DNA from: an uncultured Clostridia bacterium
GTDB lineage: Bacteria; Bacillota; Clostridia; Christensenellales; UBA1242
Direction: 5' to 3'
Assembly: GCA_944384405.1 (NCBI GenBank)
Contig: CALWTH010000041.1
Location: 65,394 to 129,393, forward strand
Length of the DNA: 64,000 bases
This document shows, piece by piece, positions 1 to 64,000 of this stretch. Made by a program: the position numbers and the translations under genes. Under the pieces are notes generated by a model. The model ran no database searches. It was not told the DNA's origin and saw only the letters and a list, made by a program, of their open reading frames with translations. The first letter of the stretch is position 1, and each line of letters starts with the position of its first letter.

Positions 1-1
1 A

Positions 2-355
2 TATGCCGGCAATATCAAAATGGACTTTTCACCACTCGGCTGGTACTATAATAACTTAAACAGCCGTTCTCCTGCTTTTAGTGGAGTTGAACCATTATTC
101 AACTATGCTATTTCAAACAAAAAAGATGTTGGACCAAAGTGCAAACTTGTGACTATTGATGAAGTGGAAGTTGGTGATATCGTCCAACTATGTCAAAGAA
201 AGCCAGTATACAGCCATTGCCTTATAATAACAAAAATTGAAAGTTTACCAACGCTTGAAACAATATTTGTAACATGTCACACAAATGATGTATACAACAA
301 AACACTGTCAGACTATTTTTTCACCAAAATAAGATTTTTAAAAATTTTGAACTAA
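2..355 (+). CDS. Putative amidase-domain protein, C-terminal part (5' end outside window)
   Basis: Frame is open from base 2 to TAA 353-355. Residues GDIVQL...SHCLIITK...VTCHTNDVYNKTL resemble the C-terminal half of the putative amidase domain family from memory. No search run. Confidence 0.45.
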   Translation, partial: YAGNIKMDFSPLGWYYNNLNSRSPAFSGVEPLFNYAISNKKDVGPKCKLVTIDEVEVGDIVQLCQRKPVYSHCLIITKIESLPTLETIFVTCHTNDVYNKTLSDYFFTKIRFLKILN

Positions 356-368
356 TATAAAAAAAGTG

Positions 369-397
369 TTGACAAAAAAAAAGTGTTTTGATAGTAT
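369..397 (+). promoter_or_regulatory. Sigma-A-like promoter upstream of tRNA-Asn
   Basis: TTGACA (369-374), 17-nt spacer, TAGTAT (392-397), about 20 nt before the tRNA 5' end. Confidence 0.45.
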
Positions 398-417
398 TAT
401 ATTGCTTTATGAAATTT

Positions 418-492
418 GCCTCGTTAGCTCAGTGGTAGAGCAACCGGCTGTTAACCGGTAGGTCGTCTGTTCGAGCCAGACACGTGGCGCCA
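418..492 (+). tRNA. tRNA-Asn (anticodon GTT), CCA encoded
   Basis: Hand-folded 75-nt cloverleaf. Acceptor GCCTCGT/ACGTGGC with one U-U mismatch at 4:69. D arm GCTC-AGTGGTA-GAGC. Anticodon arm ACCGG-CTGTTAA-CCGGT. T arm GTCTG-TTCGAGC-CAGAC. Ends GCCA. Confidence 0.9.
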
Positions 493-495
493 TGG

Positions 496-521
496 TCATG
501 GGTTTTGCCCATGATTTTTTT
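496..521 (+). terminator. Rho-independent terminator after tRNA-Asn
   Basis: Hairpin TCATGGG-ttttg-CCCATGA followed by a run of 7 T. Confidence 0.7.
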
Positions 522-577
522 ATTTGTATCTTTATTTTTTTTCTATCTCTCGTATATTAAAATCGGAGGTAAAAATT

Positions 578-1519
578 ATGAAACTAAAAAATTGGCTAGA
601 AATTTGGACAAAACAAATAAAACACAATATAAAACAAAGGAGCTTTAATTCATATCGGGACATAATAAACAACCACATATGTCCACAACTTGGTGAATAT
701 GAACTTGAACAATTGTCGCCAAAAATTCTGCAACAATTTGTTTTTTATTTGCAAGAAAATGGAAATAATAAAACTCATGGGCCACTTTCACCAAATAGCG
801 TCATTTTGATTGTAACAATATTAAAACAAGCAATAAAAGATGCAAATTTATATGAAATTACATCAAAAAACTATACAAATTTGGTTAAATTGCCATCAGT
901 TGACTATGGACATGTTTCGGCGTTTGAAAAATGGGAACAACAAAAAATTGAAAAATATTGCCTTGAAAATAAAAAAAATTATGTTGGTATAATAATTTGC
1001 CTTTATACCGGACTTAGAATTGGCGAATTATTGGCACTAACTTGGAAAGATATTGATTTTGAAAATAACATTATGTGTATATCAAAATCGGCGTATCAGA
1101 CAAAAGTAAATGGAAAAATTAAAATAATAGTTGACACGCCAAAAACAAAAACATCAAATAGAATAATACCAATTTCAAAGCAACTTGCTGCAATTTTGAA
1201 AAAAAATAAGAAAAATAGTACGTCTAAGTTTGTAATTTCAACCAAAAATAGCACAATGGTAGGAACGCGTTCATATCAAAAAACTTTTGAATATATGCTA
1301 AAAAAACTTAATATTGCTAAAAAGAACTTTCATTCTCTTAGGCACACTTTTGCTACGCGTGCTCTTGAATTTGGTATTGATGTAAAAACAGTTTCAGAAA
1401 TTTTAGGTCACAAAGATGCAATGATAACTTTAAAAAGATACACACATTCATTAATGTCACACAAACGCACAATGATGAACAAGTTTGGTAAACTTTTAAA
1501 TTGCAATATGCAATTTTAG
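578..1519 (+). CDS. Tyrosine recombinase / phage-type integrase (intact)
   Basis: GGAGGT sits 8 nt before ATG 578; the ORF-track start at 524 has no RBS. Catalytic signatures present: YTGLRIGELLAL (Arg), HSLRHTFATR (H-x-x-R), LGH, RYTH (Tyr). Lies directly 3' of tRNA-Asn. Confidence 0.9.
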   Translation: MKLKNWLEIWTKQIKHNIKQRSFNSYRDIINNHICPQLGEYELEQLSPKILQQFVFYLQENGNNKTHGPLSPNSVILIVTILKQAIKDANLYEITSKNYTNLVKLPSVDYGHVSAFEKWEQQKIEKYCLENKKNYVGIIICLYTGLRIGELLALTWKDIDFENNIMCISKSAYQTKVNGKIKIIVDTPKTKTSNRIIPISKQLAAILKKNKKNSTSKFVISTKNSTMVGTRSYQKTFEYMLKKLNIAKKNFHSLRHTFATRALEFGIDVKTVSEILGHKDAMITLKRYTHSLMSHKRTMMNKFGKLLNCNMQF

Positions 1520-2829
1520 TGATGGTCTATTTCTTTAACTTTTTGTTCAATCATCTTCGCATACTTTGTTGCTAAAATTTCATCTTTGCCCATAGTCATA
1601 ATTCTTATAACATTTTCAGTGCCGGATTTTCGAACGACTATGTAAATTTTGCCAGCGCACACTCTTTCAATGTCTCTAATCATATCGTTTAACTGTTCGT
1701 TACTTATTACTGCGTCTTTATTTTTAACAGCACAATTTATGGAAATTTGAGGGTAAATTTCGACATTGGCAAGTTCAGAAAACTTTTTTTGTGATAATTT
1801 TAATATTTCAGCAAGTTTTACGGCACAAAGAATACCATCGCCTGTTTTCAAATAGTCAGATAATATTATGTGCCCTGCTTTTTCTCCGCCCAAAACTCCA
1901 CCACTTTTTATCATCTCATCTATGACATATTTATCACCAACATCTGCAAGTTTAACAGCAATTCCATTGTCATTTAATGCGTTTTGTATGCCAAGATTTG
2001 TAAGTTTAGTTCCAACAACTAAGTTATTTTTTAAAATATATTGATTTTTCATATATTTAGCAATAATATACAAAATTTTATCACCATCGACTTCCTCACC
2101 TTTTTCGTCAACAGCAATAACTCTATCGCTATCACCATCAAAAGCAAAGCCAACATCTGCTTTGTTGTTTTTTACTGCTATTTTTAATTTGCTCACATCT
2201 GTTGCCCCACAACTGACATTTATTTTGCTTCCATCAGGGGACTCGTTTATTGTGATAACCTTTGCACCAAGTTGCTTGAATAATTTTGGAGCAATTTTTG
2301 TACTTGCTCCATGACAACAATCCAACACTATTTTAAGTCCAAAAAGTTCAGTTTTTATAGTTTTTTTCAAAAAATTTATGTATTTTTGCTTAATTTTTGG
2401 TAATTTTTTATATTTTCCAAGTCGCATAACATCTTTACGGATATAATTACCAAAGTATTTTTCTAGTTGTTTTTCATACTCATCACCAAGTTTTTGACCT
2501 TTTCCACTAAATATTTTTATTCCATTATGAGTTGGTGGATTGTGTGAAGCGGTGACAACAATACCAAAATCATAACCTAAATTTTGTGTAAGATAGGCAA
2601 CTGCTGCTGATGGACATATGTCCACATCAACAACTGTTGCTCCGCCTAAAATTGCTCCCAAACAAAATGCCAATGTGATATAATCTCCACTAACTCTAGT
2701 GTCTTTTCCAACAATTATTTTTGGATTATCTTTTATATTGCAAAGTGCGTTACCACAATCAAAGGCAATTTTGTGGTCAATACTTTTAAATACCTCGCCC
2801 CTCATTCCATCGGTACCAAAATATGTCAT
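1516..2829 (-). CDS. glmM: Phosphoglucosamine mutase
   Basis: FGTDGMRG N-terminus, TASHNPPTHNGIK phosphoserine loop, FDGDSDR metal site, GGEKAGH. AGGAGG RBS. ATGA overlap with the upstream gene. Confidence 0.9.
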   Translation of the reverse strand: MTYFGTDGMRGEVFKSIDHKIAFDCGNALCNIKDNPKIIVGKDTRVSGDYITLAFCLGAILGGATVVDVDICPSAAVAYLTQNLGYDFGIVVTASHNPPTHNGIKIFSGKGQKLGDEYEKQLEKYFGNYIRKDVMRLGKYKKLPKIKQKYINFLKKTIKTELFGLKIVLDCCHGASTKIAPKLFKQLGAKVITINESPDGSKINVSCGATDVSKLKIAVKNNKADVGFAFDGDSDRVIAVDEKGEEVDGDKILYIIAKYMKNQYILKNNLVVGTKLTNLGIQNALNDNGIAVKLADVGDKYVIDEMIKSGGVLGGEKAGHIILSDYLKTGDGILCAVKLAEILKLSQKKFSELANVEIYPQISINCAVKNKDAVISNEQLNDMIRDIERVCAGKIYIVVRKSGTENVIRIMTMGKDEILATKYAKMIEQKVKEIDHH

Positions 2830-3431
2830 GTATCCTCCTTTAAATACTTGTATGCCTTTTTTGGTTTTATCGTTTCTTTTTCGCGGGCAATGACAAAATC
2901 TCCTTTGTCTGTATTTTTAGTCAAAGTGGTACCTGCACAAATATATGTTTGGTCAGCAACTTCAACTGGTGCTATTAAGTTTGTATTGCTACCAATAAAA
3001 CAATTTTTACCAACTTTTGTGATATGTTTTTTCTTGCCGTCATAGTTTGCAAAAATAACCCCACAACCAACATTTGTATTTTCCCCTACTTGTGCATCGC
3101 CTATGTACGCCAAATGACTTGCCTTTGTGCCACTATGCAAAGTTGCGTTTTTTATTTCAACAAAATTTCCCACTTTGCAATTATCACAAACTTTTGCGTT
3201 TGGTCTGAGTCTTGCAAATGGTCCCACTTTCACATTTTCACCAATTACACAATTTTGCAAATTACTATTACTAATTTCGCAGTTTTTTCCAATAGTTGAA
3301 TCTTCTATATAGTTAAACGGATAAACTATTGTATTATCACCAATAACAGTATTCCCCTTTATGACATTAAATGGGTGAATTGTCACATTTTTTCCAATCA
3401 CGACACTTTTGTCTATAAAAGCATATTCCAT
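2826..3431 (-). CDS. Stand-alone GlmU C-terminal-type hexapeptide-repeat acetyltransferase (GlcN-1-P N-acetyltransferase domain only)
   Basis: Aligns by eye along its whole length with the C-terminal domain of GlmU (GPFARLRP...GNFVEIK...KASHLAYIGDA...GCGVIFANYDGKKKH...IGSNTNLIAPV). No uridyltransferase domain. Start moved to ATG 3431 (GAGGAG RBS). Confidence 0.75.
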   Translation of the reverse strand: MEYAFIDKSVVIGKNVTIHPFNVIKGNTVIGDNTIVYPFNYIEDSTIGKNCEISNSNLQNCVIGENVKVGPFARLRPNAKVCDNCKVGNFVEIKNATLHSGTKASHLAYIGDAQVGENTNVGCGVIFANYDGKKKHITKVGKNCFIGSNTNLIAPVEVADQTYICAGTTLTKNTDKGDFVIAREKETIKPKKAYKYLKEDT

Positions 3432-3463
3432 TTTTGCTCCTCGATGATTATTTATGAAAAACA

Positions 3464-3492
3464 TTGACATATTGTTAAAAGTAGATTAAAAT
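3464..3492 (+). promoter_or_regulatory. Sigma-A-like promoter for the NUDIX gene
   Basis: TTGACA (3464-3469), 17-nt spacer, TAAAAT (3487-3492). Confidence 0.5.
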
Positions 3493-3531
3493 CAAACTCG
3501 CGTTAAAAAATTATAAAAAAGGAAAAATGTT

Positions 3532-4023
3532 ATGAAAGATTTGGCTATTAGAATTGATGATTACAAGTTTAACTTCAGAGTTTGTGCTTTGATTGAAAAC
3601 AAAGGGCGATATTTACTTTCAAAAAATAAAAATGACGACTTTTTTAATATGCCCGGTGGCAGAGTTCATGTTAGTGAAAATACGCATGATGCAATTATTA
3701 GAGAACTAAAAGAAGAATTAGATGTTGATTTTAGCAATTACAATTTGCATCTTTTAAAAGTTGCCGAAGAGTTCTTTAGTTTTAGTGATACAAATTACCA
3801 CGAGATTGATTTTGTTTATTACATAAAATTAAAAGATGGCCATAAACTTTGTATGCAAGATGAAATTCAAAACAAAGACAACACAGATGAAACTTGCGTT
3901 TGGATAAAAAAGAAAGACTTACATAATCACAAAATATTGCCGGAGTTTATTTATGACATTAAAGGTTCAAAGCATATTTCTCATTTAATTTTTGATAAAA
4001 TACATAATGTAAAGTATGATTAA
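3532..4023 (+). CDS. NUDIX hydrolase
   Basis: Nudix box GGRVHVSENTHDAIIRELKEELDV (G-x5-E-x7-RE-x-x-EE). Confidence 0.8.
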   Translation: MKDLAIRIDDYKFNFRVCALIENKGRYLLSKNKNDDFFNMPGGRVHVSENTHDAIIRELKEELDVDFSNYNLHLLKVAEEFFSFSDTNYHEIDFVYYIKLKDGHKLCMQDEIQNKDNTDETCVWIKKKDLHNHKILPEFIYDIKGSKHISHLIFDKIHNVKYD

Positions 4024-4033
4024 TGTAAACTAT

Positions 4034-4071
4034 GAAAAAAAACACAAATCTAGTTGATTTGTGTTTTTTTT
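4034..4071. terminator. Bidirectional rho-independent terminator between convergent genes
   Basis: A-run, hairpin ACACAAATC-tagtt-GATTTGTGT, T-run. Confidence 0.75.
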
Positions 4072-4083
4072 AAACCTTTTTTG

Positions 4084-4659
4084 TTATTCAGTTTTTTCTT
4101 TTGGTTCTTCTAATTGTTCATCTGTTTCAACTGTTTGTTCAGATGTTGGTTGTGCTGGTTGTTCAGTCGTTGGTTGTGCTGGTTGAACTGTTTCAGCTGA
4201 TTGAGTCGCTACTTGTGTCTTTTTTGATTTAGCAAGCATAACGAGTGTTGCAATAGAAATAGCAATTTCCAAAACAACAAAAGCATATCCAGGTGCAGCA
4301 AAACTTTCTGTCAAAGCAATTATAAGTATGGTTATGACCAAAACAAAGAAAATGTTGAAACCTGCAAGAATTTTGTTTGCCTTATGGCAGCCTGCATAAA
4401 GTTTTTCACTTTTCATGACACCTAGATTGCAAAGAAGCAACAAAGCATATAGAACTATTAAAGCAATTACAGAAAGCAACAACAAAAGCAAAAACAAAGC
4501 CCAAGCAATATATACTCCACCAACTTCAAACATAGCGCTAATTAGACCAAGATAACTAAATGCACTTACTCTTGAAACAAGAGGCAAAGCGAAGAATATT
4601 AATGCAAGCACGCTAAGTCCAAGGCCTATACTGTCAAAAATCAGTTTTCTGCTTTTCAT
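4084..4659 (-). CDS. Hypothetical multi-pass membrane protein with Q/P/T-rich C-terminal tail
   Basis: AGGAGG RBS. About four hydrophobic helices. Tail QPAQPTTEQPAQPTSEQ. Confidence 0.7.
   Translation of the reverse strand: MKSRKLIFDSIGLGLSVLALIFFALPLVSRVSAFSYLGLISAMFEVGGVYIAWALFLLLLLLSVIALIVLYALLLLCNLGVMKSEKLYAGCHKANKILAGFNIFFVLVITILIIALTESFAAPGYAFVVLEIAISIATLVMLAKSKKTQVATQSAETVQPAQPTTEQPAQPTSEQTVETDEQLEEPKEKTE
4145..4192 (-). repeat. 24-nt in-frame tandem duplication in the tail of the membrane protein
   Basis: GTTGGTTGTGCTGGTTG occurs at 4145 and 4169 and encodes the duplicated QPAQPT(T/S)EQ. Confidence 0.7.
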
Positions 4660-4875
4660 ATTTTCCTCCTTTTTAATATCAAATTTATGTTATCATTTTA
4701 TAAAATTTTATGTCAAATATATATAAAAAAAAATTATAAAAATTACGATTTTTTTATATAATTTATACTTATTTCATTATTTTAGGTGATGTTAAATATG
4801 GCAAATTTAGTATTATAGAATATTAACTATATATATCTAAAAAAATATTTTATAATAGTTGCAAGAAGTTAAAAA

Positions 4876-5187
4876 ATGGAAGAAAATCACAGTGATATTA
4901 TTAATAGATTAAAGAAATCAAAATTTAGAAATTCATTTAGTTTAAAACAAAAAGATTTTGATTATATAAATAGAGTCGGAATGGATACAATTGGCAGACA
5001 TTGCTTTGACTTTGTGACAAAGCGTCTAAAAGATCCAAGTCAATTTACAGATGGCAAACAAACACCATTTAAAGGTCACCCAGTATTTATTGCTCAGCAT
5101 GCAACTGCAACTTGTTGCCGAGGTTGTCTAAATAAATGGCATAAAATAGAAAAAACACACATAAAAATACAAAGCGCTGCCACCTGA
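4876..5187 (+). pseudogene. DUF4186-family gene, 3'-truncated
   Basis: HPVFIAQHATATCCRGCLNKWH is the family hallmark as I recall it. Roughly 25 C-terminal residues normally following WH are replaced by unrelated sequence running into the integrase fragment. Confidence 0.55.
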
Positions 5188-5506
5188 AATAAGAACTAAA
5201 TTTTTAGAAGCAGTAAGCAAAGATGATGCGAACTTTATTAAACCACTTTGTATTTGTTTAATGTTCTCTGGACTTCGTATTGGCGAAGCTCTTGCTCTTA
5301 AGTGGCAAAACATTGACTTTGAGAATAAAACTCTCAAAATTGAACAAGCAATAACACAAATTCCAAAGTTTGATAACGAAGGTAATGTGATAAATCGTGT
5401 AACGGTTGTTGGAGACACAAAAACAACTTGTAGTGTCCGAGAAATACCCGTTGCAGACATAGTTATAGAAGTAAATGTTGAATTTGTTAAAAACCATATG
5501 ATATAA
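5165..5506 (+). pseudogene. Tyrosine integrase internal fragment
   Basis: FSGLRIGEALALKWQNIDFENKTL is homologous to residues of the intact integrase (578-1519). It lacks the N-terminal domain and the H-x-x-R / Tyr region. The frame opens only at 5165. Confidence 0.8.
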
Positions 5507-5512
5507 TGCTAA

Positions 5513-5550
5513 AAAAGGTTGAAGAAATGTTATGTTTCTCCAACCTTTTG
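5513..5550 (+). terminator. Hairpin after the integrase fragment (weak terminator)
   Basis: AAGGTTGaAGAAA-tgttatg-TTTCTcCAACCTT with only a short T stretch after it. Confidence 0.35.
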
Positions 5551-5578
5551 CATTTTATAAGGAAGTATGATATAATAC

Positions 5579-5908
5579 ATGGAGAAAGGTCCTAGTACTT
5601 ATGCTGAATACTGGACAAGTCCATATGCTGAAGTGGAACACTATATTAGGCATGGGAGGCAAATGGGATTTGAAAAAATAGAAGAATATTCAAAAGCGGC
5701 AAAAGGGTTTGCGTCGAAAAAAAGTGATAGTATATTATCTTTTACTGCCAATGAAAACAAGCATTATTCTACATATAAATACGACAAACAAACAAATGAA
5801 TTTATGATTATTTCTAGAAGTGGTAAAATAGTAACATATTTTCCACCTAAAAATGGTATTGAGTATTTATATGAGCAATATGAAAAATGGGGAGACTATT
5901 GGAATTAA
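5579..5908 (+). CDS. Orphan toxin-like module (colicin-D/BECR-type RNase C-terminal domain-like), no delivery domain
   Basis: 109 aa with H-Y-I-R-H-G near the N-terminus and YKYD..TNEF.I....GKIVTYFPPKNGIEY near the C-terminus. This pattern resembles RNase toxin tips of polymorphic toxins. No convincing RBS, and a stop lies 2 codons upstream. Confidence 0.35.
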   Translation: MEKGPSTYAEYWTSPYAEVEHYIRHGRQMGFEKIEEYSKAAKGFASKKSDSILSFTANENKHYSTYKYDKQTNEFMIISRSGKIVTYFPPKNGIEYLYEQYEKWGDYWN

Positions 5909-5921
5909 AAAGGAGAAACTT

Positions 5922-6230
5922 ATGAGTAATAGTATTAAAAATAAAAATAGAGAAATTATAGAATTTCCACCATACAAGTGTAAAGTGTGTGGTATGGGGA
6001 ATATTGAACATTCTTATGATATTTGCCAATTTTGTGGTTGGGAAGATGATGACATACAAAATGAAAAACCAGACTATATGGGTGGTGCAAACGAAATGAG
6101 TTTAAATCAGTATAAAAAATTCTGGGATGAAAATAAATTCGAAATTTTGTCTAATCTAAAAACTAACAGATTTTATGCCATAGAAAAGTCACAGGAATAT
6201 TATAATAGGATATTTAAAAACAAACTTTAA
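5922..6230 (+). CDS. CPCC-family cysteine-rich protein, copy 1
   Basis: AAGGAG RBS. C-x2-C...C-x2-C-GWEDD followed by PDYMGGAN..SLNQYKKFW. Starts 13 nt after the toxin-like ORF. Confidence 0.7.
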   Translation: MSNSIKNKNREIIEFPPYKCKVCGMGNIEHSYDICQFCGWEDDDIQNEKPDYMGGANEMSLNQYKKFWDENKFEILSNLKTNRFYAIEKSQEYYNRIFKNKL

Positions 6231-6251
6231 GTTTAGATAAAAATATTGAAT

Positions 6252-6566
6252 ATGAAAAATACGGATATAGAAACTAATAAAACCCCCAAATTAGGTATTC
6301 ACCCATACAAATGTAAAATATGTGGATTGGGACACATAGAGAATAGTTATTCAATATGCATGTTTTGTGGTTGGGAAGATGATGACATACAAAACGAACA
6401 ACCAGATTATATGGGTGGTGCTAACCACATGAGCTTAAATCAGTATAAAAAGTTTTGGCAAGAAAATAAAGAAGAAATATTAAAAGCAGATAACACTTGT
6501 TTTAAAGCAATTGATTTAGCAAAAAAATATTATGAAATAAATTATAAAAATCATAAGTTGAATTAA
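6252..6566 (+). CDS. CPCC-family cysteine-rich protein, copy 2 (tandem paralogue)
   Basis: About three quarters identical to copy 1 by eye. Nucleotide stretch 6364-6470 is nearly identical to 6034-6140. Confidence 0.65.
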   Translation: MKNTDIETNKTPKLGIHPYKCKICGLGHIENSYSICMFCGWEDDDIQNEQPDYMGGANHMSLNQYKKFWQENKEEILKADNTCFKAIDLAKKYYEINYKNHKLN

Positions 6567-6601
6567 TTTTAACCTATGATTTTTTTATACAAGGAGATTT
6601 T

Positions 6602-6910
6602 ATGAAAGAAAAATATGAAGTAGATAACAACTTAATACAAGAAAAAACTGAATATGATAAAGAAAAGTTAACAAAGAAACTTAAACTTGTAAGAAATGAA
6701 TTTACAACGGTTGGCAAATATAATATGCCTCTAATAAAGAAACAAGATATAGATTTGAACAAGATTGATTTATGGAATTATACAAAAACAAAGTTGCAAG
6801 ATGAAGATAATAAGAACAAAACAATTCACTTCTTTACTTACGATTGGTTATTTGAAAATGTATATGAAAAACCAGAATTGGCAATGGAAAAATTATCACA
6901 TGGATTTTAA
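6602..6910 (+). pseudogene. DUF4417-family gene, N-terminal fragment only
   Basis: AGGAG RBS. GKYNMPLIKKQDIDL...KTIHFFTYDWLFENVYEKPE matches the family N-terminus from memory. Ends after 102 aa where full-length members continue. Confidence 0.5.
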
Positions 6911-7499
6911 TACAGAAACAAAAACTCAAACTTTAATTGATATTATTGCCTTGTGTGGTAGATGTCATGGAGTTAAGCACATAAGGAATTCCCAAAGGCT
7001 AGGTTTTGAAGAAAATGCAAAAAGACATTTTATGAAAGTTAATAATTGTAACGAGTTGGAATTTGCAACACATTTAACCAAAGCTCAAATGGAATTTGAA
7101 GAAAAAAATAAAATTTATAGATGGAAAATGGTTGCAAATTTAGAAAAGTTTGGTGGTAAAGATATAAAAATTAAGGAAAATTATATTCCGTTAATAGATA
7201 GTGATTACACGCAAGATGAACTTGTAGAACTTAAAAAAGAATATAAATTTACACCAAGAATTTTAGATATCGGTATAAATAATTATGAAGGAACAATATC
7301 TATAACTTGTGATAAAACTAATAAGATTGAATGGTATGATAATAAATTGAATTTAATAGACACAAAATTTAATTTCAGTGAAAAGTTTATAACTAAATTT
7401 TCTGTTAAAAATTTAGATTTGCCATATATAACTTTTAAATTAACTGGCGATTATGGCGAAAAAGTTTCGAAGAGATTTAATTTGATTGCATATAAATAA
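6900..7499 (+). pseudogene. HNH-endonuclease-family C-terminal fragment plus unknown C-terminal region
   Basis: LIDIIALCGRCHGVKHIRNSQ...AKRHFMKVNNC matches only the second half of an HNH family. The first Cys/His half is missing. ATG 6900 overlaps the preceding stop by 11 nt. Confidence 0.4.
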
Positions 7500-7500
7500 T

Positions 7501-7634
7501 TTGACACCTATTGACACCTACGGGAGTAGTTTTTGATAATTTTAGAACAATTTAGGCAGGTACTCCGATTTTGGATTACCTGCCTTTTTTTGTGCAATTT
7601 TTCTGACACCTACAACACCCCAAATTGACACCTA
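7501..7634 (+). repeat. Four direct copies of (T/C)TGACACCTA
   Basis: Copies at 7501-7510, 7511-7520, 7603-7612 and 7625-7634, all in the same orientation, flanking a terminator hairpin. Confidence 0.85.
7554..7591 (+). terminator. Rho-independent terminator
   Basis: AGGCAGGTA...TACCTGCCT (9-bp stem) followed by T7. Confidence 0.7.
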
Positions 7635-7671
7635 ATATTTTTTGAGCAAAAATTTATCAAAAATTTTAGAA

Positions 7672-7720
7672 AATAAAAAACCTTTGAAAGTGCCTATTTA
7701 TAAGGGTTTTTCAAAGGTTT
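7672..7720 (-). terminator. Terminator downstream of tRNA-Thr
   Basis: On the minus strand AAACCTTTGAAA...TTTCAAAGGTTT (long loop) runs into a T-run. Confidence 0.5.
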
Positions 7721-7725
7721 ATGAT

Positions 7726-7801
7726 TGGAGCTGATGACGGGACTTGAACCCGTGACCTCTGCCTTACCAAGGCAGTGCTCTACCTGCTGAGCTACATCAG
7801 C
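7726..7801 (-). tRNA. tRNA-Thr (anticodon GGT), CCA encoded
   Basis: Hand-folded 76 nt. Acceptor GCTGATG/CATCAGC (perfect). D arm GCTC-AGCAGGTA-GAGC. Anticodon arm CTGCC-TTGGTAA-GGCAG. T arm ACGGG-TTCAAGT-CCCGT. Ends TCCA. Confidence 0.9.
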
Positions 7802-7863
7802 ATAGCTCCAAAATGGAGTAAATATTAAGTTGTAATTGTGGTAAAAATAGTGCTTTTCTTGTC

Positions 7864-7901
7864 TTACCAAGCGCGTGCGCTACCTACTGCGCCACGTTAG
7901 C
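7864..7901 (-). pseudogene. 5' fragment (positions 1-38) of a second, different tRNA-Thr(GGT)
   Basis: GCTAACG-TG-GCGC-AGTAGGTA-GCGC-A-CGCGC-TTGGTAA is then followed by unrelated sequence. There is no 3' anticodon-stem strand and no T arm. Confidence 0.75.
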
Positions 7902-7911
7902 AAACAAATTG

Positions 7912-7940
7912 AGTGTATCAAATTATTGATACATTGTCAA
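7912..7940 (-). promoter_or_regulatory. Sigma-A-like promoter upstream of the tRNA-Thr fragment
   Basis: Minus strand TTGACA (7940-7935), 17-nt spacer, TACACT (7917-7912), about 10 nt before the fragment 5' end. Confidence 0.55.
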
Positions 7941-7948
7941 TTGTTTTA

Positions 7949-9415
7949 TCATAACAAAGGCGAGAAAAGTCTTAGTATTGCTTGGAACAATTTACTTGCA
8001 AAAAACTTCCGATTAAAATCCTGTAGCGTAACGAGTTTACTGTTTTTTATGTCATTTTCAAAAATTTCAGCGTTAGAATTTACAAACTGTTTGTCATATA
8101 AAAGTGTAGTTAATTCAAAATTAAGTGCAAACGAGCGATTATCTGCGTTACAAGTACCAATCGAAACACAAAGGTCATCAACAAGTAGTGTCTTTGAGTG
8201 CAAAAAACCATTATAAAAATAAACTTCAATACCCGCGTCCAAAAGTTGTTTAACATATGACAATGTTGCATAATAAACTGTTCTTTTGTCGGGCTTTCCT
8301 GGAATCATAACTTTGACATCGACCCCTGTCTTTTGGGCTATTATAAGTGACTTTAAAAACATTTCATCAGGGATAAAATATGGAGTTTGCAAATATATTC
8401 TTTTTTGCGCAAAAGATATCATTCTAAGATAAGCATCTTCAATAAACCTTTGACTGTTTTCTGGTCCACTTGTAACAACTTGAGCACCAATTGAACCTAC
8501 TTCTTTTAATGAAGACTCCAAAAAATAGCCTTCTTTAACAAGTTGCTGAGCGTTTAAACGCTGTTTTTTTACACATCTAAAATCATTAAAAAATATATTT
8601 TGCAAATCCCACACCGCCGGTCCTTCAATCCTTATATGAGTATCACGCCATGGAGAAAGTCGCTTTTTCTTGCCCATGTGGTCATTTCTTAAATTAATTC
8701 CACCGGTATAACCGATTTTTCCATCGATTACAACAATTTTTCTATGATTGCGATAATTTACCTTAAAGTTAATTAATCTTATTCCCATAAATGGTGGAAA
8801 AAACTCCGCAACTTCTCCACCTGCTTTTTTTAGTTTTCTAAAAAATCTGCGTGGTGCTTTGAGAGAACCAACACTATCATATATGAGTTTAACTTTTACC
8901 CCCTCGCGTGCTTTTTGACATAAAATTTGCATTATCTCTTTGCCTGTTTGATCATCATCAAAAATATAATATTCAATATTTATATTGTTCTTAGCACTTT
9001 TTAAATCATTTTTTAAACTTTCAAGTTTTGATGGTCCATCAGTGAACACCTGCACCTTATTCCCTATTGAAAACACATTGCTGTCATTTGACTTAACAAA
9101 CTTAATAAGTTTATAAGCATAGTCATATTTCTCATTTTTTGCACGTAGTTTATCAAAATTTATGCGTTGCCAAGAAATAAATTGCAAATAGTCTTGTGTG
9201 TATCTTCTTTTTCGGCGTATATAGATTCTTGTTCGTATACTAAGTCCACCACCAAATAAAATATACAGGAAAAAGCCAACATAAGGAAAAACTGCCATTA
9301 TGGCAAACCAACCAAACACGCTTTGTGGCTGTTTTCTTTCAACAAATATCATAACAAGCAATAGTAGCAAGTTTATTGCATATGAAACTATCAAAACTAT
9401 TGTACCAACCGGCAT
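7949..9415 (-). CDS. cls: Cardiolipin synthase
   Basis: Two N-terminal TM helices and two HKD motifs (HRKIVVIDGKIGYTGGINL and LHSKTLLVDDLCVSIGTCNADNRS). AGGAG RBS. Confidence 0.9.
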   Translation of the reverse strand: MPVGTIVLIVSYAINLLLLLVMIFVERKQPQSVFGWFAIMAVFPYVGFFLYILFGGGLSIRTRIYIRRKRRYTQDYLQFISWQRINFDKLRAKNEKYDYAYKLIKFVKSNDSNVFSIGNKVQVFTDGPSKLESLKNDLKSAKNNINIEYYIFDDDQTGKEIMQILCQKAREGVKVKLIYDSVGSLKAPRRFFRKLKKAGGEVAEFFPPFMGIRLINFKVNYRNHRKIVVIDGKIGYTGGINLRNDHMGKKKRLSPWRDTHIRIEGPAVWDLQNIFFNDFRCVKKQRLNAQQLVKEGYFLESSLKEVGSIGAQVVTSGPENSQRFIEDAYLRMISFAQKRIYLQTPYFIPDEMFLKSLIIAQKTGVDVKVMIPGKPDKRTVYYATLSYVKQLLDAGIEVYFYNGFLHSKTLLVDDLCVSIGTCNADNRSFALNFELTTLLYDKQFVNSNAEIFENDIKNSKLVTLQDFNRKFFASKLFQAILRLFSPLL

Positions 9416-9432
9416 AATTTCTCCTTTTAATC

Positions 9433-9459
9433 AAAAGGTGGAAACATTTTCCACCTTTT
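9433..9459 (-). terminator. Hairpin between giant gene 1 and cls (possibly partial terminator)
   Basis: Perfect 12-bp stem AAAAGGTGGAAA-cat-TTTCCACCTTTT. The U-run is short. The cls RBS follows within about 15 nt. Confidence 0.5.
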
Positions 9460-9483
9460 GAAATATTGTTAGTTTTTTGAAAA

Positions 9484-12400
9484 TTATACATTTATTGTTA
9501 TAGTGTTTGTATATAGCACAATTTCTTGTTGTGGCGTTTCGGTACTACTTAAATTGTCATAAATCGCAATGTAAAATTTAATAATAACATTAATTTCGGT
9601 TATATCACTTGACGAATCACCTGACGAATCATTTGACGAATCACTTGCTAATAACATTAATGAGTAATTACCATTATCATTTATCAGTAAAACATTTTGG
9701 TCATCACATGTAGCACTAATAAATATATCATCTACGCTCACACTATACATATTTGATAGCAAGGTGAATATGTTTGTATAATTTTCATCTTTTATTCTGG
9801 TTGAAGTGTATGTTATATCATCACCTTCTGTTACATTAATTGTCAAGCCCTCTTGTTCATCTTTATATAAGAACGAGAACTTAAATTCTTGTCTATTGCT
9901 ATCAATACCATATTCAATAACCAAAGATATTATCTTGTTGTTATATGCTGAAAAATCCATTGAGGTAATTAAAATACCATCTGAAACAAATTCAAGATTT
10001 AATCCATTATTTGATTTTCCATTGATATAGAATGTAGCGGAAGGATTTGTTGATATTGAACTAAATGGATAATCGTCAATATCATCAACAGTACTGATGT
10101 AAATAAATTTAGTTGTTTGACTTTCTTGTGACTCATCATCTACAAATGTCTGCACTTCGTTATAGCCAAAAACTTTTACGTCAGAAAAATCAATAAGATT
10201 ATTGTTTACAAAGTTAGTTGTGCTTTGTCCTGCCTGCATAATCAAAGATGATTCTCCAATAATTTTATCAGTACTTGCATATGTATTTACAGTTATTGTT
10301 CCATAGACTGTCCCTGAAATTGTGTCATCATTTTGTGACAGGTTGTTACCTATGGTGTAAGTAAATGTTGTAACAATTCCATTTGTCACTTTTGAATAAA
10401 CAACATTTTTGGAACCTACTAAATAATTGTAACTACCAGATTCAGACTCCAAATCAAATATCTTTGCTCCAGAATCTATATTACCATAAATGTTTCTAAG
10501 TTTAATTTTAGGAAGTAACATTTCAAATACTGCACCTTCATCACCTGAAGAAATAGATTCATACATTGAACTTGATACAAGGCTATTTGCAGTGTATCTA
10601 CTGTCAACAAGAGTGATATTATCAATTCTCACTCCTGTATCGTTGTCACCTTGCAACTTGACAATTAGATAGACATTAGATACATCGTTGTTAAATGTTA
10701 TTGAATCATTGCCAAGGCCAAGATTAATCACGCCCAAACTTAAGTCTTGATTTGCAGAGTCATAAATATCTATGGTTGTATTAGGAAAACGATATTTTAT
10801 ATCATCACCAGTGTAGACATTTGACTTTCCATCTGAAATGTTAAGCATTTGAACAATATCATTTGTCAATATTTTGTAAGTATTTGAAGCACCATCTTGA
10901 ATTCTTGGCAACATTGGAACATTGACCACAATCGAATATGTTGCAGAGTTTGCGTCAGAGAAATATAATCTTAATGTATCAATATATTCAAAGTTGTTGC
11001 GAGCTTGACCATAAATTGTATATATGTCAAGCATAATATAGTTCGTATCCAAATTGAATCCTGGCAAAAGTGTAATTTCGCCTGTGTCCGCATCAACTAC
11101 GACATATTGACTGCCTGTTGATTGTGCTGTATTAAGGTAATATTTAAAATCACCACTATTATTGCTAAGTGTTGTGTCATCTGAAGCAACAAATGATGTT
11201 GCTGACGTGTAACCTGCCACGAGTGTGAATGGCCTATATGTTGTTCCTGCCCATACATTTATACTAATATTATTATTATTAACTGGATCATATGAATTTA
11301 GCACGACATCTTTTGCTTGTTCTGAACCATATGCTTGTGTTGAATCAATATCAATATACTTCAATGTTATCCAAATTTCTGGACTGAATTTTTCAACTGC
11401 CTTTTTAGCCACTCCATTGACAAAACCATAATTGACTTTAACATTTATAGCGCTTGGAGCGTACTTAATGTTCAAACCATCATTACTGATTAAGAATTCT
11501 GCATCACTTGGTATGTATTTTGTCATGCTATATGTATCAGTATCGACAACATCTTGACTACCGGAAACGCTTTCAAACTCAATACCTTTAAGTTGTGCCC
11601 ACTGTTTTACACTTAAACCATTAATAATAGTTCTTTCACCATTTGTGTAAAGTGAAACTTTTTCTCCACGAGCACTATTTATAACTCCAAGTTCACGAAG
11701 AGAATAGGTTACCCTTGAATTAGTATTTGAATCCAAACTAACATTACGCACTTCGCCAGCCTCATTGACAAAGTATACATTCAACTGAGAATTATTTTCC
11801 ATTTGTCTTAAACCAATTGACAAACTTTGGTCAGATATGATGTAACTGCTGTTTATCCTGATTGTATACTGTTCATTCACATCCACTGCTGCGTCTTCAC
11901 GATAAGTGTAATAAAACGTTGCATCTTGTGAAACACTTTTGTAGCCTGAACTTGTTTCTGAAGATAAATAATATGTAGTTAAAGTTTTTCCGTTGTAATA
12001 AGAGAAAGAGTGCTCATCTGTGGAAATCTCAGATAGTTCATTGTTCTCATACTCATAATTTGTAACAATATAAGTTATTTGGAATTGATAGTTACTAATA
12101 TCTGTTATATCAAATATATCTTCAATTGAAATGTATACAGAAGATGAACTATTGATAGGAACTGTTTCTGTTATGACCTGATTATTTTGCAGATTTTTTG
12201 CTCTTATAATCAAAGACAAAACATTATACACACTATCCAAATAAACTTTTTGATTTCTTGAATTTAAAATGGTGTAATCAAAGTAAATTGTGTGCGAGTC
12301 TTTTAAACTTCTTTCTCCAACCGTATAGTTTTGACTATTGTCAACAACATCAACAACATCAAGCAAACTAAATGGAACGCCATCTCTTACATATGGAGTA

Positions 12401-15400
12401 TCAGTTGTTGTTAAACTATATCTTTCAAGAATTGTCGTTGGAATTTGAATATCAATTTGATATCCGCTTTCGTCTTTTGCACTTATCGATAATATTCCTG
12501 ACAACCTGCCACCAACAAAATAAACATAGTCAATCATGTCAATATTAAAGTAAACTGAGTTGGAGTCACTAATAAGGTCTGTTTTTATTAATTGCTCACC
12601 ACTATCTGTTGTGAATTTTGCAGTCCAATTACTACTAAAGTCAGTAAGTTTCAAATCAGGAATACCAGAATCACGAGGTGTGAAAGTAATAGGTATTGTG
12701 TGGTTATAATTATTTGTTGTTGTTCCTCTATCAACAAGAGCAACTGAATCTAGTTCAAATGGAGTTAGTGAACTTGTGCTGGATGTAACATTGTATTGAG
12801 CGACAATTGTGACATAATAAACAATTTTATATCCATAAGCATCAGTTAATACAATATCAACATTTCTATTGCCATATTTGATGTCTGTAAATTTGAAGGC
12901 AAGGTCATAGTTTTGCTCAGTTTGCTGGAATTGAAGCACATATTCGCCACCTTGGTTATATTTTACATTAAACAAAGGTGCAACATTGCCTATCTGATTT
13001 TGATTTTCATTTTTGTGTTGAATATAAATGAAGTTGTCAATAGGTTCTTCACTTCCCCAATGGGCAAAAATTATATAATCAACAAAATTATAATCGCGAA
13101 TCAAGTTTCTATTTGATTCAGAGTTTTCTGTTCCGTCTGAATTTTTCAATGACTCATTTTCGTAGTCGTGACTTACAACAAATGTAAATGTGAAATCTTT
13201 TATTATTGAACCATAAGAAACTGTCAAAACAAGTTCCACCGTCACAGAAGTCTCTTTTGGAGAACCATAAGCCATAAAGTTATAGTCATAGTTATATCCT
13301 TCGCCCTCAGCAGCGGTGTATCTTAAATATCCAGTGTTGGTTATAAGATTTTGATATTCAGGATTTGTTGCTCTATATGAAATTGTGCCTTCAATATTTA
13401 AACTTAACCCTGTACTTGAAAAATCCGAATCGACATAATATGTTCCATTTGAACTTCTCTTCATGTTTATAAGGCTAACATAATTTGCATTGTTATTTCC
13501 TATTCCATTATGAAGAACACTTGTATTTTGACCTGCCGATAATTCAATATTTTCTGAACTTTCAAATTCAATATCAAAGCCATAGTTTACATAATAAGTA
13601 CCTATTGACGTACCATTTGAAACGCTTTGTCCATTTCTTGAATTAACATATATTGATTTTGCTATTAACTGTTCTTGTGTTAAAGCATCTTCCCCAGTTG
13701 TTTGTTGCAAAGAACAATTAGTTCCACTAAGTAAACCATATGTCTTAAAGAAATCAATGTTGTTATATTGCGTTGTAACTGATGCACCATCACCAAATGA
13801 TGTGACAGTCCTATATGAAAGGAGAATTCTTGATTCAAAAGATACCTCTATATTATTCCATGTGTCGTCGGTTATGATAACTGGGACATATTCCCCTTCC
13901 TGAGAAAGTTCGCATATTTCCCACTGAACACCAGTGTCACTTGAAACAAAGTTTGTCATGTCTGAAACGCTTAATGATGTTAGTGTTGCAAACAATGAAA
14001 TTTGGTCACCTTGAGATCCTTCTGCCATAGTTACATAGTCTGCTTCTGCTATGACACCATTTATCATTATCGGTCTTATATATTTTGTTGTTGAAAGGTC
14101 AGCATTTTCTGGGACTGTGAGTGTAAGACGGATTTTTGTAAGCAAGTCATCATTTGAAGCAATATATATGTTTTCTGGGTTATTTGAATTATTGTTTGAT
14201 GAATCAGTGTTATAGTTAAATCCTGCAAATCCATAGATGTTGTTCATAACCACAACATTATAAACACCAACTGGGATATATGTTTTATCATCAAGAGATT
14301 GATCACCAAGAGAATAATATAGTCCAAATTGAAGACTTAAGCCATCATAAACACTTAAACCTTCACTGCCCTGAATATTAAACACAGTGCTTAGAGCGTA
14401 ATATTCATTTCCAACATTTGCACCATCAACATAAACATATTCTGAGCCACTGCCAACTTGAACATAGATATGTTGTTCATGCTCAGCATCTTCGCTTTGA
14501 ACTTCAACACGTGCATTATCTGCTAAATCTGCAACATCTGCAAGTGAAATAATATTTTGGGCATTTTCTGATGAATCAAACCAATATGACTCTGCAACAC
14601 TGACAACGCCATCGTTTGGCAATGGATAATTTGTGATAATGGTGAAGTTAGATGAAAGTGTGAATTTGAAATATGAACTCATCACCAGTACATCATCACT
14701 ACTTACGGTGTTATAATATGAGATTCTAAATGACAATTCGGTCACATTTGCCACTTCACTTATATTTAGTTGAACAACATAATGGTTATTTTCATTTAAT
14801 ACAACACTTCCTGAAAAGTCACCATAAACATTTTGAGTAATTAGTTCAACGTTAAATCTACCAAGTCCATTGTCCACAACATTTTTATACCAAGCATCAA
14901 AGTCATCGCCTGCAAAATCAAATAAAGATGACAAAATGTCGACATTTTGAATTTCACCTGCTTTAACTCCATAAACTGGCAACATGTTATTTTGAGAAAT
15001 TTGTTGGTTATTTGTTGACGAAACTTTTAATGTTGACTTGATTTTTAAATTAAAATCAAAATTGTATGCAACATTTTGCGTGCCATCAGTAAATTCAAAC
15101 CTTATTTTTGTAACAACATTTGTATCTTCTGTGACAAGTCCAATATTTAGACTTTTTGCCGCATCATCATAGTACAAAGCCGAATTTTGTGTAACAATTT
15201 CAACTATAATATTATCAAAATCATTGAATGTTTCACCTGTATCTTCTTTGACAATTTCAAATGTATTAGCAATATCAATAATATTGCCCGAAATAATTTC
15301 GTATGTGCCTGCTGTAGTTTCAACAAGTCCTGATGTGTTTGTTTCAACAATATTTATTTTATAATTTGAAAGAACATATAATCTTACAACATCTAGAACC

Positions 15401-18400
15401 CCATATTTTGTATAGAATACCATGTTGGTATTCCAATTTTCTGTTGTGTCATCAGCATATAGCGTCATTGTATCATAGTCAATATAAGCATTTTGACCTT
15501 GAATATTAGTTGCAACAATATAATAATTCAAAAGATTATTTGCTGATGTTTCGCCAGATGATGCATTGAAACTTATTGATAGAGAATACATTCCTTCAAG
15601 CAAAAGTCCTTCATCGCCTGCTTTTAAATTGATATCTTCAATATTAGTTGATGAAACACCCTCTTGTGTACGCTGAACAAAAGTGAATGTAGGTATTTCG
15701 CCAACACTTAAATAATAATATGCTTCAAGTCCGCTTGCAGTGGTCATACCCACCTTGACTCTAACATATTGAGCACCATTTCGCCTTATTGTCACAACAC
15801 CTTCCGAAGAAACTTGTGCATACTGAGAAACATTTGTTGCTGTGAACCAATCATAGAAATAATATGCAACTTCTGAAATTGTGAATGTCAATTTAGAATA
15901 TGGAGTTAGTTCTGTTTGTGGAATAAATGTTCCATCTTTGAGAGTTCCAATGACAATTCTTTGGTTATATTGATAGTTTGGAATTAAACTATCAAATCTA
16001 GCAAGAAGATCAGCGCTTGCATTGCCACTATCATCAAAACTTAAATACTCCATATCGTATGTCACATTCTTAACATCGCCATGAAGTGCAGTCCCTGTTA
16101 TGTTCCCATTTGCCGAATATGTCATCATGTATGGATAATAAATGTGAACATCAAGCATTTTTTCTATTTTAATTAAATAAGGAACAACTAAACTGGTGTT
16201 AGCCAAGTTTAATTTTGCCTCAGCAATAACAAACGTACCATTTCCACCAACAGGTTCAACAAACAATATTCCATTTTCAAAATGAGCATAAATATTTAAG
16301 TCACTATCATCTATATTTTTAACAGATAAAATAGAATTTTTTAAATATCCTGATAGCCCATATTGCTGCGTTTGTTCATCTATAAAAATATTGTAACCTT
16401 GAGTGTCGTATTCGGAAATTGTGTAGTAAAGTCCATTGTCCATAACCCATTCGATGTCAAGCAAGTCGCGAAGGTCATATTCCTGCCCAGCAATTTGATT
16501 TGGATAAATTACATATGGCAAATCAAAAGGAAGAAGCAATATGTTGAACGTGATGCTATCGCCATTACTTAGCACAAGTTGTGCAGTGTTTCCTGTTATT
16601 AGGTTGTTATTCACACCTTGAATAGTAATAGTGTCACCTTGGACAGTAATTTCATTTGTGTTTTCTATATTAAGTTTAGATGAAATTTGTGCTGTGCTGT
16701 TTTGTGCTTGTGAAATTGTGAAAGCCTGTATGATTTCATCAGAAGTGTATTGTTCGCCGTTTACAAACTTAAGATAATACTCACCATCATAAAGCACCCA
16801 CATTGTGCTATCTTGATTACGTGTTATATTTGGACGAAGAGTTAATGTTATTTCATATGTCTTTCCGTCAGATGTCAAAACATCAACGCCATTATATGTA
16901 ACTATTAGTTTAATGGTTGCACTATTTTGAATATTTGCAAGACTATAAATTATAAATTCATCTTGATTGCCATTTCTTTGAATAACATAATCGTGAGAAT
17001 AACTATCGTCAACAAATTTAAAACCGATTTGAGAATAATCAATGTCAAAGTTTACATTGTCAGAGTTATGAATTCTACTTATGCCAAGTGGTGCGTTTTG
17101 TGCTCCCAAAAGCGTTGCACTACCATAATAACGGTTTGTGTTATTGATTGTGTCAAAAGCAACATCAAGCAAAATTTCATCACTAGATTGTGTAACCATG
17201 ACGTTTGGATTTATATAAAGATAAAGCGAACTTGATGCATCAACACTTGCATTTGTTAGCAAGTCATTTTTTTCAAGTGCAAGCATAACGCGCCTATATC
17301 CGTTATCTTTGTTTAAAGATTTAAACACTATATAAGCATCATAAATATATTCAAAAGTAGAGCCATCAAGTCTATTAACGGAATTGTTAGTAACTTCTCC
17401 ATCTGTCGATTCAAAGCTTTCTATATAAGCATTTGCGCCTGTATCTGTTGTTGTTAGTAAAAGCCTATCACCTAGTTCGCCGTTTTCATCATATTCGTAT
17501 AGATATAACGAATACGATGAATTGTCGACAAGGAAATTTTCAGAGCCTGTGCCGGCATGATAGTTGAGCATAAATCTAACATGATAAAGTGAATCGGCAT
17601 AAACACCGCTATATATCACATTTCCAACACTAGAAATAGGTTCAACATCATAATTGTTATCATATGGATTTAAAGCAGTGGAAACATTGCTTGCTATATC
17701 AAGTACTACTATCTGTGAAATTCCAAGTGCAGCAACTGTTATATTAAGTTGTAAACCAAATGGCTTACCAAAATCTTTTAGAATAGATATGGTGCTAAGA
17801 TTTGATGCAGTGCCACCAAAGTTAACATAACCTTCTAAAGTTGTGATGTCTTGTTCATTGACAAGTGCAATATTCATAAGATTTGTAAGATATCCACTTT
17901 GTGTGTTTGATGAATAATAATATGTCAATAGGTTGACTTCACCTGCCGTTGTTGATTTTAAATTGATTATTGAGCCTGCGTATCCAACTATTTGAACAGA
18001 AAGCTGAGCAAAATCATATGGTACAGTTGAAAGATCTGTGCTATATTCTTGCACTGAACTTTTGGTGTATGGATTTTCGGCACTCTCTACCAATTTATCA
18101 ACTCTTGAAACATAGCCATCTTGCTCACAACTAAAATATAATGTGTCTTTGATTGTTCCTTCTGCGTCACGGAGATAAACTTCAACATCTCCCGCACCAT
18201 TAAATGTGAAGGAATTGTTTGAAACGGTTAATATTGATGTGTTTGAACTTTCAAGAGTATAATTACTTGAAATTGGCAACTTTCCGTATTTGTCATGAAG
18301 TGTTATTGCAAGGGTTGAATAATCAACTTCTCCAAGGTCGCTTGTTTCAAAAAGCATACCACTAACATCATGCCCATTAACCATGTATGATGTATTTATG

Positions 18401-20793
18401 TTATTTATATAATTATTTTCTGCAGTAATGACGGTGTTTACCAAAATTCTATTATCGGCGCTTGACTGATAAATTCCGTCTTCTTGAATGTTTACGCTAA
18501 AGTCAAAAACAGTTGCCGAGCCATCATACACTTCAATACATTCAAATGTCTGACCATCATTATAAGTATTTACCTCATATTCAATAGGTTGATCAAGTGC
18601 ATCATTTTCATAAACAACATATAGTTTTATTCTGCGTTCACTCACCCCATCGGAAAGTGCACCAATATTCATTGAAAATACAAATTGTGCGCCGTCATTT
18701 TGCTCTGTGTACGAAACTGAATAAATAAGTGATGTTTGCGTGTTTGAATCTTCTATTTTTGCAACAACATAAATGTCGCCATTAATGACTGCATTTTTAA
18801 ATATTTGCTGTTCATTTATTTGGTCACTTTGATTTGCTGACTGAGGTAGTGTGTATTCAACAACAACTTCAAAAGGTGATGTCGTGTTTTGCACATAAGC
18901 AATATCATTAGCTTCACTTATTGTGAGCTCATCATCAGCAAGTGCTGTTTGAATGTGATTTTCAAGTCCATACAATGTCTTGTCAATATACAATTGTAAA
19001 GTGGAAATAGCATTGAGGTCGTCTTGGCTGTATCTTTGAATGACATATCTACCGTTTTCATCAAGTTTTGGATTTGCCTGATAATCAGTTTGCACGGTCA
19101 TAAACAAAATATCAAATGTGTGACCATATGCCTCTGTTGATTTTGGTTCAATTATACCATTATCAATTTCATAAAGCGTCACTGTTTGTGCCCCAAGTTG
19201 ATACTCGGCAGGCTGATTGCTTATTGTGTTTATCAAATCGGTGACTTGATATTGCATTGAACTAACGACAAAATATCTGCGTGTTTGATACAAGTTGGAT
19301 TGTGGAACATAAGCAAAATCTGAAGCATCAAAAGAAGTCATAACAGGATTTTCACCATCAATTATCGTTAAAGTCTGTGATGTTGATGTCCAATAAATAC
19401 CGGCATCAGTAATTGCGTTTGTTGAAAAATATGTAGTTTGTGGTTCAACTTCACTAGCAGTGTTACCGAAATATCTTGCTTCAATAACAAGATTGTTAGC
19501 ATCAACATAATTAGAAACGGCAAATCGCCAATAATAATCATCTACGCTTGATGTGATGACTGGGAAATAGAATGTATAAACTTGCCCTCCTATTTCGACT
19601 TCTTTTGTGTTACCATAACCATATGAAGGCAAGGATACAATGTTGTATGCATCGTTTTCACTATTTACTGCATCATAGTAGTTGTTGCCAACCTTATACA
19701 AAAATCTTATTGCAACATTGTCAAGTTCATGCTGTAAAGAAACTGTTCTGTCAATTTCAGAATAAAGATGAATTCCAAGATTTGATTGCGTTGCAGTTTG
19801 TGAAACATCTTTATTTACATAAAGTGTATTGAGTTTGTCAATATCAACACTTGCCACTGAGCCTTCAATACGCATACTATCAACTTCAACATTTACTATT
19901 TCCACAGTTTTTGTTGTTCTGTGTGCTCGCAACGTCGTTGCCGTATCGTCTGTTGAAAGTTGATAAAGGTTAGCAAGTATTGCTGAATATTGTGCCTCTT
20001 CGTCAAGGTTTTGAAGTCCAAGCAATATTTCTTTTTCAATTGATGCTGATGAAAACACATAACCAACTATTGTACTTGAACCGATGCGGTTTGTTAAAAA
20101 GGCGTTGGTGTGCCCATTTTGTGAAATATTTTCATCTGTGTTTGATAACAATGTGAAATATGTATTTTTATATACTACTTCTCCATCTGACCCATCATGG
20201 CTATATTGATATGCGCTGCGTGCTGGATAAAATTTTAAACTTGCATTTATTGTTGAACCAATGGCAAAAGTGTCACTGTTATCATCTGTCGCACTTACTC
20301 GCGTTTCAAGTTCAACATCGTAGACAGGGACATCTACATTGACTTTTGCACTAATTGAATCAATTCGTTGGTTTTTGGAAGTTGCCGTGATTACACTATG
20401 CCCGCCTGTTATCCAGTCTTGTCCAAAGCATTCTTCATCGTGCATAGTCTTTTCAAGCACGACCAAGAAAGGCTCGCCTATTGTTGCCGTTTGAGGAATA
20501 GAAATTACTCCATCACTAATTCTAACTTCACCATTATTTTCAGTATATGGTTCACCATTTTGCAAACTTAAAGTAAGTTGTGTTTCTGTGACGTCTTGTG
20601 TGGTTGAAGAAATGGTAATTGAAAAATCACTATCAACATTATATTCTGATAAGTTAAAGGTAATATCGGCAGGCAAAACAGTAGGCTTGCTGAAATATCC
20701 CGCTATCGCCATGATACCGACTCCAATTCCAATTGCACCCACAAAACTTGCTAGTGCTATTGCAAAAACTTTTAAAAATGTAGTGAATTTCAT
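9484..20793 (-). CDS. Giant surface protein 1 (3,769 aa): N-terminal membrane anchor plus long non-identical beta-rich (Ig-like) region
   Basis: Uninterrupted 11,310-nt ORF. GGGAG RBS. Residues 1-37 are hydrophobic (FAIALASFVGAIGIGVGIMAIAGYF). The rest is N/S/T/Y/D/V-rich and Cys-poor, with no GLUG motifs and no C-terminal sorting signal. Confidence 0.8.
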   Translation of the reverse strand: MKFTTFLKVFAIALASFVGAIGIGVGIMAIAGYFSKPTVLPADITFNLSEYNVDSDFSITISSTTQDVTETQLTLSLQNGEPYTENNGEVRISDGVISIPQTATIGEPFLVVLEKTMHDEECFGQDWITGGHSVITATSKNQRIDSISAKVNVDVPVYDVELETRVSATDDNSDTFAIGSTINASLKFYPARSAYQYSHDGSDGEVVYKNTYFTLLSNTDENISQNGHTNAFLTNRIGSSTIVGYVFSSASIEKEILLGLQNLDEEAQYSAILANLYQLSTDDTATTLRAHRTTKTVEIVNVEVDSMRIEGSVASVDIDKLNTLYVNKDVSQTATQSNLGIHLYSEIDRTVSLQHELDNVAIRFLYKVGNNYYDAVNSENDAYNIVSLPSYGYGNTKEVEIGGQVYTFYFPVITSSVDDYYWRFAVSNYVDANNLVIEARYFGNTASEVEPQTTYFSTNAITDAGIYWTSTSQTLTIIDGENPVMTSFDASDFAYVPQSNLYQTRRYFVVSSMQYQVTDLINTISNQPAEYQLGAQTVTLYEIDNGIIEPKSTEAYGHTFDILFMTVQTDYQANPKLDENGRYVIQRYSQDDLNAISTLQLYIDKTLYGLENHIQTALADDELTISEANDIAYVQNTTSPFEVVVEYTLPQSANQSDQINEQQIFKNAVINGDIYVVAKIEDSNTQTSLIYSVSYTEQNDGAQFVFSMNIGALSDGVSERRIKLYVVYENDALDQPIEYEVNTYNDGQTFECIEVYDGSATVFDFSVNIQEDGIYQSSADNRILVNTVITAENNYINNINTSYMVNGHDVSGMLFETSDLGEVDYSTLAITLHDKYGKLPISSNYTLESSNTSILTVSNNSFTFNGAGDVEVYLRDAEGTIKDTLYFSCEQDGYVSRVDKLVESAENPYTKSSVQEYSTDLSTVPYDFAQLSVQIVGYAGSIINLKSTTAGEVNLLTYYYSSNTQSGYLTNLMNIALVNEQDITTLEGYVNFGGTASNLSTISILKDFGKPFGLQLNITVAALGISQIVVLDIASNVSTALNPYDNNYDVEPISSVGNVIYSGVYADSLYHVRFMLNYHAGTGSENFLVDNSSYSLYLYEYDENGELGDRLLLTTTDTGANAYIESFESTDGEVTNNSVNRLDGSTFEYIYDAYIVFKSLNKDNGYRRVMLALEKNDLLTNASVDASSSLYLYINPNVMVTQSSDEILLDVAFDTINNTNRYYGSATLLGAQNAPLGISRIHNSDNVNFDIDYSQIGFKFVDDSYSHDYVIQRNGNQDEFIIYSLANIQNSATIKLIVTYNGVDVLTSDGKTYEITLTLRPNITRNQDSTMWVLYDGEYYLKFVNGEQYTSDEIIQAFTISQAQNSTAQISSKLNIENTNEITVQGDTITIQGVNNNLITGNTAQLVLSNGDSITFNILLLPFDLPYVIYPNQIAGQEYDLRDLLDIEWVMDNGLYYTISEYDTQGYNIFIDEQTQQYGLSGYLKNSILSVKNIDDSDLNIYAHFENGILFVEPVGGNGTFVIAEAKLNLANTSLVVPYLIKIEKMLDVHIYYPYMMTYSANGNITGTALHGDVKNVTYDMEYLSFDDSGNASADLLARFDSLIPNYQYNQRIVIGTLKDGTFIPQTELTPYSKLTFTISEVAYYFYDWFTATNVSQYAQVSSEGVVTIRRNGAQYVRVKVGMTTASGLEAYYYLSVGEIPTFTFVQRTQEGVSSTNIEDINLKAGDEGLLLEGMYSLSISFNASSGETSANNLLNYYIVATNIQGQNAYIDYDTMTLYADDTTENWNTNMVFYTKYGVLDVVRLYVLSNYKINIVETNTSGLVETTAGTYEIISGNIIDIANTFEIVKEDTGETFNDFDNIIVEIVTQNSALYYDDAAKSLNIGLVTEDTNVVTKIRFEFTDGTQNVAYNFDFNLKIKSTLKVSSTNNQQISQNNMLPVYGVKAGEIQNVDILSSLFDFAGDDFDAWYKNVVDNGLGRFNVELITQNVYGDFSGSVVLNENNHYVVQLNISEVANVTELSFRISYYNTVSSDDVLVMSSYFKFTLSSNFTIITNYPLPNDGVVSVAESYWFDSSENAQNIISLADVADLADNARVEVQSEDAEHEQHIYVQVGSGSEYVYVDGANVGNEYYALSTVFNIQGSEGLSVYDGLSLQFGLYYSLGDQSLDDKTYIPVGVYNVVVMNNIYGFAGFNYNTDSSNNNSNNPENIYIASNDDLLTKIRLTLTVPENADLSTTKYIRPIMINGVIAEADYVTMAEGSQGDQISLFATLTSLSVSDMTNFVSSDTGVQWEICELSQEGEYVPVIITDDTWNNIEVSFESRILLSYRTVTSFGDGASVTTQYNNIDFFKTYGLLSGTNCSLQQTTGEDALTQEQLIAKSIYVNSRNGQSVSNGTSIGTYYVNYGFDIEFESSENIELSAGQNTSVLHNGIGNNNANYVSLINMKRSSNGTYYVDSDFSSTGLSLNIEGTISYRATNPEYQNLITNTGYLRYTAAEGEGYNYDYNFMAYGSPKETSVTVELVLTVSYGSIIKDFTFTFVVSHDYENESLKNSDGTENSESNRNLIRDYNFVDYIIFAHWGSEEPIDNFIYIQHKNENQNQIGNVAPLFNVKYNQGGEYVLQFQQTEQNYDLAFKFTDIKYGNRNVDIVLTDAYGYKIVYYVTIVAQYNVTSSTSSLTPFELDSVALVDRGTTTNNYNHTIPITFTPRDSGIPDLKLTDFSSNWTAKFTTDSGEQLIKTDLISDSNSVYFNIDMIDYVYFVGGRLSGILSISAKDESGYQIDIQIPTTILERYSLTTTDTPYVRDGVPFSLLDVVDVVDNSQNYTVGERSLKDSHTIYFDYTILNSRNQKVYLDSVYNVLSLIIRAKNLQNNQVITETVPINSSSSVYISIEDIFDITDISNYQFQITYIVTNYEYENNELSEISTDEHSFSYYNGKTLTTYYLSSETSSGYKSVSQDATFYYTYREDAAVDVNEQYTIRINSSYIISDQSLSIGLRQMENNSQLNVYFVNEAGEVRNVSLDSNTNSRVTYSLRELGVINSARGEKVSLYTNGERTIINGLSVKQWAQLKGIEFESVSGSQDVVDTDTYSMTKYIPSDAEFLISNDGLNIKYAPSAINVKVNYGFVNGVAKKAVEKFSPEIWITLKYIDIDSTQAYGSEQAKDVVLNSYDPVNNNNISINVWAGTTYRPFTLVAGYTSATSFVASDDTTLSNNSGDFKYYLNTAQSTGSQYVVVDADTGEITLLPGFNLDTNYIMLDIYTIYGQARNNFEYIDTLRLYFSDANSATYSIVVNVPMLPRIQDGASNTYKILTNDIVQMLNISDGKSNVYTGDDIKYRFPNTTIDIYDSANQDLSLGVINLGLGNDSITFNNDVSNVYLIVKLQGDNDTGVRIDNITLVDSRYTANSLVSSSMYESISSGDEGAVFEMLLPKIKLRNIYGNIDSGAKIFDLESESGSYNYLVGSKNVVYSKVTNGIVTTFTYTIGNNLSQNDDTISGTVYGTITVNTYASTDKIIGESSLIMQAGQSTTNFVNNNLIDFSDVKVFGYNEVQTFVDDESQESQTTKFIYISTVDDIDDYPFSSISTNPSATFYINGKSNNGLNLEFVSDGILITSMDFSAYNNKIISLVIEYGIDSNRQEFKFSFLYKDEQEGLTINVTEGDDITYTSTRIKDENYTNIFTLLSNMYSVSVDDIFISATCDDQNVLLINDNGNYSLMLLASDSSNDSSGDSSSDITEINVIIKFYIAIYDNLSSTETPQQEIVLYTNTITINV
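9605..9648 (-). repeat. 12-nt in-frame tandem repeat (about 3.5 units) near the 3' end of giant gene 1
   Basis: TCACTTGACGAA / TCACCTGACGAA / TCATTTGACGAA / TCACTTGC, encoding SDSS-NDSS-GDSS-SD. Confidence 0.8.
20683..20793 (-). other. N-terminal signal-anchor / signal peptide of giant protein 1
   Basis: MKFTTFLKVFAIALASFVGAIGIGVGIMAIAGYFSKP. No lipobox Cys. Confidence 0.6.
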
Positions 20794-20849
20794 AACTTAC
20801 TCCCACAACGCAACCGACTTTAAATTATTATTTACTATTAGACAAAATA

Positions 20850-20878
20850 ATTATATAGTTTATGCCTATTTAAGTCAA
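20850..20878 (-). promoter_or_regulatory. Near-consensus sigma-A promoter of giant gene 1
   Basis: Minus strand TTGACT, 17-nt spacer (TAAATAGGCATAAACTA), TATAAT. Confidence 0.65.
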
Positions 20879-21082
20879 ACAAATTAAAATCAAAAAAATA
20901 CAAAATTAGATTATTTTATAAAACATTTATTATTTTATTATTTTTTTTAAAAATAATTTTTTATTTTAAATTTAATTTTATTTTTTTATTTTTTTTAAAA
21001 ATTAATAATTTATTTTCTACAAGTTATTTTTTACAAGTTTTACTATTTTTACTATAGTGTACATTTGAATAAATATAACATA

Positions 21083-21112
21083 TTGACAAAACGCCATGCA
21101 ACATTGTATAAT
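21083..21112 (+). promoter_or_regulatory. Sigma-A promoter of the 810-aa gene
   Basis: TTGACA (21083-21088), 18-nt spacer, TATAAT (21107-21112). AGGAGG RBS at 21131. Confidence 0.6.
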
Positions 21113-21141
21113 ATGGGTAATATAAATCATAGGAGGTTTGT

Positions 21142-23574
21142 ATGCCAGATATTAAGCCAAGATTTAGTATCAATATCAAATACAAAGACCATAGCGAATT
21201 TCAAAATTTCAGCATGAAAAAAGGTGATGACGCAATATGTCTTTATGAAAAAGGACAAGATAATGCTCTGATTATGGTTGAACCCTTAAAAAAAGATTTT
21301 ACAATCGACAATACATCACATAGATTTGATGAAATTTCAAAAGATGATGTGATAATTCTCCATGGGATAGAAAATGTAAGCGCTGAAAGTAACAATGATT
21401 TTATCCTCACATTAGACACCCAAAAAGGCAAACGCACATACAAAATTTCTCACAACGCACTTAGCGTTAAGAAAGGAAGAAGTTTTGAACCTGTCGTGAG
21501 TTTTGAACATCCACTTGATGTATCTTTGCCAGAAAGTTTACCATCTCAAATTGCAAACAATAATATAAAAATGTCAACTTTTCCAGCACAAATGACACAA
21601 ATGCTTGTTGAAGATTATGGCTATAATTCATTAAAATTAGAAAATGGTATGACCATTTTAAAATCCCCTAATGGTAAAATCATATTCCCTGATGGATCAA
21701 AACTATCCACATCAACAACTCAGGATATAGTGAAAGCACCAAGCGGACTTGTGTTAAGATTGTTACCAAGTGCTGAGATGAAAAAAATGAAAGAGAACCA
21801 AGTAAAAAAGGGAATTAATATAACAGAAAATGATTTTGAAGCCCTTAATAAATTTATGGGTAAAAACCAAAAGATTGAAGACGTTCCTACCCTAACATCA
21901 GACTCATCTTATGTCAAATTAAGAAAATCATCAGCAGCATATAAAGTAGGAAAAGAAGAACAAAAAACTATAGATGATAGTAAAGAAAAACAAATATTTG
22001 ACTATGTTACAAATCAAGCTAATAATTTATCAATAAACAACACCGATTACATCACTAACGTGGACAGTTGGGAATCAAATTTAGGTAGCAGTTTTATTTA
22101 TAATGAATCTGATTCAAAAGTTCAATCAGGGGTAAAAAATACAGAACAAAATCAAGATGAAACTCAAAAAGCAACAGATGTCGAAAGTCAAGAAAACAGT
22201 GCGGTAAACACAGCAAACGCTGATTCAAATGGTGATGACTCATCTAGTCCATCTGCCACTTTAGCGGAAGACACACAAGTACAAACATCAAACACTTCAT
22301 CTGATAACAATCAACCAAACGCTTTTGCCGTTTCAGACAAACTACGAGCAAACGAAAAAGAGAAAAAAGAATCCACCCCGTCAAATCAAGACAAAGACGC
22401 AAGTGCAAAACAATCTACCAGCGACGCCTCACAAGAAGTCAAGAAAAATGACGAAAAACAGAAGAAAATAATGGACGAAAAAGAATTTAACATGATGCAC
22501 AAAGGAATAAGATTTATTCTGTTAGTCGTCGCAGCAAACTTCTTTATGGCAGCCATGATGCTTGCAAATCCATTGTTTGCAATCATTGCAATCATGAGCT
22601 TATTTGGAATGGTAACATCAGGAATTATGCAACAATCGAAGTTTAGATTTAGTACAATCTTCTCTATTGCAAATGATATAGTAGATTATGTCAAAGCAAA
22701 ACATTCAATCAAAGAGCTTACTAAAAGTGAAACCAAAAAAATGAATAAACTTCTTGAAAAACAATCAAAAGGGCTTTCACCAAAGGAACAGAAAAAACTT
22801 GATAAATTACAGTCAAAACTAAAGTCAAACAAACGTATAAATAAAAAAATTGATAAACTTCAAAAAAAACAAGCAAATGGACTTTCAAAAAGGGAGCAGG
22901 AAAAACTTGATATGTTGCTGACAAGAAATGAATATAAACTTTCACAAAATGAATATAAACATTTTATAAACAATGAAACACCTGCTATGAAAGCTGTAAA
23001 CAATTATCGTGACCTTGCCAAAGAACAAGAAGATGCTTTTAGACTTGCGAAAGCACAAAAACTTGCAGCAATCGACAAAGATATAGCATATCGTAAAGAA
23101 TACTTAGAACGTGGAAAAAATGTCATTCCAGAGCAAAACCAAAAAGCAATTAAAGAAGATATTAATCATTTAATCGCTTATAGAAATAGTGTTGACGATG
23201 TACAAAACATTTCTCAAGATATAAATAGAAAAAATATTGGTGATATTGAACAATCACTTATAGACAAACCAAGAAATTGGCTTGATAATGAACTTGATAT
23301 TGAACAAACTACATTTCAAGAGATGGCACAAACAAGTGGAGTCCAAGAACCAACTTTGAAAATTGACACACAAACATTAATAGAAAACGAGCCAGAATTA
23401 TTACGTCGTGTGGAAGCACTAAAACAAAGCAAAACACAACAAAGCACAAAGCAAGATGTAAATGAAACAAAGGATAATTCCAACAACGATAAAAGTGCTA
23501 TTGAAAATAACCAACAGCGACAAATCAACAATCAAACAACAAAACAAGATGATGACACAACTTTAACGCTTTAG
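21142..23574 (+). CDS. Hypothetical 810-aa membrane-hairpin protein with acidic low-complexity and Lys-rich coiled-coil regions
   Basis: Strong RBS. No signal peptide. Central hydrophobic pair. S/D/N/Q-rich stretch before it and heptad-like K/E/L/Q-rich region after it. Confidence 0.75.
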   Translation: MPDIKPRFSINIKYKDHSEFQNFSMKKGDDAICLYEKGQDNALIMVEPLKKDFTIDNTSHRFDEISKDDVIILHGIENVSAESNNDFILTLDTQKGKRTYKISHNALSVKKGRSFEPVVSFEHPLDVSLPESLPSQIANNNIKMSTFPAQMTQMLVEDYGYNSLKLENGMTILKSPNGKIIFPDGSKLSTSTTQDIVKAPSGLVLRLLPSAEMKKMKENQVKKGINITENDFEALNKFMGKNQKIEDVPTLTSDSSYVKLRKSSAAYKVGKEEQKTIDDSKEKQIFDYVTNQANNLSINNTDYITNVDSWESNLGSSFIYNESDSKVQSGVKNTEQNQDETQKATDVESQENSAVNTANADSNGDDSSSPSATLAEDTQVQTSNTSSDNNQPNAFAVSDKLRANEKEKKESTPSNQDKDASAKQSTSDASQEVKKNDEKQKKIMDEKEFNMMHKGIRFILLVVAANFFMAAMMLANPLFAIIAIMSLFGMVTSGIMQQSKFRFSTIFSIANDIVDYVKAKHSIKELTKSETKKMNKLLEKQSKGLSPKEQKKLDKLQSKLKSNKRINKKIDKLQKKQANGLSKREQEKLDMLLTRNEYKLSQNEYKHFINNETPAMKAVNNYRDLAKEQEDAFRLAKAQKLAAIDKDIAYRKEYLERGKNVIPEQNQKAIKEDINHLIAYRNSVDDVQNISQDINRKNIGDIEQSLIDKPRNWLDNELDIEQTTFQEMAQTSGVQEPTLKIDTQTLIENEPELLRRVEALKQSKTQQSTKQDVNETKDNSNNDKSAIENNQQRQINNQTTKQDDDTTLTL
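22507..22629 (+). other. Two adjacent TM helices (hairpin) in the 810-aa protein
   Basis: IRFILLVVAANFFMAAMMLA-NP-LFAIIAIMSLFGMVTSGIM, flanked by basic residues on both sides. Confidence 0.6.
22735..22920 (+). repeat. Two 78-nt imperfect direct repeats inside the 810-aa gene
   Basis: 22735-22812 and 22843-22920 encode KKMNKLLEKQSKGLSPKEQKKLDKLQ and KKIDKLQKKQANGLSKREQEKLDMLL. Confidence 0.75.
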
Positions 23575-23589
23575 AAAATTTGAAATAAA

Positions 23590-23620
23590 AAAATAGTCGT
23601 TTAAACGACTATTTTTTATT
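23590..23620. terminator. Bidirectional terminator between the 810-aa gene and gmk
   Basis: A-run, palindrome ATAGTCGTTTAAACGACTAT, T-run. Confidence 0.65.
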
Positions 23621-24191
23621 TTTTATCAAATCTTTTTTGCTCTATTTTTTCATGTTTTTTTATTATACTTTCTACTTTTTTTATTGTTTTGTTCAAATTC
23701 AAGTTTTCAATAACATAGTCATAATTTTTTGAATAACTAAGTTCAAACTCCATTCTTGAAATCCTTAAATCAATATCATGGTCGCCACGTGCTTTTAAAC
23801 GCTTGATAAGTTCTTCTTTTGGAGCGGTTAAAAATATAGAAACAACTTCAACTTTGTTTTTAAGTGCACGCTTTAAATTTATTTGTCCCAAAACACCGAT
23901 ATCTTTTATGAAATGACATTGTCTTTTTTTAACTTCGTCAAGCGAACTTTTCAAAACACCATAAAAGTTATTATGAATTTCCTCATGTTCAAACAGTTCG
24001 CCGTTTTTAATTTTATTTTCAAATTCTTCGCGAGATACATAAATATATGGACTTTGCATATCCTCGTCAGTATTCCTTGGCATACGTGTTGTACACGTCT
24101 TCATGAGTTTGATATCAGAATTGTTATTAAGTATATGTGTTATTATAGTATTCTTACCTACTCCCGCAGAACCTGAAATAATTATTAGCAT
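23616..24191 (-). CDS. gmk: Guanylate kinase
   Basis: P-loop GSAGVGKNT, TTR.PR, and a YIYVSREEFE...GELFEHEEIHNNFYG pattern. Start set at ATG 24191 (GAGG RBS). Confidence 0.8.
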   Translation of the reverse strand: MLIIISGSAGVGKNTIITHILNNNSDIKLMKTCTTRMPRNTDEDMQSPYIYVSREEFENKIKNGELFEHEEIHNNFYGVLKSSLDEVKKRQCHFIKDIGVLGQINLKRALKNKVEVVSIFLTAPKEELIKRLKARGDHDIDLRISRMEFELSYSKNYDYVIENLNLNKTIKKVESIIKKHEKIEQKRFDKK

Positions 24192-24248
24192 ACTCACCTC
24201 GTTATTAAGTGAGTATACAATAACACAAAAATATTGTCAACGGTATAT

Positions 24249-25133
24249 TTATACTACAGTGAAACTTGCCTTTACATTTTCTCCTGTGTCGGCGTCTTGA
24301 TATGTAATCCAATACCCATATTCATTTTCTTTTGTACTATCAAGTGGAAGCCACTCAGCATAGCCTCTAAGTTCTTTTGGGGGTGCATCGGTGTAAAGTC
24401 CAGGTACTCCATAGCATATGTATTTGACTTTGTCATTTTCATAAATCAGTCCCAAAACATAGTAATTATCTCCATCTTCATTTTCAATTTTTACCCACTT
24501 TGAATAAGGTATTATTTGTGACAAAAATTCTTCTTCGCTGTGAGTTGAAAACAAACTGCCTATGTCCTCACTGATACTATCATAAAAACTTTCACTTTTG
24601 TTTTCTTCATTATTTTCATCACTAAAAAAAGCATAGCGATATTTACAAGTTGTGCACTTATCTCCACATGCTGAAAGTTGACTATCTATCTCGCTGTCAA
24701 TTTTATCCTGATCTTCAAGTTCGATATGATTTTTATCAAGCACCTCTTTGCACTCTTCATAACCCTGAGCGTCTTGCATTTCCAGAACTGCTTGTGCCAA
24801 AAACTCGTCAGAAAGTTTTGAATTTTGTGTGCAACCATGCAAAAGTGGCTTTGCATCGCCTCTGTAAATGTTCACAACGGCACAAGAAAACTCACCAAGT
24901 TCCAAAGGCGTTTGAGTTGCAAAAGTGTACTTAAAGTTTCCGACTTTTGTCAAACCAATTTTAACCACTCTTTCCCCTTCTTTCAAACCAAGCGACAAAA
25001 TACCATTTGGCTCGTCATGAAAGTTATATAATCTAACTTGTCCCTGTGTGTCACCATTGTTTTTTTCAAAACTTATTACTGCTTTTTCGTTGCCACCATC
25101 GACAGATGATAGTACCAAAGTTTTCTTTAACAT
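24249..25133 (-). CDS. Hypothetical protein (acidic middle, C-x3-C-x2-C cluster)
   Basis: AGGAG is 6 nt before ATG 25133. No family recognised. C-terminal YICYGVPG...GYWITYQDADTGE looks conserved-domain-like. Confidence 0.6.
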   Translation of the reverse strand: MLKKTLVLSSVDGGNEKAVISFEKNNGDTQGQVRLYNFHDEPNGILSLGLKEGERVVKIGLTKVGNFKYTFATQTPLELGEFSCAVVNIYRGDAKPLLHGCTQNSKLSDEFLAQAVLEMQDAQGYEECKEVLDKNHIELEDQDKIDSEIDSQLSACGDKCTTCKYRYAFFSDENNEENKSESFYDSISEDIGSLFSTHSEEEFLSQIIPYSKWVKIENEDGDNYYVLGLIYENDKVKYICYGVPGLYTDAPPKELRGYAEWLPLDSTKENEYGYWITYQDADTGENVKASFTVV

Positions 25134-25150
25134 AAACATCTCCTAAATTT

Positions 25151-25177
25151 AAAAAAATTACACTATATATTATAGTG
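25151..25177 (-). terminator. AT-rich hairpin plus T-run between rsmA and the downstream gene
   Basis: Minus strand CACTATA-ata-TATAGTG, then taa and T7, immediately before the next RBS. Confidence 0.35.
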
Positions 25178-25215
25178 AAATTTTGTGTTTATGGTGATTA
25201 TAATAATGGCGTATC

Positions 25216-26016
25216 TTATCTAACTTTGTCGAAAGTTTTAGCTAAGTTAATATAGTCATTAGTTGTCAAATTTTCTGCTCTTCTATTTTGAGATATATTG
25301 CACATATTAAGCCAAGTTGTTATTTGTTCTTTTGAAAAATCAAAGCCGGACTTTAAGTTGTTATATATAGTTTTTCTTCGCATAGCAAAACTTTTGTGAA
25401 CGATGTCAGAAAATATCTTAGCATCACATGCACATTTCTTTAAGTCAATTCTAACAACGGCAGAGTCAACATTTGGAATTGGAGTGAAACACTGTCTGTT
25501 AACTGTTCTTAGCACTTTAACATCTCCAAAAAAGTTTAACATTACAGTCAATATTCCATAGTCCGATGTGTTGACATTTGCCACCATTCTTTGTGCAACT
25601 TCTTTTTGAACCATAACAGTTATACTGTTGACTTTTTTTGATTCAATAAATTTAAAAATAAGCGGAGTGGTGATATAATATGGCAAATTTGCAACAATTT
25701 TAAAATTATTTTCAAAGTTATTTTCAATATCTTTAATATTTGTTTTTAAAGCATCAGAAAAAACTATTTTAATATTGTTATAATTTTTAAATTTTTCTTG
25801 TAAAATTGGCTTTAAATTTTCATCAATTTCATATGAGACAACTTTTTTTGAATTTTGCGCTAAAATTTCAGTAAGTGTTCCTGCTCCTGTGCCTATTTCA
25901 AGCACTTCATCTTCTTTGTTTACACCAGAATCACGCACTATCGCAGTTAATAAATTGGTGTCAAAAATAAAATTTTGACCATATTTTTTTTTAAATTTAA
26001 AATTGTTTAATTCCAT
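25216..26016 (-). CDS. rsmA: 16S rRNA (adenine1518/1519-N6)-dimethyltransferase
   Basis: KKYGQNFIFD, SAM motif VLEIGTGAGTLT, NLPYYITTP. Confidence 0.9.
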   Translation of the reverse strand: MELNNFKFKKKYGQNFIFDTNLLTAIVRDSGVNKEDEVLEIGTGAGTLTEILAQNSKKVVSYEIDENLKPILQEKFKNYNNIKIVFSDALKTNIKDIENNFENNFKIVANLPYYITTPLIFKFIESKKVNSITVMVQKEVAQRMVANVNTSDYGILTVMLNFFGDVKVLRTVNRQCFTPIPNVDSAVVRIDLKKCACDAKIFSDIVHKSFAMRRKTIYNNLKSGFDFSKEQITTWLNMCNISQNRRAENLTTNDYINLAKTFDKVR

Positions 26017-26026
26017 ATTTTTTCCA

Positions 26027-26791
26027 TTAAATATTATATATTTTTTTTGTATTTATTTCCATTATTTTTTCAAGTTCAAAAAGTGGTATATTTTTTATTT
26101 CACTAATTTTTTGTGCAATTATTGGAATATTTTTTGGTTGATTTTGTGTACCACGAAATGGCTCTGGTGACATATATGGGCAATCTGTTTCTGTCAAAAT
26201 TCTATCAACTGGAGTCGCAGCGACTATTTCTCTTAAATTGTTGGCGTTTTTAAAAGTAATTGCACCACCATATGAAACATAAAATCCTAATCCACATATC
26301 TCATCAAGCACTTCTTTTGAACCGTGAAAACAATGGAATATCCCACCTTTTTTAAAGTGAGATTTGTATTTTCTCACAATGTCAAGTGTATCGCCCATTG
26401 CATCACGCGTGTGAATGACTATTGGAAGGTCAAGTTTTTCAGCAAGAAGAATTTGCCTGACAAACACATCTTTTTGCAACTCTTTATTTTGTTTTGAGTA
26501 GTGATAGTCTAGGCCAATCTCCCCTATCGCAACCACTTTTTTGTTTTTGCAAAGATCTATAAGTTGTTTTTCAACTTCGTCATTATAGTCTTCACAATTC
26601 TCAGGATGAACGCCGACTGTTGCAAAAACACCTTCATAACGTTCACTTAATTTTATAGCACTTTTAGATGAGTTCAAATCATAACTTGAACATATGATTT
26701 TTTGCACATTATTATTTTTTGCGTTTTTGATAACATTTTCAACATCATTTAAAAGTTCATCTTGAAGATGCGCATGTGTGTCAATAAACAT
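26027..26791 (-). CDS. TatD-family metal-dependent hydrolase (YabD-like)
   Basis: MFIDTHAHL start, GEIGLDYHY, PIVIHTRDA, ETDCPYM. Confidence 0.85.
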   Translation of the reverse strand: MFIDTHAHLQDELLNDVENVIKNAKNNNVQKIICSSYDLNSSKSAIKLSERYEGVFATVGVHPENCEDYNDEVEKQLIDLCKNKKVVAIGEIGLDYHYSKQNKELQKDVFVRQILLAEKLDLPIVIHTRDAMGDTLDIVRKYKSHFKKGGIFHCFHGSKEVLDEICGLGFYVSYGGAITFKNANNLREIVAATPVDRILTETDCPYMSPEPFRGTQNQPKNIPIIAQKISEIKNIPLFELEKIMEINTKKIYNI

Positions 26792-26870
26792 TGATAACCT
26801 CTTAATTTGAATTATATATTATTTTGCTATTAAATACAAATATTTTTTCAACACAAGCATATACATTGAT

Positions 26871-27431
26871 ATGAGCAAAATTTGGACAAGTTTAATGATG
26901 GCAAGCCTTTTGGTACTTATTTTTGTTGAACCAAATTTGATAATAAGCACCATGATTGACCAGTCAAAAGATGTTGTGAGTCTGTGCATAAATCTACTAG
27001 CAATTTATGCAGTTTGGCTTGGAATACTTGAAATTATTGACCAAAGTGGTCTTGGTGAAAAACTTTCAAATTTTTTATCTCCAGTAATCAAAAAACTTTT
27101 CAAAATCAATGACAGCGAGCAAATAAAATATATTTCATACAACATTTCAAGCAATTTGTTAGGACTTGGAAACGCCGCAACTCCAAGCGGAATAAAAGCA
27201 GTAAAGTGTATGGAAAAAGACTTGAAACAGACAAAGTTTGCTATGCTTATGCTTTTGGTGGTCAATTCAACAGGAATACAACTTCTGCCAACAACGATTA
27301 TCGGACTTAGGGCGAGCGCAGGAAGCACATCTGCATCGGATATTATTTTCCCAACAATACTTTCAAGCGTAATTGCAACAGTAGTTTGTGTTTGCCTATT
27401 ATTTTTATATAAAAAGTTGAAAAAACTATGA
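26871..27431 (+). CDS. spmA: Nucleoside-recognition (Gate) domain membrane protein, SpmA-like
   Basis: Resembles spore maturation protein A (IWTSLMM..., LAIYAVWLGILEIIDQSGL). Weak RBS, so the start is uncertain. Confidence 0.7.
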   Translation: MSKIWTSLMMASLLVLIFVEPNLIISTMIDQSKDVVSLCINLLAIYAVWLGILEIIDQSGLGEKLSNFLSPVIKKLFKINDSEQIKYISYNISSNLLGLGNAATPSGIKAVKCMEKDLKQTKFAMLMLLVVNSTGIQLLPTTIIGLRASAGSTSASDIIFPTILSSVIATVVCVCLLFLYKKLKKL

Positions 27432-27931
27432 GTGTATATATCATACCTATAATATTAATTGTTTTGATTTTGTACGGAACATACAAAAAAGTCAATGTGT
27501 ACTCCGCCTTTTGTCAAGGGGCAAAAAGTTCATTTGACCTTGTTAAAGGTATTTTCCCTTACATTGTTGCAATAATGATTTCAGTCGCACTTTTTAGGGC
27601 TAGTGGCCTTGGAAGTTTACTAGTTAATTTTTTGACGCCAATATTCAATATTTTTGGTATTCCAAGTGAAGTGTGTGAACTTGTACTTTTGAAGCCATTT
27701 ACTGGAAGTGGGAGTTTATCAATTTTGGAAGACATAATTTCACGCTATGGTGCTGACAGTTACATATCACGTTGTGCCTGTGTCATCATGGGTGGAAGCG
27801 AAACAGTTTTTTATGTTTCGGCAGTTTATTTTGCCGGCTCCAAACAAAAAATTGCACCTGCCATCATTATCTCGCTTTTTGGTGGCATATTAAGTGCAAT
27901 CGTTGGTTGTTTACTTTGTAAAATTATGTGA
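27428..27931 (+). CDS. spmB: Spore maturation protein B-like membrane protein
   Basis: ATGA overlap with spmA. IPIILIVLILYGTYKKVNVYSAFCQGAK...VALFRASG pattern. Confidence 0.7.
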   Translation: MSVYIIPIILIVLILYGTYKKVNVYSAFCQGAKSSFDLVKGIFPYIVAIMISVALFRASGLGSLLVNFLTPIFNIFGIPSEVCELVLLKPFTGSGSLSILEDIISRYGADSYISRCACVIMGGSETVFYVSAVYFAGSKQKIAPAIIISLFGGILSAIVGCLLCKIM

Positions 27932-28724
27932 GCGAAAGTGCAATTTGGTACACTTCATTTTTCTTGACTTTGAAATTTTTAGCAACTGTCTTTATCGCCT
28001 CATTTTTGTCAATCCCCTCACTTAAAAGTCTTATTAGCTGTTGTTCCATATTTTCGCTTGGCTGATTTTTTATTTGGTCGTTTTTAACAACAAGCACATA
28101 TTCACCTCTTGGTTCAAAATCCAACTCATCGCCCAAGTCGAAAAATATTGTCTTTTCGTGAACTTTTGTTATTTCGTTTACAAGACATGCTTTTTTTGTG
28201 CCAAGGTATGAATAAATGAATTTCACATCATCAAAAACATTATAAGGTGAAACATAAAACACTATTGCACCACAAAAATTTTTGACATTTTCTAGTTGAA
28301 TTTTTCTCTTTTTGTTTTGCTCGCTTAAAAATCCAACAAAACAAAATTCACTTCCTGCAAAACCACTTAAAATGAGCGCCGATAAAACTGCACTTGCTCC
28401 TGGTATTACTGTAAATTCAATGTTATTTTCTATTAAACTTTGTGTAAGGATTTCACCAGGATCAGATATAAGTGGTGTGCCGCTATCACTAATAACGGCA
28501 ATGTTCTTCCCCTCTTTTGCTAAGTCGACAATACCTTTTGCACTTGTTTTTTCGTTAAATTTATGATATGCAATAAGTTTTTTATGAATATCATAGTGGT
28601 TCAATAGTTTTAATGAATTGCGAGTATCTTCGCAGGCAATTACATCAACACTTTTTAGTGTTTCAAGAGCCCTTAGCGAAATATCTTGCAAATTACCAAT
28701 TGGCGTAGATACAAAATATACCAT
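27924..28724 (-). CDS. rsmI: 16S rRNA (cytidine1402-2'-O)-methyltransferase
   Basis: YFVSTPIGNLQDISLRALETLKSVDVIACEDTR N-terminus. TAATG overlap with the upstream gene. Confidence 0.9.
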   Translation of the reverse strand: MVYFVSTPIGNLQDISLRALETLKSVDVIACEDTRNSLKLLNHYDIHKKLIAYHKFNEKTSAKGIVDLAKEGKNIAVISDSGTPLISDPGEILTQSLIENNIEFTVIPGASAVLSALILSGFAGSEFCFVGFLSEQNKKRKIQLENVKNFCGAIVFYVSPYNVFDDVKFIYSYLGTKKACLVNEITKVHEKTIFFDLGDELDFEPRGEYVLVVKNDQIKNQPSENMEQQLIRLLSEGIDKNEAIKTVAKNFKVKKNEVYQIALSLT

Positions 28725-29437
28725 TATCTCACCTCATCACGATATAATTTTTGAATTGTTTGTACATAGTTGCCGTCAAGGTCGTTAGTGATAAGCACCG
28801 GCAAAACTTTTACTGAAAACTTCGCATCTTTTTTGCACATTACGTATACGGTGCTTGCGTCTTTAGTGTTTGTTGGCTGTGCAAAAAACATCTTTTTTGG
28901 CATAAGTTTATTTTTTACAAGTTCAACAATAAGTTCACACAGTCTTTGCGCAGGATACACAACATAAAAACTACCACCACTTTTAAGTAGCCTACTCGCC
29001 ACACTTATGACAACACTCAATGGTAGATATTTTTCATGTCTTGCAATGGCGACTTCTTCGTTTGGACTTGTTATTTCACCAGTAAAATATGGCGGATTTG
29101 AATAGACAACATCAACTTGATTTTTTATATATTTTGAATAATTTTTTATGTCATCATTAATAACTTCGATATTTTTTATGCCATTATATTCAACATTTTT
29201 TCTTGCCAAGTCACTATATTTTTTTTGAATTTCAAAGGCATAAATTTTATCTACTTTTTGTTTGTGTGACAAAAGTATTGATATTATGCCACTACCTGTA
29301 CCAATTTCAACGCAAACACTAGACTTTTTTGCTGAAATAAAGTTGCTTAAAAGTACACTGTCGCTAGTGAAATTATAGCCATCAACATATTGATAAATTT
29401 TTAGCCCATCAAGCATAAGGTCATCAAGCCTTAACAT
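28724..29437 (-). CDS. SAM-dependent methyltransferase, YabB / tRNA(adenine37-N6)-methyltransferase-like
   Basis: VEIGTGSGIISILL SAM motif and NPPYF motif. Start moved to ATG 29437 (GAGGT RBS). Confidence 0.75.
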   Translation of the reverse strand: MLRLDDLMLDGLKIYQYVDGYNFTSDSVLLSNFISAKKSSVCVEIGTGSGIISILLSHKQKVDKIYAFEIQKKYSDLARKNVEYNGIKNIEVINDDIKNYSKYIKNQVDVVYSNPPYFTGEITSPNEEVAIARHEKYLPLSVVISVASRLLKSGGSFYVVYPAQRLCELIVELVKNKLMPKKMFFAQPTNTKDASTVYVMCKKDAKFSVKVLPVLITNDLDGNYVQTIQKLYRDEVR

Positions 29438-30248
29438 CTTTGACCTCAAGCACAGTAATTTCATCAAGGGCATAGTTTACAATTTCAAAACTATCACCTT
29501 TTTCAAACTTAACATCAACAGTTTGCTTTAAAAGATTGTTGTAAACAACTTTTCCAACACCATCTTTTGTCTTGACCTCAGAATTTATTTTTGGCATCTT
29601 TTTTGAAATTTCTGCATAGATTTCATTTTCGTATGCAAGACAACACATAAGCCTTCCACATAGCCCACTGATTTTGCTAGGATTTAGGCTAAGCCCTTGA
29701 TTTTTTGCCATTTTGATTGTTGCATGGTCAAAGTCTTTCAAAAATCTACTGCAGCAAACTTCTCTCCCACATGGACCAAGTCCGCCAAGCAACTGCGTTT
29801 CAACACGTTGACCAATTTGATGGAGTTCAATTCTGCACCTATAAATTGCTGCAAGTTTTTTTACAAGTTCACGAAAATCCACTCTGTTGTCTGATGTGAA
29901 ATTGATGACAATTTTTGATTGGTCAAGACTAAGTTCTGCGTTTGTTATTTTCATATCTAGTCCAAGACTCTGGCTTAAATTCTCTGCCGTTTTTTTGATT
30001 TCTTTTTGCTTTTCAATATTTATTTTGTTTTGTTTAATGTCATCATCTGTTGCCATGCGAATAACTTTTTTTAACTCATGTGGATAATTTTCTATATATT
30101 CGACGTCTTTAACAACATATGCAAGTTCCAACCCTCTAACAGTGTCAACAACCACCACATCGCCTTTTTTTAACGCCATTTTATTCGCTAAAAATGAATA
30201 TATCTTTCCATTTGGTTCATACGAAACATCAACTTTATCTATCTGCAT
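29424..30248 (-). CDS. ricT: PSP1-domain regulatory protein RicT (YaaT)
   Basis: YSF..N....GDVVVVDTVRGLELAYV N-terminus, Cys cluster GPCGREVCCSRFL...LCGRLMCCLAYE. Confidence 0.85.
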   Translation of the reverse strand: MQIDKVDVSYEPNGKIYSFLANKMALKKGDVVVVDTVRGLELAYVVKDVEYIENYPHELKKVIRMATDDDIKQNKINIEKQKEIKKTAENLSQSLGLDMKITNAELSLDQSKIVINFTSDNRVDFRELVKKLAAIYRCRIELHQIGQRVETQLLGGLGPCGREVCCSRFLKDFDHATIKMAKNQGLSLNPSKISGLCGRLMCCLAYENEIYAEISKKMPKINSEVKTKDGVGKVVYNNLLKQTVDVKFEKGDSFEIVNYALDEITVLEVKDVKA

Positions 30249-31204
30249 AAATATTTAACCTCCAAAATACTAGTAAGCAAATTTTCAAACAAAAGCGAAA
30301 GTGTTACGTTTGAAAATTGTTTTTTGTTTACATCATTTATTCTTTTTATTATCTCAACAAGTGCTTTCATTGAAAATTCATCAGAAATGTTTTCAAAAAC
30401 GCTGACAAGCGTCTTATTTTTAACTAATTCAATTTTATTTGATTTTACAAGTGCAATATCCCTATACATGCTTTGCATAAATTTAACAGTGTCCAAAAAT
30501 TGATTTTTGCTCATCTTGGGCACAATATAATTTACGATTTCAGAACTTGATTTAAGATTTGTGACAATGTTTTTTGCCAACGCATAGTTTGCCAAAAAGT
30601 CTTGGTCAAGTAAAATTTGTTTTGTTTCACCAATATATCCGTTTGAATAATCCATTGCAAGTGCAAAATCTTCCTGTTTTTGATATTCAGAAAAAATTTG
30701 TGTCAAGGTTTGCTTATCAAAAGGTGGAATTTCCACTTTCAAAAGTCTTGACTTCACCGTTGGAAGCACTTTGTTTAAATTTGTTGTGGAAATCAAAAAT
30801 ATTGTGTTTTTAGGTGGATTTTCCAAAACTTTCAGCAGTTTATTTTGTGACTGCTCGCTTGAATTTTCTAAATTTTTTATCATTAATATTTTATATTCGC
30901 CCAAAATTGCCTTTTTGTTTGCATCAAGTATCACCGATTGTGAATCATCTGTGCTGAAAGCATCACCTTTTGGATACACACACACATCAGGGTGAGAACC
31001 ACATTGCACTTTTTGACAAATTGGACAATTGTCATCGCCATTACTATCACACAAGATTTGTTTTGCACACATTAATAAAATTTCATTTAGTGTGAGCGTG
31101 TCCGGACAAAAGAAAAGATATCCGCCAACAAGTTTTTTGTTGACTTTTTGTTGCAAAATATCTTGCATATATGTTTGTTTTGAAAAATATTTTTGAAAAT
31201 TCAC
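30239..31204 (-). CDS. holB: DNA polymerase III delta-prime subunit
   Basis: Position upstream of ricT. Zn-module-like C-x..C-x2-C...HPDV, SRLLKVEIPP (SRC-like motif). The start is uncertain: GTG 31204 without RBS, or ATG 31168. Confidence 0.7.
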   Translation of the reverse strand: MNFQKYFSKQTYMQDILQQKVNKKLVGGYLFFCPDTLTLNEILLMCAKQILCDSNGDDNCPICQKVQCGSHPDVCVYPKGDAFSTDDSQSVILDANKKAILGEYKILMIKNLENSSEQSQNKLLKVLENPPKNTIFLISTTNLNKVLPTVKSRLLKVEIPPFDKQTLTQIFSEYQKQEDFALAMDYSNGYIGETKQILLDQDFLANYALAKNIVTNLKSSSEIVNYIVPKMSKNQFLDTVKFMQSMYRDIALVKSNKIELVKNKTLVSVFENISDEFSMKALVEIIKRINDVNKKQFSNVTLSLLFENLLTSILEVKYLCR

Positions 31205-31250
31205 AATTTTATTTTATCACAAATATATTTTTTTTCAAATATATACACAT

Positions 31251-31281
31251 AAAAAAAGCAATGAAGTTAAACTTCATTGCT
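31251..31281 (-). terminator. Strong rho-independent terminator after giant gene 2
   Basis: Minus strand GCAATGAAGT-tta-ACTTCATTGC followed by T7. Confidence 0.8.
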
Positions 31282-31286
31282 TTCTA

Positions 31287-34200
31287 TTATTGTATTACTC
31301 CATTTCTTATAAGCAAATTATAAGCGTTAGATGAACTTTGAGTAACACCATTTATTATGAAAGGATAAACAGAAATATAAAAATCATCGAATCCAGTAAA
31401 GTCATATATAAATGATGACAAATAAATGTTGTAGCCATAAGGTAATTTTTGTACACTATTTCCATTGCGTAAATTCTTTAAATACAAGTTCATATTCACA
31501 ACCAAGTCTCCCACTGTAAATGATACATTTTCTTTGATGTCTTGTGTTAATTTTGCATAAAAATCAGCAAAAGTTTCATTTGAACCACTCGTAGAAACAT
31601 ATCCTCCAATAAATCTTGAAACATAAACACTATAAGATATGGCGATGTCCGACTCGGCATTTCCTATATTATCACCGTAAATACTTATATCAGAAGTAAT
31701 TTCGGCATTTACCGTATTGGCGTTTACAATAAATTTACCATTTTGAGTGTTTGACAAAGATTGTGTGTTTGTAATCAAACCAATAACGCCACCAACATAA
31801 CTTGCATTTGATATTTCTTCCTGCGCCGGTTTAATTAATTTAATCACACATGATTGTTCTGTTGCTCCAACTGAAATATCTTGCATGATGACATTTCCAA
31901 ATGTTCCGTTAAATTCAATCTCTCCAACAATTCCACCAAGAGCGCTTTGACCTGTGAGCAAATCACCTGTGTAACTGCTGTTTTGTATCACTACATTTTG
32001 CAACGCTTTTCCTGCAAGTCCTCCGACTTTTCCAACAACTATTGCACTATTGAATTGTATATCAATATCAACATTGCAATCAATTATGTTTTGTGTTTGT
32101 TCTTTGTTCCCACGGACAATTCCACAAAGTCCCCCGACTGCAATTGGAATTTTTGGAGTAAGATTAAAGATGTAATAATTTTGTTGTTCTAACTCCCCTT
32201 CTTCGTCTGTATTTGTGTCTAAAGCATATACGTTCACATTTCTTAAAGTACCTTTAAGATCTCCAACAATTATTCCACCATATGCACTTGCGCGAATGAA
32301 ATAGTTGGCGAGATTTTGATATTGAAATTCAACATCTTGCACTTCGGCGTTCAAACCAATTCCACCAAACATAAATCCGCTTACCATTCCTATTGATGCC
32401 ACAGCGTTTGTGATATAAGCATTTTTAAGTCTACCAACTCCGCCAAGGTATCCAACAATACTTCCTGAATAAGAAACTGTGTTGTAGTTTGAACCACCTT
32501 CTTCATAAAGTATCTGATTTTGGACAGACTGCTCAGTCCAATTATCTGAACTGTTTGTTTGATATGCATTTGTTGAGATTGAAGAATAAATATTTTGTAT
32601 ATCAAACGAATTTACAATTCTTCCGAATACACCACCCACAATGTTCTTGCCTAACACAACGTTTGAAGTCGTGCTGGAGTTATATCCGTCAACAATAACA
32701 TTATAAGCATACATTCTGTTGACTGTACCAGCGATTGTACCAACACTAACTGCGTTTGGAAGGTTGATATATTTTGGTGAAAATTCTATGTTTTGTATAG
32801 TTGCATAGTCACTGCCATAGCCAATTTGTGAGAAATAACCACCAGATGTTACACTTGCATTTGAGTTTATTGAGAAGTTTGAAATACTTAGTCCATTGCC
32901 TTCAAAATATCCGCCAAGAACGTAAGAGTACAACGAACTAACAGCCAAATTCTCTTCGATATAATCAATATCTTTAATCAAACGATAATATTTAGTGTTA
33001 ATATTTCTTATGCTATTTGATATAAAATCTTCTTCAAATAAAACTGCAGAAGCAACAATTATTGGATTGTACATAGAACCTTCGCTGTATGAACCTGGAG
33101 TTTCTGCATAGATATATATTGTTTCGCCTGTTTCTTCAACATATTCTTCTTCAACAATATATTTTGATGAATAAGCAATAATGTTTGCCGTAACAAGTTG
33201 AGGTCTGTTCTCTCTAAATTGCATATATTGTCCATCTTTTTGCAATCCCTGAACAGTAACAAGTCTTGAATATTGTAAATAGTTTCTGTAATCACTAGAC
33301 GAAATTTCCATTCCTGTTGAAATTGTTTGATTTGTCAAGAATGAGTTGTTGTCTTTTGCATAGAACCAAACGCCACTTGCGATATCATCATTACTGTTTA
33401 TTGCAAAACTATCAAACAATTTTTCGCCAACTATATAGTTTGCACCAATGCGCGTGACAGCATAGCCAATAGCAAATTCAATAACAAGTGTTTTTCTAAG
33501 TTTATCATTGCCATATTTTTCATTTGATGTATTGATATCTACATTGAAATTATCATCACTTAAATAATAACTATCAGTTATTGAGCCCTGTGAATAGATA
33601 TAGAATGGGTGGTTACCAATATCTCTATCCCCAAGTTTACTTGTTGTATATGATGATTTAATTTCTCCGTTATTTGTACAAACAAAACCAGAGTTTATAG
33701 ATGAAGATGTCAATGGGATATTCGCATAGCAGTTAGATATTGTACCATCATTTATGTACGCAAACGCCCCTGCAATTGAGTTCGCTCTTATAATGTAATT
33801 GGTGTCACTTGCGTAAACATATGAAAGCCCTGACAAGTATTCGCCTTCAATAAAACTTGCAAATATTGTGCCAGTATTTTGAATAACAAAGCCAGCAGTG
33901 GCATTGTTTACGTTTGTACTTGAATTTCTTATGTAACTTCTCTTTACATAACTTGATGCGACATGTCCATTGTTTATTGCGACGAAACCTGCAAGGTTGG
34001 CTCCATAACTTTCAACACGAATATTTACTCTTGAATTTGTTATGTAACCAGAGTTAACTGCAACAAAAGGTGAAATATTTGAAGTTGATGTTAATGACAT
34101 TGGTGCCGAATTTGTCACAATTAATGAAGATGAGTCATCGCGACAAACAACTTGACAATTTGTTATTGTTCCATTATTTTGTGCACAAAGCAAACCAAAA

Positions 34201-37200
34201 TTAAATACGTTTCCATTGCTTTCATTTCTGAAATTAAATGTTGTATTTCTTCCAACTTCTATGGTTACATTGCAGACAACTGAGTTTTCGTCAATTATTG
34301 AAAATAATCCAAAGTTGTCAATTGTTGTGTAATCGGAATAAATTCCGCTAAATACTATGTTGTGACCGTTTCCGTCAAATCTAGCAACACTTGCATCAAT
34401 TGGCGTGAAATCAGAAGCGATTGTGATATCGTTCATTAAAATATAGTAATTGCCATCACTCATTGCCAATAACTGCTCTTGTGTGTAGATTGGAAGTGGA
34501 CTGTCGAGTGATGTGTTTTGATTGACTGTGACATCAAACTTTTTAATATCTACATCACTTATGTCTTCAAGTTCATCTTCATTTAAGAGCATAACTTGAA
34601 CATAACCATTGAGATATTGAAGTCTTGCATAAACTCCAAGTGAGAATAAATTTTCTCCAACATATTTTACTGTCAAATTATAGCCATCAATATCCAAAAT
34701 ATTATTACTTAAACTTGTTTCGTCTGTGATTCTAACATATCCGTTTTCATCACTTAATTTATAATAGAACACACCATTTTGTTTTAAACTTGCTTTTAAA
34801 GCATTGACAGCAGTAATTGCATTGCCAGAATATTCGACATCAAGATTATCAATAAGCAAATCTCTAATATCAGCACTATTGCCGCGATTTAGATAAATCT
34901 CAGAATTTTTGAACACTTCGTTCATATCATCAAGATTTCCAAGCACATATTCAACAATTGTGCATGTGAACGAATTTCTAATTCCACTCGTTGTGACTCC
35001 GTCAACAGTTGTTGTTCCGTAGTATGTTATTGTGACGTCATATCCACCATATTGCTGACCTTGAGGATAACTTATATTATCTGAAATTTTTAGATAATAT
35101 GTACCATTGTCATTTATAATTTGTGCATATGGTGACGAACTTTCAACAACAACATCAGAAGTTTTGTAACCAACTGTGTTGATATTTAGTAAGTAATTAT
35201 ATCCTCTTGCAACATAGTAATGATCAGATGCACCTTTATCTGCCAAAGTTACTTCAATTGTTTTGTTTAAAGATATTGTCAAAACACGCTGTTGCTGTGA
35301 GTATACGATTTCTCCATCTGCATTATAAAAGTTCACATACAAAGTGATTGAATCACCTTCGGTGACATTTGTTGCCATTCTGTAAAGTACATTAAGTTCA
35401 CCACCAACAATTGATGACTTCATGACTTTTATGCCTGTACTTGTGAAAAAGGCATCTGACGAAATAACTGCTTCTCCTTGATTATTATTTCTTGGAACCA
35501 AAAGCCCAAAAAGTACAACGTTGCCACTGGATATGTTTTCTTGAGAATTTGTAACTTCAATGTAGGAGTAATCAGAATATGCTGGATTTATCACGACTTT
35601 CAATATATTTGGTTCACCGGCGGTAACAATGTTTGTTTCTGTCATTGAATAACTTGTGTTATAGACATAATACCCATCGCCTGTGTCAACCAAAATAACA
35701 TCTTCATTGTTTGTGAAACTATAATTTTTCACAATTACATTATTTATTGGTTGTTTAGCAAAAGTTGCATAAACATTTTTGCTGACTGCCCCATCAGCAC
35801 CTGTGAATGTGAACATATAGTCGCCAATTCTTATTGCGTTGTCTGTGTTCATTTCAAAAGTATAGTCTATATAATATCTTCCATTATTAAAATACACTTC
35901 TGATGCTTTCGCAATAAAGTAGTTTTCAAAGTCTGCATCACCAAATTTCAGAACTTCGCCATTTTCAAGATAGGTGACAAACAATTCAATTTCATCATTA
36001 ATGTCATCTGTTAAATAACTGACTTTAATTGAGAAAACATCACTTGGCACAAGTGAAATGTTTGTCTTGTCACTTTCAATATTATATATTCCCTGTGAAT
36101 ATGTGGTATAAATTGTCTTGCTTATAGTAGCGTCATCTCTTGCAATTTCAACAAAATTAAACTCTGTTTCATCATCTTGTGACTTTGCTAAATACATTTT
36201 TGTATTGTTCACATCAAGATAAATGTAAAATTGAATTGCTTTTGGTGTTGTTTGAGTTTCAGTTCCCACCCCTTGCAAAATAACTGTACCTGAACTTTGC
36301 ACCACATTGACGTCTTCGTTTGAAACTATTTCAAGTTTAGCAGTTTGACTTTCAACAAGATTAATTCGCATATTTCCAACGCTTGCAAAGGCATCAAATC
36401 TTGGATAAAGAGTTGTTGTATTTCTATTTGTCACACTAATTTGTGAATTTTGCAGAAGTTCGTCTGTATAGTCTGATGACAAATACAAGTTTACTCCACT
36501 GACGTAATTTGTCACAACACAAGTTATTTGCTGACTTATTCCGGCATTGAGCACTGAAGTGAGAGTCAAAATAACTGTACCAGTTTTGTGAAGCCTAAGT
36601 TTCCCTTCCGTTGTGATTGATACAACACTAGTTGCATTTGATGAAATTGTTATTTCAACATTTTGGGCAAATAAATCGGAAGGCAAACTCTGTGTATTTA
36701 AAGTATTTAAGTAACTTTGATTTACACTATCTTTTGCTTGATAATACATAACAACAATTTTATTTTTTGTTAAATTCAGATAATTGTCTTTATCTTGAGT
36801 ACCAGTAAACACCTTTTCAAATTGTTCAATTTCAACATTTGCACCAGCAACAAGTTCGCCGTAATATGTGTTTATGCCTTCTATATTACCATTTTGTCCG
36901 TACTGCACAAATGTCCTTGTTATATATGAAAGTGCAGTGTTTGAAGCATCAACATCAACGTTAACTGAGTTGAATATCTTTGCAATACTATTAGAAGCGT
37001 TTGCAACAATCAAAGTTGCATCAAGTCCTGTAAGTGTCCTATCATCTGTTGCTTGAACTTTATTGTTTGATATATCTGAACTTTCTGCATTTCCAACAAA
37101 ACCAATAAGTCCACCAACATAAGTATTTCCACGAACATAAACTCTAGTGGTGTTGCCTAAAATTTCTCCGCCGTTATCTAAAAGTCCAATAAGTCCGCCA

Positions 37201-40200
37201 ACATTTGCACAACTGGAAGCAGAAACTCTTCCTGTTGCCAAAATATTAACGACATTGCCAGCAGTGTTTTTACCCACAACTCCACCAACACCACTAGAAG
37301 TTGTGTTTGCACCAGTCGTTGTGTTTGCACCAGTCACAGATATATAAACTTGGCTTGAAACACCATAGTTATTGTATGTATTCATATTATCGGCTTTAAC
37401 AAACTGCAAATTACCACAGTTTTCACCAACAACACCACCTATATAACTTGTGCCACCAGAAAGTTGAATATCAAGCACACTATTTTTTTGCATGTATGTA
37501 AACATTGTGGAGTTTACAGATGAATTTTGTATATCAATTATATACTCACCATTGTTTTGACCTACACCACCACCAATATATGCCGTTATTGCTGACTGCA
37601 CTTGTACAGTACTTTGACTTAAATTGACATTGACATTTTCAATACTTCCATTATTTACACCAGCCAAAAGTCCTATGTATGAATTTGTGTTACTTTCAAC
37701 ATCTATTGCACCGCTAATTGTTAAATTTTTAACATATGCGCCACTTGCAATACTTGAAAATAGTCCATAGTAGTCGCCTGCATTTAATCCTGCCGTTACC
37801 GAATAAGCAGACTTAACTTTAAAATTAGTAATACCTGATACTGAGCCATCACTTGAAGTCTTGCCTGAAATTCCACCTGTAAGTTCACCCAAAGGTGCAA
37901 TTTCTTCACCACCGCCGTCAATTGTTCCATCTATGATATAATGTTTTGATAAATCAATGTTTTTAAATTGTTCCCAACTTCCAATATGAAGTGGACTAGA
38001 AATTGAGCCATCACCAACAGTAACAGGAATTTCAATAGAATATGAATAATCATTTCTGTCAGAACTATTAAATAATGAGTTTGGTACTATTTTTATAATA
38101 CCACTTCCACCCCCTGCACCTGTGTAATCAACGACAATTCTGTTTTCATCATATTGTAATTGTATAATTGAACCCACTCCATCATTTGGTTCAAACCAAG
38201 CAAAGAAACTTTTATTAGTTGCATTTTGTGGTAAAATATAAGGATAAATAATCTCTTGAGTGTGAGTTGAATCTAGATATATTTCATCTATATAGTTATA
38301 AAACCAAACTTCTTCAACTTGAACATATTGAACAATGTTTATTGTCACAGTTGACGATATCATTGTTCCATATTCATAAATACTTGCTGTAATGGTAAAT
38401 GTTGCTATTGGATTTCCAACTGCATCACAAACAAACATAAGTTCGCCATTATAATTATCATAGTAGTAGCCATAGACTATACTTCCGGCATCGGTAAGGG
38501 CATATCTTCCATAAGCACCATCATATGCCGATGAAACAGAAAAAGAAAATTCAAGATCAAGATTTTGCAATAACAAATCGTTAACATTTGTTTCAATTCC
38601 ATCTAGCATAAGCCTAAATTCAACCATTGCCATTGACCTATCAAAATAGCCAAGAGGAGTGTTTAGGTCATAAACATTGACATTTTTGGAGTATTTTTCT
38701 TCCAAATCACTTGAATTTTTGGCATCAAAACTAAAATTAGAAATTGGTTCAAAACATATGATTTCAAAATCAAACTGTGTACTTTCCAACATTTCTTCGT
38801 CAATAGTTAGCATGAAGTTTTCAATTCTGTTAATTCTCACAGTAACATGAATTGTCTGTCTTGTGTTGTCAACCGAAGTGAAAGAGATAACATTTTCATT
38901 TATTAAAACATTTGTGTTATCACACTGATATGAAATTTCAAACATAGATTGACTTGTTATGCCCATTGGTGATGTGCTTGCTAATATTTCAACATCGCCA
39001 ATTCCTCTCACTGCAACAAAGTCAAGTGTTTCATTTTCGCCAATTTGTCTGTACTGAACCTCGGCAATGTTATCGTCTTTAGTTGAAACATAGAACCAAA
39101 GATTGTCAACGTCAAGTTCATCTTTTACCACTATTGTTATGCGTGTAGAAATACCATTTTCAAGAACAAGTGTGTAATGTGCTTCTCCAACGCTATGTGT
39201 TGTTATATCAATTGACGCAACATCATCTGCAGTTAAAGGCGTTTGAATAATTGTGCATACAGAGGTTGAAACAACATCATCACTTGATGCTGTGATTTTT
39301 CCAACATAAGCACCTTGTTCTTGCACAACAAAGCCACTAAATGTCACACTTTCGCCATTTTTAACATATATAGTTGAATTTGCATAAATATCTTCAACTC
39401 TAAAGTCCGTTGCACTCTTTTGAACTGTGAAATTTATATCGTTATAAATAGTGTCTGTAGTCAATTCGGCATTGACTGTGACTCTGACTACAATTTTTTC
39501 GCCAAGATTTTCAGGCAAGATTTCACGTCCATATACTTGAAGTGGAATTGTTAAATCAGAAATAAGCACATCATTATCAATTTCTTGAATACCATAGATA
39601 ATACAAATATACTGCCTTATATCAGAGTAAGGCACATTTAAAAGTTCGCCACCTCGTTGAATATAAAACGACAAAGACAAGTAATCATAATCAGCGTTTT
39701 GTGGTCTTACAGTAAACAAAAATTGTTTTGCACTGCCGATATCGTCATTGTCAAACAAGTTTATGTCCTGTGCTTCTGTTTGTGCATTTACCAAAACACT
39801 TTCAGGTCTTGATATGATTTTGACTTTATACATAATATCAACATAATAAGCGTCATAGTCGCTATATTTTACTCTTATTACCAAAACATCATCAACAAGT
39901 GCAAAGTCAGTTGCCTGAATTGTCACTTGTTTTATATTTTGCATTGTTGGCGTTTGAGATGTCTGTGCCACTGTATGAGTACTATTTGCAAAAACTTCAT
40001 ATGTGTATGCTTCATCATATGCAAGCATTAACGTCTTTTGAAATTGTTCGTTGTCATTTTCTATAAGTTCAATATAACTATCACTATCTTGATCTATGGA
40101 AGGTATGATTGTATCGTTGTAACTTAAAGAAATATTTTGCGTGTCAATTTCATCAACCACTTTTACTGAAAATGTGTATGTGATATTTTCATCAGCCAAA

Positions 40201-40763
40201 CTGACCGCCGTCACAACAATTTCATCTGTAGTGACTTGATTTGTTGTGAGTAATCCATCTTCAATAATCTCAGTTCCAATCTGAAACCTAACATCACGTT
40301 CTATAGTTGATAGTGGATAAAAATCAAGCATATCATTTGAAAGTTGCAATGATTGTCCACGAATAACAAACAAGTTTGTGTCTTCTTTTAAAGTGATACT
40401 TGTTAGCGGTTCATAAACTGTCACTGGAATATTTATATAATTGGAATTTTCAAGCAAAGTGATAGTTAATGTTGCCTTACCTGGTGTGTGACCTTTAACA
40501 GTTATTTGGTATTGTCCCCCACCAAGATGTGTTAAATTGGAAACAGTGGCAATTTGTGTGTCAAATGAAAAATTGAAATGAATATTACTAGAAAAATAAT
40601 TGTCAACTGTTATTTCATAATTTTGACTTGTGTTTTGTTCTACTTCAATACTTTGGCTTGAAAAATGGAGAGAAAGGTCATCATAGTTTTCTCCACACGC
40701 TGAAAGTAAAAACGTAAACATAGAAATTAAAATTAAACTAAATGTTATAAAATATTTTTTCAT
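31287..40763 (-). CDS. Giant lipoprotein 2 (about 3,158 aa): Ig-like stretches alternating with three GLUG-type beta-helix modules
   Basis: Uninterrupted ORF. GGAGAG is 3 nt before ATG 40763. Lipobox LLSAC|GEN. Many (V/I)GG(L/V/I)(I/V)G and AGF(V/A)..N.G.I repeats. Confidence 0.85.
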   Translation of the reverse strand: MKKYFITFSLILISMFTFLLSACGENYDDLSLHFSSQSIEVEQNTSQNYEITVDNYFSSNIHFNFSFDTQIATVSNLTHLGGGQYQITVKGHTPGKATLTITLLENSNYINIPVTVYEPLTSITLKEDTNLFVIRGQSLQLSNDMLDFYPLSTIERDVRFQIGTEIIEDGLLTTNQVTTDEIVVTAVSLADENITYTFSVKVVDEIDTQNISLSYNDTIIPSIDQDSDSYIELIENDNEQFQKTLMLAYDEAYTYEVFANSTHTVAQTSQTPTMQNIKQVTIQATDFALVDDVLVIRVKYSDYDAYYVDIMYKVKIISRPESVLVNAQTEAQDINLFDNDDIGSAKQFLFTVRPQNADYDYLSLSFYIQRGGELLNVPYSDIRQYICIIYGIQEIDNDVLISDLTIPLQVYGREILPENLGEKIVVRVTVNAELTTDTIYNDINFTVQKSATDFRVEDIYANSTIYVKNGESVTFSGFVVQEQGAYVGKITASSDDVVSTSVCTIIQTPLTADDVASIDITTHSVGEAHYTLVLENGISTRITIVVKDELDVDNLWFYVSTKDDNIAEVQYRQIGENETLDFVAVRGIGDVEILASTSPMGITSQSMFEISYQCDNTNVLINENVISFTSVDNTRQTIHVTVRINRIENFMLTIDEEMLESTQFDFEIICFEPISNFSFDAKNSSDLEEKYSKNVNVYDLNTPLGYFDRSMAMVEFRLMLDGIETNVNDLLLQNLDLEFSFSVSSAYDGAYGRYALTDAGSIVYGYYYDNYNGELMFVCDAVGNPIATFTITASIYEYGTMISSTVTINIVQYVQVEEVWFYNYIDEIYLDSTHTQEIIYPYILPQNATNKSFFAWFEPNDGVGSIIQLQYDENRIVVDYTGAGGGSGIIKIVPNSLFNSSDRNDYSYSIEIPVTVGDGSISSPLHIGSWEQFKNIDLSKHYIIDGTIDGGGEEIAPLGELTGGISGKTSSDGSVSGITNFKVKSAYSVTAGLNAGDYYGLFSSIASGAYVKNLTISGAIDVESNTNSYIGLLAGVNNGSIENVNVNLSQSTVQVQSAITAYIGGGVGQNNGEYIIDIQNSSVNSTMFTYMQKNSVLDIQLSGGTSYIGGVVGENCGNLQFVKADNMNTYNNYGVSSQVYISVTGANTTTGANTTSSGVGGVVGKNTAGNVVNILATGRVSASSCANVGGLIGLLDNGGEILGNTTRVYVRGNTYVGGLIGFVGNAESSDISNNKVQATDDRTLTGLDATLIVANASNSIAKIFNSVNVDVDASNTALSYITRTFVQYGQNGNIEGINTYYGELVAGANVEIEQFEKVFTGTQDKDNYLNLTKNKIVVMYYQAKDSVNQSYLNTLNTQSLPSDLFAQNVEITISSNATSVVSITTEGKLRLHKTGTVILTLTSVLNAGISQQITCVVTNYVSGVNLYLSSDYTDELLQNSQISVTNRNTTTLYPRFDAFASVGNMRINLVESQTAKLEIVSNEDVNVVQSSGTVILQGVGTETQTTPKAIQFYIYLDVNNTKMYLAKSQDDETEFNFVEIARDDATISKTIYTTYSQGIYNIESDKTNISLVPSDVFSIKVSYLTDDINDEIELFVTYLENGEVLKFGDADFENYFIAKASEVYFNNGRYYIDYTFEMNTDNAIRIGDYMFTFTGADGAVSKNVYATFAKQPINNVIVKNYSFTNNEDVILVDTGDGYYVYNTSYSMTETNIVTAGEPNILKVVINPAYSDYSYIEVTNSQENISSGNVVLFGLLVPRNNNQGEAVISSDAFFTSTGIKVMKSSIVGGELNVLYRMATNVTEGDSITLYVNFYNADGEIVYSQQQRVLTISLNKTIEVTLADKGASDHYYVARGYNYLLNINTVGYKTSDVVVESSSPYAQIINDNGTYYLKISDNISYPQGQQYGGYDVTITYYGTTTVDGVTTSGIRNSFTCTIVEYVLGNLDDMNEVFKNSEIYLNRGNSADIRDLLIDNLDVEYSGNAITAVNALKASLKQNGVFYYKLSDENGYVRITDETSLSNNILDIDGYNLTVKYVGENLFSLGVYARLQYLNGYVQVMLLNEDELEDISDVDIKKFDVTVNQNTSLDSPLPIYTQEQLLAMSDGNYYILMNDITIASDFTPIDASVARFDGNGHNIVFSGIYSDYTTIDNFGLFSIIDENSVVCNVTIEVGRNTTFNFRNESNGNVFNFGLLCAQNNGTITNCQVVCRDDSSSLIVTNSAPMSLTSTSNISPFVAVNSGYITNSRVNIRVESYGANLAGFVAINNGHVASSYVKRSYIRNSSTNVNNATAGFVIQNTGTIFASFIEGEYLSGLSYVYASDTNYIIRANSIAGAFAYINDGTISNCYANIPLTSSSINSGFVCTNNGEIKSSYTTSKLGDRDIGNHPFYIYSQGSITDSYYLSDDNFNVDINTSNEKYGNDKLRKTLVIEFAIGYAVTRIGANYIVGEKLFDSFAINSNDDIASGVWFYAKDNNSFLTNQTISTGMEISSSDYRNYLQYSRLVTVQGLQKDGQYMQFRENRPQLVTANIIAYSSKYIVEEEYVEETGETIYIYAETPGSYSEGSMYNPIIVASAVLFEEDFISNSIRNINTKYYRLIKDIDYIEENLAVSSLYSYVLGGYFEGNGLSISNFSINSNASVTSGGYFSQIGYGSDYATIQNIEFSPKYINLPNAVSVGTIAGTVNRMYAYNVIVDGYNSSTTSNVVLGKNIVGGVFGRIVNSFDIQNIYSSISTNAYQTNSSDNWTEQSVQNQILYEEGGSNYNTVSYSGSIVGYLGGVGRLKNAYITNAVASIGMVSGFMFGGIGLNAEVQDVEFQYQNLANYFIRASAYGGIIVGDLKGTLRNVNVYALDTNTDEEGELEQQNYYIFNLTPKIPIAVGGLCGIVRGNKEQTQNIIDCNVDIDIQFNSAIVVGKVGGLAGKALQNVVIQNSSYTGDLLTGQSALGGIVGEIEFNGTFGNVIMQDISVGATEQSCVIKLIKPAQEEISNASYVGGVIGLITNTQSLSNTQNGKFIVNANTVNAEITSDISIYGDNIGNAESDIAISYSVYVSRFIGGYVSTSGSNETFADFYAKLTQDIKENVSFTVGDLVVNMNLYLKNLRNGNSVQKLPYGYNIYLSSFIYDFTGFDDFYISVYPFIINGVTQSSSNAYNLLIRNGVIQ
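31700..33080 (-). other. Beta-helix module 3 of giant protein 2 (approximate bounds)
   Basis: Opens with SMYNPIIVASAVLFEEDF...YYRLIKDIDY...FEGNGLSISNF, then VGGVFGRI, AVGGLCGIV, KVGGLAGKA, ALGGIVGEI, YVGGVIGLI. Confidence 0.5.
33350..34510 (-). other. Beta-helix module 2 of giant protein 2 (approximate bounds)
   Basis: Opens with SPLPIYTQEQLLAM...YYILMNDITI...FDGNGHNIVF...FGLFS, then AGFVAINNGHV, AGFVIQNTGTI, SGFVCTNNGEI. Confidence 0.5.
36810..38005 (-). other. Beta-helix module 1 of giant protein 2 (approximate bounds)
   Basis: Opens with SSPLHIGSWEQFKNIDL..HYIIDG, then YIGGGVGQNNG, YIGGVVGENCGN, VGGVVGKNTAGN, NVGGLIGLLDNGG, YVGGLIGFVGN. Confidence 0.5.
40695..40763 (-). other. Lipoprotein signal peptide of giant protein 2
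   Basis: MKKYFITFSLILISMFTFLLSAC. Cys codon at 40697-40695. Confidence 0.75.
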
Positions 40764-40813
40764 TTTCTCTCCATTTTTTGCCATAGTTTGCTTTTCCCCC
40801 TTAAACAGTGCTG

Positions 40814-43800
40814 CTATTCTTCTACTATTATTTGATCATTCATCTCGCCGAACACAACATCTAATAGCAAAATTGCATACTCCTCATCGGAAATTTGAGT
40901 AATAGGCAACTTAATAACTGTAGATGCAAAAGCACTTGACTCGTTAATATTCCAGGCATATCCCTCATCTGAATATCTATTATAACCAATGGTTATTCCA
41001 AGAAAGGCTTCAACTTTGAAGAATTTCATATATTCTTTACTTGCATCAAACGTCCAATTATATGTTATGGTGGATTTTTGTTCGGTACCATCTTCGCCAA
41101 CTGTTGTTTTTTCTACTGTTTCTGTAAATGTAGCAATGTTGTCTTCAGTGTTTATGGTAACTGCACTTCTTGTGATTGTGTCGCTTACACTAACACCATC
41201 ATCAGTCGTATACTCAAATGTTTCAGTTTTGTTCCCTAAGCCACTATACCAATTTTCATCTGTGTTATGTCTAGCATATACATATTCATTTACTGTAATG
41301 TCACCAGAATCAGTTGTAACCGTTGCATTGTTTTTCAAGACGTAAATACCTTTTGGAACCGAAACACCTAAACTTGTATAAGTACCTTCTTGTGATAATA
41401 CCTCACCAACAGTACCTGATATTTTATATCCTCTTAGTGTATAGTAGTGGTTTTGTGGTATTTTAATTGCATAACTTCCATTGAAAGGAATAAGTTTAAT
41501 TCCAGGATTTTCATCAGTTAAACTTAGTGCAAAATCCAATTCCAAAACTATGTCTTCACCATCATAAGTCCATTCAATTTTTGTATGTGACTTTTTCTCT
41601 CCATTTACATGAGTGTCGTTATACAAATACCATTTGTAATTTAGTGTATTTGATGAATAATCACTATTGGCTATATTAGTACCAGATGAATTCAACCAGA
41701 ACCCATTACTAATGTCGTATACAGGATTGTCCACTAGTAGTGTCATTATTCCAGCACTATTTTTCTTTAGTGACAAAATCATTGTATCTAAATCTAACTT
41801 ATATCCAAGGTCATTATAAACATCTTCACCACTCTTTAGCAACTTATAGTCTCCATTTTGTTTAATGAAAATTAAAATGACATTACTATTGTTATCAAAG
41901 TATAGATGTGCTTCAGTTTTGTCAGAATTGTCTGATGTTGTCAACACTTTGTAAGTTAATGAATGGAGTGTGGTTCTTTCAATAATTGCAACCGGCATTT
42001 CTTCATTTTTTGAAGTATGAACTTCAATATATCCTTTTGTTGCTAAATTGACATCATCTGTCCACCAATTTTTAGACAAATATTCAATATTATTTATTAC
42101 TTGTGTTGGTGACTGTTTGTTATTGTTTGCAACTGTGTGGAAAGTTCCATCACTATCCGCTATTTCAATAGAATTAGTTATTGCGTTAAATTCCACTAAG
42201 ATAGTCACTTTACTTGCGTCAGAATACGATTCGGTTATTGTGTACGTGCCTTCTGTTAAAGTTAAAGTGAATTTATGTTGTGTTTTTACAAAATTGCCAT
42301 CAACAAATTCAAATATATAACTTTCTTTATCAGTATAAACTGTCAAAATGTTATTCTCATATTTAAAGGTATAATTTGTTCCCTTAAGTTGAACATAACC
42401 ATTTTGTCCATTGTTTTCAAAAGTGATTGTTGTTGCTCCATTGTAAATTTCATATGAAACACCAAAATCATTTTCATCGGTGGTATCAACACTTACAATG
42501 TTGCTACTTATACCATATCCATCATATTTGTCACCACTTGCATCTTCTTTGATTATGTAGTATGTTCCATCTTCGCTTAGAACAAAATCGGTTTCATCAT
42601 ACAATGTAAAGCCAGTTAAATGGCCACTACCATCATAATCAAACACATAAATTATTGTTTGTGTTTGATCATTTGATCCGCTAGATTGTTTAGATGTTTT
42701 TTCTAACACAACAGCATTTAATGCGATTTGTTGTGTGCCTGACATTTTATAAACATTAGCCCTGACATGCTTGTAAGTTACTGTTTGATTATCTTGCTTT
42801 ATTTCAATGACTTCATCATCATTGACAATAAAGGCTTCACCATTATGATTTTCTGAAGAAACATTATAATTAAAATCAACTGAAATATTGTTAAATCCTT
42901 CAGCAATGATAGAATTAAGTGAAATGGAATAAGTAGTAGTGATTATATCACTTCTTCTATAGATATTAGAAATAGTGCCTTGTGATGTTGCATCAATATA
43001 ATACGTTGTAGTTGAATTGATAACATCAAAAGTTAAATTAACAATATCCGACAAATTAATTCCGCTATCATTGATATTTTGAATCTCGTTTAATGACAAC
43101 AGATTGTTCTGATATGTAATGATATTTATTGGTCCCTCATTTTGTCCCTCATTTTGTCCCTTATTTTGTCTCTCAGGGAAGAACATATCATTTCTTGACA
43201 CTCCAACTTCAAAATTTATTTTGCTACTTGATATATAAGAAATATTGCCAAGGTAATATACATTGTCTTTTGAATCAACAAGGAATATATATTCTTGGTA
43301 TTGTGTGCCTGACATGTTTTGTTCAGTTGCAAATCCATTATTAAATGAAATGAAAATTGTCTTATATCTTCTGTCTGAATGTGTTAAACCATCAATGTTA
43401 ATTACTCCATTTGTTGTAACAAACATGTTCAATGAGCCTTCATACAAAACTGTTGGGGTTGATTTATCAATTTCTAATTTATTTCCGTCATTAAGGTTGA
43501 TATTAAATATGGTGCTACTTGTTGACTTAATATCGTCAAGATCCAAAATGTTTTCATTATCATCTTTGATATCCCAGCTTATTGAATTTGTAATTGATGA
43601 AATTTGTGAATTGTAGATAACATGATCTTTTTCTATGTAAATAGGCTTTACAACATTCTTATTTTCAAGAGTGCTGTATACAAGATACCAACCCGGCCCC
43701 ATATTTTTAATTAATTCAGCATACTCAGTATCATTTTTATCTATATGTTTAATGAATTTGAACTTCATTTGTTTGGATATTTCTTCTTTTAAATTTCCGT

Positions 43801-46800
43801 CTTCACCTATTATATCGTCATCTATTCCCAAATCCAAGTCGCCGAGTGCACTTTCATCAATTTTGCCATTTTCGTCTACAATACCATCTAATATTCCTTG
43901 ATCAATATCTGGACTTGTAGTTATTGTAGAGTCTACAATCTCTGTGTTGTTCAAATTAATATACTGTCCATTTTGCTCTGTGACTATTGTATAGAAAGGA
44001 ACAGATTGTGTTGTAATACTTCCCGCACTAAATTTATTATATTGGTCTATTGATAATATTGTAATGTTATTAATAGCAAAATTATCATTTCTACTTGTCA
44101 TTGGAATTGGTGCAGAATTATCTAAATAAGTTTTATATATAGAACTTGTAGTAAATAGCTGGTGAGCGGTGACAAATTCTAGTGATGTATCTGTAACAAT
44201 GTCACTTATCGTGCTGTCATCATATCTATAACCATTTATAGATAGCCTATAAACTGTCTCTTGAATGGAGTGAACATCTTGTGTCCCCTTATATGAATCT
44301 TCCAACACCGATCCATTAATGATAATAATATAAATATTTTTCTGATAATTATATATAACTCTATTTTCACCATTAACATACGAATCCATTTTTCTTGATA
44401 CTTGTGTTTCATACTCATAAGCATCAACTTTCATATATGTAATTATTGAATTACTTTCAATATTTTGATTACCTGTTTTAGAATCAGCTTGACTACCTGT
44501 TTGAGAATCACCACCCTCTGTTGTTACACTTGTTTGTTTTCCAATTACCCCTATAATCTGACGTGAATTTATAAGTTTTGGTTTTTGAGTTATATCTTCA
44601 ACATCAGAAGAATCAAAATAATACGAAGGGTCAGCCATAGCAAGTACTGATGTATTTACAGATACTTTACCATCATAGTCATAACCAGAGCCTCTATTAC
44701 CAATGTAATTGTCGGCATATGCTTTAGTCGAGAATTTGGTACCATTAATTCCAGATGTTATGATTAATCTTTGATTTTCTGTACCAACTTTTATATTGGT
44801 ATCTTTTGATATTGGCAATGAAGTATTTTGTTTAGAATATCCAATTACCCCACCAGCGTAAGTTGTAACTTCACTTATTCCTGCTGTGACTTCAATTTTT
44901 GATAATCCAATTGATATATCATTTAATTTAATGACTTGCCCCTCATTATTGTTGTAATATCCAATCAAACCACCAACATATACACTATTACCAGATGTAT
45001 TTTCAACATCGATGTTTCCTGTTATATCAAGTTGCGAACTACCACCATCAGGTGTTGAAATGTTAGAATCTAACATATACCCGATAGCACCACCAAATAT
45101 ATTATTTGATGATGTTGAAACAATGCCTTCTCCGTACAAATCAACTGACACAATGTCGCTTATATTGACATTGGTATTTTCAGTTCTACCAATAAGTCCA
45201 CCGACACCTGTCAATTCTGATTGATCTAAACTTCCGCTTGCAGTCAAATCAGTACTTAATTCAATATCAGTATTTTGAATTGTTAAAGTACTATTTTTAG
45301 CACTTCCAACTAAACCACCTGCATTTAAAGTGTATGTACTACTTTGACTACCTTGTATGTAATCTTTGACAATCAGCGATACTTCTGTGTTTGAAATATT
45401 CACATTGCCACCATCAACAAGCGTACCAATAAGTCCACCCATTGACTTATCTGTATTTGCAATTGCACTTTGCTGTGTATGATAAGTTAAATCCAAATTA
45501 GATATGTCAACATTTTTACCATAATTCACAAGTCCAATAGCAGCTCCAGTGTTGTTTATTAAAAACCCATTTATTTCTGCTTTTTTATAACTTGAAGATG
45601 TTATTTTTCCACTAAATGGACTTTCCTCACTTTCACCAAATCCATCAACCTGCGTACCAAAACTTGTGCCTGCACTATTTGAGAAGTTTAATTCTATGGT
45701 AATTCCCCCTGAAATTTGAATAGCATCTACTAAACTCTTGAATTTTTCACTATTGTTTAACCGCAAATCATTAAATTCATTTGAATTTACGACAGCCTCA
45801 TATTTTTGATATGACAAAATTTTATTTACTAAATTAACTGTAGCACGATAATCCTCAACGCTGTTCACTTTGATTGTCGCAGTCGCACTTTGATCTGTTC
45901 CAGATGCAGTTGTATTTTGATCAAAAAGATCAATACTTGGAGTGCTTGCAACTTCTGGTGAAGTGCTTGGAATATAATCTCCATCAACTGTTATCCAATC
46001 ATCTCCAAACTTACCATATGTATTAGAAACACCTTCGGCCTTACTTAATTTAGTTATTACACTACCTGAAACATCATAAATATATTGATAATCTTCATCA
46101 AACATTGCAACATCGTTAAATGAATACAATGTTTTGCTACTATTTTCAATCAAATTTTCATGAACTTGATATAGATCACTACGCCATGCAACATTTTGTG
46201 TACCACCTTTTGTTTCCCCATCTTTTGCATTACCAATTGAGTGGGAATATACATCGTAAACGTATAAATTTGTTACGTTATTATCATTCAAATAGTTATT
46301 GTAAATAAATTCATTATTATATTTTTGCAATCCCATCCATTCATCAACGCCATCATTCATAAAGGCATCTAACGCTGATGTTGCTGTATCATTAGGAATT
46401 GGCACACCAAGAGGTAATTCCACTGTGGCACTTACTGGATCACCACCAAAGGCAAATATGTTAATTTTAGTCCAATCCGCTCTTTTATATGAAAGTGAAT
46501 AGTAACTGCTTTTTTCATTTGTAGGTAATACGTTATATCCACTACCATCAATGTAATATTCATTAATATTGACTTCTGTTGTAAGTATATATACTGATGC
46601 TACAACTGTAATACCTGCAATAGTTGCCATAAGCCCTATGGCCACTTTCCATCCTAGGATAGGAATCTTGGATACAAATGCTGCCGCAATCATCAAAGAC
46701 ATTGCAGTCTCTGATAGTCCAACAACCCCAAGTATTTTTGAAGCCATGCTCAATGTGTCTACATCATAGTATGCAGTAGCCTTTCTTGCAGATAATCCTC

Positions 46801-49800
46801 CATAAATATTCGAAGTGCTTGTCGAAACATATGAAACCCTATCATAACTATTGGCAATTCCTGCAACGTGTGCTTCTTGAGAAACTTTTGCATATCCTAA
46901 TTTCTTGTAAACGTCAAAACCGCCATTTCCATTATCTCTGAAAATTCTTGGATGAGTTGCCCCTTGTTCGTCTTCATGAATATAATTTGTCGATTCACCT
47001 TCAAATGTATAATTATACTTTGCATTTCCTATTATATTTTCAGCACGTACATAACTGTTTGAAATATTACCGCCAAAGCCACTTATGCCTCCAACATAAC
47101 TTTTAGAAATGTTATAAGGATTTCCTGCAAAAACTGATGATGTGCCAAATAAACCAGAATTGATTATTTTTCCGGTACCATTATTGCCAATTACAGTTGA
47201 ATCTGCTTGAGATATCAAGTAACCTGCACCACCAACAATTCCACCTGTATAAAGATTTATGCTTGTATTTGAATAAGTAGTGTTTTGTGATTCATCTGCG
47301 TATAAGATATCAGATAATACATACATATTATTTGATAGATAAGAGTTTTCAACAGTTCCATTTTCAAGCAGTCCAACAACTCCACCAGCAATGATTGTCG
47401 ATGTCGCAGTTGGTACGCTGCTGAATGAAATCATAAGCTCTTTATCAATTCGACAATCTTCTACAGTCGCTTCACCTGTGACATGACCAACTATTCCACC
47501 ATAAATAAATGATGAAACTGTAATTCCTAAATTTAATTCAATAATATTGTTATTATCTTTATTGTCTGTTGTTATTAATTGACATTCAGATAGCTTAGAT
47601 CCGCTTCCAAGTTCACCAACAACATTACCATAATAATATGCATTATACTCAAGCTTTTTATTTCTATATATATCTGGGTTTATAGAAGTAATTTTTATAT
47701 TGTTAATATTGGTAGATTCAGTTTTATTTGCAAGCAATCCAACAATGTAATCATTAGCATTTATATCTATAAATAAATTTTCTATAACCAAGTTTTTTAA
47801 TTCACTACTTGTTGTTGTATCAAATAGTCCCCCACCTCTCGTAGTTAAGTTGGATATTTTGTGTGTATTTCCTTGAAAATCATTCAACCCTTCATTTGTT
47901 ATGTCCATCACAGGTGTAAGGGTATCATAACCATCAAGGACAATATTCTTGATATTTTTTATTGATGTCCATTTCAAAAGCGATGATGTTGAAACATAAC
48001 TAGCGTTTATATCATTAACTAAATTGTAATAAGTTTTTTCTGTTGGAGAATTTTCCAACTGTTTAAGTTTACCAAGGTTTGGAATTTGATATGGACTACT
48101 TTGCTTACCATTACCTGTATCATGGCGCATATATTCAATTGACTGGTATGCTCCACCACTAAACGAACCATAGCCATAGGCATATTGACTATCATAATTA
48201 AATGTTCCGATTTGATGATCTTGATCTGGCAATGTGCCAATATAGTTTGTGCTTAAATCTTCTGTATTAACACCGCTGCCGCTACCTTGAACTAAAAATT
48301 CAGCAGCAATTTGATCATAATAACTCTTTTTAACATAAGTTGCATCGTTATTTGAATCAAAGGCAAAGATGTGGTACTTTAATCTCATGTTGTTACCACT
48401 TATATCATTTTCATAAACAACTCTCATATTAGTGTAACTGTCGTAAACCTTACCTGCTGCTAAAAGGTAAACATAAAGATTTGAACCTTTCTCCGAAACA
48501 GCATTTGGTGCGTCTATATTACCACTACTATAACTATTTACCACCATTCCATCATTAGTTCCAACAAGTCCAGCAACTGCGACATCTTGTGCCTCACCAG
48601 TTTCATTTTCTTCTTGTTTTCCAACATATGATGGATTATTTCCGCCATCTTCATATTCCGTTGAAATATTGAGGCTTACAAAACTATCTTTTATAAGTCC
48701 GCTATTTTCACCAACAAGTCCAGCAACAGCACCTTTCCCGGCATCAATTGTTCCAACAAGTTTTTGTTGATTGCCTGATAGTGCATTAGTTGAATCTGAA
48801 TCTAAATTGTTGAAAATACTATTACTTCTGCTTACATTGCAAGAATATATGATACCCTCATTTTGGTATGTAAGGCCAGCGACTGGCAATGTATTATAAC
48901 TTGCAACACCAGAACTATCTTGTCCAATAACAAAACTTGCAACAACAACTATTCCTGATACACTGCTATTTTTATCTATTGATTGTATAGGAGATAATGA
49001 CGACTTTGAATCCTTATTTATATTTGTATTTGAGAATGTCAAAAGTGCACCGTCACCAATCACCACCGTATTGGTTAAAGCAGTAAGCTGATGTACTCCA
49101 CCATCAGTGTTATCTGAAAGTTTAACATACCAAGTTTGCTCATCATCAATAACACTTGCTCTTTCTTGAGAATTTGAAGGATTTAACTTTGTACCAGCAG
49201 TTTCGCCGTTATAAAGAATTTGACTATATAACTCATCTTCTTCATCAAGGTCAATTATTACCTCAATATTGTCATAAAGTGTTGTATTCCCTGCTATTCC
49301 AGAAAGTATATTTTCATATGAAACATTATTACCTAAACTATCAGTACACAAAGTTGCCACATGTGCATAATAGTTTTCATTATCTATGGTGACACTTTCT
49401 GTGCCTGAGCCAACTAGCGCATTCACTTCATATGTGCCTGATATATCTCTATCATATCTATTAAATAATGTTGCTATTGATATATTCTTTTCAATAGTTA
49501 AATTATCATTAACAACCCCAACAAGTCCGCCATATGTTAAACTTGCAAGGTTAATTGAAACTGACTTTGTTATTTCTGTCTTGTTTTGTGAAGTGCTCTT
49601 TTTATAAGATGGATAGAAGTTGCCTGTACTTATATTATTTCTTAAAGCAACACTTGAACTACTTACAGTTGCAACAATACCAGAAAAGATCAAAGATACA
49701 TTTGAATAATCTTGAGTTTCATCATTTATGACTATGTGCTTAATGTCACCGAATGAATAACAATTTTCTATTGAACTATTATTTGTTGCCCTTCCAGCAA

Positions 49801-52800
49801 TTCCACCAACGTAAATAACATAATTATTTTCACCGCTAGTTTGTTCCAAAATTATTTCGCCATAACTTTCAGCTCCATATAATGTTCCGTTAGTCAAACT
49901 TCCAACAATTCCGCCAATATAATCGTAGTGTCCATTGCCTTGCACAGTTATATCAACAAGCGACTGAATGATATGCTTGTTATTATTTACCAAGTTCAAG
50001 TTTGTCAAACTACCAAATACAGAGCCAATGTTGTTTCCATTGTCTTCGCTTATACCCCTGGCGTTGATTACATTTATTCCAGCACCAACATCCGGTACAT
50101 TATTGTTTGATACATCTATGCTTGTATTTTCGTTAAAAACAATATTTTGTGAATATCCAACAATTCCACCTATACTTGAATTTGCTGTCGTTACGTTCAT
50201 TAAAACATCGACATTGATTTCATCTAAGGTTATATTTTGACTATAACCTATAAGTCCTCCGACATAAGAATCAATAAACATCACATCGTCTTCTGCTGAC
50301 AATTCAATATCTAGATTATTTGAAGACACAATAGCATTGTCAACATAACCAAATAGCATTCCCAATCTAAGTCCATAGATTTTAGAATCAGTGGAATCAG
50401 AATTAAACTTAATACCTGATTCAAAAACACCAAATTCATCTTGGTCATTTGTTGAACCATCAATAGAGATTTGACTTTCATTACCAGTTGATGATGCTAA
50501 TCTTCCTGCAACCAAACCAACATAAAGCGAATTATTTTGATTGTTTTGTGCATCAGTGAAAATAATGTGGCTTTGTTTTATCGCAATTGAAGAAATTGAA
50601 CCTGTTGTTAAATATGATTCACCAAAAACTAAGCCAACATACAAAGATGTGCTTAACAAATTACCCGAATTGTTATCTTGTGAAGTTGACGCCTTAAATG
50701 AAATATCACTTTCTTGTATTTTGATATTCCTAAAAGATGTACTTCCACGTGCCATACCAGTTACAAGTCCAAACTGTGAAGTCGATGTGTTTATATTTGC
50801 TTTTACACCCCTAAATGTCAAATCAGCAAATGTTGTATTTGTTGAATTAGCGACAAGAATTGCATTTTGGCTAGTATTTGCAGCGCTTTCAAAAGTAGTA
50901 TTTTCAAAAGCTATTGTGAAATTACTAAATGTTGCACCAAGTGTGTTTGTGAAAAGCGCTCTTGTCTGTTTTGCTGTATTTTTAAACAAGAAACCGTACT
51001 CATATCTATTATCAAGTCCTCTCAATTCGCCTGAGAATGCGTTGATAGGAGTTATTGCACGTGTAATTACAACATAACGTACATCTTCTGGATAACCTTG
51101 ATGACGTTTATCGGTCATATCTGGATCAATGACAAATATATCATTTTCACCTGCAGTACGCATATCTTCTATATCTTCCTCAGTTCTTATATAGTGTATA
51201 CCACCTAAATAACCAAATACAATATGTGGATAAAGTTCATTGTCATCTCTGCTCCAAGAAGATTTATCCCATCCATTGCCAGTGAAATAGACATCATAAT
51301 TTTCACCATCATCACCAGCGCCTGTTATTGTGTCAACAAATGAAGGCAATGATGTGATTATACCACCTCCTGAAACATCATTTATATATTGTTGTGCAGA
51401 AGGAGTAAGTGTTTCACTTGCATCTGTAAATTTAATATTTTCTCTGTTAAAAGATATAGAAGATGTGTAAGTAGTATCTATGTTGTTGATATCAACAAGA
51501 CTATCGTCTACTCTAATAATAGCATTTGCTTGACCTTCACCACCTAAAAGCCAATCACCCCAATAATTTATTGCATTTACTTTGTCAAGACGCATACTTG
51601 CGCGTGCAAGTCCAACAATTCCTGAAGCATATTGCGATTGAACATCACCAGATGCATAAACTTCAATAATATTTGTTTCAACATAGGTGTTAGGATTTGA
51701 TGACATTTCGCTTAAACCAATTATGCCACCAGCATAAACACCGCCATTTTGTGAGTTTTGTGTTCTTGTGTTAATTACATTTAATTTAGAGTATGATTTT
51801 TCAATTTTTCCACTAACTTGCAAACCAACAAGACCACCAATAGCAATAGGGGTGTAACCTTCTGTCATAAATAACTGAGTATTACCTCTATCAATATCAT
51901 CATTATTTGGATAATTTGCATAGTAATTTTTGATGTTTGCTTCAATACTTTCATCGCCATCGTCATTTGGATCGTCATCACCAATTTGCCATGATTTTTC
52001 ATGCTCACTTCTCACTTGACGAATATAACCAGCATTATATCCAACAATACCACCTGCGAATCCATTATATGAGTATATTCCTTGTCGAGAATAGTTTTGT
52101 GAATCAACATAACTAAGTTCATATAAGGCATCTTGAAGAACTGTTAATGGTCCAATATATCCGGTAACTCCGCCTACCGTACCACCTGAAATAATATTTG
52201 TTCCAAGTGTTTTTAGCATAATAGCATTGCCATCAGAAGATATTTGTTGTTCAGCATATACCGTTGTATTTATAGAAGCTGAAGTATAAGCATCAAGTAC
52301 ACCAACAACACCACCTGCATAAGAAATGTAAGCGTTTAAAATATCGCTTGTTCTATTGTATGTATTATAAGAGATATAACTATTTGAAATATAGTTTGTT
52401 GGATTCATGCTTGCCGTTACACTGATATCCTGTACACTTAAATTGAATATATATGAATCACCAATTACGCGTCCAATAAGTCCACCAACAACGTTTTTCC
52501 CTCTGACTGTAACATTACTTGCATTATCATAAGCCGATACAAGAGAAACATTAACAACTGTTGAATTTTCGACTGTTCCACTAAGTGCACCAACATACTC
52601 AACCCCAGATGCTTCAACCCCAAACACGTCACCACCTGCGTTAGTTGAACCTAAGACTAAGTTTACGTTTTGGACAATAGCGCCATCGGTCACACTTGCA
52701 AACATACCAAAATTAACGGCTTCGCCGTCTGGGTCAGAAAGAGCTAGTCCAGAGATTGTTAAGCCATTTCCATCAAACTTACCTATTGAACCTTGATTGC

Positions 52801-55800
52801 CCACATCTTTGTATTTTCCTGTTAGTGTCATGCTTGATGATGCAAGGGTGTAAGTGTTGTTACTATCTGTAATAAGTTCACTTAAATCTATGTCATTTAT
52901 TAATCTATATGAACCAAAAATCTCGCGAGAAGATGTATTCACATATCTTGACGCACTTGAATTGTCTGTGCCACTAAACACTTTTGCGAATTCTTCTGCT
53001 GATCTTATAAGAATAGGGTTGTTTTTTGAACCATATCTATACTCATCAACATAGGCAAATATTGGTCGAGTGCTTTGATCTGCATTGCTTGCATATCTTA
53101 ATGAAACAGATATTTGATTTGCACTGACAAGTTCAGGTCCTACACTTGTCATAAACCATATTCCATCATTTTCATCTTCTGTCGTTTTGTTTGCAAAACT
53201 AAAACCATAGAGATAATCTTCATCAGTGATACTTGAAATATATTCAGCACCTTCACCATATGCCGATTCAATAAAGACTGATGAGTCAGAAAGAGAAACT
53301 TCATCATAATAATATGAATTGGTAATTTCTCCCAAATTCTGATAGTTGCCAAAGTCATCAACACCGGCAAAATTCATCTGGGTAGTTGTTGTGCCCACAA
53401 TTCTTGAAAGAGACAAACTTTTTTCAACAACTCCTGATTCTGTATTTCTATAAACAAAGCCAGCGCTGTTTCTTCCTGGATTATTGTTTTGATTTGTTAG
53501 CGTTAAGTTAGAATAACTGTTGTTTATTTCGCCTGAGTTTTCATAAACAAATCCAGCACTTATACCAGATGTTTCAATACCATAAAGTGTAGCATGAATA
53601 TCTGTGCTTTCTCTTTTAACTCCCTTTGCGTAACTTGCACTGATAAGTCCAGCGTTTTCAACAACAAAACCTGCAGTAATAGTCGTATAATCTATGTTAC
53701 TATTATTAATTATTCTTATATTTGAAGCATAAGAACTAACGATGTGCCCTGAACTTGTGTTACTGTAAACAAAGCCAGCAATTTCACCAAACGATGAAAT
53801 TACAAATGGTGAAAGGAAATGTGTTTGAGGAGAAATTATACCTGTGTTTATAAGATCTCCATTTGAGTCGTATTCAACTACACTCTCTCCGCCAACACGG
53901 CTATTGGTTATGATTCCATTATTTGTGACAACAAAACCAGCAGTAATTGCTGAAACTCCAATAGTTGAATCAGTTGTTAAACTAAGCCCTGTAACAGCAG
54001 GTGCTATTTCGTTTGTAAGATCTCTAAAACTTACAACTTCGCAGTTTGTTATTATACCATTGTTTGTTATTGCTATAGGAGCAATATTAACTGTGTTTGT
54101 GTAAGCCGAAGTAATAGAAATTGTGTTTAGATGGAACACATTAACTCTTAAATTTTTAAGCGTAGTATTTGAAGATACAGTGTTAAAGAGCGCTAAATCT
54201 ATTTGAGATTGTGTGTTGTCATAGTTAAAGCTTACAATGACAATTTGATGACCGTTTCCATCAAGACTACGTAGTTTTGAAGTATCTTGAGCAGGAGTGT
54301 AATCGTAAAGGTGGATATCTTTTGTCAAAATATAGTCTTCTTCTGACTCGCCATTTAGTGCGTTTAAAAATTCTTCTGCGTTTGAAATTTGTGATGGTGA
54401 ATCATCGCTTGTTGGATCAGAAATTACTATTGAGAAGAAGTAATTATATGTGCGAATTGAAAGGTCAGGCATTTGAACACGCATTTGAAGTAACATTTGT
54501 TGTGTTCCGTTTTGTGTACCAATAAATCTTATATCGTTATCAGTTTGTTCAAATCTTACAATAGTATCACTTGGTGAAGTAATTTCACCTGAGTTATTTA
54601 ATACAGGAGTATATACTTTACCATTTACATAATATAAGTTATATAAAAGTGAATTATTTTTATTTCCATCAATATTTACAATATAATCGCCACTTACATA
54701 ATAATTATTTTGAGTAAACTCATTGTATGCTTGCTCACTTGCAGAAATCGAGCCATCTTCATTTTTAACATACCTTCCACCAAAGTTAAATTTTAATGTA
54801 TGGTAGAAATATTGGTCACCAGTTGCAATATCTGTGCCCTCTTCATTTGCAATATGAGTGTTAGAGAAATCAAGTTCAAAATCAATGACATAAACTACTA
54901 AATATGAGTAAACTGTTTCTTTTACTCCGTTTATTGTACGTGAAGTATCAACTCTTACTCTAAAGTTACTTGCATTTTCTCCAATTTCAATATTTATGGA
55001 AGCTTTGTAATAACTTGTTGCATATTCTTCACGATCTGAATCGCTGACACTTGATGGAAGACTTACATCACCGGCAACCATAGTATCGGCACTGTTATCA
55101 GAGCCCGGATCAGTACTTGAAGGCAACACAAAGGCAGTGATTGAATCTATGCTTTGAGTCTGATCCCAAATTATGTCAGCAGTTATTGTTTCACCACGTA
55201 TTGCATATATTGAACTTTCTCCATCAACTGTTATCCCAGCCTTTTCTTGAGGAACAATAATGAGAGAGTAAGGCAATGTGTACATAACCTCATCGCCGTT
55301 CATAACATTTACATATATAGTATAAACAGTGTCAACTTGAACACCTTCTGGAACTTTAACCCTTACATAATACCTTGCGACTTCACTTTCACTGTCTACT
55401 TTATAAACTTGTATACCATTGGTGATATATGCAAATGTATTAGCAAGATTTACACTATAGCCCTGACCTTTTTTTCTCATATTCAAAAAGCTTAGAGCTA
55501 TACCATTTTGTGGTTCACTTGTGACAGTGATGTGAGTGTATTTTGCATATGAAGGATAAACCATTATATCCAAAAGTCCTGTCGTGTTTGGTGAAGAAAC
55601 ATTGTTTGGATAGTAGTTGTAAAGTGAAACACCTGTTTCGCTAGACGCACCACTTCTTTGAGAATAATGATTAATGTCAACGCGAAGCACTTCTTGATCA
55701 AGAACTGTAAGTTCAAGAGTTGCTCTCACATCATCATACTCACTTGGACTATCTGTGCTGAAAACAACTGTGTATTTGCTGTCAAACTGTGTAAGCTTGG

Positions 55801-58800
55801 TATTCAATCTTATTGTTACTTGATAAATCCTTGTTGTTGTGTTGTTTTCGTTCTCAGTTTCGTTTTTCAGTGTTACATCATACAAAACATCGTCTGAATT
55901 TATTAACTGAAGATTACTGTCATAAGTTTCAATGACAAGTTCAATATTTTCTAAATCTTCAAGATATCTTGTATCAGATGTAACTTCAACATTTGTCACT
56001 AACTGATCGCTAGCAGAAATTGTTGCTCTATTAACAGAACTTTCAATAGAAATAGGTCCATAAATTTTGTGCAAAGTTATTGTTTTTTGAGTGTAAAGTT
56101 TAATAGAATCACAATTATTTTGATTTAATCCATCAAGATAAAGATATGTCAAAATCTCAATATCATCTTGATTAAAATCTCCAACAATGGTATGAGTACC
56201 AAGTGTTGAACCCAATATAAATCCAACATTTTGTTCATCTTCTGACTGAACAAAGCGGATAACATAATTGTTTTGAGCAAGTGGTATTGCCCTATCAACA
56301 AGTATGATAGAAGATTCAAGAGATGAAATTAATGTTTCATTTACTCTTGTTCTTATATTAATTTTTGAATAATCACCCAAAGTTTGTCCATTGTATGTCA
56401 AAACAAGTGGCGATGTGTAATAAATAACTGTAACATTTATTTGTTTTGCTCCCACTGAATAGTCATATAAAGAAGTTATAGTTAAAGTTGTTGTTCCAGT
56501 ATTTTTAATTGTCAAACTATTAGTTGATGTCACGACGACACTTGGATTAGATGATGTGACAACAATTCCGCTAGCAGAATATGTACCAAAAAGGTCACCA
56601 TATGATATGGTGTTTACAACTGACATGAGTTGTTGTTCCCTGCTTGTCAAATTTACGCCATTTGCACGATAGAAGAACATTACAACTTCGCCACCATTTT
56701 CTGCAAGAGAAAGCCTTGACTGAGTGATTGTCAACTCAGCCAACTGTTTACCTGTTATTGCCACAGGTGGTTGGAGATTATATATGTATGGAAATCCATG
56801 ATTTACTGACTTGTCTTGTTGCCACCAAATTGCTTTTGATGTATCCATAGCAACATCTGGATAACTTTGTGTGGCACTGCTTGAATATGTTCCGGTAATT
56901 GTCCTACCCAAAAGGTTGGTCATATAATAAGTAAATACATAATTTATATTTGTATCTATATCATCTATATTTGTAGTAATAGTGTAACTATCTGAAATAA
57001 TGGAAGTTAAATCTTCTTCTGTAACATCTGCAAATTCGCCAAAACTTCCAATGTCGGCAAAACATTTATCAATACTTACATCTTTTGATGAAATTTTTCC
57101 AACAATTGCTCCAACATTTTGTGATGTTGATATTGGGTCTTTACTGAAAGAATAAGCATAACTTGACTGGATTTTTCCATGACCTGTAAGTTCACCAACA
57201 AGTGCACCAACTATATGTCCGTCTATGTTAGTTGTTGTATTGCCTTCAAAATTATAGAACAGTACTTTACTATTTATTATTTCGCCGTCATTAACTGCAA
57301 CTATACCACCAACAACAGAGTCCTCCCCTGTGGAAGTGATGTTTCCAGCAAATGTTACATTTTCAATTAATCCATAGTTTTTCTGAGCAATACCACCAGC
57401 ATCACCAGCAGAGTTTACACTTGAAGGTGTTATTACCTCTCCTTGGCTGTAAACACTTACTGTAACATTTTTGATTGTTCCATAGTTTGTATCAACAAGC
57501 ATTGAAGATGCATTGACATTACCAACGATAGCCAAGTCTGATATGATTGCCTTTTCTGACAATGTTCCAAAAAGGTTATTGGAGTTACCACTAAATGTTA
57601 TTGTAACGACATTTTGTGAACCCTCATTAGCACTTCCATAAAGTCCACCATTAAACTCGCCAAACAACTGATTTGAACTTGAATAAGTATCTCCGCTTAA
57701 AAGTATGTAGTGCAAATCTGAATTTGTTATTTCGCTTAAACTTGTTATTCTTAGAGCAGTTTCACGTGTTCTACCATCAGCAACAAAAATGTCAACTTCG
57801 GCATATACATATCCATCGCGATAATATTCATGACCATTATTGTCAACAAACACGCTGTCTTTTGGAATTACTCTTATCTTACCACTTCCACCTACCGTAC
57901 CTTGTGTTGTGATAAATCCATCTTCACTAATTGTTAAAATAGTACTTAGTGTTCCACTGTCTGGAATAAATCTATAAACAACACCTTTGTTAAGTGCGTC
58001 ACTTGGCAAAACACTAACTGCAAGTTTGAAAGATGTCAAACTGATGTCATTAGTAAGATTTGGCGCTTCCAAATAAATACCATCTTCGCCAACATTGCCA
58101 ATTATCACCTCTTCAACAAGTTGAGGTTTTTTCATTGTAACCGTCAAAGATATTGAATACTCGTTTCTGTCAAGGTTCAAATCACGAGAAACAAAATTTA
58201 TTATTGCAGATTCAAACTCAGTTGCCCCTATATCATCTGTGCCATCATCGTTTCGAGTAAGCGCACGAACAAGGAATTGATAATCATTTATTTTTTCAAT
58301 TTCAAAATTAATTTTTCCGCCAGGAACAAAATACTGATATAATCCATCGCCAACACTTGTCATACCTTCAATTTCCAAAAGGTTATATGTTGGAAGTGAA
58401 TTGCCACGATTGACGGTAAATGTGACAATTTGTTCACTTAGTTGAACATTTTCTTGACCAAGTTCATCGGCAGGATAAAGGCTGACTTCTTTTGAATCAA
58501 TCTCTATTGAAATAATAGGATTATAAATTTCAACTAACAAATACCTGGATATTTGAATATCGCTGTAAACATTTTCGCCATTGTCATCAACAATCTGTTT
58601 TCCAGTGAAGATTGCTCTTACCCAAACTTTACCAACAGCGATTGGAGATATGTATCTAAGTGACCTTAAATAGTTAGCACTGATAACTTGTGAAGTGTTA
58701 TTTGAAAAATTCTCATCATTAGGCTTGTTTTTTCCAAAATTAACATAACCGCTATTTTCGTCATAGACATCGTCAACAGTGCTGTCATAAACATAGTCAA

Positions 58801-60700
58801 CAAAACTAAATGACACGCTTTCAATATCTGCGTTGCCGTTAAATGTTAAAGGAAGTGATTGACCATTTTTTAAAGCAACATAATTAAGCCCATCATCGTC
58901 ATATGTATAGTCCCCAAGCGCAGTTGAAATTGCAAAACTTGAATCAATATCAATACTGACATCACTAAGAGAATTTATTACTGTAACGTTTGCTCTTATG
59001 ATTTGTCCTGAAATGAAACTGATAACAAGTTCGCCACTGCCTTCTTTATTTGACAAAATTTCTATGGTGTATATATTTGCACCATTCAAAGTTTGGTCAG
59101 TTTTTGCAATTTGACCAACAGTAAACGCATCTGAAGTTGAATATATTTCAACACTGTTTAAAGTTGTCAAATCAATTGATGATGGAGCAAGAGCGACTTG
59201 CACTTGATATGTTGAATGTTCATTTGTGTCAAGATAGTACTGTCTTGTTGATTCAATACCATCTAAAGTGCTATTTACAAAGCCCAAAGATGTGACACCT
59301 TCTTTAAGAACAAAAGTCAATGTCTTTTGAACATCTATATTTTCTTTTTCGCTTTTAACAATTACGCTAACTGTTTCATCAAGCACAAATCCTGGCCTTG
59401 CTATGAAATAGAATGTGTCACCACTATTGAATACGTATTTGTTATTTGTAAATTCAATCACTTCGCCTTTGCTATCTCTCACTATCAAATAGTTAAGGTC
59501 AACGGCGCTGATATTAAGTGAAAGTGGTGAACTTGTTGCGGTCGAAGGAATAGCAGAGAATGTAAGTGCATAGCCCTGAACTATGCCAGAAACATATGTA
59601 GTGAAAATGTCAATGGAGTTTTCAACATCAACAATCGCACCATCACTTGTTACACTTATGTCACGAATTTCATCGACAACATTTATTGTGACAACACCAT
59701 TTGTTTCGTTTGCTGTTGAGTACTTAAACTCAGGATATTGTTCGTAACTAAGCACAAACCAGACTCTATCAGAGCCAACGGCAGTACTCTCTGGTGTTAC
59801 TGTAAAATCAAAAGCATATTCGTAATATGCACCACTTTCAACGCGATGACTAAGCAAGTTATCAAGAACAATTCCTTTGTCGTTATAGGCAAGTACTGGC
59901 GTAATGCTGAGTTGTTGATTTGTGATTGAATATGGCACTCTCACAAAAATTGTAGCAGTTGTTGACTCAGTATTTGTTCTCGATATTTCAACACTGTCTA
60001 AACTTGCTCCTGCCTCATCAACTATTTGGATATTTGACACATCAATTGCTTTGACAATTGTTACGCTAATTGTCGCCCTAACATTTTCCCTATGCGCAGA
60101 AACAACCTCGACAGCGATTTGTGAAGGTATTTCGCTAAGTCCAGGTTGAATTGTTAAAGTTTTATTTTCTATTGACACGCCTTCAATTTCATTCACAAGG
60201 CGATAATTTAATTGTGTTTGATTTGTCCCTTCTGGAACAATGGTGAACATATCATTTGTGAAAGTCAAACTTCCACCATCTTGAAAACTATAAGATATTG
60301 CATATGTACTTTGATTTGGAGTTATTGCTGTGACTGGCTGTATCGCTGTAACAGTAAACACTGTGGATTTTGTTGCACCTTCAATTCTAACTTCAACATC
60401 TTGACATTGCCTAAGTGCTTTAACTGTGATTTCACTCACACCGTCCGATGATGGTGATTTTACAGAAACTTGAATACTTGCTGAATCATAATTTGCAGAA
60501 ACACTTTTGTCTGATGCGTTTTCAACAGTAGCATAAAGTGTTGCAGTGTTGTCATTTTCTCCAAGATAAATTTCTACATGTGATGTGCTTAATGACAATG
60601 TCATGTTGTCATTATTTTCTCCACATGCAGAAAAGACAACTCCTGCGCCGCCTAAAATAATCATAAGTATTGAAACAAGTAGTGTCCTGATTTTTTTCAT
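40814..60700 (-). CDS. Giant lipoprotein 3 (6,628 aa): Ig-like stretches, at least six GLUG-type beta-helix modules, internal TM hairpin, about 1,900-aa C-terminal region
   Basis: Uninterrupted 19,887-nt ORF. AGGAG is 5 nt before ATG 60700. Lipobox VVFSAC|GEN. No C-terminal sorting signal. Confidence 0.85.
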   Translation of the reverse strand: MKKIRTLLVSILMIILGGAGVVFSACGENNDNMTLSLSTSHVEIYLGENDNTATLYATVENASDKSVSANYDSASIQVSVKSPSSDGVSEITVKALRQCQDVEVRIEGATKSTVFTVTAIQPVTAITPNQSTYAISYSFQDGGSLTFTNDMFTIVPEGTNQTQLNYRLVNEIEGVSIENKTLTIQPGLSEIPSQIAVEVVSAHRENVRATISVTIVKAIDVSNIQIVDEAGASLDSVEISRTNTESTTATIFVRVPYSITNQQLSITPVLAYNDKGIVLDNLLSHRVESGAYYEYAFDFTVTPESTAVGSDRVWFVLSYEQYPEFKYSTANETNGVVTINVVDEIRDISVTSDGAIVDVENSIDIFTTYVSGIVQGYALTFSAIPSTATSSPLSLNISAVDLNYLIVRDSKGEVIEFTNNKYVFNSGDTFYFIARPGFVLDETVSVIVKSEKENIDVQKTLTFVLKEGVTSLGFVNSTLDGIESTRQYYLDTNEHSTYQVQVALAPSSIDLTTLNSVEIYSTSDAFTVGQIAKTDQTLNGANIYTIEILSNKEGSGELVISFISGQIIRANVTVINSLSDVSIDIDSSFAISTALGDYTYDDDGLNYVALKNGQSLPLTFNGNADIESVSFSFVDYVYDSTVDDVYDENSGYVNFGKNKPNDENFSNNTSQVISANYLRSLRYISPIAVGKVWVRAIFTGKQIVDDNGENVYSDIQISRYLLVEIYNPIISIEIDSKEVSLYPADELGQENVQLSEQIVTFTVNRGNSLPTYNLLEIEGMTSVGDGLYQYFVPGGKINFEIEKINDYQFLVRALTRNDDGTDDIGATEFESAIINFVSRDLNLDRNEYSISLTVTMKKPQLVEEVIIGNVGEDGIYLEAPNLTNDISLTSFKLAVSVLPSDALNKGVVYRFIPDSGTLSTILTISEDGFITTQGTVGGSGKIRVIPKDSVFVDNNGHEYYRDGYVYAEVDIFVADGRTRETALRITSLSEITNSDLHYILLSGDTYSSSNQLFGEFNGGLYGSANEGSQNVVTITFSGNSNNLFGTLSEKAIISDLAIVGNVNASSMLVDTNYGTIKNVTVSVYSQGEVITPSSVNSAGDAGGIAQKNYGLIENVTFAGNITSTGEDSVVGGIVAVNDGEIINSKVLFYNFEGNTTTNIDGHIVGALVGELTGHGKIQSSYAYSFSKDPISTSQNVGAIVGKISSKDVSIDKCFADIGSFGEFADVTEEDLTSIISDSYTITTNIDDIDTNINYVFTYYMTNLLGRTITGTYSSSATQSYPDVAMDTSKAIWWQQDKSVNHGFPYIYNLQPPVAITGKQLAELTITQSRLSLAENGGEVVMFFYRANGVNLTSREQQLMSVVNTISYGDLFGTYSASGIVVTSSNPSVVVTSTNSLTIKNTGTTTLTITSLYDYSVGAKQINVTVIYYTSPLVLTYNGQTLGDYSKINIRTRVNETLISSLESSIILVDRAIPLAQNNYVIRFVQSEDEQNVGFILGSTLGTHTIVGDFNQDDIEILTYLYLDGLNQNNCDSIKLYTQKTITLHKIYGPISIESSVNRATISASDQLVTNVEVTSDTRYLEDLENIELVIETYDSNLQLINSDDVLYDVTLKNETENENNTTTRIYQVTIRLNTKLTQFDSKYTVVFSTDSPSEYDDVRATLELTVLDQEVLRVDINHYSQRSGASSETGVSLYNYYPNNVSSPNTTGLLDIMVYPSYAKYTHITVTSEPQNGIALSFLNMRKKGQGYSVNLANTFAYITNGIQVYKVDSESEVARYYVRVKVPEGVQVDTVYTIYVNVMNGDEVMYTLPYSLIIVPQEKAGITVDGESSIYAIRGETITADIIWDQTQSIDSITAFVLPSSTDPGSDNSADTMVAGDVSLPSSVSDSDREEYATSYYKASINIEIGENASNFRVRVDTSRTINGVKETVYSYLVVYVIDFELDFSNTHIANEEGTDIATGDQYFYHTLKFNFGGRYVKNEDGSISASEQAYNEFTQNNYYVSGDYIVNIDGNKNNSLLYNLYYVNGKVYTPVLNNSGEITSPSDTIVRFEQTDNDIRFIGTQNGTQQMLLQMRVQMPDLSIRTYNYFFSIVISDPTSDDSPSQISNAEEFLNALNGESEEDYILTKDIHLYDYTPAQDTSKLRSLDGNGHQIVIVSFNYDNTQSQIDLALFNTVSSNTTLKNLRVNVFHLNTISITSAYTNTVNIAPIAITNNGIITNCEVVSFRDLTNEIAPAVTGLSLTTDSTIGVSAITAGFVVTNNGIITNSRVGGESVVEYDSNGDLINTGIISPQTHFLSPFVISSFGEIAGFVYSNTSSGHIVSSYASNIRIINNSNIDYTTITAGFVVENAGLISASYAKGVKRESTDIHATLYGIETSGISAGFVYENSGEINNSYSNLTLTNQNNNPGRNSAGFVYRNTESGVVEKSLSLSRIVGTTTTQMNFAGVDDFGNYQNLGEITNSYYYDEVSLSDSSVFIESAYGEGAEYISSITDEDYLYGFSFANKTTEDENDGIWFMTSVGPELVSANQISVSLRYASNADQSTRPIFAYVDEYRYGSKNNPILIRSAEEFAKVFSGTDNSSASRYVNTSSREIFGSYRLINDIDLSELITDSNNTYTLASSSMTLTGKYKDVGNQGSIGKFDGNGLTISGLALSDPDGEAVNFGMFASVTDGAIVQNVNLVLGSTNAGGDVFGVEASGVEYVGALSGTVENSTVVNVSLVSAYDNASNVTVRGKNVVGGLIGRVIGDSYIFNLSVQDISVTASMNPTNYISNSYISYNTYNRTSDILNAYISYAGGVVGVLDAYTSASINTTVYAEQQISSDGNAIMLKTLGTNIISGGTVGGVTGYIGPLTVLQDALYELSYVDSQNYSRQGIYSYNGFAGGIVGYNAGYIRQVRSEHEKSWQIGDDDPNDDGDESIEANIKNYYANYPNNDDIDRGNTQLFMTEGYTPIAIGGLVGLQVSGKIEKSYSKLNVINTRTQNSQNGGVYAGGIIGLSEMSSNPNTYVETNIIEVYASGDVQSQYASGIVGLARASMRLDKVNAINYWGDWLLGGEGQANAIIRVDDSLVDINNIDTTYTSSISFNRENIKFTDASETLTPSAQQYINDVSGGGIITSLPSFVDTITGAGDDGENYDVYFTGNGWDKSSWSRDDNELYPHIVFGYLGGIHYIRTEEDIEDMRTAGENDIFVIDPDMTDKRHQGYPEDVRYVVITRAITPINAFSGELRGLDNRYEYGFLFKNTAKQTRALFTNTLGATFSNFTIAFENTTFESAANTSQNAILVANSTNTTFADLTFRGVKANINTSTSQFGLVTGMARGSTSFRNIKIQESDISFKASTSQDNNSGNLLSTSLYVGLVFGESYLTTGSISSIAIKQSHIIFTDAQNNQNNSLYVGLVAGRLASSTGNESQISIDGSTNDQDEFGVFESGIKFNSDSTDSKIYGLRLGMLFGYVDNAIVSSNNLDIELSAEDDVMFIDSYVGGLIGYSQNITLDEINVDVLMNVTTANSSIGGIVGYSQNIVFNENTSIDVSNNNVPDVGAGINVINARGISEDNGNNIGSVFGSLTNLNLVNNNKHIIQSLVDITVQGNGHYDYIGGIVGSLTNGTLYGAESYGEIILEQTSGENNYVIYVGGIAGRATNNSSIENCYSFGDIKHIVINDETQDYSNVSLIFSGIVATVSSSSVALRNNISTGNFYPSYKKSTSQNKTEITKSVSINLASLTYGGLVGVVNDNLTIEKNISIATLFNRYDRDISGTYEVNALVGSGTESVTIDNENYYAHVATLCTDSLGNNVSYENILSGIAGNTTLYDNIEVIIDLDEEDELYSQILYNGETAGTKLNPSNSQERASVIDDEQTWYVKLSDNTDGGVHQLTALTNTVVIGDGALLTFSNTNINKDSKSSLSPIQSIDKNSSVSGIVVVASFVIGQDSSGVASYNTLPVAGLTYQNEGIIYSCNVSRSNSIFNNLDSDSTNALSGNQQKLVGTIDAGKGAVAGLVGENSGLIKDSFVSLNISTEYEDGGNNPSYVGKQEENETGEAQDVAVAGLVGTNDGMVVNSYSSGNIDAPNAVSEKGSNLYVYLLAAGKVYDSYTNMRVVYENDISGNNMRLKYHIFAFDSNNDATYVKKSYYDQIAAEFLVQGSGSGVNTEDLSTNYIGTLPDQDHQIGTFNYDSQYAYGYGSFSGGAYQSIEYMRHDTGNGKQSSPYQIPNLGKLKQLENSPTEKTYYNLVNDINASYVSTSSLLKWTSIKNIKNIVLDGYDTLTPVMDITNEGLNDFQGNTHKISNLTTRGGGLFDTTTSSELKNLVIENLFIDINANDYIVGLLANKTESTNINNIKITSINPDIYRNKKLEYNAYYYGNVVGELGSGSKLSECQLITTDNKDNNNIIELNLGITVSSFIYGGIVGHVTGEATVEDCRIDKELMISFSSVPTATSTIIAGGVVGLLENGTVENSYLSNNMYVLSDILYADESQNTTYSNTSINLYTGGIVGGAGYLISQADSTVIGNNGTGKIINSGLFGTSSVFAGNPYNISKSYVGGISGFGGNISNSYVRAENIIGNAKYNYTFEGESTNYIHEDEQGATHPRIFRDNGNGGFDVYKKLGYAKVSQEAHVAGIANSYDRVSYVSTSTSNIYGGLSARKATAYYDVDTLSMASKILGVVGLSETAMSLMIAAAFVSKIPILGWKVAIGLMATIAGITVVASVYILTTEVNINEYYIDGSGYNVLPTNEKSSYYSLSYKRADWTKINIFAFGGDPVSATVELPLGVPIPNDTATSALDAFMNDGVDEWMGLQKYNNEFIYNNYLNDNNVTNLYVYDVYSHSIGNAKDGETKGGTQNVAWRSDLYQVHENLIENSSKTLYSFNDVAMFDEDYQYIYDVSGSVITKLSKAEGVSNTYGKFGDDWITVDGDYIPSTSPEVASTPSIDLFDQNTTASGTDQSATATIKVNSVEDYRATVNLVNKILSYQKYEAVVNSNEFNDLRLNNSEKFKSLVDAIQISGGITIELNFSNSAGTSFGTQVDGFGESEESPFSGKITSSSYKKAEINGFLINNTGAAIGLVNYGKNVDISNLDLTYHTQQSAIANTDKSMGGLIGTLVDGGNVNISNTEVSLIVKDYIQGSQSSTYTLNAGGLVGSAKNSTLTIQNTDIELSTDLTASGSLDQSELTGVGGLIGRTENTNVNISDIVSVDLYGEGIVSTSSNNIFGGAIGYMLDSNISTPDGGSSQLDITGNIDVENTSGNSVYVGGLIGYYNNNEGQVIKLNDISIGLSKIEVTAGISEVTTYAGGVIGYSKQNTSLPISKDTNIKVGTENQRLIITSGINGTKFSTKAYADNYIGNRGSGYDYDGKVSVNTSVLAMADPSYYFDSSDVEDITQKPKLINSRQIIGVIGKQTSVTTEGGDSQTGSQADSKTGNQNIESNSIITYMKVDAYEYETQVSRKMDSYVNGENRVIYNYQKNIYIIIINGSVLEDSYKGTQDVHSIQETVYRLSINGYRYDDSTISDIVTDTSLEFVTAHQLFTTSSIYKTYLDNSAPIPMTSRNDNFAINNITILSIDQYNKFSAGSITTQSVPFYTIVTEQNGQYINLNNTEIVDSTITTSPDIDQGILDGIVDENGKIDESALGDLDLGIDDDIIGEDGNLKEEISKQMKFKFIKHIDKNDTEYAELIKNMGPGWYLVYSTLENKNVVKPIYIEKDHVIYNSQISSITNSISWDIKDDNENILDLDDIKSTSSTIFNINLNDGNKLEIDKSTPTVLYEGSLNMFVTTNGVINIDGLTHSDRRYKTIFISFNNGFATEQNMSGTQYQEYIFLVDSKDNVYYLGNISYISSSKINFEVGVSRNDMFFPERQNKGQNEGQNEGPINIITYQNNLLSLNEIQNINDSGINLSDIVNLTFDVINSTTTYYIDATSQGTISNIYRRSDIITTTYSISLNSIIAEGFNNISVDFNYNVSSENHNGEAFIVNDDEVIEIKQDNQTVTYKHVRANVYKMSGTQQIALNAVVLEKTSKQSSGSNDQTQTIIYVFDYDGSGHLTGFTLYDETDFVLSEDGTYYIIKEDASGDKYDGYGISSNIVSVDTTDENDFGVSYEIYNGATTITFENNGQNGYVQLKGTNYTFKYENNILTVYTDKESYIFEFVDGNFVKTQHKFTLTLTEGTYTITESYSDASKVTILVEFNAITNSIEIADSDGTFHTVANNNKQSPTQVINNIEYLSKNWWTDDVNLATKGYIEVHTSKNEEMPVAIIERTTLHSLTYKVLTTSDNSDKTEAHLYFDNNSNVILIFIKQNGDYKLLKSGEDVYNDLGYKLDLDTMILSLKKNSAGIMTLLVDNPVYDISNGFWLNSSGTNIANSDYSSNTLNYKWYLYNDTHVNGEKKSHTKIEWTYDGEDIVLELDFALSLTDENPGIKLIPFNGSYAIKIPQNHYYTLRGYKISGTVGEVLSQEGTYTSLGVSVPKGIYVLKNNATVTTDSGDITVNEYVYARHNTDENWYSGLGNKTETFEYTTDDGVSVSDTITRSAVTINTEDNIATFTETVEKTTVGEDGTEQKSTITYNWTFDASKEYMKFFKVEAFLGITIGYNRYSDEGYAWNINESSAFASTVIKLPITQISDEEYAILLLDVVFGEMNDQIIVEE
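43132..43167 (-). repeat. 12-nt in-frame tandem repeat (3 units) in giant gene 3
   Basis: GTCCCTCATTTT x2 and GTCCCTTATTTT, encoding QNKG-QNEG-QNEG. Confidence 0.85.
44800..45650 (-). other. Beta-helix module of giant protein 3 located after the TM hairpin (approximate bounds)
   Basis: MGGLIGTLVDGG, AGGLVGSAKNS, GVGGLIGRTENT, FGGAIGYMLDS, YVGGLIGYYNN, YAGGVIGYSKQN. Confidence 0.5.
46580..46735 (-). other. Internal two-helix transmembrane hairpin of giant protein 3 (residues about 4656-4707)
   Basis: ILGVVGLSETAMSLMIAAAFV - SKIPILGWK - VAIGLMATIAGITVVASVYILT. This is the only long hydrophobic run after the signal peptide. Confidence 0.6.
46800..57780 (-). other. Region of giant protein 3 dominated by five beta-helix modules (approximate bounds)
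   Basis: Module openings at about 57775 (ALRITSLSEITN), 54400 (SPSQISNAEEFLNAL...LDGNGHQIV), 53030 (NNPILIRSAEEFAKVF...FDGNGLTISGL), 51240 (IHYIRTEEDIEDM) and 48105 (SSPYQIPNLGKLKQL...FQGNTHKISNL). Confidence 0.5.
60623..60700 (-). other. Lipoprotein signal peptide of giant protein 3
   Basis: MKKIRTLLVSILMIILGGAGVVFSAC. Cys codon at 60625-60623. Confidence 0.7.
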
Positions 60701-60777
60701 AGCAACTCCTCATCTATTCATCTATTGTTTTCAAATTTTGGTTTTATTATTACATAATAAACCAACTTTATATGCTT

Positions 60778-60806
60778 AGTATAAGAATATTTGCCCTTTA
60801 TGTCAA
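60778..60806 (-). promoter_or_regulatory. Near-consensus sigma-A promoter of the giant-gene operon
   Basis: Minus strand TTGACA, 17-nt spacer (TAAAGGGCAAATATTCT), TATACT. About 70-nt leader. Confidence 0.65.
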
Positions 60807-60905
60807 ATTATTTGAAAAAAATTTTTTGTATTTTTAATTATATGACTAACAAAAAATAAATAAAAAAAATAAAAAAATATTAAATAAAAATAAAATTAAA
60901 TTTAT

Positions 60906-60940
60906 AAAAAAAATCCATATTTTAACAAAGTTAAAATATG
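60906..60940 (-). terminator. AT-rich hairpin plus T-run downstream of spoIIID (weak terminator)
   Basis: Perfect 11-bp inverted repeat CATATTTTAAC-aaa-GTTAAAATATG (60916-60940). On the minus strand it is followed by ga and T8. Confidence 0.45.
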
Positions 60941-60982
60941 AAAATAAAAATTAAATAAAAATAAAATGTCAAAAAAATAATA

Positions 60983-61231
60983 TTATTTATTTTTTAACAA
61001 ATATTTATTTTTTGTTGAAATTCCACCACGAATATGTTTTTCATTAAAGTTTTTATCAAGAATTTTCTGTACTTGATAAAAAAGATTAGGATTTATTTTT
61101 TTTAATTTTTTATGTATGTCTAAGTGCACAGTTGATTTTGAATACCCAAAAAAATTTGCCGTCTGACGTATTGTTGCACCATTTGAAAGTATATAATGTG
61201 CGAAATCTAATACCCTGTCTTTGTTTTTCAC
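60983..61231 (-). CDS. spoIIID: Sporulation transcriptional regulator SpoIIID
   Basis: 82 aa. HTH region ATIRQTANFFGYSKSTVHLDI, then INP.L...V..IL, then HIRGG..TK.KY. GTG start with AGGAG RBS. Confidence 0.9.
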   Translation of the reverse strand: MKNKDRVLDFAHYILSNGATIRQTANFFGYSKSTVHLDIHKKLKKINPNLFYQVQKILDKNFNEKHIRGGISTKNKYLLKNK

Positions 61232-61248
61232 TTGCCACTCCTATTGCA

Positions 61249-61278
61249 AATGTATGCAAGGAGAAAGCGCAATATGTC
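61249..61278 (-). promoter_or_regulatory. Sigma-E-type promoter of spoIIID
   Basis: Minus strand ACATATT, 14-nt spacer, CATACATT. Compare the remembered sigma-E consensus (T/G)(A/C)ATA(A/T)(A/T)-14-CATACA(A/C)T. Confidence 0.55.
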
Positions 61279-61327
61279 ACAATTTGTCCGATAATGTAAA
61301 CAACGGAATAAAAATCTATTGAAGTGC

Positions 61328-61356
61328 TTTACAAAACACGACAAAAATGTTATCAT
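61328..61356 (+). promoter_or_regulatory. Sigma-A promoter (extended -10) of acpP
   Basis: TTTACA, 17-nt spacer, TATCAT preceded by TGt. Confidence 0.55.
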
Positions 61357-61385
61357 GTTTATGGCAAAATTTTATGGAGGATATT

Positions 61386-61619
61386 ATGACATTAGACAAA
61401 GTAAAATCTCTAATTGCTTCTCAACTTGGCATAAGTGAGGACAAAATAACAGAAGATTCAAGACTTGTTGAAGATCTTGGTGCTGACTCGCTTGACACAG
61501 TTGAAATGCTTATGACCCTTGAAGAAGAATTTGGAATTGCAATACCTGATGAGGAAGCAATGACCTTAACAACAGTTAAATCAATTGTTGAACTTATTGA
61601 CAAGCATCAAAAAGCGTAA
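61386..61619 (+). CDS. acpP: Acyl carrier protein
   Basis: GGAGG RBS before ATG 61386. LGADSLDTVEMLMTLEEEFG with the phosphopantetheine Ser in DSLD. 77 aa. Confidence 0.9.
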   Translation: MTLDKVKSLIASQLGISEDKITEDSRLVEDLGADSLDTVEMLMTLEEEFGIAIPDEEAMTLTTVKSIVELIDKHQKA

Positions 61620-61630
61620 AAAAATTACAT

Positions 61631-61660
61631 AAAAAAACCCTTTTTTAAAGGGTTTTTTTA
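61631..61660. terminator. Bidirectional terminator between acpP and the M23 peptidase gene
   Basis: A7-CCCTT...AAGGG-T7. Confidence 0.7.
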
Positions 61661-62230
61661 TTTGTTTTCAAGGGTAAGATAGTTTGAAGGGTCGACTTTT
61701 TGTCCATCTTTGTAAAGTTCAAAATGAAGATGTGCGCCGCTTAAAAGTTCATTAGAAGATGAATCAGCCATAGTTCCAATAACATCTCCCGCACTCACTT
61801 TATCTGATATGGTAACAGAAGTATCTTCAGCAAGTGAAGAATATTTGCTCACATATCCATCTTCATGTGTAATTGTCACAACAGTTCCGTCTTCATATGA
61901 TGTTTGAACATCTGTGACAACGCCATCTAAAACAGAGTACACATTTAGGTTATCACTAGTCATGTCTATTCCCTTGTGGCTTTCCCATTGATTTAAAGTG
62001 TCATTATAAAATAGTTCTGTGTCACTATACCACTTCAAAACTGTTGGCGACTCCACAGGCAAACTAAACACGACAGGTGTTGTCTGTGATGGTACTTCTT
62101 CTTCAGGTGGTTCTACATTGTTTGAAAGAACAACTGCAAGTGTAATTCCAAGTACCAAAACAAAAGCAAGTGCGTAGTAACCATATTTTTTTAGTAATGT
62201 TTTGACCCTTCCCTTTTTGTTTGTTTCCAT
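61658..62230 (-). CDS. M23/LytM-family metallopeptidase with N-terminal TM helix (SpoIIQ-like)
   Basis: GGAGG RBS before ATG 62230. TM YYALAFVLVLGITLAVVL. H-K-G-I-D (HxxxD) and H-L-H (HxH) are both intact. Confidence 0.75.
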   Translation of the reverse strand: METNKKGRVKTLLKKYGYYALAFVLVLGITLAVVLSNNVEPPEEEVPSQTTPVVFSLPVESPTVLKWYSDTELFYNDTLNQWESHKGIDMTSDNLNVYSVLDGVVTDVQTSYEDGTVVTITHEDGYVSKYSSLAEDTSVTISDKVSAGDVIGTMADSSSNELLSGAHLHFELYKDGQKVDPSNYLTLENK

Positions 62231-62290
62231 TTTAACCTCCGAACTAATTGTTGACTTGTTTTTCATTTGTTATACATATAAATTTTAAAA

Positions 62291-62743
62291 TTAATAACTT
62301 CCAAGAAGAAGTGGCGTGCCTATGAAAATTTTTTGACCGTCAAAGTACCCCTGCACATTTACTTTTTTGTTATAAGCCATTACTCCACCATCAAAAAAGT
62401 TTGTGTATCCCAAAAAGTCACTTTCTCCACTTTGGACAACTTTGACATTGAGTTTAGAAATACAATCAAGATAAGTGTCTTTGTCCCCAGTGAAAATGAA
62501 AGTAACTCCACTAACATCACGAAGACTTGAAGAAAGCATTTTGTAATCGGCATATGTGCAAGAAATAATTTGACCATTCCCATTTGCAGTTACCAAAATA
62601 CTTCCACTATTTGTTATTTGCGGTGTACTTGTGAAAATTTGTACATTCAAATTATCATAAACAGAAAAGTCAAATTCCCTTTTAAACAAACTTGCAGTAA
62701 ACAAAAAAATACACAAAACAAAAAAGACAATAAATTTTTTCAT
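62291..62743 (-). CDS. Hypothetical secreted protein (possibly YwmB/DUF1779-like)
   Basis: Signal-like N-terminus MKKFIVFFVLCIFLFTASLF. The C-terminal ...IFIGTPLLLGSY only loosely recalls the YwmB family. Confidence 0.5.
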   Translation of the reverse strand: MKKFIVFFVLCIFLFTASLFKREFDFSVYDNLNVQIFTSTPQITNSGSILVTANGNGQIISCTYADYKMLSSSLRDVSGVTFIFTGDKDTYLDCISKLNVKVVQSGESDFLGYTNFFDGGVMAYNKKVNVQGYFDGQKIFIGTPLLLGSY

Positions 62744-62783
62744 ATAAAACTTATTGCCTTTAATATTTTATTTTATACATATT

Positions 62784-63971
62784 TTACATAACATTACATA
62801 TTCCAAGTCCGCCCATTAGTGAAACGACATAATTGTTATCACATACATACGGCAAAATTGAAAATGAAGTAAAAAGGTCACTGATTTTTGGTAAACTAAA
62901 ACTAAAAACACTTTCATACCTTTTGATTGTCTTCATCATACTTTTCAAATCATCAAGCCTTTTTTGTGTCTGATATAAAAACTCTTCTTTTAAATTATTC
63001 AATCTAACAATTATGTCTTTTTGTGACAAAATATTGTTAAAAAACGCAAAATTGTGCAATTTTTTATAAAAAATGGCGTATTTTTTGATATTTTTTGCTA
63101 TTTTTGGAAAATCAGGTATTTCAAGTTGCTTAATTTTTTTCTGTGAAAAAAGATTTTTATAACACAAAAATAAAAGTTCAGCAGAAAGTAGCATCATCTC
63201 ACCTGCTCCAACTATTTGTCCATTTTGCATATTGATTTTATTCATTATTACATATAAATTGAATAATGAAAGTGAAAATATATCAACATTTTTGAGTTTT
63301 TCTGCAACATCAATCAATATGTCCATAAGTATAAGTTTGTTGTCGCCATCGCCTGTCATTATTCCACAAAGTTCATTTTTTAACTTTTCAATGTCACTAT
63401 TAAGTGGCGCAAGAACAACAGGTTTATCAAGTAATATATGTTCTATTTGCTCATCGCATAAAATTTCGCTAAGTGACATAACAAAATAAACACCTTGTTT
63501 AACCAAAAATTTTGGCGTTGTTTTTATAACATTTTCTTGTATGTAAATCTTTTCTGCCTCATCACACAAAAAACTTCTTGTGCTGTCGTATGGATTGACA
63601 CAAATGTTATTAAAATACGCAATAGTACTGCACGCAGATGGACAAACAAAGTATGGTACGTTAAATATGTTAGCAAAATACTTTGTGACATCGCACGTCT
63701 TTCCAGCACCAAAACATATAAAAAGGTCAAAACTTTCCATTGTTAGTCTTTCACTTAGTGCTTTTAATTCATCTAAACTGTAATTATGTTTTGCAACAAA
63801 ATACTTAAATTCACAACCAGCCATAGAAATTGCACTCATTATTTCAGTTAAATGACTGTTTGTTAGGCTTTTTGTGGTAAAAATAAATACCTTTTTGTTA
63901 TAGTACCTACTTTGCAATTCAAATTTCATATCTTCATAAGCATTTTTTTTGTAAACTATCTTGTCGTCCAT
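62784..63971 (-). CDS. Iron-containing alcohol dehydrogenase-family protein (glycerol-1-phosphate dehydrogenase-like)
   Basis: 395 aa. The FGAGKTCDVTKY motif resembles the GGG-x-x-x-D-x-x-K nucleotide-binding loop of this family. Weak call. Confidence 0.4.
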   Translation of the reverse strand: MDDKIVYKKNAYEDMKFELQSRYYNKKVFIFTTKSLTNSHLTEIMSAISMAGCEFKYFVAKHNYSLDELKALSERLTMESFDLFICFGAGKTCDVTKYFANIFNVPYFVCPSACSTIAYFNNICVNPYDSTRSFLCDEAEKIYIQENVIKTTPKFLVKQGVYFVMSLSEILCDEQIEHILLDKPVVLAPLNSDIEKLKNELCGIMTGDGDNKLILMDILIDVAEKLKNVDIFSLSLFNLYVIMNKINMQNGQIVGAGEMMLLSAELLFLCYKNLFSQKKIKQLEIPDFPKIAKNIKKYAIFYKKLHNFAFFNNILSQKDIIVRLNNLKEEFLYQTQKRLDDLKSMMKTIKRYESVFSFSLPKISDLFTSFSILPYVCDNNYVVSLMGGLGICNVM

Positions 63972-64000
63972 TTTTTACCTCATGACAATGATAGCACAAT

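Follow-up and report, generated by a model that had tools for sequence, protein, structure and literature searches.

A hydrophobic helical hairpin deep within a giant clostridial lipoprotein as a candidate accessory membrane anchor

Residues 4656–4707 of a 6,628-residue protein encoded by an uncultured gut Clostridia bacterium form a helix-turn-helix hydrophobic insertion in a loop that links the final GLUG-type turns to the conserved domain further downstream. On its sequence, the insertion most likely spans the membrane, with the reservation that its first helix is marginal and that hydrophobicity among orthologues descends to clearly non-membrane values (L009). More specifically, it may serve as an out-in-out membrane hairpin in the producer's cytoplasmic membrane, acting as an accessory and evolutionarily unstable anchor, a reading in which we place about even confidence.

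The host is a low-GC bacterium related to Christensenella and Caccovivens. The window, that is, the whole stretch of 64,000 nucleotides that was analysed, contains the gene and its parts at the following positions, with the complete hairpin at 46580–46735, two thirds of the way along the protein.

40814–60700, minus strand: giant lipoprotein gene, a single ORF of 6,628 aa
31287–40784: second giant lipoprotein gene, beginning 30 nt downstream of the 40814–60700 gene
60623–60700, minus strand: signal peptide, lipobox FSAC, with Cys26 as predicted lipidation site
46736–47599, minus strand: third GLUG-type repeat module, residues 4368–4655, Pfam PF07581 at E = 1.8e-8 in three stretches
46757–46771, minus strand: conserved aromatic/acidic flank YYDVD, residues 4644–4648, with V(N/D)xxYY as its counterpart on the far side of the hairpin
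46673–46735, minus strand: H1, ILGVVGLSETAMSLMIAAAFV, residues 4656–4676, 21 aa, Kyte-Doolittle 1.75, marginally hydrophobic, with Glu4664 inside
46646–46672, minus strand: loop SKIPILGWK, residues 4677–4685, net charge +2, putatively on the cytoplasmic side
46580–46645, minus strand: H2, VAIGLMATIAGITVVASVYILT, residues 4686–4707, 22 aa, Kyte-Doolittle 2.17, strongly hydrophobic
45821–46579, minus strand: conserved domain after the hairpin, residues 4708–4960, with motifs EVNINEYYIDGSGY, LDFxxGxP, NLYVYDVYSHSIG and NVAW
44801–45700, minus strand: fourth GLUG-like module, residues 5001–5300, PF07581 at E = 0.0017 and 19.0 bits, sub-threshold
40817–46579, minus strand: C-terminal part, residues 4708–6628 (1,921 aa), extracellular-type composition

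The N-terminus of the protein, MKKIRTLLVSILMIILGGAGVVFSAC, includes Cys26 and resolves into a signal peptide of the form MKKIR-TLLVSILMIILGGAGVV-FSA-C26, in which the basic n-region, the hydrophobic h-region and the lipobox all agree with lipoprotein criteria. By these N-terminal features the protein is predicted to be a bacterial lipoprotein and a substrate of Lgt and LspA. Phe at lipobox position −3 is unusual, and orthologues carry LSAC, LYAC or LSGC in the same place. Another giant protein of the same window, g3769, begins with an uncleaved N-terminal signal-anchor. Two stretches of the mature protein score above the Pfam gathering cut-off of 20.5 bits for PF07581, at 34.7 bits (residues 4368–4655) and 23.4 bits (residues 3629–3653), and by this domain score the protein is classed as a GLUG-repeat surface protein. 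The third GLUG module ends in a conserved AGIANSY..GGLSAR..YYDVD block that directly precedes the hairpin.

Apart from the signal peptide, strong hydrophobicity is confined to the hairpin, in line with the initial annotation. The Kyte-Doolittle values of its helices, taken over 19-mers, are accompanied by predicted insertion energies of about +1.1 kcal/mol for H1 and −2.4 kcal/mol for H2, while elsewhere in the mature protein no value drops below +1.6 kcal/mol; these energies come from a re-implemented position-weighted predictor of the 2007 type, checked only on a few controls. H2 belongs to a 23-residue run devoid of D, E, K, R and H, and is predicted to be clearly insertion-competent. H1 is marginal: with Glu4664 it would not insert alone, and its value of +1.1 (+3.1 by a simple summed hydrophobicity scale) lies within the range of membrane helices that depend on a helper. 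Composition shuffles of the mature protein reached −2.38 in 18 of 300 trials (6%), so that one segment this hydrophobic is, by itself, not extreme under the shuffle null. Across the giants of the family (270,500 residues), hairpins of this kind account for almost every segment at or below 0, signal peptides aside.

Both flanks of the hairpin appear to be of extracellular type, an assignment drawn from repeats and composition, and in agreement with the earlier proposal. GG[ILV]xG motifs cluster at residues 4401–4537 and again at 5088–5283, the latter cluster holding six. The GLUG repeats that had been described on both sides are firm before the hairpin; after it, the 19.0 bits of the fourth module stay just under the cut-off. 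The C-terminal part contains 0% Cys and 5% Lys, is rich in S, T, N, G and Y, and resembles the other exported giants rather than the cytoplasmic proteins of the window. Cys is almost absent from the mature protein as a whole. With both flanks extracellular in type, the number of membrane crossings must be even, either 0 or 2. The preference of the initial annotation for a hairpin over a single pass is thus sustained as far as an even number, a competent H2 and a loop with two Lys go; zero crossings would fit the flanks as well, and H1 is marginal. An exported hairpin that never spans the membrane would likewise leave both flanks outside: it would pack on the flanking domain or on another subunit, or lie interfacially or re-entrantly in the outer leaflet, and its hydrophobicity in this protein would be drift in a tolerant insertion. 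We regard this as the main alternative, though an unlikely one. Strongly apolar segments partition into the bilayer during Sec transport, the well-known stop-transfer behaviour, and a segment at −2.4 kcal/mol would be expected to do the same.

Charge distribution further informs this choice. The short connecting loop obeys the positive-inside rule, as judged from its residues, and the flanks are acidic and aromatic, with a net charge of −3 on the C-terminal side. Conserved belts of Tyr and Asp bracket the hairpin, YYDVD on the N-terminal side and V(N/D)xxYY on the C-terminal side. Over ten hairpins from three clades, K and R make up 20 of 115 loop residues (17%) against a background of 6.5% (binomial P about 5e-5, with sequences that are not independent); the same loops are depleted in D and E, and their flanks are acidic. 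A hairpin that merely packs against protein outside the cell offers no obvious reason for loops rich in K/R and poor in D/E in three clades.

The structure predictions at hand do not discriminate a spanning from a non-spanning hairpin. In an AF2 fragment model a turn of 3 residues separates helices of 30 and 33 residues, over which block-mean pLDDT values are 57–80, and an AF2 run on residues 4334–5000 (667 residues, no alignment) is uninformative at pLDDT 29.

Orthologues had to be reached indirectly. Residues 4540–4960 gave no match in a word-index protein search, and an exhaustive phmmer search of the same residues against 1.84 billion representatives returned nothing beyond P0001, a spurious repeat protein. 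Patterns built from the hairpin region of the single protein found no match when scanned against genomes and metagenomes, nor did the C-terminal part alone as query. The orthologues surfaced only once a scan was seeded with residues 2064–2997, a conserved region, which indicates that the protein libraries lack these MAG proteins. Orthologues collinear with the 6,628-aa gene occur in 47 MAG loci, and the giant-lipoprotein family is present in 47 species-level MAGs. Those spanning the hairpin site come from five Clostridia MAG loci (L006, L007, L009, L015 and L040), which were independently assembled and each run through the site as a single ORF of at least 6,315 aa.

These five loci bear directly on a further possibility raised by the initial annotation, namely that the hairpin marks an ancient fusion of two genes or a fusion produced by sequencing. 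In that event H1 would have anchored the upstream gene's product at its C-terminus, and H2 would have been the N-terminal signal-anchor of the downstream product. The signal-anchor of g3769 provides such an element in the same window, and neither the hairpin domain nor the C-terminal part can be detected outside the window's clade. Furthermore, a cryptic start of the kind that the initial annotation had advised looking for does exist as a motif: an in-frame GTG at V4686 coincides exactly with the start of H2 and has AGGA 6 nt upstream, a combination found at 3 of 219 in-frame start-like codons. Neither the GTG nor the SD-like motif is conserved in the orthologues, however; promoter-like sites are not enriched near the hairpin, and no terminator lies there. 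Since conservation and promoter or terminator signals are absent, an internal start at GTG4686 was rejected as chance. Orthologues split into two ORFs at the hairpin are not found among the five; their continuity across the site rules out an assembly or sequencing artefact. Conserved sequence surrounds the hairpin, which places it within a block and not at a junction. The split metagenome relatives (L001–L004) divide elsewhere, around residues 1440–1700 and 2225–2900 in window numbering. A search for DNA repeats and opposite-strand small ORFs around the site yielded nothing remarkable. A fusion relic or artefact is considered highly improbable.

Returning to the membrane hairpin, its conservation pattern is distinctive. 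A hydrophobic helical pair stands at the same alignment position in all five orthologues, with homologous sequence directly on both sides. Within its region, the pair itself is conserved least: identity among orthologues is 8–25% with 21% gap cells, against 33–55% and no gaps in the preceding 60 residues. This poor conservation fits an anchor constrained mainly by hydrophobicity better than a buried core. Buried cores are as a rule more conserved than neighbouring sequence and do not accommodate indels of 10–30 residues, which weighs against an exported, packed hairpin. As aligned, the orthologues appear to have retained an apolar helical element at this site, with length and hydrophobicity differing widely.

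These differences count in favour of the non-spanning alternative. Predicted H1/H2 energies extend from +0.6/−0.9 (L040) to +3.9/+1.5 kcal/mol (L009), and the orthologous pairs often lack the apolarity or the length that two spans demand. H2 is at or below 0 in four of the six proteins (the present one, L007, L015 and L040), is marginal in L006, where it has just 16 uncharged residues, and is not competent in L009; the uncharged H1 cores of L007, L009, L015 and L040 comprise only 10–13 residues. Given energies that range to the L009 values and the short H2 of L006, the orthologous site does not conserve a two-pass membrane hairpin. About 50–100 residues downstream of the hairpin, the orthologues have another variable stretch, an amphipathic one, which hints at a small helical subdomain.

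Beyond the window's clade, two further clades of the family carry hairpins of their own, most of them with K/R-rich loops. The L051 loop, for instance, reads KAAGQLVAKQIAKYIAKA, and in L013 the hairpin takes the form of a glycine-zipper-like run, IGAGIGFGVGAVGVG...GWAAVGVAAVGALIGW. Many complete members of the family have no hairpin at all. When the window-clade hairpin domain was compared with the L012/L013 region, profile against profile, no significant match resulted, so that homology between hairpins of different clades is not established. A bolder generalisation, for which we see only a slim chance, is that mid-chain membrane hairpins arose repeatedly, in at least three clades, within giant (>5,000 aa) gut-Clostridia lipoproteins, each turning a fibre tethered once, by lipid, into a loop tethered twice with a free arm, with the second helix as an internal export signal and with polyprotein-like cleavage possible at that point. 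If true, this would be a new way to build and organise bacterial surface structures of very large size; it would also lend itself naturally to testing Sec re-initiation after thousands of exported residues.

The L013 run, which resembles channel-forming segments, also bears on the idea that the hairpin inserts conditionally into the membrane of a target cell and stays shielded until contact. In the colicin pore domain, the diphtheria toxin T domain and the TcdB delivery region, such a hairpin is shielded by an amphipathic helical bundle or a beta scaffold. With these pore-forming and translocating toxins the present protein shares two apolar helices, a short turn and large secreted size, and giant, fast-evolving surface proteins are plausible as contact or attack devices. 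The C-terminal half indeed diverges far faster than the N-terminal half, and the C-terminal part is homologous only in the five orthologues, at 31–49% identity. Unlike colicin, the T domain and TcdB, however, the protein has no shielding bundle, its flanks being GLUG-type and Asn/Tyr-rich rather than helical, and no sequence similarity to these toxins was found; a six-orthologue profile of the hairpin domain matched nothing among PDB sequences at E ≤ 1, those toxins included. Pfam searches over the C-terminal part detected no toxin or immunity-like domains, and the hairpin would still have to pass the producer's own Sec channel without inserting. Conditional insertion is accordingly very doubtful.

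If the hairpin does anchor the protein in the producer's membrane, its biogenesis might proceed as follows. The lipoprotein signal would start Sec export, and about 4,630 residues would be threaded outward. H1 and H2 would then leave the SecYEG lateral gate jointly, perhaps with YidC help, and the Lys-bearing 9-residue loop would remain at the cytoplasmic face. H2 would next act as a reverse signal-anchor, and SecA would again drive export, now of the 1,921 residues still to come. The outcome would be a long extracellular loop fixed at one end by lipid on Cys26 and at the other by the hairpin, together with a free distal part. The organism's largest surface protein would thus be held at two points, with consequences for its reach and shape from the cell, and would provide a rare case of Sec stopping and restarting export after about 4,600 residues. 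Should the hairpin not span, it would instead counsel caution, as one strongly apolar segment can mislead topology prediction in proteins this long. The family is entirely uncharacterised, and any architectural rule is therefore useful for annotating these genomes.

Several known systems share parts of this layout. In the prM/E stem-anchor region of the flavivirus polyprotein, an ectodomain is followed by a two-helix hairpin and the next ectodomain, the second helix being an internal signal sequence. That system is viral and eukaryotic, and signal peptidase cleaves after its second helix, whereas no convincing signal peptidase I site follows H2 here. Among bacteria, Omnitrophota giants have predicted membrane helices separating large extracellular regions, predictions that their authors call uncertain (bioRxiv 10.1101/2023.11.21.568195). 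The resemblance lies in the very long protein and the helices between large extracellular regions; the Omnitrophota proteins differ in having numerous helices, cytoplasmic SecA-like domains and no lipobox, in contrast to the one hairpin of an otherwise extracellular-type lipoprotein.

The closest parallel in topology concerns cytochrome oxidase subunit II, with its two-helix membrane layout. The initial annotation knew of no described precedent for a lipoprotein of this topology, a view that does not hold: by analogy, the hairpin's topology class would have its precedent in the lipoproteins CyoA (cytochrome bo3 subunit II of E. coli) and QoxA (S. aureus), and multi-pass YidC, also a lipoprotein in S. 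aureus, likewise combines lipidation with membrane helices. In CyoA, the N-terminal part is inserted by YidC and the C-terminal domain needs SecYEG and SecA (PMC9360617). QoxA is listed among the S. aureus lipoproteins, and the Gram-positive YidC (SpoIIIJ-type) lipoproteins demonstrate that a lipid-modified N-terminus coexists with further membrane helices in Bacillota (PMC5020093). The latter are multi-pass insertases with short external parts and unrelated sequence. CyoA and QoxA, too, differ from the present protein: their hairpin lies within a few residues of the lipidated Cys, whereas here about 4,630 exported residues intervene, and the likeness is one of topology only, in a surface structure rather than in respiration, as Pfam over all parts of the protein gave no COX2 match. 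What the proposed arrangement would share with CyoA and the QoxA/CtaC proteins of Bacillota is the order of its elements: a lipidated Cys outside, a helix running out-to-in, a short cytoplasmic loop, a helix running in-to-out and a large extracytoplasmic C-terminal domain.

The window has a low GC content (about 31–35%) and carries housekeeping genes of chromosomal type, namely holB, a PSP1-domain gene, two methyltransferase genes including rsmI, and genes for a cardiolipin synthase, an M23 peptidase and an Fe-ADH, along with two tRNAs. Its minus strand encodes three giant proteins of 3,769, 3,165 and 6,628 aa, and the last is the lipoprotein in which the initial annotation had placed a membrane hairpin. 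The relevant features are as follows:

40814–60700, minus strand: ORF of the 6,628-aa giant lipoprotein, with a lipoprotein signal ending in FSAC (Cys26)
46580–46735, minus strand: hairpin, residues 4656–4707
within the hairpin, minus strand: H1, first helix, ILGVVGLSETAMSLMIAAAFV
within the hairpin, minus strand: loop SKIPILGWK, joining H1 and H2
within the hairpin, minus strand: H2, second helix, VAIGLMATIAGITVVASVYILT
9484–20793, minus strand: third giant (3,769 aa), no lipobox, long N-terminal hydrophobic signal-anchor MKFTTFLKVFAIALASFVGAIGIGVGIMAIAGYF

No Pfam family matches the 3,769-aa giant, nor could similarity to the 3,165- and 6,628-aa giants be detected. The plus strand between the giant genes carries, at 21142–23574, an 810-aa ORF without Pfam match, whose product has a strongly hydrophobic internal helix pair at residues 456–496 and a C-terminal tail rich in Gln/Asn/Thr. 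Upstream of the lipoprotein gene (60701–62266), the order Fe-ADH, small ORF, M23 peptidase is partly kept in the metagenome contig L003 (1518–3561), which has extra genes for an acyl carrier protein, SpoIIID and a TilS-like protein between the M23 peptidase and the giant. The presence of SpoIIID points to a lineage with spore-forming ancestry.

The hydrophobic stretch lies exactly at the position first quoted, and its hydrophobicity is unmatched anywhere else past the signal peptide, which confirms the original observation. Insertion energies came from a position-weighted predictor of the Hessa 2007 type, re-implemented for this analysis, with sensible controls (glycophorin A −2.9, Lep H1 −2.6; cardiolipin synthase helices of the window −2.1 and −1.8). 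Predicted values are −2.4 kcal/mol for H2 and +1.1 for H1, and the remainder of the mature protein never falls below +1.6. Composition shuffles of the mature protein reached −2.38 in 18 of 300 trials, so one apolar segment in 6,600 Ile/Val/Leu-rich residues is not extreme under the shuffle null. In the related giants (270,500 residues), signal peptides aside, segments with values at or below 0 occur almost only in such hairpins. Real exported giants are depleted of these segments, so against this background, the relevant one, the window hairpin is conspicuous. For residues 4626–4740, an AF2 model predicts, at moderate confidence, helices at 4647–4676 and 4680–4712 with a 3-residue turn, which is compatible with a hairpin and does not discriminate between readings; a larger single-sequence AF2 model was uninformative.

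Direct searches with the hairpin region gave no real match. With the better-conserved region 2064–2997 as query, fragments were matched in Clostridia and Christensenellales MAGs, and a genome scan seeded with their alignment yielded 47 loci. Their MAGs belong to uncultured Clostridia, to Christensenella-like bacteria and to Candidatus Caccovivens, and most derive from gut samples; at almost every locus the product is a lipoprotein, with lengths from 5,300 to more than 6,700 aa. The domain holding the hairpin is present in five loci (L006, L007, L009, L015 and L040); L008 is truncated at a contig edge. Neither of the two large protein libraries contains the window proteins or the MAG orthologues with 25–45% identity to this region (L005–L009; tblastn E 1e-10 to 1e-117), and an exhaustive protein search returned nothing real although GTDB genomes hold relatives. 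Negatives from both libraries are unreliable for this lineage. Identity along the giant (40814–60700) against L006, L007 and L009 follows a steep gradient: the N-terminal ~3,000 residues share 61–89% with L006, falling to only 26–65% past residue 3000 and to 26–43% beyond about 5400, with a local minimum at the hairpin. Evolution is much faster in the distal and C-terminal half.

The homologous giant of four metagenome contigs is broken up over two or three successive ORFs whose frames differ:

L001, 67–18460
L002, 1061–18193
L003, 3759–12424
L004, 2551–12204

The break points vary by contig, around window residues 1440–1700 and 2225–2900. The downstream pieces of the two contigs scanned, L001 and L002, lack a hydrophobic N-terminal segment and hence a signal peptide of their own. 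Unlike in these contigs, the giant is mostly a single ORF in the 47 GTDB MAG loci; frameshift errors, pseudogenes or phase variation could cause the breaks.

The initial annotation had also raised a fusion of two genes, to be checked by looking for orthologues split at the hairpin. All five orthologues instead have one unbroken ORF of at least 6,315 aa through the site, which excludes a sequencing- or assembly-derived fusion. A search for a cryptic start near 46500–46800 had been suggested, and a GTG in frame, encoding Val4686 where H2 begins, does occur with AGGA 6 nt upstream at 46643–46659 (minus strand), one of 3 among 219 in-frame start-like codons of the gene with a Shine-Dalgarno-like motif; it is not conserved in the orthologues and is probably due to chance. 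This GTG is the one feature in favour of a gene-fusion relic, an origin that we consider very unlikely; no promoter or terminator signal was found at the hairpin site.

Conserved motifs frame the hairpin: AGIANSY, GGLxAR and YYDVD before it, and V(N/D)xxYY, GSGY, NLYVYDVYSHSIG and NVAW after it. The 60 preceding residues show 33–55% identity with zero gaps, as against 8–25% identity and 21% gap cells in the hairpin itself; the gap cells reveal marked length variation between the flanking motifs.

Predicted insertion energies (kcal/mol) of the hairpin helices in the window protein and its orthologues
Window: H1 +1.1, H2 −2.4
L040: H1 +0.6, H2 −0.9
L015: H1 +0.8, H2 −0.6
L006: H1 +0.25, H2 +1.0
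L007: H1 +2.3, H2 −0.6
L009: H1 +3.9, H2 +1.5

An apolar helical pair is always found at the site, but it has not kept full membrane competence throughout the orthologues. Poor conservation and many indels argue against the buried core of a soluble domain, and the pattern fits an element constrained mostly for hydrophobicity. Two further clades have their own mid-chain hairpins within the C-terminal third:

L050, 20660–20840: residues 6062–6119, energies −3.7/0.0
L051, a relative of L050: residues 6264–6326, weaker pair, 18-residue loop KAAGQLVAKQIAKYIAKA with five Lys
L013, about 18110–18260: residues 4900–4950, +1.9/−0.5, long Gly/Ala/Val glycine-zipper-like run
L012: residues 4941–4995, +2.7/−0.5

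Profile comparison of the window clade with L012/L013 was not significant, so a common origin is not demonstrable, and a hairpin is absent from many complete family members. The hairpin is a recurrent, optional element of the family, real but evolutionarily unstable.

GLUG repeats had been reported on either side. Those before the hairpin are clear (residues 4368–4655, 34.7 bits, where the Pfam cut-off is 20.5), while the match after it is borderline (residues 5001–5300, 19.0 bits), with six evenly spaced GG[ILV]xG motifs. The C-terminal 1,921 residues are rich in S/T/N/G/Y, as in exported giants, with 0% Cys and 5% Lys, far from the cytoplasmic proteins of the window (2.2% Cys, 10.8% Lys). 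This composition and the GLUG-like module place both flanks outside, as originally argued, so zero or two membrane crossings are possible; with a single crossing, a part of extracellular type would end up in the cytoplasm. Net charge is +2 in the loop and −3 in the C-terminal flank. Among ten family hairpins, loops contain 17% K/R against a background of 6.5% (P about 5e-5, the sequences not being independent) and little D/E; the flanking sequences are acidic. Motifs combining Tyr-Tyr with Asp lie on both sides of the hairpin, as expected of residues at one membrane interface.

With zero crossings, the pair would be exported and then peripheral or packed. This main rival, which we consider rather unlikely, is favoured by the polar orthologues; against it speak the strong H2, the charge pattern and the low conservation. 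Entry into the membrane of another cell is less credible still; neither a shielding helical bundle nor toxin similarity was found. With even confidence, we favour a membrane-spanning hairpin. Sec export would thread out the first 4,630 residues; H1 and H2 would then enter the bilayer together, the Lys loop remaining inside, and H2 would restart export of the C-terminal part. The result would be a lipoprotein held at two points, from which about 1,900 residues extend as a free arm. The reasoning of the initial annotation was largely sound.

In CyoA and QoxA/CtaC, a lipidated Cys comes first, then a two-helix hairpin and an external domain. E. coli CyoA and Bacillota QoxA/CtaC belong to the lipoproteins (PMC5020093, PMC9360617), and S. 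aureus YidC is a multi-pass lipoprotein (PMC5020093); the hairpin topology is therefore not unprecedented, although the initial annotation knew of no precedent. The hairpin-bearing part of CyoA is YidC-dependent and its large C-terminal domain SecYEG- and SecA-dependent (PMC9360617); the route proposed here would follow this established pathway. Among other giants, those of Omnitrophota are predicted, with admitted uncertainty, to have membrane helices alternating with extracellular regions (bioRxiv 10.1101/2023.11.21.568195), and those of Apilactobacillus are without membrane helices (PMC12863079). Pfam revealed no COX2 relationship for the window giant, and its hairpin, unlike that of CyoA/QoxA, comes only after thousands of exported residues, in a lipoprotein whose remainder is purely extracellular. 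By this comparison, it is best described as a topological analogue of CyoA/QoxA rather than a family member.
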